Notes: a model not told the origin generated them from the letters alone. Positions 1 to 40,313 are shown, counted from the first letter of the stretch. The stretch: 40,313 bases of DNA from Clostridia bacterium (GCA_017618795.1 JAFZTO010000025.1:1-40313), one strand, 5' to 3'. Program-made: numbers and translations.

Positions 1-1016
1 CACAGCGGGACGCTCAGGTTCCGCCGCAAAAAAAGTTTATATTCCGGATATTTTGCGTGAATGTAATTGGTTATCTCAAAAAGATCCGCGGAGCGGTGAT
101 AGAGAGCGATCTGCAGTTCAGGCATACATGCCGAAATTGTTTTTTCCGAGCCGGCAAGCGCTTTCATTTCGCAGCCCTCGACGTCATATTTTATGAAATC
201 GACGTCCCGGTTTCCACATATCGCGTCAATTGGTCTTGCGCTGACATCAACCGTTTTACTTTTGCCTCTGCGGATTCCACGTCCGCCCCCCTTTGTGAAC
301 TCAAGCACGTCAAATCGGTCCCAGGCGGCGGCGTAAACCGGTTCTATAACGGAATTTAATGCCGCCCGCGCACACAGCTTTGTCAGATTGTGCCCGTCCG
401 GTTCTATGGCTATTACGGTATCGATGTTTTCCGCGAAACCGATAAGCTCTTCAGCGGTGTCGCCGGTATAAGCGCCGGCGTCCACAGTTACGCGGTAGTT
501 TTCGGGATTGAGGATTGTTCTCATTATCTCGCTTGTATCGGACGTCAGATTGTACAGCAGATCGATTCTGCCGCTCAGGCGACAGTCGACAATATTGTCG
601 AAGACTGTTTTGCTTTCCGCATCATACAGAGCCTCGCGCGCCTGTGAAAGCTCTTTCCGGTGCATCGTATAAAAGTCGGCGTCGAATAACTCGCCGCCGC
701 AGACGGGAACGTCTGGAACGTAAATCTCGTGCTTTGCGGCAAGAGCCGCGAACCTTTCAAGCATATGCGGGAGGGAAGAGCCAAAGGCGATAAGCACCGT
801 TATTTCATTTCCGAGACGCGCGGTAATATCGCGGTAGCTTTCGACTTTGAAATTGCGGAATGACCGGTTCCTTACAAAGCCGTCGCTGGCGAAAACACCG
901 GAAATACCAATTTTTCTTTTTTCCAGCTCGTCAATTATTCTGTCCGCTCCGTTTCCGGTGCCGTAAAGCACCAGAGGTTTGGAGGAACTCTGAAGGTTTT
1001 GCCACAGATCAGTCAT
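1..1016 (-). CDS. FkbM-family SAM-dependent methyltransferase; 3' end cut by window edge (338 codons visible)
   Basis: Absent from the ORF track because no stop lies inside the window. I checked every reverse-strand codon from the ATG at 1016 down to base 3 and found no stop. Translation MTDLWQNLQSSSKPLVLYGTGNGADRIID...VTVDAGAYTGDTAEELIGF...TVIAIEPDGHNL...VDFIKYDVEGCEMKALAGSEKTI fits the FkbM blocks (VDxGAxxGD, xxEP, KxDVEGxE). The start overlaps the upstream stop in ATGACTGA. Confidence 0.8.
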   Translation of the reverse strand, partial: MTDLWQNLQSSSKPLVLYGTGNGADRIIDELEKRKIGISGVFASDGFVRNRSFRNFKVESYRDITARLGNEITVLIAFGSSLPHMLERFAALAAKHEIYVPDVPVCGGELFDADFYTMHRKELSQAREALYDAESKTVFDNIVDCRLSGRIDLLYNLTSDTSEIMRTILNPENYRVTVDAGAYTGDTAEELIGFAENIDTVIAIEPDGHNLTKLCARAALNSVIEPVYAAAWDRFDVLEFTKGGGRGIRRGKSKTVDVSARPIDAICGNRDVDFIKYDVEGCEMKALAGSEKTISACMPELQIALYHRSADLFEITNYIHAKYPEYKLFLRRNLSVPL

Positions 1017-1824
1017 CCGCTACTCCCAGAAATCTCCTCAGGTTGCGGTATGCGATATTATCATAGGTTTCCGCGTCAAAGCCCATACGTTCGAAGGCTT
1101 CAAGCGATTCGGCGGGCGTGACGGCGGGGTAATCCGAACCGAAGAACACGCGGTCGGTTCCGCATTTTTCTATGTAATACCTGACTTTTTCGACAGCCAT
1201 GACTTTGTGACACTGCGACAGGTCGTACCATATGTTGTCAAATTTTCCCATAAGACTTTTTTCAGACTCAGGCCACTCTGTGTATCCGCCGAGGTGAGCG
1301 CCGACTACCTGAAGCCCGGGAAAGTCGCGGCATATCCGGGCGATCTTTTCCGGCGCAGAAAAATTGTACCTCGGACGGCAGTCACCGGCGTGAAAGAATA
1401 CGCGCAGCCCGGCTTTTTCGAGTTCCTCGTACAGCGGCATGAGTTTCGGGCTGTCGATGTCCACTTCCTGAAGGTCCGGATGAATTTTAATACCGTACAG
1501 TCCGAGACTTCTTATGCGCTCGACGCCCGAGTGAAAATCGGAATAATCCTGATGCATTCCGCCGAAGGCGTAGGCCTCGAAGCCTCTTTCGCGTGAAAGA
1601 TGCATGTTCTCCGCGGCTGTTTCATTTATATGGTCGACGTGGGCGGCCTGAGTTGCTACCGAAAGAAGCAGAAATCCTCCGATTCCGCATTCTGAGCAGC
1701 GTTTTTCAAGCGTAGAAAGCGTGCCGTCCTCGGCAACTCTGAAATTGTAGAATTTTCCCAGATTTTCGCCGGCTCTCGCGGCGATTTTTTCCGGATATGT
1801 GTGCGTGTGTGCGTCGATTATCAT
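1009..1824 (-). CDS. Amidohydrolase-family (TIM-barrel metal-dependent) hydrolase
   Basis: 271-aa ORF. N-terminal IIDAHTHTYP supplies HxH metal ligands. Internal KIHPDLQ, FFHAGD and C-terminal FFGSDYP blocks are typical of Amidohydro_2-type enzymes. Confidence 0.8.
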   Translation of the reverse strand: MIIDAHTHTYPEKIAARAGENLGKFYNFRVAEDGTLSTLEKRCSECGIGGFLLLSVATQAAHVDHINETAAENMHLSRERGFEAYAFGGMHQDYSDFHSGVERIRSLGLYGIKIHPDLQEVDIDSPKLMPLYEELEKAGLRVFFHAGDCRPRYNFSAPEKIARICRDFPGLQVVGAHLGGYTEWPESEKSLMGKFDNIWYDLSQCHKVMAVEKVRYYIEKCGTDRVFFGSDYPAVTPAESLEAFERMGFDAETYDNIAYRNLRRFLGVADD

Positions 1825-1858
1825 TTTAACAGCCCTTCAAATATGTAATCATCATAAT

Positions 1859-1867
1859 ATTATACCA
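1859..1867 (-). promoter_or_regulatory. Extended -10 promoter element (TGGTATAAT on reverse strand)
   Basis: The reverse strand reads TGGTATAAT about 35 nt upstream of the amidohydrolase ATG. There is no good -35 hexamer at 17-nt spacing. Confidence 0.4.
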
Positions 1868-1933
1868 CATTTTTCTGTCAATGTCCATAGCGTGCGGAAT
1901 TATATGTTCGATTCCGCTAAACGCTAAACCGCT

Positions 1934-1968
1934 AAAAAACAAAATTTGCTCCCGTCGGGGAGCAAATT
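1934..1968 (-). terminator. Intrinsic terminator of the lipoprotein pair
   Basis: Perfect 11-bp stem AATTTGCTCCC/GGGAGCAAATT with a 4-nt loop. On the reverse strand it is followed by TTTTGTTTTTT. It lies about 30 nt past the stop at 1997. Confidence 0.8.
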
Positions 1969-1996
1969 GTAAACAGGACAAGACAAGTTATGCAGA

Positions 1997-3364
1997 TCAG
2001 TTGAGCATATCTTTTGAAAACAGAACTTTTAACGGTCCGTCCAGACTTTTGCCTATCATACCGTCAACAATATCGAGTTCGGTGCATAAGAAATCAGCTT
2101 TAACCTGAGCGTTTTTTGCATCAATTATTTTCGAAGGTTCTGACGGTGCAGTCCTGGATTCGAGCATAATTCTGTACAACCTGTGGCCGTTATCGAATGT
2201 TCTGATTTTGTCTAATGATTCACTCAATATTATGTCTGGACTGAAACAGACAGAAGTGTTCATCATGAATATGAACAAGACATCGTGGACATATTGTTCG
2301 AGTTGTATCTTTGTGAGTTTTTCGAAATCACCGGAAGCAATGTATCCTTTGAGATCAAGGTTAGGCATAATTACTGTTTCGTAATAAACCTGTTCTGATC
2401 TTTCTGTGTATCCATTTTGGTATGACCATTTTTTATATGAATTTGACAGAATCTCTCCGTATATTATTCCGTATTTCAAATAATCATTCTTAGACTTTTC
2501 AAGCAGAGCGATTATATCATCCTCTGTGACATAAACCTGGTTGAGTTTATCCTCTTTTCTGAGATCAAGCTGCTCGACTTTGATTGCGTTTTTTTCTCTT
2601 TCTTTATTTGTAATGCTCCGGATGGCAAGAGTCATTTGGTTTGTCGGACAGACCGGTTTCCTCTGGCCTTCGCGGTAAATGCTGAGTGATGATAGCCTGT
2701 TTGCCCCGTGATAACTGCCAATTTCCCCAAATGGCAATTTAATTAATGCCTTTTCATAGCCTGACAGTATACGTGTTTTATTGTCAGGGATTAATTCTGC
2801 TTTCAGCATAACTGCAAATCTGACATCGGAAGACTCATTTGATTCATCGCGTTCGCTGAGTGATGAAAAATCGCTGAAGATTATCCCCGGATCGCAGAAC
2901 GAGGTAATGTTCATCATTAAAACCGTCATTATATCGTCGACACATTTGACAAACTGTTCGGAGGACAGTTCCTCATATTTTCCCTGATTGAAAAGAGCGA
3001 TTGTTTCACGATTTGGGCTTATTGTCTCTTCGATGTACTCAAGCGGCCGTGCACGGTTTTCTCCGGTCCATTTATCGCCTTCGTATGAATTCGATATTAT
3101 TTTTCCGCGTATCGTTCCGTATCTTTCGCAGTACTCCTTTGCCTCATTGAAAAGGACCAGAATATCCTCGCCGGTAACGAAAACGTTTCTTTCACCTTCT
3201 TTATCGCTGAAATCGAAAATATCCGGATCATCCTCCCGCTCAGTTGTCGTTGAGGCCGGTTTGAAAGTTGTTTCAGGTTTTGTTTCCGAAGGTTTATTAC
3301 TGCCGCAAGATGATGACAAGAAAAGTGTCAGCGACGCGAGAAAAAAACAGATTAGTCTTTTCAT
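1997..3364 (-). CDS. Lipoprotein of unknown function containing two copies of a ~190-aa module
   Basis: Signal peptide plus lipobox (LFLSSSC). There is an internal duplication: VFVTGEDILVLFNEAKEYCERYGTIRGKIISNSY...VDDIMTVLMMNITSFCDPGIIFSDF versus VYVTEDDIIALLEKSKNDYLKYGIIYGEILSNSY...VHDVLFIFMMNTSVCFSPDIILSES. I do not recognise a known family. Confidence 0.75.
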   Translation of the reverse strand: MKRLICFFLASLTLFLSSSCGSNKPSETKPETTFKPASTTTEREDDPDIFDFSDKEGERNVFVTGEDILVLFNEAKEYCERYGTIRGKIISNSYEGDKWTGENRARPLEYIEETISPNRETIALFNQGKYEELSSEQFVKCVDDIMTVLMMNITSFCDPGIIFSDFSSLSERDESNESSDVRFAVMLKAELIPDNKTRILSGYEKALIKLPFGEIGSYHGANRLSSLSIYREGQRKPVCPTNQMTLAIRSITNKEREKNAIKVEQLDLRKEDKLNQVYVTEDDIIALLEKSKNDYLKYGIIYGEILSNSYKKWSYQNGYTERSEQVYYETVIMPNLDLKGYIASGDFEKLTKIQLEQYVHDVLFIFMMNTSVCFSPDIILSESLDKIRTFDNGHRLYRIMLESRTAPSEPSKIIDAKNAQVKADFLCTELDIVDGMIGKSLDGPLKVLFSKDMLN

Positions 3365-3365
3365 A

Positions 3366-4112
3366 TCAGACCTCCGTCAGTCTTTTGTCTTCCCCGGCAA
3401 GGCCGATACAGAGGCCCTTAGTGTCATTTGCCCCGAAAAGCAGGGTGTATTCGTCATTCTCTGTTTTGCAAATTGCCAGCCACGCAACTTCCGTAATTGC
3501 ATCTCTTATGCATACTTCCAAAAGAGACAACTTGAATCTGCCTCCGGGATATACATGCAGGCCGATTAAAAAAGGAAAACTGAACGTGGTGATGCCGTCT
3601 TTAAAATATGCAAGCAAAGTATGTTCAGAAAATTCGCTGTAAATAATGTCTGAAGAACATAGAAGATTGACGTTCATCATAAATATTTCTGCAACGGCCG
3701 AATAATAACCGATCCTGCGTTCCTCGGAAATCGTCCCCTCCCGGACGTCCTTTTCTGCATTGCGGTCGGTAACTACGGTTATTGTTTCGCGCTTTATATC
3801 GTTGCTTGCACGCGTACTTTCGGTGATTATTTCACCCCTGATTTCATCGTAATCGCGATAGTAATCCGCAGCAAGAACAAACAGTTCTTTAATGTCTTCT
3901 CCGGTGACGTAGAATAGTTCCTGTCTTTCGTGTTTTGTTAGATCGAGGACCCGGTACTCCGGTTCGTTTTGCGTATGTACTGAAGAATTATCAGGAGCGT
4001 TCCGTTCGGTTTCCGTCGTATTTGCGACAGCACTCCGTCTTCCGTTTTTTCCGCACGATATTAGCGGGATCATAATAAGCGCCGACAGGAAGGCGCAGAT
4101 CATCCTTTTCAT
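3366..4112 (-). CDS. Lipoprotein of unknown function, single-module paralog of 1997..3364
   Basis: Start trimmed from the track ORF (4220) to the ATG at 4112, which is preceded by AAGGAG. It begins MKRMICAFLSALIMIPLISC (lipobox). It carries FYVTGEDIKELFVLAADYYRDYDEIRGEIITES and VAEIFMMNVNLLCSSDIIYSEF, the same module as its neighbour. Its stop is 1 nt from the next ATG. Confidence 0.75.
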   Translation of the reverse strand: MKRMICAFLSALIMIPLISCGKNGRRSAVANTTETERNAPDNSSVHTQNEPEYRVLDLTKHERQELFYVTGEDIKELFVLAADYYRDYDEIRGEIITESTRASNDIKRETITVVTDRNAEKDVREGTISEERRIGYYSAVAEIFMMNVNLLCSSDIIYSEFSEHTLLAYFKDGITTFSFPFLIGLHVYPGGRFKLSLLEVCIRDAITEVAWLAICKTENDEYTLLFGANDTKGLCIGLAGEDKRLTEV

Positions 4113-4191
4113 AGTTGGCTCCTTTGAACATGACAGTTCCTTTTGCGATTCTGTTTTATCTATTTTGTAGATAATACCGATTTTCATATGT

Positions 4192-4220
4192 ATTGTAGCA
4201 CATCTTTTCGCATTTGTCAA
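4192..4220 (-). promoter_or_regulatory. Sigma-70/SigA-type promoter for the lipoprotein pair
   Basis: The reverse strand reads TTGACA, then 17 nt (ending in TGC), then TACAAT. It lies about 75 nt upstream of the ATG at 4112. Confidence 0.6.
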
Positions 4221-4374
4221 GAGTTATAATATCTTTTTTACATTTTTGTTACAGACTAATGTTTTTCACGAATCTGCCGGCACATCAGGAAATTATAAAA
4301 AATAAAGATATTGCCCAAAAAATTAAGAATATGTTAACAATGCAAAGAAAAATATACTTCAGCCCGATGAAATC

Positions 4375-4404
4375 TTGACAACAAGTCCATTTCTATGATA
4401 TAAT
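4375..4404 (+). promoter_or_regulatory. Sigma-70/SigA-type promoter, divergent from 4192..4220
   Basis: TTGACA, 18-nt spacer, then TGATATAAT (extended -10). An RBS GGGAGA and the ATG at 4434 follow. Confidence 0.6.
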
Positions 4405-4433
4405 ATAATGCAACAATCTTTGGGAGACCCGTT

Positions 4434-5381
4434 ATGATAAAAAGACTGATATTCTGTGCGCTTGTATGCGTAATGATTCTTTCATTCGCTTCATGCGGAC
4501 TTATAAACACCAAAAATCCGAGCCAGGGAAGTCCCGGGAAATCGGACGATTCAGGCAACGGTTCATATCCGCGCATTAAGTATTATGACGGAAAGCAGGG
4601 ATATGAATGGGCCGCTGCTCTGCAGAACGCCCGCATTTCGTACACATACGGCGAGGATCGCAGCGACGGGAACGGCGCGGTTCCTCTTCCGTACGAATTT
4701 CTTAACTGTGCGAATTATCACTATCACAGCGCATATTCTCTAGTAGGGTACGACGAAGCGCGCAGAGGCAACCTCAATCAGCCGGACGACCACATCGCGA
4801 TCGTGTTTGAAAACGGTAAAGCAATTCTGTATGATTTCTACCGCATGCTGATCGTCGACGACTATCCTTACTGGGAAACCGACGAAGACCGCGCGTTTCT
4901 TCCGAAATGCCCGTCGTCCGCGGCTTTCAGCATATACGAGCACACGAAGGATTTTGAGAAAGGCACAATGACGAGGGATATCGTCAGCATTTATTGCGAA
5001 CGTTTTGAAATAAGCGTGTCGACGGACCTTTGCGACAACGCAAAGGGATTTGAACTGAAAAAGAAATTCGTCGTTCACGGACAGGCTGATCACACGTCTC
5101 AGTGCACGTCGTACCTGTTTACATACGATCCAGATACAGGAATCGGTCTTCACGTCGAATTCTATATCGATGAAGATCCGAAGATAAGATTTGATACGGC
5201 CTCGGGCGAGGCTTACTACGAATACGCGAGCTCGCTCTCGTCCGTAGTCAACCTGACGGAGTACGAAATCGGCAAAGTCACACCCGATGACGTCAAATCA
5301 AAGATAGCCGAAGTGATGAACGGTCACGAATCAGAATACAAACACATCAGCTACAGTGAATACGGCGATATCTTCGCGTAA
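4434..5381 (+). CDS. Lipoprotein of unknown function
   Basis: 315 aa. Signal peptide with lipobox (ILSFASC). No recognisable catalytic motifs. Confidence 0.7.
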   Translation: MIKRLIFCALVCVMILSFASCGLINTKNPSQGSPGKSDDSGNGSYPRIKYYDGKQGYEWAAALQNARISYTYGEDRSDGNGAVPLPYEFLNCANYHYHSAYSLVGYDEARRGNLNQPDDHIAIVFENGKAILYDFYRMLIVDDYPYWETDEDRAFLPKCPSSAAFSIYEHTKDFEKGTMTRDIVSIYCERFEISVSTDLCDNAKGFELKKKFVVHGQADHTSQCTSYLFTYDPDTGIGLHVEFYIDEDPKIRFDTASGEAYYEYASSLSSVVNLTEYEIGKVTPDDVKSKIAEVMNGHESEYKHISYSEYGDIFA

Positions 5382-5390
5382 TCGAAAGGA

Positions 5391-6635
5391 ATGAATTTTA
5401 TGAAAAAACTATTGTCAATTTTACTTACAGTCCTGCTGGTCGTATCTTGCATGACACTCTTTTCGTCAGCTTACTCCGATTCCTCAAACGGAGACTGGAG
5501 TCAGAAAAGCGTTATCCTTAAGAACACGTCTGAGGCAGAACTGGTCGTTCGTGTCGGAGACATTGACGCATGCAACGATGAGAGTGCTGTTTCCGGCAAC
5601 GGATACGACCCTTTTACCGCAAAAAGTCAGTATGCTCACGGTTATCCGTGGCAGAAAGATGAAACCGATCCGGCCGGAACCGACCGTATTTTTGTCGGTT
5701 CAAAGTGGAAAGGCGAAAGCACCGACGGATACTCTTCTAATTATTCCGAATTCAAGAGCGGCAATGACACAGAGAATGCATACGGAGAAGGCGCTTTGAC
5801 TTTGATTATGGAGTATGACGCTCCTGAGATCACGGTAAAAAACGTTATCCTTCAGCTTTGCATCGATGATTTCCAGGCCAATTCATGGGAGAGCAATTTT
5901 ACCGTGACTCTGAACGGGAAAGACGCTCCGTTTATCGCAGAACTGCTTAACCATACGGATCAGACCGGCCCGACCGCGTACATCGTTTCGGCAATCATCC
6001 CTTCCGGATTCTTTGAAGACATCGCTACCGGAAAACTGGCAATTGTAATCGATGAAACAACCGGGGTCGGCGACGGCTACGCGATCGATTTTGCCAAACT
6101 TCTCATCAACTATAACGACAAGGTCTTCACCGGAAAGTTCACAGGAACCACAGAACCTGGCGCGACTGTCCGTCTGCTTGGTACTTCCACTACCGTTACC
6201 GCTTCTTCCACCGGAGGATTCACTTTCAATGCGATCCCCGGCATCAATGCGGTACGAGCCTCCAAAAACGGTTTTGTTGAAAACTATGACAGCGGAATAG
6301 TTCTCAGTTCAGGAACCGAGTGGGAAGCCGCGGTACCGCTTGAAGAAGGAAAAGGCAATCCAGACATTGATTTTTCCAAATTCGGCGTCGCAAGCGGAGA
6401 AGAAAACAACAACGGAAATTCATCAGCGCCGGCTTCCGACGGAAGCGGTAAGGACAATCCTTATGATGACGGTAACCCGAGCGGAGTCGGAAGCAAATGC
6501 CCGATCTGCCATTTCTGCCCGCAGCCTCTCGGCCTGTGCATCTTCATCTGGCTGCTCATTATACTCGTTGCAATAATCATTGTCGTGATTATCATCGTTG
6601 CATCAAAAAGGAAGAAAAAGGACGAGAAAAAATAA
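5391..6635 (+). CDS. Secreted, C-terminally membrane-anchored surface protein with a carboxypeptidase-regulatory-like beta-sandwich
   Basis: N-terminal signal peptide. The ATG at 5400 has better spacing from GAAAGGA than the ATG at 5391. The segment GATVRLLGTSTTVTASSTGGFTFNAIPGINAVRASKNGF resembles the CarboxypepD_reg fold. The C-terminus is KCPICHFCPQPLGLC, then a hydrophobic helix, then KRKKKDEKK. Confidence 0.7.
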   Translation: MNFMKKLLSILLTVLLVVSCMTLFSSAYSDSSNGDWSQKSVILKNTSEAELVVRVGDIDACNDESAVSGNGYDPFTAKSQYAHGYPWQKDETDPAGTDRIFVGSKWKGESTDGYSSNYSEFKSGNDTENAYGEGALTLIMEYDAPEITVKNVILQLCIDDFQANSWESNFTVTLNGKDAPFIAELLNHTDQTGPTAYIVSAIIPSGFFEDIATGKLAIVIDETTGVGDGYAIDFAKLLINYNDKVFTGKFTGTTEPGATVRLLGTSTTVTASSTGGFTFNAIPGINAVRASKNGFVENYDSGIVLSSGTEWEAAVPLEEGKGNPDIDFSKFGVASGEENNNGNSSAPASDGSGKDNPYDDGNPSGVGSKCPICHFCPQPLGLCIFIWLLIILVAIIIVVIIIVASKRKKKDEKK

Positions 6636-6657
6636 AACCAGACAGTAATTACGAAAT

Positions 6658-6686
6658 GGACCCGTTATTTTCGCCGGGTCCTTTTT
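6658..6686 (+). terminator. Intrinsic terminator
   Basis: GGACCCG / CGGGTCC stem (7 bp, 10-nt loop) followed by TTTTT. It starts 23 nt after the stop at 6635. Confidence 0.75.
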
Positions 6687-6787
6687 GTCTGAGCGCATTT
6701 ATGCCTTACTTTTTACGTTCCGACATGTACGTGCAGTATCGACGGCGCTTATTTTCCGTTTTTGATTTGCGTTTTTTTTTGAGTCTA

Positions 6788-6816
6788 TTGACAAAACATC
6801 AAAAAGGTGATATAAT
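6788..6816 (+). promoter_or_regulatory. Consensus promoter with extended -10
   Basis: TTGACA (6788-6793), 17-nt spacer ending in TGA, then TATAAT (6811-6816). Confidence 0.7.
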
Positions 6817-6821
6817 ATTGT

Positions 6822-6837
6822 TGTCTCAAATGAGACA
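6822..6837. promoter_or_regulatory. Perfect 16-bp palindrome TGTCTCAAATGAGACA; candidate operator or 5' mRNA hairpin
   Basis: 6-bp arms with a 4-nt spacer. It begins 6 nt after the -10 hexamer and ends 26 nt before the Crp/Fnr-family start codon. Confidence 0.45.
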
Positions 6838-6862
6838 CTTTCGGAACTTCATCGGAGGAGAT

Positions 6863-7477
6863 ATGACAGACCTGCAGAAAAGAACGCTCGCCGGGAACCG
6901 GCTGTTCCGCCTTGTGGATTGCCTGCCGGGGCAGTTCATGGAGGAGCGAACGGAGAACGGTGGAGAAATACACGCGGGCAGAGGGATCGGTCTCGTCGTG
7001 ACGGGCAATGTTCTGGTAATGAGGGCGGATCTGGATGAAAGAGTCCTGCTCAACCGCCTCGGTCCCGGGGACCTGTTCGGAATGGCAAATCTTTACGGTA
7101 GCGAGAATCAGAGCACAGCGATTGTTGCTGACGGAAACGTTGAGTTTCTGTTTCTGCCGGAGGCCGAATGCAGGCGTCTGGTCAGAGAAAACCCGCAGTT
7201 CGCGGAGGAATATATCGCTCTGCTGTCTGACAAGATCAGATTTCTGAACAGACGCATATCGGTTTTTTCGTCTCCAGACGTTGAGTCAAAGGTGGCGCGT
7301 GCGCTGCTGTCCGGCAGGTATATATCAGAAACCATGACGGGACTTTCAAGGCGTCTCGGGATAGGCAGAGCCTCGCTCTACCGCGTCCTCGACCTCTTCG
7401 AAAAGGAAGGTCTGATCCGAAAAAACGGCAGAACCGTCACCGTTATTGACAGTGAAAAATTATCAAAGCATATTTAA
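6863..7477 (+). CDS. Crp/Fnr-family transcriptional regulator
   Basis: Start moved to the ATG at 6863, which is preceded by GGAGGAG. The track ORF start at 6497 would overlap the previous gene, the terminator and the promoter. It has a cNMP-binding-like beta-roll (GPGDLFGMANLYG) and a C-terminal wHTH (LSRRLGIGRASLYRVLDLFEKEGLI). Confidence 0.85.
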   Translation: MTDLQKRTLAGNRLFRLVDCLPGQFMEERTENGGEIHAGRGIGLVVTGNVLVMRADLDERVLLNRLGPGDLFGMANLYGSENQSTAIVADGNVEFLFLPEAECRRLVRENPQFAEEYIALLSDKIRFLNRRISVFSSPDVESKVARALLSGRYISETMTGLSRRLGIGRASLYRVLDLFEKEGLIRKNGRTVTVIDSEKLSKHI

Positions 7478-7489
7478 GGAGAAAAAATC

Positions 7490-8443
7490 ATGAAAAAAAG
7501 AATTATCGCATTTCTGCTGGTCGCCGCGGCGGCGCTCGGAATTATCTGCTCATGCGCTGAAAAGCAGGACAGTTACGTTCTGAAGGTCGGCGCGCTGAAC
7601 GGCCCGACGGGCATGGGAATGGCAAGAATGATTTCCGAAAAGGAAAAGGACGGCATAGCGGATTATACACTGTACGGCGCTGCCGACGAAGTACGTGCGG
7701 CACTGCTTACGGGCGAACTTGACATCGCGGCCGTTCCCGCCAATCTCGCTTCAGTTATATATAATAAGACCGAGGGCAAATACCTTATTGCTGCAATCAA
7801 CACGCTCGGGGTGCTGTATATAGTCGAAAACGGAAATACGGTAAATTCCCTTGCCGATCTTGACGGAAAAACGATCTATGCTACCGGGCAGGGATCAACC
7901 CCTGAATACATCCTTTCGCATCTGCTCGCCGCGGCAAACGTTACGCCGGCAGAGATAATCTACAAGACCGAACACAGCGAACTTGCAACGCTGCTTGCGT
8001 CCGGGCAGGCTGATATAGCCATGCTTCCACAGCCGTTCGTCACCTCCGTAATGATGAAGAACGAAAATATTAGAGTCGCAGTCGACATGACCGCCGAATG
8101 GAAGAAAAACTGCGAGGGAGAAACCGTGCAGGGCGTCGTCGTGGTTTCAAAGGACGCCGTGAAGAATCACAGGGAACTGGTGAACAGGTTTCTTGACACG
8201 TACAAGGCTTCCGTCGAGTACGTGAATTCAAACGTTGATCAGGCGGCCGAAATCATTGCTCAGCTTGGGATCGTGGGGTCGGCGGCGATAGCAAAAAAAG
8301 CTATTCCGAACTGCAATATAGTTTTCATTGACGGCGAGCAGATGAAAACCGCTTTGAACGCCTTTTTAAAGGTACTGTTCGACGCTTCAGCCGCATCCGT
8401 CGGCGGTAAGCTGCCCGATGAGAAGATCTATTACACGCGCTGA
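7490..8443 (+). CDS. ABC transporter substrate-binding lipoprotein (NMT1/THI5-like, NitT/TauT-type)
   Basis: Lipobox (GIICSC). The GALNGPTGMGMARM motif and the overall pattern match the aliphatic sulfonate/HMP-type binding protein fold. Confidence 0.75.
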   Translation: MKKRIIAFLLVAAAALGIICSCAEKQDSYVLKVGALNGPTGMGMARMISEKEKDGIADYTLYGAADEVRAALLTGELDIAAVPANLASVIYNKTEGKYLIAAINTLGVLYIVENGNTVNSLADLDGKTIYATGQGSTPEYILSHLLAAANVTPAEIIYKTEHSELATLLASGQADIAMLPQPFVTSVMMKNENIRVAVDMTAEWKKNCEGETVQGVVVVSKDAVKNHRELVNRFLDTYKASVEYVNSNVDQAAEIIAQLGIVGSAAIAKKAIPNCNIVFIDGEQMKTALNAFLKVLFDASAASVGGKLPDEKIYYTR

Positions 8444-9212
8444 AAAAAAACTGCTTTGCGCCCTGGGCGTTCTTGTCATTGTTGCGGTATGGCAGATTGC
8501 CGCTTCTGTTGTTTCAAACAGACTGCTTCTGCCTTCCCCTTACGAAACGGCCGTTCGCCTTGCCGGGCTGCTTTGCGACGGCAACACGTATCTGTGTGTT
8601 TTCAACACGCTGTGGCGGGTGACGGCCGGCATAGCCGCGGGGACCGCTGCGGCGCTGATTTTTGCTGTTCCGGCGGGTATAAGCGAACGCGCAGGTATAA
8701 TTATCTCTCCCGTTGAACACGTTATCAGGGCAACTCCGGTCGCTTCTTTTATAATTCTTGCGCTTGTCTGGATTAAAAGCGGGATGATCAGTATTCTTAT
8801 CAGCGCTCTGATAGTTTTTCCGGTGATTTACAGAGGGACTGTCACCGCGCTCCGAAACGCCGACAGGAATCTTGCCGAAACTGCACAGACCGACGGGGCC
8901 GGGAAGTTCACGGTTTTCAGGATTGTTGCCGTTCCGCACGCCTTTCCGTTTTTTCTCTCGTCTCTTGGGACCGCTATCGGCCTCGGGTGGAAGGCGGGTA
9001 TAGCAGCCGAGGTGCTTTGCACTCCAAAGAATACGGTGGGACGCATGCTTTACGATTCAAAGGTTTATCTTGAGACTGAAAGCCTTTTTGCATGGACGGC
9101 AATAGTCATATTGCTGAGCGTACTCACCGAGGCGGGCGTGTCGCTGATAAGGCGTTTTGCAGCGAAAAAAATAACTTTTATGTCCGTCACGGAAGAAAAC
9201 AGCGCGGAATGA
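8418..9212 (+). CDS. ABC transporter permease (BPD_transp_1 type)
   Basis: 264 aa with about 6 hydrophobic helices. It has an EAA-like loop region (LAETAQTDGAGKFTVFRIVAVPHAFP). It overlaps the binding-protein gene by 26 nt. Confidence 0.8.
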   Translation: MRRSITRAEKKLLCALGVLVIVAVWQIAASVVSNRLLLPSPYETAVRLAGLLCDGNTYLCVFNTLWRVTAGIAAGTAAALIFAVPAGISERAGIIISPVEHVIRATPVASFIILALVWIKSGMISILISALIVFPVIYRGTVTALRNADRNLAETAQTDGAGKFTVFRIVAVPHAFPFFLSSLGTAIGLGWKAGIAAEVLCTPKNTVGRMLYDSKVYLETESLFAWTAIVILLSVLTEAGVSLIRRFAAKKITFMSVTEENSAE

Positions 9213-9234
9213 AAACGTCAAATACGGAAAAGTA

Positions 9235-9263
9235 TTGACTTTTCCGTTAAAAGATGGTATAAT
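9235..9263 (+). promoter_or_regulatory. Promoter with extended -10
   Basis: TTGACT, 17-nt spacer ending in TGG, then TATAAT. Confidence 0.65.
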
Positions 9264-9314
9264 ATGCTATTGAAAAAATACAGGCGGAATCTGCCTGCAA
9301 AAGGAGAAAACAAA

Positions 9315-9863
9315 ATGAAAAAATGGAAATGCCAGATATGCGGCGAAATAGTTGAATCGGAAGAAAGGCCCGAAAGGTGCCCGCTCTGCAGGGCTCCCGG
9401 CGAAAAATTTGTAGAGATAACCGAAGAGGCCACGACCTGGGCCGCCGAGCACGTGATCGGGGTTGCCAAGGACGCTCCCGCTGACGTAATAGAGGGGCTG
9501 AGAGCAAATTTCAACGGTGAGTGCACCGAGGTTGGAATGTATCTCGCCATGTCCCGTGCCGCTGCGCGCGAAGGTTATCCTGAGATTGCCGAGTACTGGA
9601 AGACGGCTGCCTTTGAGGAGGCTGAGCACGCGGCAAAATTTGCAGAACTGCTCGGAGAGGTCGTCTCTCCTTCCACAGAGAAAAACCTTGCCGTCAGGGT
9701 GGAGGCCGAGAACGGCGCCACCGCCGGAAAGACCGCTCTCGCGAAGAGGGCTAAGGAGCTCGGGCTTGACGCAATCCATGACACGGTTCATGAGATGGCA
9801 AGGGACGAGGCCCGCCACGGCAAAGCCTTCGCCGGTTTGCTCAAGAGGTATTTCGGAAAATAA
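9315..9863 (+). CDS. rbr: Reverse rubrerythrin (N-terminal rubredoxin-like domain, C-terminal diiron four-helix bundle)
   Basis: Start at the ATG at 9315, after AAGGAG. CQICG...CPLC forms a Cys4 site at the N-terminus. Two ExxH diiron motifs follow ([18 protein letters not shown]) plus glutamate ligands. Confidence 0.85.
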
Positions 9864-9880
9864 GTAATAGTCTTTCGAGT

Positions 9881-9910
9881 AAGGGAGCCTGCAAATGACT
9901 CCCTTTTTTG
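9881..9910 (+). terminator. Intrinsic terminator
   Basis: AAGGGAG / CTCCCTT stem followed by a T-run, 18 nt after the stop. Confidence 0.7.
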
Positions 9911-10001
9911 TTTCGCTGCCCACAGATTGATTTATAATGCCAGATGCATCAGGCAAAACGGAACTGTTTTGCTCAAAAGAATGCGCATTCTCTGTTTTCT
10001 G

Positions 10002-10030
10002 TTGACAAATGCGGAAAGATTTGGTATAAT
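10002..10030 (+). promoter_or_regulatory. Consensus promoter with extended -10
   Basis: TTGACA, 17-nt spacer ending in TGG, then TATAAT. Confidence 0.7.
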
Positions 10031-10061
10031 AATGTCATGCAAGTTAAATCCGGAGAGAAAT

Positions 10062-11405
10062 ATGAGAAAAATTCTTTCGCTTATTTTTGCCGCTGTTCTG
10101 ATAATCGCGGCGGCAGGGTGTAGAAATGCAGAAACACCTGTTGAATCGTCTTTGTATTCCGAAACGCTTGGGACGTCAGTCGCGGAAGGAACAGAACCCG
10201 CATCGACGTCAGGTTCGCAGAGCGGAGAAATACCATCCGCGGATGTCACGTCGGAAAAAATCACGACGGCGGAGGAACCGGCAGACGGCACAACCGCGGA
10301 AGATCTTCCGGCAACGGAGGAGTCGACCGTGCCGGGCGGGACGACAGTTCATGAGCACACGGTCGGTGTCGACAAAAAAAGGGAACCCACCTGCACGGAG
10401 CCCGGTCTTACGGAAGGCCGGCATTGCTCTGAATGCGGGGAGGTTATAGAAAAGCAGCAGCAGATTCCTGCAAAGGGGCACAACTTCGTCGATACGGTTG
10501 TTGAACCTACCACCTCAGCAAAGGGGTATACGGAGCATGTTTGCGCGGAGTGCGGCTATTCATACAAAGACAATTATACCGACAAGCTGCTTTATGACGA
10601 AACGACGCTTCAGAGTTTTGGCCTCGGTTTTGTCCTGAAAAGCCGTGAGGACAGGGAGATCTGCGACGGAGTGACTTTCTCGGTAATGAACTTTGAGGAC
10701 AGGGACGGGATCATGCACGTGGCATACGTTGTGACCGCCTCGCCGGATTCGGTCAGCCTTGAAATGGGGCTTCCCGGCTCGACCGGGCAGCTGAACGGGC
10801 TGGCGACCGTATACGACCAGACAGTGACGGCCGAAAGAGTGCTCGGCTACGATATAATAGCCTCTATAAACGCCGATCTGTTCGGAGCGACCGTCGCCGG
10901 AATGCCGAACGGTACCACGATCCTGAACGGGGAACTTCTTTACCGCGACACCGTAGGCTATCAGGGTTTTGCTGTCATGAATGACGGGAGCTACTGGTTC
11001 TCATACAACGCCACCGAGTTCGCGAATCAGGCAGACAATATCAGATTTTCCTGCGGCGGGCGTTACCTGGTCCTTAAAAAAGGCAAAATCGTAAACAACG
11101 GCACCGCGGACGCATTCTGCACCATTCATCACCCCCGAACCGCGTTCGGAGTGAAAAAAGACGGAACGATGATATTTGCGGTCGTTGACGGAAGGCAGAG
11201 CGGATACTCCGACGGTGCGACGCTGCTCGACCTGTCGGTGCTGTTCTACAGACTCGGCGCAGTAAACGCTATTAATCTCGACGGCGGCGGATCGACAAAT
11301 CTTTTCCTGAAGGACGCCCAAACCGGAGATTTTGTGTGCGCTAACAGGCCGTGGGAGGCAGACCGCAGAGTTGTAAATACGCTGTTTTTTGTAAAGAAGA
11401 GATGA
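10062..11405 (+). CDS. Phosphodiester glycosidase (NAGPA/DUF2233-like) family lipoprotein with an N-terminal Cys-rich module
   Basis: Start at the ATG at 10062, after GGAGAG. Lipobox (IAAAGC). The C-terminal INLDGGGSTNLF block is typical of the phosphodiester glycosidase domain. An upstream PTCTEPGLTEGRHCSECG...GH...HVCAECGYSY module carries two CxxC pairs. Confidence 0.7.
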   Translation: MRKILSLIFAAVLIIAAAGCRNAETPVESSLYSETLGTSVAEGTEPASTSGSQSGEIPSADVTSEKITTAEEPADGTTAEDLPATEESTVPGGTTVHEHTVGVDKKREPTCTEPGLTEGRHCSECGEVIEKQQQIPAKGHNFVDTVVEPTTSAKGYTEHVCAECGYSYKDNYTDKLLYDETTLQSFGLGFVLKSREDREICDGVTFSVMNFEDRDGIMHVAYVVTASPDSVSLEMGLPGSTGQLNGLATVYDQTVTAERVLGYDIIASINADLFGATVAGMPNGTTILNGELLYRDTVGYQGFAVMNDGSYWFSYNATEFANQADNIRFSCGGRYLVLKKGKIVNNGTADAFCTIHHPRTAFGVKKDGTMIFAVVDGRQSGYSDGATLLDLSVLFYRLGAVNAINLDGGGSTNLFLKDAQTGDFVCANRPWEADRRVVNTLFFVKKR

Positions 11406-11431
11406 TTTTCCTGTTAATCTGCCTGAATGTC

Positions 11432-11460
11432 TTGTAAAAAATAGGGATTTGTGGTATAAT
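11432..11460 (+). promoter_or_regulatory. Promoter with extended -10
   Basis: TTGTAA, 17-nt spacer ending in TGG, then TATAAT. Confidence 0.55.
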
Positions 11461-11511
11461 TGATTGCAGAAACGGCGCTTAAGCCAACCCAAAAAATGGA
11501 GGAAAGAAAAA

Positions 11512-11754
11512 ATGTTGTGGAAAATTCTTGTCGCGGTTCTCATAGGTGCGCTTGCCGGATTTGTCGCAGGAAAGATAATGAAGAGCAAGACCTCGCTTCT
11601 CGGGAACATCATAATCGGTATCCTGGGAGGTGCTCTTGGCGGATGGCTCGGGAGCTTTATCGGCATCGGAGGAGGCTGGGTAATGAGCATAATCATTGCC
11701 ATCGCCGGCTCCTGCCTGCTCATCTGGCTCTTCAGGCTTGTTTTCAAAAAATAA
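11512..11754 (+). CDS. GlsB/YeaQ/YmgE-family small membrane protein (transglycosylase-associated)
   Basis: Start at the ATG at 11512, after GGAGG. 80 aa, Gly-rich, with three helices (LIGALAGFVAGKIM, IIGILGGALGGWLG). Confidence 0.8.
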   Translation: MLWKILVAVLIGALAGFVAGKIMKSKTSLLGNIIIGILGGALGGWLGSFIGIGGGWVMSIIIAIAGSCLLIWLFRLVFKK

Positions 11755-11779
11755 AAACCTAATAAGTTCCGCAAAAAAA

Positions 11780-11813
11780 GGCAGCATCCCGAAAGATAAG
11801 ATGCTGCCTTTTT
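11780..11813 (+). terminator. Intrinsic terminator (A-tract upstream makes it potentially bidirectional)
   Basis: GGCAGCATC / GATGCTGCC 9-bp stem with an 11-nt loop, followed by TTTTT. Confidence 0.85.
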
Positions 11814-11828
11814 CATTTCGCAAGGCAT

Positions 11829-11940
11829 ATGCGGTTAATTGGCTGTGAAAGTCCGCTGCAGACTTGGCAGTAGGAACCGTTAGCCGAAGGCAAGGGTGTC
11901 CGTCGTGAGGCGGAATCTAAAGGAATCCGGATGCGGGGAG
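11829..11940 (+). mobile_element. Probable 5' fragment (domain I start) of a bacterial group II intron, truncated
   Basis: ATGCGGTTAATTGGCTGTGAAAGTCCGCTGCAGACTTGGCAGTAGGAACCGTTAGCCGAAGGCAAGGGTGTCCGTCGTGAGGCGGAATCTAAAGGAATCC. From memory, this resembles the GTGCG...GTGAAAGTCC...AGCCGAAGGCAAGGG...AATCTGAAGGAAGC pattern at the 5' end of Firmicutes group II introns. It contains small hairpins (CTGC-N7-GCAG, TCCG-N8-CGGA). No reverse transcriptase ORF and no domain V follow it. Confidence 0.4.
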
Positions 11941-12064
11941 GATGATCAAGCGTCTCGATGATTGCCATTTTATAGAATGTCCATCATTCTCTTTGACAAC
12001 CGTTATTCAGCATAATAACTTTTTCATTGCGTTCCTTTCAAATTCAAACGAGTATTCATTGTTT

Positions 12065-12349
12065 TCAGCACTCATTACGATATTTTTTGGCTTGCAAATC
12101 AAACAAATATGCATATCTCCCATTCATCTTGATCAACTCTTGATGAGATCCTTCTTCAATAATCTGTCCGTTCTCTAAGACAAGAATCCTATCTGCAAGT
12201 GTGATACCTGATAATCTGTGAGAAATCAACAATGCACTTTTATTCTTCGATAAATTCGAAAAATCTCTAAAAATCTGATGCTCTGCGATAGGATCAAGCG
12301 CAGCGGATGGTTCGTCAAGCAGTATGATGGGAGCGTTTCTGTCAATCAT
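12065..12349 (-). pseudogene. Remnant of an ABC exporter ATPase domain (C-terminal about 94 aa only)
   Basis: The ORF encodes only Walker B onward (IILLDEPSAALD, ISHRLS H-loop, LENGQIIEEGSHQELI). Walker A, the signature motif and the transmembrane domain are absent, and the upstream reading frame does not continue the family. It resembles the C-terminus of the intact exporter at 16524..18527. The DNA is AT-rich. Confidence 0.7.
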
Positions 12350-12396
12350 TTTGTTGTCAAGATAGTAATCAATTGGCGAGATGATTTGATATTTCA

Positions 12397-12434
12397 GCGG
12401 AACAAGTATACAACCCGTTCCGCTTTTATTTTTT
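12397..12434 (+). terminator. Orphan intrinsic terminator-like hairpin
   Basis: GCGGAAC / GTTCCGC stem followed by TTTTATTTTTT. No + strand gene ends upstream of it. Confidence 0.5.
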
Positions 12435-12617
12435 CCCCCGCGGTTTTATCCGCGATTGCATTGAATATGTCGTTTAATCGTTTGCCGTTTGCCGGCCCGA
12501 GCGGTTTTCGGTTTTATAAATGAGGTATTACAGTTTCTTTTCTTGTTTACCGATGTCGGGCTCGACAACACGCGACGATATTTTTATCGAGTCGCTCGAC
12601 AAAAAAACGTCAACCGC

Positions 12618-12646
12618 TTGACAAACCGAATGACTTGTGGTATACT
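12618..12646 (+). promoter_or_regulatory. Promoter with extended -10
   Basis: TTGACA, 17-nt spacer ending in TGG, then TATACT. This leaves a leader of about 110 nt before the ATG at 12757. Confidence 0.65.
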
Positions 12647-12756
12647 ATTTGTGAAACCGAATCAGGAGGCAAGTTATTGTTGCTATACCTGTAAACATAG
12701 GCGATTTGATCAACAGAAGAATCGTTGAATCTTCAAGGATTGAGGAATACTGAAAT

Positions 12757-13833
12757 ATGCGTAAAATCATCGGAAAACCGCTGATATCCGCGGTCCTCGC
12801 GGCTTTGCTGATCCTGTCCGTCCTCGCCGGATGTACGGGCAGTCCGGCGTCCTCAGACGATACTTCCGCGACGAACTCAACCAATACTGCTAAGGAGGAA
12901 ACGAATATGTCTCAAAATACTACCGTCACTACTATTACGACTTCCGCCGACGATCCTGCGGCGCTGGCGAACGCCGACGATCCCGGCGATCAGGACGCCG
13001 GCCGGTTCCTCTATAAGACTACCAGGGGTACCGATCTTTATCTTTATCTGAAACAGCCGAAAACCCGCGTGTATGACCGCGCTCCCCTGCTGGTCCACAT
13101 TGTCGGCGGCGGCTGGACGCACTACGAAGTGAAAAACTACTTCAGCTATTTCGGGACGTATGAGTCCGAGCTGTCCAAAGAAGGCTTCGCCGGTTTGACC
13201 GTTGGTCATGTCGGATCGGATAACGGCGGCTCCATGGAGGAAATCGTTGCGGACGTGCTCGACACGTTTGGCTATATTGCCAAGTATAACGACGTCTTCA
13301 AAATTGATCTCAACCGCATTGTCTTCGTCGGTCAGTCCGCCGGCGCTCATCTCGGCCTGCTCCTTTCGCTGGCCGACCATTCGCTACTGATGAAGGACTG
13401 CGCATATACCGGTTTCGATTATCACGTGATCGGCGCGGTCGGTATGGCCACGCCCACCATGCTGTATCAGGATGTCGAGACCGGAAAACAGCTCTTCCCC
13501 GACTGGGGCGGCGGCCCGGTGCTGGGCAATCTCTTCCACAACGCCAACTGCTTCGTCGACGACACGGATTTTCGCCGGTATAGCCCTATCGAGTACGTGA
13601 GCGCCTCCATGCCGCCGGTACTTCTCCTCGTCGGCGATAAGGACACTGTGGTTGCTCCCAAGCAGAGCTATCTTTTCAACGACAAGGCCGAGGGGGTCGG
13701 CGCCGCCTGCACGATGGTCGTGATCCAGAACGGCGATCACTCGTTACAGCCCGTCGACGCCGCTGTGACCACGCCTTCCGCGGCTAAATTCTACTGGCAA
13801 ATGATTCAGTTTGTTCAGAATCTAGTCAAATAA
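12757..13833 (+). CDS. Alpha/beta-hydrolase lipoprotein (carboxylesterase/lipase-like)
   Basis: Lipobox (VLAGC). HIVGGGW oxyanion-hole block, GQSAGAH nucleophile elbow (GxSxG), late GDKD and GDHS acid/His blocks. Confidence 0.8.
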   Translation: MRKIIGKPLISAVLAALLILSVLAGCTGSPASSDDTSATNSTNTAKEETNMSQNTTVTTITTSADDPAALANADDPGDQDAGRFLYKTTRGTDLYLYLKQPKTRVYDRAPLLVHIVGGGWTHYEVKNYFSYFGTYESELSKEGFAGLTVGHVGSDNGGSMEEIVADVLDTFGYIAKYNDVFKIDLNRIVFVGQSAGAHLGLLLSLADHSLLMKDCAYTGFDYHVIGAVGMATPTMLYQDVETGKQLFPDWGGGPVLGNLFHNANCFVDDTDFRRYSPIEYVSASMPPVLLLVGDKDTVVAPKQSYLFNDKAEGVGAACTMVVIQNGDHSLQPVDAAVTTPSAAKFYWQMIQFVQNLVK

Positions 13834-13947
13834 CCCTTCAAGCGTTCCGTTCATACGCATAACGCCAACAGTTGAAGGGCGGTTCTGCTTGAGATACTCA
13901 TAGTGTCTAAAGCCCCATACTCCGATGTTGCCGATGTTCAAATTCAT
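13822..13947 (-). pseudogene. Possible TnpV-like fragment (41 codons)
   Basis: Too short for the ORF track. MNLNIGNIGVWGFRHYEYLKQNRPSTVGVMRMNGTLEGLFD has the G..G..R..YLK..RP pattern that I associate with transposon TnpV proteins, but lacks their N- and C-terminal parts. GAGG lies 8 nt upstream. The ORF overlaps the esterase 3' end by 12 nt. Confidence 0.25.
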
Positions 13948-14019
13948 TTTCTTGACCTCAGTTTTTCAATTTCGTTTGTTTTTGCTTGAGGTCAAATTCA
14001 GATTGCCGAAATAAACGAC

Positions 14020-14059
14020 AAATCCGAACCCTTCGCCAATCGGCTTTGGGTTCGGATTT
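14020..14059. terminator. Perfect 12-bp hairpin, likely terminator for the 129-aa ORF
   Basis: AAATCCGAACCC / GGGTTCGGATTT with a 16-nt loop. On the reverse strand a T-rich stretch follows. It lies 38 nt past the stop at 14097. Confidence 0.6.
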
Positions 14060-14096
14060 GTACTGTTTGGTGCGAATATCAATAACGGACTTGTCA

Positions 14097-14486
14097 TTAA
14101 TCCAATTTCAAATAAGGTTTGTAATAATCCATTGCTTCAGCAACAGAAAGTCTTGCTTTGTTCTCTAAAGGAAGAAAAGCCCGGGGAAGATTGTGAAACC
14201 CATGAATATATCTCCAAACCGTCTGACGACAGTTTTTCGTTTTGGAAGCCAAAAAGCACACACATTCAAACAAATTGCGACACATAAACAAAGCCAATTC
14301 ATAGTATTCAGAAGAATAAGACAAATCAGTTTTGAGTTCATTTAAGATTGAGCAGATTAATTGTTGAACAGTTTGCAATTCATTGAGTAAAACTACACGT
14401 TTACGTTTAAGCATCAAATCAAATGTGCTGTATTTTTCCAGAGAGAGGGATTTGTCATATAATTCTTCAGCGAGTTGAGAAACCAT
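14097..14486 (-). CDS. Hypothetical alpha-helical protein (129 aa) in an AT-rich insert
   Basis: The ORF has an AGGAAGGA RBS-like purine run before the ATG. No family is recognised. It contains RYIHGFH, which fits Rx4-6H only loosely. Confidence 0.5.
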   Translation of the reverse strand: MVSQLAEELYDKSLSLEKYSTFDLMLKRKRVVLLNELQTVQQLICSILNELKTDLSYSSEYYELALFMCRNLFECVCFLASKTKNCRQTVWRYIHGFHNLPRAFLPLENKARLSVAEAMDYYKPYLKLD

Positions 14487-14558
14487 AATATATCCTTCCT
14501 GTCAAAAAAGGCGCACTTACTCACCACCGACGGTGATGAAACTGTGCTGAATATGAAA

Positions 14559-14598
14559 ATCGAGTATCCATAACTCAAGTCCGTTTTGAATACTCGAT
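14559..14598 (-). terminator. Hairpin immediately downstream of tRNA-Leu
   Basis: ATCGAGTAT / ATACTCGAT 9-bp stem with a 22-nt loop. On the reverse strand it is followed by TTTTCAT. It starts 1 nt after the CCA end. Confidence 0.5.
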
Positions 14599-14599
14599 A

Positions 14600-14684
14600 T
14601 GGTGCGGGAAACGGGACTTGAACCCGTACGGTGTTTACCACACGCCCCTCAAACGTGCGCGTCTGCCAGTTCCGCCACTCCCGC
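14600..14684 (-). tRNA. tRNA-Leu (anticodon GAG), class II with long variable arm, CCA encoded
   Basis: The reverse strand reads GCGGGAGTGGCGGAACTGGCAGACGCGCACGTTTGAGGGGCGTGTGGTAAACACCGTACGGGTTCAAGTCCCGTTTCCCGCACCA. I folded it by hand. It has a 7-bp acceptor stem, a CACGT/GCGTG anticodon stem and a TTGAGGG loop. It also has an ACGGG/CCCGT T-stem with a TTCAAGT loop. Confidence 0.95.
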
Positions 14685-14695
14685 AAGTAAACAAT

Positions 14696-14724
14696 ATTAT
14701 ACCACATTGCCTTGACGTTGTCAA
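14696..14724 (-). promoter_or_regulatory. Consensus promoter with extended -10 for tRNA-Leu
   Basis: The reverse strand reads TTGACA, 17-nt spacer ending in TGG, then TATAAT. The -10 ends 11 nt before the mature tRNA 5' end. Confidence 0.75.
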
Positions 14725-14808
14725 GGTGTTTTTTGATTTTTTTAAAAAATTGCAAAACGAAATAGCAAAGTTGTCATAAAAATAATGCAGCTTGCTATTA
14801 CAATTCAC

Positions 14809-14844
14809 GAAAAAAAACATCGTCTTTTATGATTTGACGATGTT
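14809..14844 (-). terminator. Intrinsic terminator of the ABC/DUF5684/SPFH operon (bidirectional architecture)
   Basis: AACATCGTC / GACGATGTT stem flanked by an A-run and a T-run. On the reverse strand it is followed by TTTTTTTT. Confidence 0.85.
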
Positions 14845-14907
14845 TTTGACCTGATCGGTTTTTATTATCTCTATGGGAATCTGAAATTCACCCGGGATCT
14901 CGTTTTT

Positions 14908-15867
14908 TTATTCACTTGTATACCCGTCAACGCTGGTGATTATGGTCCCGTCAGACATTACCTTCGGTAGAACTCCGTCCCAGGTTTCGTAGAACATGGC
15001 TCTTATGACCTGCTCGGTCAGCGATTCGCTGATGATTTTGTTGGCTTTTGCCTCCGCGTCCGCGCGGATCAGCTTTGCCTCCGCTTCCGCCTGAGCCGAG
15101 ATTTTCAGAGCGTCGGCCTCTGCTTGAGCCTTTTCAACCGCGACCTTTCTGTCGGCCTCCGCCTTTGCTATCGCGGTCTGGTTCTCGATCTCCTGCTTCT
15201 GCTGGTTCTGCTGCGCGACGGATTTCTCCGCTATGGCGCGGTTGTAGCTGTCCTCGAAGTCCATCTGATTGATGACGACCTTGAGAACGCTGACGGTGCC
15301 CTCGCCGTATTTTTCATCCATGGAGGCCGCGAGACGCTCCTTTGCGAGCGGCTCTATCTTTGAACGGAGCGTGACCTCCGCCGCAGAGAGTTCTGTCATG
15401 GCGGATTTTATTGCCGAGGCGACGATGCTCTGCGAAACCAGTTCGGCCGTGTTGGTTACGTTTGCGTATATCCACGCGGACTTGGACGCGCTGATCTGGA
15501 ACGTAACGACAATGTCGGAAGCGTAAACCGGCACCTTTTCGGAGCTTTCACCCCAGACCTGCGCCGGCACGGTCACGTCCTGCTGCTTGTTGTTTACGAG
15601 ATCGATGCTCTGAATGAAAGGTATTTTAAAATTGATGCCCTGCGGGACGCTCTGGTTGGAAATCTGTCCGAAGGTGGAGCGCACGCCGGAATATCCGGTC
15701 GGAATGATGGCAAAGCACTGCCCTCCGAGCAGCACCACGGCGCCGAGTATTATAAGGACTGATCGCAGCCCCTTTTTTGATTCGCTGCCGCGCGATTTGA
15801 TTATCATGGGAATGACGATTCCGGCTACTATGAGAATTATACCGGCAAATGTGAAGATTTCGTTCAT
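14908..15867 (-). CDS. SPFH/Band-7 (prohibitin/stomatin-like) membrane protein
   Basis: N-terminal TM segments, then an SPFH-like core (IPTGYSGVRSTFGQI...FKIPFIQS). An Ala/Glu/Lys-rich coiled coil follows (AKAEADRKVAVEKAQAEADALKISAQAEAEAK). GGAGGA RBS. Confidence 0.85.
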   Translation of the reverse strand: MNEIFTFAGIILIVAGIVIPMIIKSRGSESKKGLRSVLIILGAVVLLGGQCFAIIPTGYSGVRSTFGQISNQSVPQGINFKIPFIQSIDLVNNKQQDVTVPAQVWGESSEKVPVYASDIVVTFQISASKSAWIYANVTNTAELVSQSIVASAIKSAMTELSAAEVTLRSKIEPLAKERLAASMDEKYGEGTVSVLKVVINQMDFEDSYNRAIAEKSVAQQNQQKQEIENQTAIAKAEADRKVAVEKAQAEADALKISAQAEAEAKLIRADAEAKANKIISESLTEQVIRAMFYETWDGVLPKVMSDGTIITSVDGYTSE

Positions 15868-15888
15868 GCTTTTTCCTCCGAAGACCGC

Positions 15889-16527
15889 TCAGCGGTTATT
15901 GAATATATCGTATCCGCAGTTTCCGCAGAAACGCGTGTTCTGAATCGGCGCGCCGCAGTTGGGACAGAAATTCGAGGTTACCCTCGTCTGCCCGCCGTAA
16001 TTACGCGTGTACGGCTGCTGCTGGTAGCCGTACTGTCCGTATGGCCGTCCGGGAGCCGGTCCGTAGGGAGTGCCGGCATAGTTGCGGTAATATCTGCCGT
16101 TCGGGTCGGCGGAAGCGCGGCCCTGCGGGCCGACGTACGGCGTCTGGCTGAACGCGAGGATCATGTGGAATATAAGCGGCAGGAAGATAAGGCCTAGGCA
16201 GTATACCTCTTCCTTCGAGAACGCGACGGAGAGTTTGACATAGTAATAAATGCTTACGATCACGTTTGCTACCGGAATGAACAGAAGCAGCATGTACGCG
16301 CCGTGTCCGGTTGCTATCTCAAACAGAGACCATGTGTTGTAAAAAGGAATCAGCGCGATCCAGCCAGGCTTGCCCGCTTTTTTCAGCAACTTCCAGTTGA
16401 TTACGATCCAGAGCGCCGCGACGGCCAGGGCGATTACACCGATGAAAATAAGTATTCTTGTCAGTATATTCAGATCTTCGATCGACAGATCCGGGCCGTA
16501 GTAATAGAATGGTAGTAATGATCTCAT
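15889..16527 (-). CDS. DUF5684-like membrane protein with Tyr/Gly/Pro/Gln-rich linker and C-terminal zinc ribbon
   Basis: KKAGKPGWIALIPFYNTWSLFEI block. Low-complexity GRPYGQYGYQQQPYTRNYGG linker. C-terminal CPNCG-N8-CGNCG zinc ribbon. The start overlaps the exporter stop (ATGA). Confidence 0.7.
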   Translation of the reverse strand: MRSLLPFYYYGPDLSIEDLNILTRILIFIGVIALAVAALWIVINWKLLKKAGKPGWIALIPFYNTWSLFEIATGHGAYMLLLFIPVANVIVSIYYYVKLSVAFSKEEVYCLGLIFLPLIFHMILAFSQTPYVGPQGRASADPNGRYYRNYAGTPYGPAPGRPYGQYGYQQQPYTRNYGGQTRVTSNFCPNCGAPIQNTRFCGNCGYDIFNNR

Positions 16528-18527
16528 TTTGTTTCTCCTTCTGGTGTGAAGATTGTTTTGCTTTTGTTTTCTTTTGCGTCCTCCGGCACGGGGCCTTCGG
16601 TGCGTATAAGATCTGACGAAGTCAAATACCGTTCCGCCTGTGCGCTGAAGAGACCGTAGTATTTGCCTCTCAGTTTCATGAGTTCCCCGTGTGTGCCCTC
16701 CTCAACGAGCTTTCCGTACTCAAGCACTACGATCTTGTCCGCAGTCGTTGCGGAGGACAGACGGTGGGAAACGAAAATCGTCGTTCTGTCCTTGCGGAGC
16801 TGATCGAACTGGCGGTATATCTCCTGCTCTGCAATTGCGTCGAGAGAGGCCGTAGGTTCGTCGAGTATAAGGACGTCCGTGTCAGAGTAGAAGGCGCGCG
16901 CAACCGACAGTTTCTGCCACTGTCCTATGGACAGCTCTACGCCGTCCGTTTCGAAATATTTCATAAGCGGCGTGTCGTACCCGAGCGGCAGGCTTCTTAT
17001 GTAGTCGTCCGAATTGCTGTGTACCGCGGCAGATACGACGTTGTCCATATCGTACGGGCGGGAAATCTGCCCGAACATTATGTTTTCCCTGACCGTCACC
17101 GCATACTTGCCGAAGTCCTGGAATATTATTCCGAAAATAGAATAAAGTTCGCCGATATCGTATTCCTTTATGTCGTGTCCGTCAAGGAGTATAACGCCTT
17201 CAGTCGGGTCGTAAAGTCTTGTCAGAAGCTTGATAAGCGTTGTTTTACCAGCTCCGTTAAGGCCGACGAGCACTACGGTCTGCCCCGGTTCTATCACAAG
17301 GTTCACGTGCGAGATAACGTCGCGTTCTGTTCCCGGATAGCGGAAGCTTACATCCCTGAACTCAAATTTGTGCGCCACGTGGCGTTCCGGCTTTCGGGGC
17401 TCTGGCAGGGAAGAAACGACTGTCTGCCTGCGCTCCATGAACGTGATCAGGTTGTCGATGAACAGCGTGCCTTCATAGATCGAGGCTATTATCGATATCA
17501 GCGAAGCGACGCCGCCGGAAACGGATGATAGCGCACCCGCGTAAAGCGAATAGTCGCCGACCGGATATTGTCCCCTTGTCACCCCGTGAGCGATATAAAT
17601 GAAAAGCGCGGTGTGCGCGGCGGTGGAAATTACCGAAATCAGCAGCTGCCACAGACCCTCGGCGACGAACAGATTTTTAAGTCCCTTGAAATATTTGCTG
17701 AAAACGCCGTTGTACCGTTCGATGAAGGTGTCGGACAGATTGAACATCTTGACTTCTTTGACAAGATCCTTGTTGGTTATAAGCGAGGAATAATAGCTCA
17801 TCTGTCTGCGGTCCTTGGAACGGTGGCGCATGTAGTTGAAATTTTTTCTTCTGTAAACGAAGCTGATGATTGCCGACGGGATGGCTATTATCATCATAAG
17901 GAACGGCGCGGCCGGATTAACTCCCCATAGAATGATGACAAACGAAATGATGGATATCAGTCTGCTGACAATGTTGAAGCTGGCCTGCAGTATCTGTATC
18001 GGACGGTGTCCTGCCTCCCGGCTGGCGTTTTCCAGTTTTTCGTAAAAGTCTGGCCTGTCGTAGTCGGCAAGGTCGATCTCCTTTGCCTTGCGCATTATCT
18101 TGACGTTAACGTGGTTGACGACAAGCTCTCCGGCTATACTGGTGAGAATAGACGAAATCTGACCGACGAACGAGGAAAAAAGCTGGTATCCAGCCTGTAC
18201 GACGAGAAGCACGACTACCGTGCGGAACATGTCGATCTGTCCCTGGCTGGCCACAGCCTGGTTGTACGCCTCCGCCAATCCGTTTATCAGGCTTGCGGAT
18301 ATTTTGGCGGCGACGACAGGCAGTATGCCCTGTACCACGGCTGTGAACATCATCACGAAGAGTATCCAGGGCCGTGTTTCCCACACAAGTCTGAAAATGT
18401 AGAAGAGGCGCGAGAAAACGGAACGGGCAGTTTTTGCCAGATATTTCGGCCAGTCTCTCAGCCTGTCCGGTCTGTCGGATTTGATTTTATCGTTCCCGCC
18501 GGGCGGGAATCCCATCATAGGGCCCAT
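16524..18527 (-). CDS. ABC exporter, fused permease-ATPase half transporter (MsbA/type I exporter fold)
   Basis: 667 aa with an N-terminal six-helix TMD. Walker A GLNGAGKTT, signature LSIGQWQK, Walker B LILDEPTASLD, H-loop VSHRLS. Confidence 0.9.
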   Translation of the reverse strand: MGPMMGFPPGGNDKIKSDRPDRLRDWPKYLAKTARSVFSRLFYIFRLVWETRPWILFVMMFTAVVQGILPVVAAKISASLINGLAEAYNQAVASQGQIDMFRTVVVLLVVQAGYQLFSSFVGQISSILTSIAGELVVNHVNVKIMRKAKEIDLADYDRPDFYEKLENASREAGHRPIQILQASFNIVSRLISIISFVIILWGVNPAAPFLMMIIAIPSAIISFVYRRKNFNYMRHRSKDRRQMSYYSSLITNKDLVKEVKMFNLSDTFIERYNGVFSKYFKGLKNLFVAEGLWQLLISVISTAAHTALFIYIAHGVTRGQYPVGDYSLYAGALSSVSGGVASLISIIASIYEGTLFIDNLITFMERRQTVVSSLPEPRKPERHVAHKFEFRDVSFRYPGTERDVISHVNLVIEPGQTVVLVGLNGAGKTTLIKLLTRLYDPTEGVILLDGHDIKEYDIGELYSIFGIIFQDFGKYAVTVRENIMFGQISRPYDMDNVVSAAVHSNSDDYIRSLPLGYDTPLMKYFETDGVELSIGQWQKLSVARAFYSDTDVLILDEPTASLDAIAEQEIYRQFDQLRKDRTTIFVSHRLSSATTADKIVVLEYGKLVEEGTHGELMKLRGKYYGLFSAQAERYLTSSDLIRTEGPVPEDAKENKSKTIFTPEGETK

Positions 18528-18561
18528 ATGATTTACCGTTCCCCAAGTCAGAATACATTAT

Positions 18562-18590
18562 ATTATACCACACTTCCCGCACCAATGCAA
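18562..18590 (-). promoter_or_regulatory. Promoter with extended -10 for the exporter operon
   Basis: The reverse strand reads TTGCAT, 17-nt spacer ending in TGG, then TATAAT. Confidence 0.6.
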
Positions 18591-18659
18591 TAAACGGGCT
18601 GTAAAAAAATCTTTTTTGAAAACAATTTTCGTGTTGAGAGGAAATTTACCTTTAAACTC

Positions 18660-18688
18660 TTGAAATATCGGCGGAAACAAGGTATAAT
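18660..18688 (+). promoter_or_regulatory. Promoter of the seven-gene operon
   Basis: TTGAAA, 17-nt spacer, then TATAAT. AGGAG at 18712-18716 precedes the GTG start at 18723. Confidence 0.6.
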
Positions 18689-18722
18689 AATATAGATAAA
18701 GTCTGTCTGACAGGAGATTACC

Positions 18723-19748
18723 GTGTCAAAAAAGTTCGGAGGGGGTATAAGCTCCCTCAAATGCGATTTTAAAAACAGAACGTCAGCCGGAGAGCCGAAA
18801 GGCGATTTTCCGGTCGTTTTTCAGCCTCTTGACAAAAAGTTCGGTGATTATACGGCGGCCGAGCTCAGAGATATTGCCGCCGAAAGGGGCGTTTTGCTGC
18901 CGGAGAGGGAAAAGCAGGCCGAAAGACTTTATATTAATCTGAGCGAGAGCGACATCGGCGTTTGCCTCTGCTCACTGCTGACGCTGACATATCCCGACAG
19001 GATAGTGAAGGGCGCGCTGCTTCTCATGAAGATTTACGGCATAGGCAGGGGCATTTTTGCCGTTCCGAGAAGCTACTACAGAGAAGCGAACCTGATAAAC
19101 GCGGAAATCCGGAAGAACAAACTGCTGTCGATCGTCACGGTTGCGGACAGATATCCGATGTACGACGGCCATACGCTTGTTCTGGCTGCGGCGGGAGTCG
19201 AGATAAACGGCGGCAGAGACCTGTCCACAACGAGTTTTATGACCGCAACGCCGGAGTTGTGCGTCAACCTTTTCGGGGTTCTCGCAATCGGTACGGAACC
19301 TGTAAAATATTTTTCTGTCGGCGGAGATATGCTGAAAAAGGCGGAGCTTATGACCGTAAGCGAAGGCATGACCGCCGAGGACGCCCTCGAGAGATGCGGA
19401 CTCGACAAAAGCGGAGCTCTTGTATGCGGAGGACTTGTCAGGGGACGTATTCTGAACGACGGCGATGCTATACCCCGGAATACGGACGGGCTGCTGTTTT
19501 TGAAGAAAAAGCCTGCCGAAACGCGGGCCTACGATTGCGTGTCCTGCGGTAAATGCGATGGTGTCTGCCCGATGCGTCTTACACCTTCAATGATAAACGA
19601 GATGCTGAACAGGGGAAGGGATCCCAGACGGTTTTCTCCTTCTGCGTGCATAGGCTGCGGGTGCTGCAGCTATATCTGCCCGTGCGGAGAAAAGATATGC
19701 GAGAAGATACAGAGATACAACGCGGAAAAGGAGACGGGCAATGACTGA
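18723..19748 (+). CDS. RnfC-like protein with 2x[4Fe-4S] motifs and a degenerate nucleotide-binding region
   Basis: GTG start. C-terminal CVSCGKCDGVCP and CIGCGCCSYICP ferredoxin motifs. SLBB-like segment (VGGDMLKKAELMTVSEGMTAEDALERCG). GGGISS stands where RnfC has GGAGFPT, and INLSESDIG where RnfC has NgaECEP. The RnfC N-terminal barrel is absent. Confidence 0.65.
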   Translation: MSKKFGGGISSLKCDFKNRTSAGEPKGDFPVVFQPLDKKFGDYTAAELRDIAAERGVLLPEREKQAERLYINLSESDIGVCLCSLLTLTYPDRIVKGALLLMKIYGIGRGIFAVPRSYYREANLINAEIRKNKLLSIVTVADRYPMYDGHTLVLAAAGVEINGGRDLSTTSFMTATPELCVNLFGVLAIGTEPVKYFSVGGDMLKKAELMTVSEGMTAEDALERCGLDKSGALVCGGLVRGRILNDGDAIPRNTDGLLFLKKKPAETRAYDCVSCGKCDGVCPMRLTPSMINEMLNRGRDPRRFSPSACIGCGCCSYICPCGEKICEKIQRYNAEKETGND

Positions 19749-21075
19749 TTTTTCCGATCTTACCCGCGAACTTGAAGAGGAATTCAGGGAAATGAGCGAG
19801 CTGCCGATAGGCAGCAACCTGGCCGAGGGCGAGGCGATCGACGACGAGCAGTTTGACGAAGACGTGCAGCCGGGGGCGGATGAAACAGGCACCGGCAGTA
19901 CGGATGTTGATGAAACCGTTAAGCCCGACGGAGCGGCTGAACAGAATTCCGAGCCGGAGGAAATTGCCGGAAAGGAAGACCTCGCGGACGATAGTGAGCA
20001 CGATGGAACCGAGGTAAAAACCGAAGCGGAGCCCACTGCCGAAAAGGCAAAAAAACGCGGTCCGTTTGCGGTGATAAGGGAGCGTCTGAAGCAGCGTGAC
20101 AGGCTCATATCGACAGAACTCGATATTATGATAGCGCTTCTTCCGCTTGTCGCGTGGGGCGTTTACGCTTACGGGACGCGAGTGCTCGCCGTGGTTCTGA
20201 CCGGAATCCTTTCGGCAATGGTTTCAGACATAATCGGAATAGCGATTTTCAGAAGAAAAATCGAATTCCCGCTTTCAGCGTCTGCGGTGACAGGTACAAT
20301 AATCGCGCTCAGCTGTCCCGCGTCGGTTCCGCTGTGGGCGGTAGCCGCCGCCTCGGCCGGGGCTGTTATAATCGTAAAGAATCTGCTGAACGGTTCGGGG
20401 CTTCTTCCGCTGAATCCGTCGGCGACTGCAGTCGCGCTGCTGTACATTGCAATGCCGGCCGTAATGACGTCAATCCCGCAGTTCGGTTCGCGTGCCGGTT
20501 TTTTCGGAGGCGGATATGACATGGCGCAGACCACCGAGCTTGCGCGGCTTCTCGAGGGCCGGATGCCCGAGACGTCGGTCGGAGCAATGATCGTCGGTCT
20601 CCGCTCGGGCGGGATCGGACACATTTCCGCGGTGCTCATAATCGGAGCGTTCATCTACCTGCTGATGCGCAAAGCCGTGCGCGGAGACGTGATGGCCGGA
20701 TTTCTGATCACGGTGGGAGTGTATTTTTACCTGAACCCGAAGCTGCTTATAGTTTCCGACGTTCTGGCCCTTAAATACGCCCTTTACCAGCTTCTCTGCG
20801 CCGACACCCTGTTTACCGTGGTATTTATAGCCTCCGCTCCGGTGTCGTGCCCGAAGACCTCCAGAGGCAGGCTCGTCGCCGGCGTCGCCGGCGGGCTGGC
20901 CACCGCTCTTGCGCGGGTTTACGTCGGCGGAGAAATATCCGTCGTTCTTGCCGCCCTTGTCATAAGTCTGCTGTCGCGCCCGCTCGATCTGGTGTTCCAG
21001 CCGATGGGCGTGTTTGGCGGCGCAGTCAGAAAACCGAAGAAACAAAAAACTTCCTCAAACGAAAATGAAACTTAA
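19741..21075 (+). CDS. RnfD/NqrB-like polytopic membrane protein with an N-terminal acidic extension of about 110 aa
   Basis: The first ~110 residues are dominated by D/E (EEEFREMSE, DDEQFDEDV, SEPEEIAGKEDLADDSEHD). An RnfD-like core follows (DIMIALLPLVAWGVYAYG, LPLNPSATAVALL). The canonical flavinylation motif (SGAT) reads MAQTT. FMATDxVTSP reads FIASAPVSCP. Confidence 0.65.
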   Translation: MTDFSDLTRELEEEFREMSELPIGSNLAEGEAIDDEQFDEDVQPGADETGTGSTDVDETVKPDGAAEQNSEPEEIAGKEDLADDSEHDGTEVKTEAEPTAEKAKKRGPFAVIRERLKQRDRLISTELDIMIALLPLVAWGVYAYGTRVLAVVLTGILSAMVSDIIGIAIFRRKIEFPLSASAVTGTIIALSCPASVPLWAVAAASAGAVIIVKNLLNGSGLLPLNPSATAVALLYIAMPAVMTSIPQFGSRAGFFGGGYDMAQTTELARLLEGRMPETSVGAMIVGLRSGGIGHISAVLIIGAFIYLLMRKAVRGDVMAGFLITVGVYFYLNPKLLIVSDVLALKYALYQLLCADTLFTVVFIASAPVSCPKTSRGRLVAGVAGGLATALARVYVGGEISVVLAALVISLLSRPLDLVFQPMGVFGGAVRKPKKQKTSSNENET

Positions 21076-22504
21076 AAATAGAATTATCGCGCTCTGTGCT
21101 TGCGTTTTTACGCTGACGTGTTTTGCCGTTCCGGCGCACGGCATAGGCAAGCCGGACGTTAAATATTCGGAATGCGCACTCGTATACTGTATCGAATCAA
21201 ACCAGCGGCTGTATGAATCGAACACCGACAGAGTCATTTATCCTGCCGGTCTCGTAAAGCTCATGACGGCTCTTGTGGCCTCGGAATACGCGCTCGGGCT
21301 TGACGAAGGCTACGGAAGGATATGCACCGTTTCTCCGACCGCATACTATTCAACGGCGGGCAATGACATCAACCTGCAGATCGGCGAACAGATGTCGATG
21401 TACAATCTTCTCGTCGGGGTGCTGCTTGCCGGAGCCAACGACTGCGCCAACGTGCTTGCGGAGGAGGTCGCAGGTTCGATAGACGAGTTTGTCCTCATGA
21501 TGAACGAAAAGGCCGAGTCGCTCGGTATGACCAATACGCATTACACCAATCCGACCGGCCTTCACGACGACGAGATGGTCACAACGGTCGACGACCTGCT
21601 TATTCTCGCTCTTTACGCGAGCGCCGATCAGTACATTTCTGAAATTGCCGCAAAGAAGACCGAGACCATTCCGGCAACCAACCGCGACAACGCGAGGTAT
21701 CTGGGAACCCGTAATTATCTCGTGTCCGACAACGCCGTGTCGGGATATTACTACAGATATGCGACGGGTCTTGCCTGCGGAAGCACGGTGCAGGGCGGCT
21801 ACTGCGTGATTGGCACAGCCAGTCACAACGGGCTTAATTTCATAGCCATTTCCACCGGTGCGCAAAACGTCAAGGTGATAGACCGCGAGCAGGTGCTCGA
21901 GGTCGATGAAAACGGAGATCTTGTTTACGACGACGAAGGCAATCCGGTTATTCTCGTCGAAGAGATATCGCACACTGATTTCAGAGGTCTTACCGACGCA
22001 AAGAACATGCTTTACTGGGCTGACAGCTCGTTCAGGTATATCAAGGCGGTCGACAGATCCACTCCGATATGCGAAATAAAGGTCAGGCTTGCCAAAAACA
22101 CCGACAGAGCGGTCCTTCTCCCCGAATTTCCCATAGAGTTGTTTGTGCCTACCGATGTCGACAGGGTTAACGACATAGTTCTCGACTGGACGCTTGACAG
22201 CGACGTGCTGTACGCTCCCGTCAAGGCGGGAGAGCGCGTCGGAACCGTGCGCGTCACTTATATGGGAGACTTTATTGGCGAGGTGCCGCTCATTGTCAAC
22301 ACTACCATCGAGCAGAGTACGATGCTGGTTATCCTCGACGCCGCGTGGCAGATATGCAAAACTCCGTTTGCGAGGGTAGCGCTGATATCCATTGCGGTTG
22401 CGGTCATCGCTTACATAATCATCAACGCCGTCGAGCGGCAGAAAAAGAAAAACGCCGCCAAGCGCAGGAGGCTGCACTCCACCGACACGAAATATCTGCA
22501 GTAA
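21065..22504 (+). CDS. PBP5/DacB-type D-alanyl-D-alanine carboxypeptidase homolog with substituted catalytic motifs (predicted inactive)
   Basis: Start at the ATG at 21065 gives a signal peptide (MKLKNRIIALCACVFTLTCFAVPAHG). The Peptidase_S11-like core is clear (NTHYTNPTGLHD). However SxxK reads GLVK, SxN reads GAN and KTG reads ACG. A C-terminal TM anchor is followed by KKKNAAKRRR. Confidence 0.75.
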   Translation: MKLKNRIIALCACVFTLTCFAVPAHGIGKPDVKYSECALVYCIESNQRLYESNTDRVIYPAGLVKLMTALVASEYALGLDEGYGRICTVSPTAYYSTAGNDINLQIGEQMSMYNLLVGVLLAGANDCANVLAEEVAGSIDEFVLMMNEKAESLGMTNTHYTNPTGLHDDEMVTTVDDLLILALYASADQYISEIAAKKTETIPATNRDNARYLGTRNYLVSDNAVSGYYYRYATGLACGSTVQGGYCVIGTASHNGLNFIAISTGAQNVKVIDREQVLEVDENGDLVYDDEGNPVILVEEISHTDFRGLTDAKNMLYWADSSFRYIKAVDRSTPICEIKVRLAKNTDRAVLLPEFPIELFVPTDVDRVNDIVLDWTLDSDVLYAPVKAGERVGTVRVTYMGDFIGEVPLIVNTTIEQSTMLVILDAAWQICKTPFARVALISIAVAVIAYIIINAVERQKKKNAAKRRRLHSTDTKYLQ

Positions 22505-22513
22505 AAGGCAGCA

Positions 22514-24673
22514 ATGTACATAAAGTCGATTCACATCACCGCATTTGCGGGAAAACAGAATACCGATATCACACTTGGAAACGGGTTAAACATCATTTCG
22601 GGTGAAAACGAATCCGGCAAAAGTACAATCGCGGAATTTGTCCGCTTTGCGCTTTACGGATTTGCGCGGAAAAGCGATCGCGAACTTTACCAGCCTTTTC
22701 TTTCTCCGCTCTGCGCCGGGTCCGTTACCTTTGCGTGCGAAGACGGAGAATATACCGTCGAGCGCAGCGAAAACGGAGCAAAAAGGCAGGTGAGGGTATC
22801 AAAGGACGGCGTTCCTGTTGAAATGAACTGCGAGCCGGGGGAGTTTCTTCTCGGCATTCCGTCTTCCGAACTGTATGTCTCTACCGTATACGTCGGGCAG
22901 GGAGGCACGGCTCTCAACGGCAAAAGCACGGCCGAAGCGGTGGAAAATCTTCTTTTTACCGGAGATGAAAACGTTTCCGCCGAGAGGGCCCTTTCCAGGC
23001 TTGACGGGCTGAGAAAAGAGCTGATGCCGCAGAAAAACGGCAACGGCGCCGTTCGCGAATGCGAAAGGGAAATTAACAATCTCAACAGTGAAAAATATCA
23101 GGCCGCGGAGGAGGACAGGACGATCAGCGAGCACTACCGCAAGCTTGCGCGCTATTCCGATCTGATCGCGGGTGCTGACGAAAGACTCGAGCGCGCGAGA
23201 GACGACGAGATCACATGGATGATAAAAAAACTCCGTGACGAGGGCGAGAAACTGGCCGAGGAAGGGGAAAAGGCAGATCTTGCGAGAGAACAGCTTGAGC
23301 TTTTCGAATCCAAACACTCCCGAAACGACCGTATGCCCGGGAAAAAGGACAGAGACGAACTGTTTGCGTCATATACCAATCTCGGCAACGAGACCCGCGA
23401 TCTCTACACGGCGAACAGGCGGATCACGGAGATCAGAGGAGAACTTGAAAAAAACGAGCTTGACATAGAAGCGCGTAAAAAAGAGAATCAGCCGAAAATA
23501 GCCGATGCGTATCTGAAAAGGACGATTGCAGGCGTCGGAGCCGTCGTATGCTTTGCCGCGTTCGTTGCATGTCTGGTTGTTACCGTAATAGGCGTAACAT
23601 CGTCGAGCAGGGTCGCATATCTTACCGGCGGAGGTCTGGCGCTGCTGTCGCTTATTACACTTGCCGCGGCTTTTATGTTTATGAAGCATTTCGGGACGCG
23701 GGCAATGGAACTGGAGGACGTAAACGATCTGCGCGATGAACGCCTTCACCTTGAGGACGAGCTGTCCACACGGATAAAGCTCGCGGAGAGCGAAAAAGAA
23801 GAGTTCAGGGAAGCCTGCGCAACGTACAAGGAAAAGGCGGACAAATGGGGACTCAATCCCTGCTTTGCCGTCAGACTGTTCGACGCAATACTTGACGAGT
23901 ATGAAAAACTCAGAACGGAAAGCGCCGAGACAAACAGCGTATATATTAACCACAGGTCTGCTTACGACATGAAAATTGCCGATCCCGATACCGTAAGGGA
24001 TGACGGCAGGGAAATCGACCTGCCGCTGAATTACGACGACGGGACTTTTGCGAAAATCAGGCAGGAGTGTTCGGGTTACGTAAGGGAAATGGAGAAAAGG
24101 TCCTCGGAGGTCCGCGAATCGCTTGCCGGTATACTGAGCCGGCATCGCTCCGCTACCGAGATAGAGGAGAAAATATGCGAGCTTACGCCCAAGTTGGAGG
24201 GCTACAAAAGAAAGTACGATGCCGTTTTAACAGCCATAGAGGGCATAAGAGCCGCGGAGGACGAGATGCGTCAGAGCGTTTTTCCGCGTCTCTCGGAGAG
24301 CGCCGGCGGATATCTTTCGCGGATAACGGCAGCCCGATACGGCTCGGTAGGGGTTGACAACGCACTCGGCATGACATTCACACCCGATGACGGACACGGG
24401 GGCAGAGTCGTGAGGGACGCGAGATACATGAGCGGCGGAACTGCGGACGCCGCGTACGTATGTCTCCGTCTGGCGCTAGCTGAACTGATTTCCGAAAAAA
24501 AACTTCCGGTCATTCTTGACGAGAGCTTGATCCGTCTTGACGACGGACGCATGTCGGACTGCCTTCGTATGCTGTCGGAAACCGGGCGCCAGATACTTGT
24601 GTTTTCTTCATCCGACAGGGAATCAAGGCTTGCCGAAATATCCGGCACTGTTGCGGAAAGAGTGCGCATATGA
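22514..24673 (+). CDS. SMC/SbcC-like AAA ATPase with a central transmembrane hairpin (YhaN-like)
   Basis: N-terminal MYIKSIHITAF...GENESGKST (Walker A). Long coiled-coil-like charged regions. Two hydrophobic helices at about nt 23524-23685. C-terminal MSGGTADAAYV signature and LPVILDESLIRLDD Walker B. Confidence 0.75.
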   Translation: MYIKSIHITAFAGKQNTDITLGNGLNIISGENESGKSTIAEFVRFALYGFARKSDRELYQPFLSPLCAGSVTFACEDGEYTVERSENGAKRQVRVSKDGVPVEMNCEPGEFLLGIPSSELYVSTVYVGQGGTALNGKSTAEAVENLLFTGDENVSAERALSRLDGLRKELMPQKNGNGAVRECEREINNLNSEKYQAAEEDRTISEHYRKLARYSDLIAGADERLERARDDEITWMIKKLRDEGEKLAEEGEKADLAREQLELFESKHSRNDRMPGKKDRDELFASYTNLGNETRDLYTANRRITEIRGELEKNELDIEARKKENQPKIADAYLKRTIAGVGAVVCFAAFVACLVVTVIGVTSSSRVAYLTGGGLALLSLITLAAAFMFMKHFGTRAMELEDVNDLRDERLHLEDELSTRIKLAESEKEEFREACATYKEKADKWGLNPCFAVRLFDAILDEYEKLRTESAETNSVYINHRSAYDMKIADPDTVRDDGREIDLPLNYDDGTFAKIRQECSGYVREMEKRSSEVRESLAGILSRHRSATEIEEKICELTPKLEGYKRKYDAVLTAIEGIRAAEDEMRQSVFPRLSESAGGYLSRITAARYGSVGVDNALGMTFTPDDGHGGRVVRDARYMSGGTADAAYVCLRLALAELISEKKLPVILDESLIRLDDGRMSDCLRMLSETGRQILVFSSSDRESRLAEISGTVAERVRI

Positions 24674-25152
24674 GAAGCTGCGCCGTTTGTTTTACAGGTC
24701 ACAGAATCATTTCCGCGAACGAGCTGAAGCGGCTGAATGGCGTGCTGCCTGTTCTTGTTGAGAAACTGTATTCCGACGGGTACAGGGTGTTCTGTACAGG
24801 CGGTGCCATGGGTTTCGACATGCTAGCCGGCGAGGCCGTCTTAGAATTGAAGAACTCTCATAATGATGTGACGCTTGAAATTTTTCTTCCCTGTCGCGGA
24901 AGCAGTGACCGATGGCCCGCTGATCATAAAAAACGTCAGTCGTCCGTGCTTTCACAGGCTGAAAAGGTGAACGTTCTGTCGGATTACTATTACGACGGAT
25001 GCATGATGGTCAGGAACAGAAAAATGGTTGATTCCTGCGGAATGTGCGTGTCTTATTGCTGCAGACTGTCGGGCGGCGGGACGTTCGGAACGGTCTGCTA
25101 CGCGCTTGAAAAGGGTCTCAGGCTCATAAACATCGGGGAGAGAACAATATGA
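24670..25152 (+). CDS. SLOG-superfamily protein, DUF1273/YpsA-like
   Basis: CFTGHR near the N-terminus. GGAMGFDMLAGEAV Rossmann-like glycine loop. RNRKMVD and GGGT blocks are characteristic of DUF1273 proteins. ATGA overlap with the upstream gene. Confidence 0.75.
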   Translation: MRSCAVCFTGHRIISANELKRLNGVLPVLVEKLYSDGYRVFCTGGAMGFDMLAGEAVLELKNSHNDVTLEIFLPCRGSSDRWPADHKKRQSSVLSQAEKVNVLSDYYYDGCMMVRNRKMVDSCGMCVSYCCRLSGGGTFGTVCYALEKGLRLINIGERTI

Positions 25153-25751
25153 ACAATTTGAAAAGATTACTTTGTCTTGTCTGCGCGCTAGCTGCCGTGC
25201 TGTGGATGGCAGGTTGCGGCAGACTGAAAATAACTGATGAAGAGGCTCTTGAAATTCTGAACGACCTCATTCCGAAGGCCGCAGTGATAAACGATATTTT
25301 TTTCGGCGCCGGTCTGCCCGTCGGCGGAGAAGTACCGGAGTCTGAAAATTCCGAGGCGCTGTATATTCCGGTCAGCCCTGATTCGCCGTATCAGAGCGTA
25401 AAGGCGATAAAGGATGCCGCCGAGCAGGTCTATTCCTCGGGTTATCTCTCTTCCGTCTATGTGTCGATGTTTGAGGGTACGAGCGCGAATGGCGAGGAGG
25501 ACGCCGCTGTTGCGACGATAAGCCCGCGTTACAAGGAAATTGGCGGAGAACTCAGGATAAACGTCGGTTTTCCGTCATACAGCATCCGCAGGATAGAGTC
25601 CGTGCGCTCCGCGCATATAACGGGCAACGCGAGAAAACGTGTTACGGTTACGTGTTCATGCATTATACAGGGCTCAGACCGGGAAACTGAGCTGGTGCTA
25701 TATCTGACGCAGGAAAACGGGCGCTGGCTGCTGCAGAGCCCTTCCTACTGA
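25149..25751 (+). CDS. Lipoprotein of unknown function
   Basis: Lipobox (WMAGC). 200 aa, no recognised motifs. ATGA overlap with the upstream gene. Confidence 0.7.
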   Translation: MNNLKRLLCLVCALAAVLWMAGCGRLKITDEEALEILNDLIPKAAVINDIFFGAGLPVGGEVPESENSEALYIPVSPDSPYQSVKAIKDAAEQVYSSGYLSSVYVSMFEGTSANGEEDAAVATISPRYKEIGGELRINVGFPSYSIRRIESVRSAHITGNARKRVTVTCSCIIQGSDRETELVLYLTQENGRWLLQSPSY

Positions 25752-25752
25752 C

Positions 25753-26898
25753 ATGAAGAACGAAACTTTTGTCGCCGTATGTCTTTTCGGGCTTGAATCG
25801 CTGCTCGGCGGCGAGCTCGACGCGCTCGGATGCCGGAGAACGGAAACCATAGACGGAAGAATATGGTTCGAGGCGCCGATGGAATTTCTCCCGAAAATCA
25901 ATATAGGGTTGCGGTACGCCGAGCGCGTCCTGCTGCAGGTCGGCTCGTTCCCGGTTTCCACATTTTCCGATCTTTTTGACGGGACGTACGGGCTTCCGTG
26001 GAACGAATATATCTATGAGGACGACGCTTTTCCGGTCAGGGGACACAGTATAAAGAGCGCGCTTAAATCCGTGCCCGACTGCCAGAGCATAATAAAAAAA
26101 GCCGTTGCCAAAAAACTCGGTCAGTCATACGGAATGCTGACTCTGCCGGAGAGCGGAACAAAAAAGCAGATCGATTTCTTTATTCTGAAGGACGTCGCCT
26201 ACCTCATGATAGATACTACGGGTGAGCCTCTTCACAAGCGGGGATACAGGTCGGAAGCGACGGAGGCTCCGCTCCGCGAGACGCTCGCGGCGGCGATGGC
26301 GAAAATTGCGCGTCCGAGGGAAGACGTGCTGTTCTGGGATCCCATGTGCGGATCAGGAACGATAGCCGTCGAGGCTGCGATGATTGCAACGGACCGTGCG
26401 CCGGGACTTTACAGGAGCTTTGCTTCGGAAAGCTACGACTGGCTCCGTTTAACCGAATGGACCGAAGCACGCGAAGCGGGCAGAGCCAGAATCAAGAAAT
26501 CCGATATACGCATAAACGCCTCGGATATTTCTCCCGAGGCCGTGAAAACCGCACGCAGAAACATCGAAAGGGCAGGCGTGTCCGGAAACGTTTCATGTTT
26601 TGTCTGCGACGCGCTGAAGATACGCCCGGAAGAGGGGAAAGGAACGATTGTCTGCAATCCGCCGTACGGCGAGAGACTCGCAACACTGAAAGAGGCCGAA
26701 AGGCTTTATAAAGCCATGGGCGCGCATTTTCTAACCTTCGGTACGTGGCACATTTACGTTCTGACGTCTGACGAATGCTTCGAAAGGTGTTTCGGAAGAC
26801 GGGCAGACAAAGTCCGCAAACTTTACAACGGAATGATAAAATGCGGGTATTATCAGTATTTCAGGCATTCCTTATCCGAGAAAAATAATAAAAAATAA
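25753..26898 (+). CDS. THUMP-domain class I SAM-dependent RNA methyltransferase (RlmL N-terminal/YpsC-like)
   Basis: N-terminal THUMP-like region. Methyltransferase motif I DPMCGSGTI and motif IV NPPYGERL. It starts 1 nt after the previous stop. Confidence 0.85.
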   Translation: MKNETFVAVCLFGLESLLGGELDALGCRRTETIDGRIWFEAPMEFLPKINIGLRYAERVLLQVGSFPVSTFSDLFDGTYGLPWNEYIYEDDAFPVRGHSIKSALKSVPDCQSIIKKAVAKKLGQSYGMLTLPESGTKKQIDFFILKDVAYLMIDTTGEPLHKRGYRSEATEAPLRETLAAAMAKIARPREDVLFWDPMCGSGTIAVEAAMIATDRAPGLYRSFASESYDWLRLTEWTEAREAGRARIKKSDIRINASDISPEAVKTARRNIERAGVSGNVSCFVCDALKIRPEEGKGTIVCNPPYGERLATLKEAERLYKAMGAHFLTFGTWHIYVLTSDECFERCFGRRADKVRKLYNGMIKCGYYQYFRHSLSEKNNKK

Positions 26899-26917
26899 TA
26901 TTTTTTTCCAAAAAAGG

Positions 26918-26946
26918 TTGCACAATCCGGAATTTTATGGTATAAT
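26918..26946 (+). promoter_or_regulatory. Promoter with extended -10 ahead of sepF
   Basis: TTGCAC, 17-nt spacer ending in TGG, then TATAAT. Confidence 0.6.
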
Positions 26947-27029
26947 GTATAAGATGAAAGTCAGAAAGAATTTCTGCGACATTAAAATAAGAATTGAAAA
27001 CAGTTCCCACATGTACGGAGGATATAGAA

Positions 27030-27488
27030 ATGGGCTTCTTAAACAATTTTAAAAATCTGATCAATCCTGATGTAGACGACGACGATTACGTCGATGACGA
27101 CGACTATATTGACGTTGCGGAAGACACTCCCGTTCAAACTGCAAAGCCGCAGCAGGCCACGCAGCGCCCCGGTTTTAATCAGGGCGGCAATCCGTTCGGC
27201 GGTTCGCTTGAGCTGAAGGTGGTAAAACCCGAAAAGTACGACACTGCCACAGCGGAAAAGATTGCCAATCACCTGCTGAACAAGAGGTCTGTGGTTCTAA
27301 ATCTCGAGGCCACGAACAAAGAGTCCGCAAGACGTCTTATAGACTTTTTGTCCGGTGTCGTTTTCTCGATCGGGGGCTACATTCAGAGAGTGGCGACAAA
27401 CACTTTTATCGCCGTTCCGGACAACGTTGACGTGTCCGGCGAGCAACTCGCCGAGGCAAAGAAACAGGACGAGACCGACCTGTTCTGA
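27030..27488 (+). CDS. sepF: Cell division protein SepF
   Basis: Start at the ATG at 27030, after GGAGGA. The C-terminal domain LELKVVKPEKYDTATAEKIANHLLNKRSVVLNLEATNKESARRLIDFLSGVVFSIGG is typical of SepF/DUF552. The acidic N-terminal linker is DDDDYVDDDDYIDV. Confidence 0.9.
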   Translation: MGFLNNFKNLINPDVDDDDYVDDDDYIDVAEDTPVQTAKPQQATQRPGFNQGGNPFGGSLELKVVKPEKYDTATAEKIANHLLNKRSVVLNLEATNKESARRLIDFLSGVVFSIGGYIQRVATNTFIAVPDNVDVSGEQLAEAKKQDETDLF

Positions 27489-27499
27489 AACCGCAGTAT

Positions 27500-27525
27500 C
27501 GTCCCGCCGGGCTACCGGCGGGACG
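27500..27525. other. Perfect GC-rich 11-bp hairpin without U-tract
   Basis: CGTCCCGCCGG-GCTA-CCGGCGGGACG, 12 nt after the sepF stop. No T-run follows on either strand. Confidence 0.6.
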
Positions 27526-27665
27526 GTTAAACATGCCTGCCCAAGCTCTGCCCATTCGCAGAGTGCTGCGCAGATGTCTGAAATCGGCATAAGACCGCGG
27601 ATTATTCCGCCTGCCATAACGGACTGTTCGCAGTGCCGCGGCTTTTTATTTTACGGGGGAAAAAG

Positions 27666-27944
27666 ATGGAAAATATATTCAGAATGCTCGGGTATATTGT
27701 CTACTATTTTCTTTTTGCGCTCGGAATCGCGCTCCTTTTGCGAGCCGTGCTGTCGTGGTTTGTTGATGACGAGGACTCGAGAATAATGCGGTTTCTCGAA
27801 CTGATTACCGAGCCTGTAGTCATACTTGTGCGCGGAACGATGGGAAGGCTTTTCGAAAGCATTGCCTCCCCGATTGATATCTCGTATATAATTACGGTCC
27901 TTCTGGTGGAACTTGCCGCCGTGATTGTCAGAAATATAATTTAA
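27666..27944 (+). CDS. yggT: YggT-family membrane protein
   Basis: Start at the ATG at 27666. About 92 aa with two hydrophobic helices. LLRAVLSWF and ITEPV blocks are typical of YggT/YlmG. Confidence 0.85.
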   Translation: MENIFRMLGYIVYYFLFALGIALLLRAVLSWFVDDEDSRIMRFLELITEPVVILVRGTMGRLFESIASPIDISYIITVLLVELAAVIVRNII

Positions 27945-27979
27945 TCTGTTGTCCCCGTCCCGGGGAAGAAAGGAAAAAA

Positions 27980-28891
27980 ATGCTTGCTCCGCATGAACTG
28001 AAAAACAAGGAATTTACAAAATCGCTCCGAGGCTACAGCACCGAGGAGGTCGACGAGCATATAGCGTTCATTATAGAAAAATATACCGACCTTTACAGGG
28101 AAAACGACGCCCTTGAGAAGAAGCTGAAGCTGACAGAGGCAAGGCTCGATTCCATGAAATCCGAGGAGGATTCCATCCGTTCCGCGCTCGTCAACGCTCA
28201 GAAGGCCAGCAAATCGATAATCGACGAGGCGAACGAACAGGCGGACGTTATAATACGCTCAGCCAAGACTAACTGCGACCGCCTCATATCCGAGATGAAA
28301 AAAAAGGTCGCCGCCGAAGAGGAAAAGCTTGAGATAGTCAGAGCCGAGACAAAGAGCTTCAAGGCGGCGCTGTTTGAGGTTTACGGGCAGCACATTTCCA
28401 TGATAGAGGCGATCGCGCCCGAAATCGAGAGTTCTGAAACAAGCGCGGAGCGCGTCGAAGCGATGACGAAACTGGTTACAGACCGCATAAAGGAGGACCT
28501 TGACAAGCTGCAGTCGTCTACCCTCGGCGGAGTCGCCGCATTCGAGGAAAACAAAGAGACCGACGAAAAGGACGCTGACGTCACCGTCCCCGCCGAGGTT
28601 GTTATTCCCGATAATATTACCGATCCTGTTGTGAACGTAACAGCGGTGCGCGACGACGATCAGATTTCATTTGACGAGATAGCCGAGAAAGACAGCCAGC
28701 GCGAGGAGCAGACCGACGAAAAGGACGAATCTCTCATCGATTCGATACGCCGTATCAACGGCCAGGTGAACAGGAACACGCGAGACGACGACGAGGAGTT
28801 TCTTCGTCTGCTTCGCATGGCGTCCGGAAACGGCGACATGACCTCGACGGAGGCCTTTGAGATGGCATACGACGGGAAAAGAAAGGATTAA
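27980..28891 (+). CDS. divIVA: DivIVA-domain protein
   Basis: N-terminal LAPHELKNKEFTKSLRGYSTEEVDEHI is the canonical DivIVA lipid-binding head. Coiled coils and an acidic tail follow. Confidence 0.9.
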   Translation: MLAPHELKNKEFTKSLRGYSTEEVDEHIAFIIEKYTDLYRENDALEKKLKLTEARLDSMKSEEDSIRSALVNAQKASKSIIDEANEQADVIIRSAKTNCDRLISEMKKKVAAEEEKLEIVRAETKSFKAALFEVYGQHISMIEAIAPEIESSETSAERVEAMTKLVTDRIKEDLDKLQSSTLGGVAAFEENKETDEKDADVTVPAEVVIPDNITDPVVNVTAVRDDDQISFDEIAEKDSQREEQTDEKDESLIDSIRRINGQVNRNTRDDDEEFLRLLRMASGNGDMTSTEAFEMAYDGKRKD

Positions 28892-28906
28892 CCGACAGAC
28901 TGACCT

Positions 28907-31666
28907 ATGGATTACGCAAAAACTTTGAATCTGCCGCGTACGGAATTTCCCATGAGGGCCAACCTTGCCCAGCGTGAGCCGGAAATGCTTGCGCGCTGGA
29001 CCTCGCTTGACCTGTACGTAAAACTTAAAGAGAAAAACGCGGACCGCCCGCTGTTCATCATTCACGACGGACCGCCGTTTTCCAACGGGAAAATCCATAT
29101 GGGGCATGCCATGAACAAGCTCCTGAAGGATTTTATCAACAAATATAAGTCCATGACCGGGTACCTTACTCCTTACGTTCCCGGATGGGACAACCACGGC
29201 ATGCCTATCGAATCGGCTATAATAAAAAAGAACAAGCTTGACCGGAAGAGGATGTCTGTTCCGGAATTCCGTACAGCCTGCCATAAATTCGCGCAGGATT
29301 TCGTCGATATTCAGATGGATCAGTTCAAACGGCTGGGAGTCGTGGGCGACTGGGAGCATCCCTACCTGACGATGGACCCGAAATTCGAGGCAAGAGAGGT
29401 GCTCGTTTTCGGAGAAATGTACCGCAAGGGTTACATATACAAGGGCCTGAAGCCGGTTTACTGGTGCCCGAAGGATGAAACTGCGCTTGCTGAGGCCGAG
29501 ATTGAGTATTCAGACGATCCGTGCACCTCGATTTATGTGAAATTCCGTCTTGAGGACGATAAGGGGAAGTTCGGAACGGACCCTGAAAACACGTTTTTTA
29601 TTATCTGGACAACCACGACATGGACCCTCCCGGGCAACCTTGCAATCGCTGTCCATCCGAGAGAAAGCTACGCCCTTGTCAGGGCGGGACGCGAGAATTA
29701 CATAATTGCCGAGGCGCTCGCCGAAAAGACCATGCGCGCCGGGAACGTCGGGAATTACGAAATTCTGCGCACGTTCAGCGGGTCTGAGCTTGAGTACATG
29801 ACGGCAAGGCATCCGTTCCTTGACCGTCTGTCAGTAATCGTAAACGCCGATTACGTTACCATGGATTCCGGTACCGGCTGCGTGCATACCGCTCCGGGAT
29901 TCGGCGCCGACGACTATATGACCTGCAGAAAGTATAATATAGACATAGTTGTTCCGGTCGACGACAGGGGGTATCAGACATCCGACGCCGGGAAATACGC
30001 CGGAATGTACTATGCCGAATCAAACGACGCAATTCTTGCCGATATGAAGGAAAGCGGTGCGCTGTTCGCCTCCGAGCAGGTCGTGCACTCGTACCCGCAC
30101 TGCTGGAGATGCAAGAGTCCGATCATTTTCAGAGCCACGCCTCAGTGGTTCTGCTCGGTGAAGGCCTTCCGCGACAAAGCAATAGAGGCCTGCCGCGATG
30201 TCGAATGGATTCCCGAATGGGGAGAGGAGCGCATTTCGCAGATGATAAGCGAGCGCGCCGACTGGTGCATTTCGCGTCAGCGTCACTGGGGCCTGCCCAT
30301 ACCCGTGTTCTATTGCTCGGATTGCGGAAAACCGGTCTGCACCGAAGAAACCATAAACAGAATATCCGCCGTGTTCGGAGAAAAGGGCTCAAACGCCTGG
30401 TTTGACGAGGACACGGAAAAGCTGCTTCCTGAGGGTTTTTCATGCCCGTTCTGCGGAGGAAATAAATTCACGAAGGAAACAGACACCCTAGACGGATGGT
30501 TCGATTCAGGATCCACGCACTTCAAGGTACTAGAAGAGGATGGAATGAGCTGGCCGGCCGACCTTTATCTTGAGGGCGCGGACCAGTACCGCGGATGGTT
30601 CCAGTCGTCCATGCTCACCGCCGTCGGTGCCAGGGGGCAGGGCGCTCCGTACCGTCAGGTGCTTACGCACGGCTGGGTCGTCGACGGCGAGGGGAAAGCT
30701 ATGCACAAATCCCTCGGCAATTCGATTGTTCCGGACGACATTGTTCCGAAATACGGCGCAGACCTTGTGCGTCTGTGGGTTGCCTCGTCCGATTATCAGG
30801 CGGACGTGCGCTGCTCTGATAACATATTCAAGCAGCTTTCCGAGGCTTATCGCAAAATCAGAAATACAATAAGGTTTCTGATGGCAAACATAGGCGATGC
30901 CGGGACAGACTTCGATCCGGATCGCGATATGGTAAATGTAGACATACTTCCGGGCATCGACCGCTGGATTCTCGCCAAGCTTAACCGCCTTGTCAGGACC
31001 TGCCGCGATGCCTACGACGCCTACGCTTTCCATATCGTTTACCACGAAGTGAGCGATTTCTGCACCGTCGAGCTTTCGAAACTGTATGCCGACATAACAA
31101 AGGACAGGGTTTACGTCGAAGGCACCGCTTCCGTCGAACGTCGTTCCGTGCAGACCACCATGTACATTGTTCTATCGACCCTGCTTCGTCTCTTTGCGCC
31201 TGTTCTTTCGTACACGACCGACGAGGCGTGGTGCATTATGCCGCATTCCTCTGCGGAGGACGGAAGAAACGTTCTGCTGAACGGTATGCCGTCATACAGG
31301 GAAGATTTCGAATTTGCCGATGAAGACAAATGGGACAGGCTCTTTGAACTCCGCGAGGAGGTCATGAAGGCTCTCGAAACGGCACGCGAAAACAAAAAAA
31401 TCGGCAAATCGCTTGACGCGGACGTCACTATTCACACCGACGCCGAAACGGCTGAATTTCTTTCATCGTTTGGCGCGGAAACGCTGGAGACGGTGTTTAT
31501 TGTGTCCGATGTTGAAACAGTCGCGGACGGAGAAAAATCAATAGATGTTTCATCCGCAAAGGGCGAAAAATGCGTTCGCTGCTGGAAATTCGTAACTGAT
31601 TTCGTGAAAGACGCGGACGGTGACTGCCTGTGCGCGCGTTGCGCGAAAGTCGTGAACGGACAATGA
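28907..31666 (+). CDS. ileS: Isoleucine--tRNA ligase
   Basis: 919 aa. HIGH-type motif PPFSNGKIHMGHAMNK. KMSKS-type GKAMHKSLGN. CP1 editing insertion. C-terminal CVRCW...CARC zinc knuckles. Confidence 0.97.
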   Translation: MDYAKTLNLPRTEFPMRANLAQREPEMLARWTSLDLYVKLKEKNADRPLFIIHDGPPFSNGKIHMGHAMNKLLKDFINKYKSMTGYLTPYVPGWDNHGMPIESAIIKKNKLDRKRMSVPEFRTACHKFAQDFVDIQMDQFKRLGVVGDWEHPYLTMDPKFEAREVLVFGEMYRKGYIYKGLKPVYWCPKDETALAEAEIEYSDDPCTSIYVKFRLEDDKGKFGTDPENTFFIIWTTTTWTLPGNLAIAVHPRESYALVRAGRENYIIAEALAEKTMRAGNVGNYEILRTFSGSELEYMTARHPFLDRLSVIVNADYVTMDSGTGCVHTAPGFGADDYMTCRKYNIDIVVPVDDRGYQTSDAGKYAGMYYAESNDAILADMKESGALFASEQVVHSYPHCWRCKSPIIFRATPQWFCSVKAFRDKAIEACRDVEWIPEWGEERISQMISERADWCISRQRHWGLPIPVFYCSDCGKPVCTEETINRISAVFGEKGSNAWFDEDTEKLLPEGFSCPFCGGNKFTKETDTLDGWFDSGSTHFKVLEEDGMSWPADLYLEGADQYRGWFQSSMLTAVGARGQGAPYRQVLTHGWVVDGEGKAMHKSLGNSIVPDDIVPKYGADLVRLWVASSDYQADVRCSDNIFKQLSEAYRKIRNTIRFLMANIGDAGTDFDPDRDMVNVDILPGIDRWILAKLNRLVRTCRDAYDAYAFHIVYHEVSDFCTVELSKLYADITKDRVYVEGTASVERRSVQTTMYIVLSTLLRLFAPVLSYTTDEAWCIMPHSSAEDGRNVLLNGMPSYREDFEFADEDKWDRLFELREEVMKALETARENKKIGKSLDADVTIHTDAETAEFLSSFGAETLETVFIVSDVETVADGEKSIDVSSAKGEKCVRCWKFVTDFVKDADGDCLCARCAKVVNGQ

Positions 31667-32181
31667 GGCTGATTATCTGGGGAGTCGTCGCCGCGCTCGC
31701 GGTGGTGCTTGATCAGGTTTCCAAATCCATAGTCATCGACAGGCTGATGCCGGTTTCGGAGGCGGAGTTTATCCCCGGTTTCATTGGTTTCCGCTACTGC
31801 GAAAATACAGGGGCCGCGTTCGGAATGATGAAGGGTTTCCGCTGGGTTTTCATTGTTCTCTCGATCGTAGCGATAATCGGTATTATAATATATCTGATTG
31901 CGCGGCGCGGGACGGTGCATCCGCTCACGGGTCTTGCGCTTGCCATGATTGCGGGCGGAGGCATCGGCAATCAGATAGACAGGATTGCAAACGGATACGT
32001 CGTTGATTTCATCGAATTTCAGTTTGTCGATTTTGCCATATTCAACATAGCTGACAGTTTTGTAACGGTCGGCGCGTTGCTTGTGATTATCAGCGTCGTG
32101 TTTTTTGATAAAAATCTTCTTGGTGACGGGGAGAAAAGGAAAAAAGCGGACGTAAGCGACGGACAGGTGAAACCTGACTGA
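31663..32181 (+). CDS. lspA: Lipoprotein signal peptidase (signal peptidase II)
   Basis: Start at the ATG at 31663 (ATGA overlap with the ileS stop). Conserved blocks DQVSK, NTGAAFG, GNQIDR, VVDFI, FNIAD. Confidence 0.93.
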   Translation: MRLIIWGVVAALAVVLDQVSKSIVIDRLMPVSEAEFIPGFIGFRYCENTGAAFGMMKGFRWVFIVLSIVAIIGIIIYLIARRGTVHPLTGLALAMIAGGGIGNQIDRIANGYVVDFIEFQFVDFAIFNIADSFVTVGALLVIISVVFFDKNLLGDGEKRKKADVSDGQVKPD

Positions 32182-33083
32182 TGGAAGAGCTTAAAAGACT
32201 TGACATATACGTGGCGGAACGTGAACAATTAACACGTTCCGCTTCTCAAAAACTGATAGAGGACGGCAACGTCACGGTAAACGGCAGGCCGTCAAAAAAG
32301 AATTATTTGGTGCAGCCGGACGACGCGGTTGACGTAAACGTTCCGGAAATGCTGCCCGACAGGGCTGTCCCCCAGGACATTCCGCTTGACGTTGTGTATG
32401 AGGACGACTGCCTTCTTGTCGTGAACAAGCCCAAGGGCATGGTAGTTCATCCTGCGGCCGGAAATCCCGACGGAACTCTGGTTAACGCGCTCCTGTATCA
32501 CTGCGGCGCGTCGCTTTCGGGGATTAACGGTGTGCTCAGGCCCGGAATAGTCCACCGCATAGACAAAGACACGAGCGGTCTGCTCGTGGTTGCCAAAAAC
32601 GATACGGCGCACGTTTCGCTTGCGGAGCAGATATCTTCGCACAGGTTTGAAAGGACGTATCTTGCCATGACGGTAGGCCACTTGAAGAATGAAAACGGCA
32701 GGATCTGCAAGCCCATAGGCAGGCATCCTGTCGACAGAAAAAGGATGGCGGTTGTGGCCGGAGGCAGGGAAGCCGCTACAAATTACGAGGTTCTTAAGCG
32801 CGTGAGCGGTTACGATATGCTGCGTCTGAGGCTTGAAACGGGAAGGACGCACCAGATACGCGTTCATATGGCCTCGGAGGGGCACCCGGTAATGGGGGAC
32901 AAACTATACGGCGGCGGAAGAACAAGATTCGAAATCGTTCACGAAAAGCTACTCTGCGGACAGTGCCTGCATGCATCGTCGATAAGCTTCGTCCATCCGC
33001 TGAGCGGAGATTTCTTGCGGTTCGAATCGCCTCTGCCCGATTATTTCGCCCGCGTCATTGAGTTGCTTGAAAATGAACAATGA
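32181..33083 (+). CDS. rluD: RluA-family 23S rRNA pseudouridine synthase (RluD-like)
   Basis: N-terminal S4-like domain (RLDIYVAE...). Catalytic HRIDKDTSGLLVVAK. RTHQIRVH block. 1-nt overlap with the lspA stop. Confidence 0.92.
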   Translation: MEELKRLDIYVAEREQLTRSASQKLIEDGNVTVNGRPSKKNYLVQPDDAVDVNVPEMLPDRAVPQDIPLDVVYEDDCLLVVNKPKGMVVHPAAGNPDGTLVNALLYHCGASLSGINGVLRPGIVHRIDKDTSGLLVVAKNDTAHVSLAEQISSHRFERTYLAMTVGHLKNENGRICKPIGRHPVDRKRMAVVAGGREAATNYEVLKRVSGYDMLRLRLETGRTHQIRVHMASEGHPVMGDKLYGGGRTRFEIVHEKLLCGQCLHASSISFVHPLSGDFLRFESPLPDYFARVIELLENEQ

Positions 33084-33897
33084 TACAATATTTGAAAACG
33101 CGATAATTCTCAGCGATTTTGACGGAACGTTTGCGTATAAGGCTCCGGACAGGGATGTCGCTCCGCAGGAGGACAATTTGAGGGCGGTCGAATATTTTAA
33201 AACGCTCGGCGGGCATTTCACTCTGTCCACGGGGCGTCTGCCGGCGCTTCTGCCTAAAATCATGCCGTATTACAGAGAGGTTGTCAACGCTCCCATGATA
33301 ATGGGCAACGGTTCGCTGCTTTTCGATCCGGAAACCGGCGAAATAATGGAAAAACATACCATACCGAGGGAGAGAGCCGAAGAACTTCTTGACGACGTGC
33401 TGACCAGATTCACTCCCAGAAAATGGTATTTTTACGGTTCGCACGGCGGGATGTGCAATCCGCCCACCGACGGGGACAGAGAGCTTCCGTACCGCTTCAA
33501 GATGAACTTTCTGTTCGGTTCGCCGCAGGACGCCGTGGCTTTTCGCGATTACGTAAGAGAAAGGCACGGCGCGCGGTTCAACGCGTTCCGCTCCATTCCA
33601 ACGTGCTGCGAGATCGTAGACAGATCGGCGCTGAAAAGCGCTCTGGTCTCAAGAGTAAAGGAAATTCTGTCGCGGAGTGAAGGAAAAAAGGCGTCTGACT
33701 ACCGCGTATACGTGGCGGGGGATTTTGAAAACGACCTGAACATTATTGAATGCGCTGACGTGTCGTTCTGCCCTTCAGACGCGCTGGACGAGGTAAAGGA
33801 AGCCGCGGATCACGTTCTCTGCAGCTGCAGTGAAGGGATATTGTTTCCGATGCTCGAATACATTGAAGAAAATGAGAGGATGCATAATAATGGGTGA
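33073..33897 (+). CDS. HAD-superfamily hydrolase (Cof/IIB-like phosphatase)
   Basis: Start at the ATG at 33073 (11-nt overlap with rluD). Motif I LSDFDGTF. STGR motif II region. Motif IV GDFENDLNIIE. Confidence 0.8.
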   Translation: MNNDTIFENAIILSDFDGTFAYKAPDRDVAPQEDNLRAVEYFKTLGGHFTLSTGRLPALLPKIMPYYREVVNAPMIMGNGSLLFDPETGEIMEKHTIPRERAEELLDDVLTRFTPRKWYFYGSHGGMCNPPTDGDRELPYRFKMNFLFGSPQDAVAFRDYVRERHGARFNAFRSIPTCCEIVDRSALKSALVSRVKEILSRSEGKKASDYRVYVAGDFENDLNIIECADVSFCPSDALDEVKEAADHVLCSCSEGILFPMLEYIEENERMHNNG

Positions 33898-35794
33898 AAG
33901 ATTTTATCTGACGACGGCGATAGCGTACAGCTCGCGCAAGCCGCATATAGGAAACACATACGAGGCGATCATGGCTGACGCCGTGGCACGCTACAAGAGA
34001 AACCGCGGATATGACGTTTTCTTTCTTACTGGTACCGACGAGCACGGTCAGAAGATAGAGAACTACGCGAGAGAAGCGGGGATCAGCCCCAAAGAATACG
34101 TTGACAAGGTCGCCGGCGAGATAAGACGGATATGGGATCTTATGAACGTCAGCTACGACAAGTTCATACGCACGACCGACGGTTACCATGAAAAAGCCGT
34201 TGCCGGTATTTTCAGGCGTCTGTGGGAAAAGGGCGACATATACAAGAGCGAATACGAGGGATGGTACTGCGAGCCCTGCGAATCCTTTTTCACCGACACT
34301 CAGGCCGTGGACGGGAAATGCCCCGACTGCGGAGCGCCGCTTAAGAGAACAAAGGAGGAGAGCTATTTCTTCCGCATGAGCGCTTACCAGGACAGGCTGA
34401 TGAAGTATATAGAGGATCATCCCGGATTTATCGAGCCGGAGGCACGCAAAAAGGAGATGATAAACAATTTCCTCAAACCCGGACTGCAGGACCTCTGCGT
34501 TTCCCGTACGTCGTTCAGGTGGGGGATCCCGGTTTCTTTCGACGACAAGCACGTGATATACGTCTGGATAGACGCGCTTTCCAACTACATAACCGCTCTT
34601 GGATACAATCCGGACGGGGACAGCGGCGAACTTTTTGAAAAGAACTGGCCGGCCGACGTTCATATAATCGGCAAGGACATCATGCGCTTCCACACCATCT
34701 ACTGGCCTATCATTCTAATGGCTCTCGACCTTCCTCTGCCTAAAAAGATTTTCGGTCATCCGTGGCTGAACATCGGAACGGACAAAATGAGCAAATCGAA
34801 AGGCAATTCCATATATGCCGACGATCTTGCCGCAATAATCGGAGTCGACGCCGTACGCCAGTACGTGCTGAGCGAAATGCCGTATCTGAACGACGGCTCG
34901 ATAACCTATGAGAACATAATAGCGAGATACAACAACGATCTCGCGAATACGCTCGGCAATCTAGTCAACCGCAGCCTTGCCATGGACAACAAGTATTTCG
35001 GCGGCGTGGTTCCGGAGAAAAAGCTCTCCGCAGATATAGACGGCGAATTTATCTCATTTGCGGAAAACTGCCGCGACACCATGTTCGGGCAGATGGACAC
35101 CTATCACATAGCGGAGGCGTGCGACACTGTTTTCTCGCTGTTCCGCCGCGCAAACAAGTATATCGACGAAACGACCCCGTGGACGCTCGCTAAAAACGGC
35201 GAAACCGACCGTCTGTCTGACGTGATCTACAATCTGCTGGAGACCATAAGGCTCGGGGCTGTAATGCTTGAACCGTTTATGCCTGCAACGTCGGAGAAAA
35301 TTCTCGCGCAGCTCGGCACGGACAGGCGCGGATATGATTTCGGAGGCCTTGAAAGCGGTGCGCATATCGGCACGCCGGAGGTGCTTTTCAGCCGTCTTGA
35401 CGAAAAAGAAACGCTTGAGAAAATGCATCCCGCCGAAAAGCCCGTTCAGCAGCGCCCGGACGATGTCTGCGAGCAGATAGGAATCGACGGTTTTATGAAC
35501 GTGGAGCTCCGCACCGCGCAGATTGTCGCCTGCGAGAGCGTACCGAAAGCAAAAAAGCTGCTTCGTCTTGAACTTGATCTCGGCTACGAAAAGAGAACGG
35601 TCGTTTCGGGAATCGCGAAATGCTACAGGCCCGAGGACCTGATAGGCAAAAAGATAATTGTCGTCGCAAATCTCAGACCCGCCGTGCTGTGCGGAGTCGA
35701 GAGCAACGGAATGATACTCGCCTCGGGCGAGGACGATAAAATAAAGGTCGTGTTCCTTGACGGCGACACGCCGCTCGGACAAAGAGTACATTGA
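33890..35794 (+). CDS. metG: Methionine--tRNA ligase with C-terminal tRNA-binding (Trbp111/EMAP-like) domain
   Basis: Start at the ATG at 33890 (8-nt overlap with the HAD gene). AIAYSSRKPHIGNTYE carries the HIGH motif and KMSKSKGN the KMSKS motif. A CEPCE...CPDCG zinc knuckle is present. C-terminal VELRTAQIVACESVPKAKKLLRLELDLG. Confidence 0.96.
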   Translation: MGERFYLTTAIAYSSRKPHIGNTYEAIMADAVARYKRNRGYDVFFLTGTDEHGQKIENYAREAGISPKEYVDKVAGEIRRIWDLMNVSYDKFIRTTDGYHEKAVAGIFRRLWEKGDIYKSEYEGWYCEPCESFFTDTQAVDGKCPDCGAPLKRTKEESYFFRMSAYQDRLMKYIEDHPGFIEPEARKKEMINNFLKPGLQDLCVSRTSFRWGIPVSFDDKHVIYVWIDALSNYITALGYNPDGDSGELFEKNWPADVHIIGKDIMRFHTIYWPIILMALDLPLPKKIFGHPWLNIGTDKMSKSKGNSIYADDLAAIIGVDAVRQYVLSEMPYLNDGSITYENIIARYNNDLANTLGNLVNRSLAMDNKYFGGVVPEKKLSADIDGEFISFAENCRDTMFGQMDTYHIAEACDTVFSLFRRANKYIDETTPWTLAKNGETDRLSDVIYNLLETIRLGAVMLEPFMPATSEKILAQLGTDRRGYDFGGLESGAHIGTPEVLFSRLDEKETLEKMHPAEKPVQQRPDDVCEQIGIDGFMNVELRTAQIVACESVPKAKKLLRLELDLGYEKRTVVSGIAKCYRPEDLIGKKIIVVANLRPAVLCGVESNGMILASGEDDKIKVVFLDGDTPLGQRVH

Positions 35795-35799
35795 TTTAC

Positions 35800-35833
35800 G
35801 GCAGAAAGGGGTTTTATCTTCTTTCTGCCTTTT
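35800..35833 (+). terminator. Terminator or attenuating hairpin after metG
   Basis: GGCAGAAAG / CTTTCTGCC 9-bp stem with a 12-nt loop, then TTTT. The tatD RBS starts about 4 nt later. Confidence 0.65.
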
Positions 35834-35846
35834 CAGGGAGGAAAAA

Positions 35847-36644
35847 ATGCCGCTGTTTGACACTCACGCGCATTATTATGATGAAAAGTTCGGTTCGCCG
35901 GAAGAACAGGAGACGCTCCTTTGTGACGTTTTGAAGGAGGTCCCGCGAATAATAAACTGCGGCATTACGCCTTCAACCTCGGAAATCTGTCTCGGATGGG
36001 CGAAAAAACACGCAGGTCTATTCGCCGCGTGCGGACTTCATCCCGAAAACATATCCGGGAGCAGGGCGGAAAACACAAAAATGCTTGACCAGATTTCGGG
36101 AATGCTTGACGACCCGGAATGCGTCGCGGTTGGCGAAATAGGCCTTGACTACTACTGGACCTCCGACAACAGAGAAGAGCAGAAATCCGTCTTTTCGTCA
36201 CAGCTCGACATGGCGCTTGAAAAAAAGCTGCCGGTAGTTATTCACGACAGGGAGGCGCACGGCGACTGCCTCGACATTGTTTCGGGGTTCAGGGGACGCG
36301 GGCTCAAGGGAGTCTTTCACAGTTTCAGCGGCTCGCCTGAAACGGCAAGAGAACTGATAAAGCTCGGCTTTTACATATCCTTTTCGGGGGTCATAACCTT
36401 TAAAAACGCCGTAAAGCCGGTCGAGGTGCTTAAAATCCTGCCTGAGGACCGCATCCTTGCCGAGACCGACTGTCCGTATCTCGCCCCCGTTCCGTTCAGG
36501 GGCAAACTCAACGATTCACGTCTGATGAGACATTCCGTGGCAAAAATAGCGGAGATAAGGGGAACCGGTTTTGACGAAATGGTGCGTATCACCGAGCGCA
36601 ACGCCGTTTCGCTGTTTGAAAAATGTACTGTATTAAATCCCTAA
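35847..36644 (+). CDS. tatD: TatD-family metal-dependent hydrolase/DNase
   Basis: Start at the ATG at 35847, after GGGAGGAAAAA. LFDTHAHY, GEIGLDYYW, VVIHDREAH, GVFHSF and ETDCPYLAP are the canonical TatD blocks. Confidence 0.92.
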   Translation: MPLFDTHAHYYDEKFGSPEEQETLLCDVLKEVPRIINCGITPSTSEICLGWAKKHAGLFAACGLHPENISGSRAENTKMLDQISGMLDDPECVAVGEIGLDYYWTSDNREEQKSVFSSQLDMALEKKLPVVIHDREAHGDCLDIVSGFRGRGLKGVFHSFSGSPETARELIKLGFYISFSGVITFKNAVKPVEVLKILPEDRILAETDCPYLAPVPFRGKLNDSRLMRHSVAKIAEIRGTGFDEMVRITERNAVSLFEKCTVLNP

Positions 36645-36659
36645 AAGGAGACGTATAAA

Positions 36660-37376
36660 ATGGAGAAAATCATTAACTACAAGAATTTACGGAGCTTCGC
36701 ATACAGCAACGACATGCTGATAAGCGGAGAAATAAGGGGGATAGTCCTCGATTTCTTCGGTCTCGGCGGTATGGCAATGTTCGGGCAGGACCCCGGTGAC
36801 GCGCTTGAATACGCAAGGGAAAACATTATGTATGTTGTCCCTTATTACAACCCCTGGTCGTGGATGAACAGACAGTCTGTCGGGTTTACCGACGAGATCA
36901 TCGGAGTGCTTTGCGAACAATACGGTCTTGACGATACGGTGAGGATAGTCTCAAGCGGCGGATCCATGGGCGGCCTTGCGTCCATAGTTTATTGCGCCTA
37001 TGCGAAGATAACTCCCGTCGCATGCGTGTCGAACTGTCCGGTATGCGATCTTGTTTACCATTTCGACGAGAGACCGGATCTCCCGCGCACCATCTACAGC
37101 GCACTCGGTGAATACGAATGCACGCTTGAGGAGGCGCTGCGCAGCTGCTCTCCGCTTCACCTTGCAGACAGACTGCCGCACATTCCTTACACGGTTTTTC
37201 ACTGCGAAAGGGACACTGCCGTTTTGATAGAAAAGCATGCGATCCCGTTTGTGCGGGAAATGGAGAAAGAGCACGATATTACCCTCGTTACCGTTCCGCT
37301 CCGCGGTCACTGCGACCTGTCCGCGGATGCAAGAGTGGAATACAGACGTGCAATAATGCGCGCTTTTGAACCGTAA
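36660..37376 (+). CDS. Alpha/beta hydrolase (prolyl-oligopeptidase/dienelactone-hydrolase-like)
   Basis: SGGSMGG nucleophile elbow. Late CERDTAV (acid) and RGHCD (His) blocks. No signal peptide. Confidence 0.75.
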   Translation: MEKIINYKNLRSFAYSNDMLISGEIRGIVLDFFGLGGMAMFGQDPGDALEYARENIMYVVPYYNPWSWMNRQSVGFTDEIIGVLCEQYGLDDTVRIVSSGGSMGGLASIVYCAYAKITPVACVSNCPVCDLVYHFDERPDLPRTIYSALGEYECTLEEALRSCSPLHLADRLPHIPYTVFHCERDTAVLIEKHAIPFVREMEKEHDITLVTVPLRGHCDLSADARVEYRRAIMRAFEP

Positions 37377-37412
37377 ACGGCAATCGGCGGGTACCGAATT
37401 ACGCAAAATTCC

Positions 37413-37445
37413 GGCCGGCAACGATTTTTCAGTTCCGGCCTTTTT
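37413..37445 (+). terminator. Weak intrinsic terminator
   Basis: GGCCGG / CCGGCC 6-bp stem with a 16-nt loop, then TTTTT. Confidence 0.45.
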
Positions 37446-37568
37446 GCAAAAAAGCTGTTCAAAAACATAATCTGACGGTTATAACGGCAAGCCGTTGCCG
37501 TTCACGCATAAAACTATTCTGCTTTTTTATTATTTCCAGAATGTATAACATCTTTACCAATTTCTCTA

Positions 37569-37597
37569 TTTACCATTTTTAAACGATAGTGTATAAT
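37569..37597 (+). promoter_or_regulatory. Candidate promoter for the GH127 gene
   Basis: TTTACC, 17-nt spacer, then TATAAT, in an AT-rich intergenic region. Confidence 0.45.
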
Positions 37598-37611
37598 AAT
37601 ATAAAAAACCG

Positions 37612-39507
37612 ATGGGGTGTTTTATGGAAAGACTCATTGAAAAACTTCAGTACCCTAATGTAAGAGAAGTATCGATAAAAAACGGTTTCTGGCCGGCAAT
37701 TATCAAAAAGACTGCGGAAATCACTCTACAGGACGTATGGACAAAATACGAAAAAGACAATTCGAAACAGAATTTTCTGAATGTAATCAACCGCACTTCG
37801 CCTGACCATTTCAACGGCAATCCGTGGCAGGACGGAATGATTTATGAGATTATTTGCGGTGCGTCCGATCTTTTTTCATCGTTTGAAGACAAGATTCTTG
37901 AAACAAAGATAGATGAGTTTATTGAAATCATAAAAAAAGCTCAGGATACTATTGGAGACGGTTATATCAATACGTTCACTCAATCCAGGATGCCTGATAG
38001 GAGATTTGGTCAAAACGGCGGCTTTATCGTAATTCAGCACGATTTGTACAACGCCGGCTGCCTTTTTGAGGCAGGCGTTCATAATTACCTTGCCACTGGG
38101 AAAAAGGCTCTTTTGTCAGTCGCGGTCGGAATGGCAAACTACATCTGTTCGGAAATTGGATATCCTCCGAAGAAGAACATAGTATCGGGTCATCCTATGG
38201 TCGAACAGGCCACTGTGCAACTGTACAGATTATTTAAAGAGAATCCGTTGCTTGCTCATGAACTGAATGCAAAAACGGATGAATATCTTGAACTCGCCAG
38301 ATTCTGGGTAGATTATCGCGGCGTTCATGAGGGACGGGCATCTTTTCCGCACAATCTGAGAGAGTATTGCCAGGATCACCGTCCTCTTCGCGAACAGAAG
38401 GAGGCGGTCGGTCACGCGGTCAGGGCGGCCTTGCTCTATTACGGACTCGCAAAGGTCGCAAATGAAACAGATGACAGCGAACTGTTTTCCGCTTCTGAAG
38501 CGCTGTGGAAAAATGTTACAGAAACAAAAATGCATGTCAACGGAGGAATCGGCGCGGTTGCATACGAAGAACAGTTCAGTTACCAGTATGACTTGAGGCC
38601 GAACGCGTATCTTGAGACCTGCGCAGGAGTGGCTCTTGCCTTTTGGGCTGCCGAAATGCATCGCGCGTACGGGAAATCGTCTTTTTTCGATGTTTTTGAA
38701 CGCGTGTTAAGCAACAACGTTTTAGCTTCAGTATCTGAAGACGGCAAAAAATACGCCTATGTCAATCCTCTTATAAACGACGGAAACTCAGGACGCTGGG
38801 ACTGGCATCCGTGTGCCTGCTGCCCTCCCATGTTCCTTAAAATGATCGGCTCGCTCAAAACCTATATTTTCTCGTATACCGACAGTGACTTGTATGTAAA
38901 CCTTTACATAGACAGCTCACTTTTCAATGACAAATACGATGTTGATTTTGAAAACGGGAAAATGCGTTTCAATAAAATCCCGCAGCGCGGATGCGCGGTT
39001 CATTTCCGAGTTCCGGACTATGCCGACGATTTTGCCGTTTCCGTTAACGGTAACCGGGTCGGGCATACGGTAACCGAAGGATATGCGACCCCGTGCGTTG
39101 AACTCTCGGCAAACGACGTAGTCGAAATATCGTTTAATGAAAACATACTTATAGAAGAAGCTCACCCGTATGCCAGAGAAAACATATACGGATTCCAGCC
39201 GATTTCAGGCGTTTCAATAAGAAAAGGACCGTTTGTGTACTGCGCCGAAGGCGTAGACAACGGCAATAATCTGGATTTCATCATATCAAAGGATTCAGAA
39301 CTTGTAATTGATTCCGACGATACAATAACCGGCAATACGGTTGACGGAAAGACATTCAAACTGATCCCCTACTTCAGATGGAACAACAGAGGAAATTCTC
39401 CAATGAAGGTATGGCTCGGATATGAAGGAAAAACAGCCTGTGTTAATCTTGCGGGTTGGGAAGGTTTGTTATACAGAACCTGGAAAAAAGCAAGATCCGT
39501 CGAATAG
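37612..39507 (+). CDS. Glycoside hydrolase family 127 (beta-L-arabinofuranosidase-like, DUF1680)
   Basis: The start is more likely the ATG at 37624. LETCAGVALAFW (E-x-C) and HPCACCPPMF (Cys-Cys) match the Zn/Cys catalytic site pattern of GH127. No signal peptide. Confidence 0.85.
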   Translation: MGCFMERLIEKLQYPNVREVSIKNGFWPAIIKKTAEITLQDVWTKYEKDNSKQNFLNVINRTSPDHFNGNPWQDGMIYEIICGASDLFSSFEDKILETKIDEFIEIIKKAQDTIGDGYINTFTQSRMPDRRFGQNGGFIVIQHDLYNAGCLFEAGVHNYLATGKKALLSVAVGMANYICSEIGYPPKKNIVSGHPMVEQATVQLYRLFKENPLLAHELNAKTDEYLELARFWVDYRGVHEGRASFPHNLREYCQDHRPLREQKEAVGHAVRAALLYYGLAKVANETDDSELFSASEALWKNVTETKMHVNGGIGAVAYEEQFSYQYDLRPNAYLETCAGVALAFWAAEMHRAYGKSSFFDVFERVLSNNVLASVSEDGKKYAYVNPLINDGNSGRWDWHPCACCPPMFLKMIGSLKTYIFSYTDSDLYVNLYIDSSLFNDKYDVDFENGKMRFNKIPQRGCAVHFRVPDYADDFAVSVNGNRVGHTVTEGYATPCVELSANDVVEISFNENILIEEAHPYARENIYGFQPISGVSIRKGPFVYCAEGVDNGNNLDFIISKDSELVIDSDDTITGNTVDGKTFKLIPYFRWNNRGNSPMKVWLGYEGKTACVNLAGWEGLLYRTWKKARSVE

Positions 39508-39591
39508 CTGTTTCCAAAGCAGATATGCAAAAAATCCCGATTTACGCTAGTTCCCATAAGGGTGTTTTTAGTGTTTTTCGCGGTTTCGGTT

Positions 39592-39621
39592 AGGACGGAC
39601 AGTAAAATGCCCGTCCTTTTC
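39592..39621 (+). terminator. Intrinsic terminator downstream of GH127
   Basis: AGGACGG / CCGTCCT stem followed by TTTTCCGTTTT. Confidence 0.55.
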
Positions 39622-39643
39622 CGTTTTGTCCTGCAACCGTTGT

Positions 39644-40313
39644 CTATGCGTTTTTTGCCCTGTATCCGACCGCATCCAACTGATCCACGGAGAATATGTT
39701 TCCGATGAACCTGAAATAGATGTCGATCTGCTGGGGCGACGTTTTGCAGTGCGGTACCTCGCGTTCGTGGATTACGATCTTTGAGATAAACGTTCGGAGT
39801 ATCGTGGGCGTCAGCTCACGTATCACTGTATACTTCTGCGCCGCGTCAATAAACCGCTGGGTGTCGGTTGCCTTTTCTTTCAGTGAACCTATTTCTTTCT
39901 CCAGCACCGGAAGGCGATTCTCAAGAGCGATCTTTTCGTCCGTATAATCGCCTGACAGGATACGGAACTGCTCGTCGCTGATGCGCCCGAGAACGTTGTC
40001 CTCGTACAGCCGCTTGAACAGGGCTGTCAGTTCCTGTATGCGGCGTACGGCACTCTCGTGCTCTGAGATCTTCAGCTTCAGCTCGCGGTCATCCTGCTCT
40101 CCCGCGTGTTTGCGGATGTACTCGGCAAATTCACCGGTTCTCATACGGGCATAATACAGAGCGCGGTTGATCTCTTCGGTAACGATCTCGTCGAGCAGTA
40201 CTTCTCGTATCGCGTGAGGCGAGCATTTGTCGTAGCCGAGGTGCTTGTTGTAACGACTGCAGTAAAAGTGGAATTTGCTGCTGTCGATGCATCTGCCTCT
40301 TTTGAAATAGAGC
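39644..40313 (-). CDS. Large serine recombinase, C-terminal part only (N-terminus beyond window)
   Basis: The reverse frame stays open upstream of the track ORF all the way to base 40313. It reads LYFKRGRCIDSSKFHFYCSRYNKHLGYDKCSPHAIREVLLDEIV, a recombinase zinc-ribbon-type pattern. A coiled-coil region follows, then a DUF4368-like tail (LTPTILRTFISKIVIHERE). Confidence 0.8.
   Translation of the reverse strand, partial: LYFKRGRCIDSSKFHFYCSRYNKHLGYDKCSPHAIREVLLDEIVTEEINRALYYARMRTGEFAEYIRKHAGEQDDRELKLKISEHESAVRRIQELTALFKRLYEDNVLGRISDEQFRILSGDYTDEKIALENRLPVLEKEIGSLKEKATDTQRFIDAAQKYTVIRELTPTILRTFISKIVIHEREVPHCKTSPQQIDIYFRFIGNIFSVDQLDAVGYRAKNA

Follow-up and report, generated by a model that had tools for sequence, protein, structure and literature searches.

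A compact seven-gene cluster upstream of sepF-yggT-divIVA in a Clostridia bacterium and its recurrent association of YhaN/SbcE-type ATPase, YpsA and lipoprotein genes

Layout and context of the cluster

The window, a 40,313-nt stretch of DNA from Clostridia bacterium (GCA_017618795.1 JAFZTO010000025.1:1-40313), carries seven open reading frames, g1 to g7, all on the plus strand and spanning positions 18723-26898. They are joined by junctions of -8, -11, +9, -4, -4 and +1 nt, and the ORF calls reproduce exactly the arrangement given in a preliminary description of this locus. GC content is 0.49-0.58 across the cluster and the composition is uniform and native. A gap of 195 nt between g1 and a divergent ABC exporter gene holds a predicted sigma-70-like promoter-like site (TTGAAA-17-TATAAT, 18660..18688, plus strand) that matches the consensus at 11/12 positions. 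Inside the cluster there are two terminator-like matches on the plus strand (20483 and 24766), both weak. The preliminary description had read these signals as one promoter without internal terminators, which agrees with the 11/12 site and with the weakness of both hits. However, terminator-like sites (14 observed versus 13.0 +/- 3.2 in shuffles) and promoter-like sites (11 observed versus 6.7 +/- 2.8) show no clear excess over shuffled sequences, so that this reading is compatible with the sequence rather than demonstrated by it.

A second, TG-extended promoter-like site (26919-26946, plus strand) begins 20 nt past the g7 stop codon, at the place where a promoter for sepF-yggT-divIVA had been proposed. 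It is followed on the same strand by sepF (27030-27488), yggT (27633-27944), divIVA (27980-28891, 2.8 kb downstream of g5) and ileS (28907-31666), this downstream context extending over 26919..31666. The sepF-yggT-divIVA-ileS array is the clostridial DCW2 cluster (PMC8136486). The signal scan found no terminator-like site between g7 and sepF, and transcription of the cluster may read through into sepF-yggT-divIVA-ileS. The seven genes form a real and very compact cluster that, judging from its sequence, is probably co-transcribed.

The RnfC-like and RnfD-like pair

The first gene, g1 (18723..19748, plus strand), encodes an RnfC-derived Fe-S protein of 341 aa with a weak match to Complex1_51K. 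It keeps two 4Fe-4S motifs of the CxxCxxCxxxCP type (CVSCGKCDGVCP and CIGCGCCSYICP) whose cysteines are invariant in the alignment. The GGAGFPT loop of the NADH/FMN site has been deleted, and SESD stands in the place of ECEP, confirming the losses described earlier, and the domain search returned no match to RnfC_N. The product of g2 (19741..21075, plus strand) is an RnfD-like polytopic membrane protein of 444 aa with an NQR2_RnfD_RnfE domain and an acidic N-terminal extension of ~115 aa (37 D+E versus 11 K+R). At the canonical RnfD site for covalent FMN, [S/T]GA[T/S], it reads AQTT, with the Gly and Ala gone. The acidic head and the missing motif thus stand as first described; the loss of the flavinylated residue itself is less clear-cut, the position of the Thr being aligned with Thr by MAFFT and with Gly by phmmer. 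On sequence grounds, the canonical flavinylation motif is absent from g2, an absence that does not strictly exclude a covalent flavin.

Homologs of g2 number 38 representatives at E<1e-30, many of them with variable N-terminal extensions, and two (P0014 and P0018) are RnfC-like+RnfD-like fusions. The loop deletion of g1 is common to L011 and to the fusion protein of L084, and at both of these loci the pair occurs without g3-g7. True rnfCDGEA operons are separate loci in related Oscillospirales and look unlike g1-g2; a single genome-wide scan for the Rnf-like pair returned mostly such operons. The common loop deletion, the fusions and the occurrence without g3-g7 indicate that g1-g2 is a distinct RnfC/RnfD-derived subfamily and a unit independent of the other five genes.

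Although g1 is a homolog of RnfC and g2 of RnfD, the six subunits of the Rnf complex (RnfCDGEAB) are encoded together, whereas the cluster holds only the C-like and D-like genes. RnfG and RnfE were not found in the window by tblastn, and genes for RnfG, RnfE, RnfA and RnfB are absent from both the cluster and the 40-kb window. An Rnf ion pump was ruled out for this pair, given its two-gene complement and the loss of the NADH/FMN loop and RnfC_N. A two-subunit 'Nqr/Rnf-like' complex has been described (bioRxiv 10.1101/2024.03.13.584918), but the partner of its RnfD-like protein is RnfG-like rather than RnfC-like as g1 is. The g1 product, with two 4Fe-4S clusters and no NADH/FMN site, would dock on g2, and the two most likely serve together at the membrane in Fe-S redox chemistry or sensing. 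As an RnfC/RnfD-derived pair that is not a pump, it calls for caution where the metabolic annotation of gut Clostridia lists an 'electron transport complex subunit C/D'.

Products of g3 to g7

The third gene, g3 (21065..22504, plus strand), encodes a PBP5-like (S11) protein with scores above the curated cut-offs for Peptidase_S11 (129.7 bits) and PBP5_C (25.1 bits), a predicted signal peptide and a predicted C-terminal transmembrane helix. It has the domains, signal peptide and C-terminal anchor of the PBP5/DacA S11 DD-carboxypeptidases, but all three catalytic motifs are substituted, as had been noted for this membrane-anchored homolog: SxxK reads GLVK, SxN reads GAN and KTG reads ACG. The nucleophilic Ser, the Ser of SxN and the Lys of KTG are lost and the Lys of SxxK and the Asn of SxN are kept. 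An ortholog in L085, 52% identical and encoded by a gene that runs 4 nt into the g4 ortholog, is equally dead (ALTK / GAN / ICG). Conservation of the same losses at this distance points to a stable pseudoenzyme rather than to recent decay.

By its domains (AAA_23/AAA_27/SbcC_Walker_B), g4 (22514..24673, plus strand; 719 aa) is a member of the YhaN/SbcE family of SMC/Rad50-like ATPases. The AAA_27 model, which describes the YhaN AAA domain, gives 29.8 bits (cut-off 22), and the ATPase motifs are intact and conserved in the alignment: GENESGKST (Walker A), VGQ (Q-loop), MSGGT (signature) and ILDES (Walker B). Two transmembrane helices at ~334-393, lying between long helices 179-322 and 404-604, form a hairpin at the apex of the coiled coil, in agreement with the preliminary assignment of an SMC/YhaN-like ATPase with a membrane hairpin. 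The extracytoplasmic loop of the hairpin has only a few residues, so that g4 could touch g3 or g6 only by way of membrane anchors. In an AF2 model (pLDDT 73) the best fold match is Rad50, and Lamassu LmuB is also among the matches. The Rad50-like heads, long coiled coils and hydrophobic apex domain are common to g4 and SbcE/YhaN; g4 is shorter, with 719 aa against ~960 aa for the B. subtilis protein.

SbcE/YhaN and SbcF/YhaO are the SMC-like ATPase and the Mre11-like nuclease of Bacillus subtilis, where SbcE has a hydrophobic, insoluble central domain, functions in double-strand break repair and competence, forms polar foci and binds SbcF (PMC2811018). Among distant g4 homologs a YhaO/SbcF-like metallophosphoesterase gene lies directly upstream in 43/62 loci and YpsA downstream in 1/53. 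In contrast, g4 has the dead PBP5 gene before it and the YpsA and lipoprotein genes after it, and no yhaO gene is adjacent to it or present in the 40-kb window, although one could lie elsewhere in the genome. An adjacent yhaO is likewise absent from all of the loci with a YpsA-linked ATPase.

The product of g5 (24670..25152, plus strand) is a YpsA-family SLOG protein of 160 aa (PF06908, 53.8 bits; cut-off 27.7). It keeps the GxD/E ligand-site signature, G48-F-D50 aligning with G53-x-E55 of 2NX2. YpsA is a SLOG nucleotide-ligand binder whose overproduction in Bacillus and Staphylococcus blocks FtsZ assembly, and G42, E44, W45 and W87 are the B. subtilis residues needed for division inhibition (PMC6459960). 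In the phmmer alignment of g5 with this protein G42 is conserved, but E44 and W45 are replaced by R and V.

The next gene, g6 (25149..25751, plus strand), encodes a lipoprotein of 200 aa with the lipobox MAGC; it belongs to a family without a name and has no match in Pfam, NCBIfam, PADLOC or the PDB. Finally, g7 (25753..26898, plus strand) encodes an RlmL/YpsC-type THUMP SAM-dependent RNA methyltransferase of 381 aa with three Pfam domains above their cut-offs (RlmL_1st, THUMP and UPF0020), and the model for the N-terminal half of RlmK/L covers residues 3-372 with 240 bits (3.2e-71). The initial calls of a YpsA-like SLOG protein, a lipoprotein and a THUMP methyltransferase were reproduced. Of the outcomes that the preliminary description had named as refuting its reading, placement of the members in characterised pathways applies in part: HMM and context searches place g4 in YhaN/SbcE, g5 in YpsA and g7 among the RlmL-type enzymes. 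Beside the g4-g5-g6 triad, g7 is found in this genus only, being absent there from L085, L087, L088, L091 and L171, and by its sequence it is a housekeeping RlmL-type RNA methyltransferase and a lineage-specific neighbor.

Neighborhood conservation and possible function

A YpsA gene follows the g4 homolog in 7/7 contigs in which that homolog is at least 31% identical (the window, GCA_016648615.1, L085, L087, L088, L091 and L171). In five of the seven (the window, L087, L088, L091 and L171) YpsA is followed by a lipoprotein gene homologous to g6; the four homologs outside the window are 36-40% identical to g6 and all carry a lipobox. A lipoprotein also follows YpsA in L085, but homology to g6 is undetectable, and GCA_016648615.1 has a 197-aa gene at this position that is matched by place and size only. 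The three genes stay together where g4 is 31-39% identical, in four flanking contexts: PBP5-like/THUMP, PBP5-like/aminotransferase, galK/recA-recX and tRNA synthetase/FtsX-ABC. In L085 the grouping is retained despite an R-M insertion inside the cluster. Functional units are usually recognized by adjacency of this kind, which persists down to 31% identity, in four contexts and across an R-M insertion. The independent triad lineages are small in number (~4-5), reflecting the poor sampling of the organism. These conservation patterns, like the anatomy of the cluster and the family memberships, are direct observations, and no paper was found that describes a linkage of a YhaN-type ATPase, YpsA and a lipoprotein.

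The preliminary description had treated all seven products as one undescribed envelope/division module, co-transcribed and tied to sepF-divIVA, in which the degenerate enzymes act as scaffolds. The nearly gap-free packing, in which stop and start codons overlap, the single strong promoter-like site upstream, the many predicted membrane or exported products and the position just ahead of the DCW2 cluster, from which no terminator separates g7, are all consistent with this proposal. So is the preservation of the whole layout in GCA_016648615.1, but this is a close relative (the ATPases are 86% identical) and the only other genome in which the full set is found. For the seven-gene set, confinement to close relatives was one of the outcomes named beforehand as refuting the proposal. 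Elsewhere the set falls apart. The g1-g2 pair stands by itself in L011 and L084, the triad lacks g1, g2 and g7, and mostly g3 too, in L087, L088, L091 and L171, and neither sepF nor divIVA adjoins any of these loci; moreover, the RNA methyltransferase family of g7 has no envelope link. A single seven-part module is thus improbable. What survives of it is the g4-g5-g6 association, which recurs, and g3, which lies beside the triad in two lineages and is missing there from 4/7 contigs. Likewise, of the neighborhood whose conservation the preliminary description had proposed to check, the RnfC-like/RnfD-like pair separates from the PBP5-like gene and g4-g5-g6 is kept. On balance we favor a lineage-specific concatenation of three separately evolving units, namely g1-g2, the core g4-g5-g6 and g7, over one seven-part machine.

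The adjacencies could instead be incidental, g4 being an ordinary SbcE repair ATPase with its YhaO/SbcF encoded elsewhere, and the other genes unrelated housekeeping genes brought together because operons are compacted and regulated jointly with growth rate. Unrelated housekeeping genes are often gathered into 'superoperons' in bacteria, ordinary housekeeping genes flank the triad, g4 shows all the features of the YhaN/SbcE family and most members of that family pair with YhaO. This account is rather unlikely, however, since it leaves unexplained why the g4-YpsA-lipoprotein order survives such divergence, changes of context and the R-M insertion, and why the YpsA-linked ATPases are those without an adjacent yhaO.

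Another possibility is a role of g4-g5-g6, and perhaps also of g7, in phage defense or biological conflict, as a system combining a Lamassu/MADS-type SMC sensor ATPase with a SLOG nucleotide-signal protein. Conflict systems can contain SLOG domains (Burroughs 2015, cited in PMC6459960), and the L085 cluster harbors an R-M system. In PADLOC g4 matches LmuB over its full length (7.7e-20), with which it shares the SMC/Rad50 fold, as well as mad3 (2.4e-12), and g7 matches mad2 (8.1e-20). These matches reflect generic SMC-head and methyltransferase similarity: Rad50 is structurally the better match for g4 and the RlmK/L model fits g7 far better. No other gene of the cluster, g1, g3, g5 and g6 included, has a match in PADLOC, so that the YpsA and lipoprotein partners are foreign to it. 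Neither an effector (nuclease, TIR or Cap4-like) nor LmuA or LmuC is present, and g4 differs from LmuB in its membrane hairpin. Unlike mobile defense islands, the locus has a native composition and lies amid core housekeeping genes with synteny that extends to low identity, making a defense function highly improbable.

Within the favored concatenation of units, the second would consist of the core g4, g5 and g6, joined by g3 in two lineages. From this grouping we infer physical complexes and a coupling of DNA status to division. In the proposed mechanism, which is modeled on B. subtilis SbcE at the poles in repair and competence, a membrane-tethered g4 dimer would clamp DNA lying against the membrane between its ATP-engaged heads. 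YpsA would be the regulatory or output partner that couples division to the DNA/ATP state of g4, and the g6 lipoprotein and the dead PBP5 would be extracytoplasmic partners tying the assembly to peptidoglycan. In its fullest form, which we regard as quite unlikely, g4, YpsA, g6 and g3 would make up a trans-envelope complex that senses trapped or broken DNA at the membrane or septum and restrains FtsZ and septal peptidoglycan synthesis, with the nucleotide ligand of YpsA as the signal and, in this genus, an Rnf-like redox input and co-expression with sepF/divIVA. Such a complex, if real, would do in Clostridia what nucleoid-occlusion or division checkpoints do elsewhere.

YpsA and SbcE/YhaN are conserved Gram-positive proteins whose mechanisms are unexplained; we know of no ligand or partner of YpsA and of no role for the unique hydrophobic central domain of SbcE. 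Their recurrent linkage gives each a concrete candidate partner and, together with the lipoprotein and the inactivated PBP5, leads to the testable hypothesis of a coupling between membrane DNA handling and division or wall synthesis. With other parts, it echoes the conserved gpsB-recU-PBP1(pbpA3)-ypsA-dnaD cluster of Bacilli, which ties together division, wall synthesis and recombination (PMC8136486). In both settings a YpsA with GxD/E lies beside genes of the PBP family, DNA repair and the DivIVA family. However, PBP1 is replaced here by a dead class-C (S11) PBP and RecU by an SbcE-type ATPase, and the E44 and W45 equivalents are not conserved. No GpsB gene is found near g5, whose neighbors are g4 and the lipoprotein gene, and synteny with gpsB is a feature of the Firmicutes YpsA-proper clade (PMC6459960). 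Garcia et al. infer a gain of YpsA at the root of Bacilli, but the present locus is clostridial. A lipoprotein gene separates YpsA from the methyltransferase in this cluster; in B. subtilis, ypsA-gpsB is presumably followed by ypsC, which encodes a THUMP methyltransferase like g7.

Layout and conservation of the seven-gene cluster

Seven plus-strand ORFs at 18723-26898 encode, in order, an RnfC-like protein (g1), an RnfD-like protein (g2), a PBP5-like protein (g3), a YhaN/SbcE-type ATPase (g4), YpsA (g5), a lipoprotein (g6) and a THUMP methyltransferase (g7). Their junctions from g1 to g7 measure -8, -11, +9, -4, -4 and +1 nt and their GC content is uniform (0.49-0.58). Upstream, a 195-nt gap separates the cluster from a divergently transcribed ABC exporter gene and contains the promoter-like site TTGAAA-17-TATAAT (18660-18688), which matches 11 of 12 consensus positions. 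Starting 20 nt past the g7 stop, a further, TG-extended promoter-like site (26919-26946) precedes sepF, yggT, divIVA and ileS. The only terminator-like matches on the plus strand within the cluster are two weak ones. Since neither promoter-like sites (11 versus 6.7 +/- 2.8 in shuffles) nor terminator-like sites (14 versus 13.0 +/- 3.2) are in clear excess, co-transcription of g1-g7 is plausible only, and read-through from g7 into sepF is equally possible.

The genes and products were accurately characterized in the preliminary description, whose ORFs, junctions and family and motif calls were reproduced with minor corrections. All products except that of g6 fall in known families. The further proposal that the seven genes form one undescribed envelope/division module is not supported, as it fails the gene-neighbourhood conservation test that the same description had set. 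Conservation was examined from two anchors, g2 and g4, with g4 homologs limited to usable contigs. Only GCA_016648615.1 (g4 86% identical) shows the full layout again, with g2-g7 followed by sepF-yggT-divIVA-ileS-lspA-rluD. The cluster is most likely a lineage-specific concatenation of three units, namely g1-g2, g3 with a g4-g5-g6 core, and g7. The last carries RlmL_1st, THUMP and UPF0020 domains, with a match to the RlmL half of RlmK/L (3.2e-71).

Several features of the surrounding DNA were recorded. An SPFH/Band 7 gene and a DUF5684/zinc-ribbon membrane gene (14908-16527, minus strand) are arranged in tandem with the ABC exporter gene that diverges from the cluster. The region 11400-12750 has few genes and a lower GC content; it includes a glycine-rich membrane ORF of 96 aa (11464-11754) and a 94-aa ORF (12065-12349, minus strand), probably what is left of a pseudogene, that corresponds to a C-terminal piece of an ABC ATPase. 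At Rfam gathering thresholds no T-box leader precedes ileS or metG (33830-35794), and one tRNA is the sole RNA match in the window. On the minus strand, 14600-14684 is occupied by tRNA-Leu(GAG). Only 15 nt separate the divIVA stop from the ileS start (28891-28907).

The ATPase, YpsA and lipoprotein triad

The g4 product is an SMC/Rad50-like ATPase in which the Walker A, Q-loop, signature and Walker B motifs are all intact. In a moderately confident predicted model (pLDDT 73), whose best structural match is Rad50, two hydrophobic helices (~334-393) sit at the apex of an antiparallel coiled coil and are joined by a very short external loop. A metagenome scan recovered 80 more distant relatives, with sufficient upstream DNA in 62 loci and downstream DNA in 53. 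A gene for a YhaO/SbcF-like metallophosphoesterase lies directly upstream in 43 of the 62, and YpsA lies downstream in a single one of the 53 (L091). Because a YhaO-like gene adjoins most of these relatives, g4 is placed in the YhaN/SbcE family, with which its AAA_27 match agrees. SbcE/YhaN is the fourth SMC-like protein of B. subtilis, with a unique central domain that is hydrophobic and insoluble; it binds SbcF/YhaO, acts in double-strand-break repair and transformation, and forms polar foci in competent cells (PMC2811018). No yhaO homolog is found across the 40-kb window. The g4 protein sits in a minority branch of the family in which YpsA and a lipoprotein have taken the place of the adjacent nuclease gene.

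Other genes also adjoin YhaN-family ATPases. Immediately in front of the ATPase gene a small HAD/PGP-phosphatase-like gene is found repeatedly (L089, 8146-12280; L102, L116 and L119, just upstream of 10001). In L089 it separates the YhaO-like nuclease from the ATPase, and it is a possible third partner conserved in the family. In L090 a DnaD/DnaB_2-domain gene (8278-9177) directly precedes the ATPase.

In all seven contigs in which g4 is at least 31% identical, YpsA follows the ATPase, in four different flanking contexts. The g6 homolog is demonstrable in five of these, the window counted; in GCA_016648615.1 a 197-aa gene at the g6 position is matched by place only. At L085/L086 (g4 39% identical) a type II restriction-modification pair is inserted and is followed by YpsA and a lipoprotein; no Rnf-like pair or THUMP gene is present there. 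In L085 (10869-12714) the pair consists of a MethyltransfD12 and an EcoRI-like endonuclease between the g4 ortholog and YpsA, and the genes flanking the triad are undisrupted. L087, L088 and L171 (g4 31-34% identical) share the order galK, ATPase, YpsA and g6 homolog (36-40% identical). The L091 triad (g4 33% identical) has a class I (Trp/Tyr-type) tRNA synthetase gene on one side and an FtsX-like/ABC pair on the other. Short of complete genomes, g4 may still be an ordinary SbcE with a distal nuclease and no functional link to its neighbours, but such a reading does not account for a triad that is kept while its contexts change and a restriction-modification pair is inserted. A role in defence has generic support from PADLOC matches to LmuB, mad3 and mad2; with neither effectors nor mobility signals, and with no PADLOC match for g5 or g6, it was set aside. 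The recurrent linkage itself appears to be undescribed, and a literature search for YpsA together with YhaN or SbcE returned no paper.

The g5 product belongs to the YpsA family of SLOG proteins and carries the GxD/E signature; it lacks conservation at the positions equivalent to YpsA E44 and W45. YpsA guards against oxidative stress, has a putative nucleotide-type ligand and, in B. subtilis and S. aureus, blocks FtsZ assembly when overproduced; the neighbourhoods reported for it comprise gpsB, phosphoribosyltransferases, NAD-salvage genes and conflict systems, and the words 'SMC' and 'ATPase' are both absent from the paper (PMC6459960). The g6 lipoprotein gave no Pfam, NCBIfam, PADLOC or PDB-sequence match, even with a 5-sequence profile, and its single-sequence AlphaFold model is poor (pLDDT 48). 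A weak DUF3828 match (E=0.15) gives at best a hint that the fold is NTF2-like.

The g3 product, an S11/PBP5 homolog, is exported and carries a transmembrane anchor at its C-terminus. It had been described as substituted in all three active-site motifs, and these do read GLVK, GAN and ACG, but the SxxK Lys and SxN Asn survive. Most triad loci lack g3. L085/L086 encode a PBP5-like product 52% identical to it and equally dead (ALTK, GAN, ICG), whose gene shares 4 nt with that of the ATPase. A search for literature on dead S11 PBPs found nothing, and a stably inactivated, membrane-anchored PBP5 accompanying the triad in two lineages appears to be undescribed.

A putative link between DNA status and division

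The g4-g5-g6 core would most plausibly act as a membrane-tethered Rad50-like clamp that lacks its usual nuclease partner gene and has YpsA, or YpsA and the lipoprotein, in its stead. The dead PBP5 could serve in some lineages as an accessory peptidoglycan-binding partner. Such an assembly may connect DNA status at the membrane with division or wall growth. This is suggested by a parallel with Bacilli, by recA-recX (13333-14947) following the triad in L087, and by the DCW2 cluster following it in the window. Garcia et al. define the clostridial DCW2 cluster as ylmE-sepF-ylmG-ylmH-divIVA-ileS, and interpret the conserved gpsB-recU-PBP1-ypsA-dnaD order of Bacilli as linking division, wall synthesis and recombination (PMC8136486). 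In the Bacilli cluster the neighbours of YpsA include a PBP, a recombination protein and a DivIVA paralog, a suggestive likeness to the window cluster. The short hairpin loop of g4, the lack of conservation at YpsA E44/W45, the absence of g3 from most loci and the sampling of only four or five independent lineages weigh against the link. For B. subtilis we take the gene order to be ypsA-gpsB-ypsC; a literature search for ypsC together with gpsB returned no paper. From the sequences of a few lineages, the triad offers candidate partners for two poorly understood Gram-positive proteins and a testable hypothesis.

The Rnf-like pair

The g1 product has a weak Complex1_51K match and two CxxCxxCxxxCP motifs. 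Aligned with true RnfC, it lacks the GGAGFPT NADH/FMN loop and has SESD in place of ECEP. The preliminary reading of retained Fe-S motifs and lost GGAGFPT and ECEP blocks therefore stands, with the correction that the N-terminal barrel domain is also missing; RnfC_N gave no match in g1. The g2 product is RnfD-like (160 bits), with an acidic N-terminal extension of ~115 residues (37 D+E versus 11 K+R). Its flavinylation site reads AQTT, without the canonical motif, and in MAFFT alignments a Thr matches the modified Thr. A statistic on the flavinylation site over 150 representatives varied too much with the alignment to be usable.

Word-indexed homolog searches with g2, and then with a 20-sequence profile, found almost nothing past close relatives and true RnfD. 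In an exhaustive representative search, 38 representatives scoring E<1e-30 formed a distinct g2-like group, many of them with long, variable N-terminal extensions. Two of its representative proteins, P0014 (886 aa) and P0018 (877 aa), join an RnfC-like part without RnfC_N to an RnfD-like part in one polypeptide. The NADH/FMN loop deletion is common to the RnfC-like proteins of the window, L011 and the L084 fusion, and each keeps both Fe-S motifs. An MFS transporter and a GH2 glycosidase come after the pair in L011, and the L084 fusion gene sits amid unrelated small genes. No PBP5, SMC, YpsA or THUMP homolog lies within reach of either. Given the distinct group, the fusions, the common deletion and the occurrence without these genes, g1-g2 form a unit of their own, apart from g3-g7, and a physical complex is strongly favoured by the fusions.

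A genome-collection scan anchored on RnfD-like motifs from a 5-sequence alignment returned mostly genuine Oscillospirales rnfCDGEA operons, so true Rnf is a separate locus type in this clade. Four candidates (L006, L016, L023 and L036) were rejected, each being true Rnf. L011 is the only degenerate pair among the scan candidates, and the phyletic spread of g1-g2 is thus poorly sampled. No rnfG or rnfE homolog occurs across the 40-kb window. A two-subunit 'Nqr/Rnf-like' complex has an RnfD-like subunit without the flavinylated Thr and an RnfG-like partner (bioRxiv 10.1101/2024.03.13.584918), whereas the partner in the window is RnfC-like. Beyond that complex the literature on RnfC-like/RnfD-like pairs yielded nothing, and the loop-deleted pair, fusions included, appears to be undescribed.

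In several related Oscillospirales MAGs a rluD homolog lies directly upstream of rnfC (L008, L010, L012 and L016; e.g., L010, 7071-9395). Three of these are full rnfCDGEA loci and L016 is a short contig with rnfC and rnfD only. The rluD of the window (32181-33083) is located ~5 kb downstream from its Rnf-like pair. In Flintibacter porci (L023, 10058-11725), a true rnf locus encodes a single 555-aa protein that joins RnfD to an RnfG-like FMN_bind domain.
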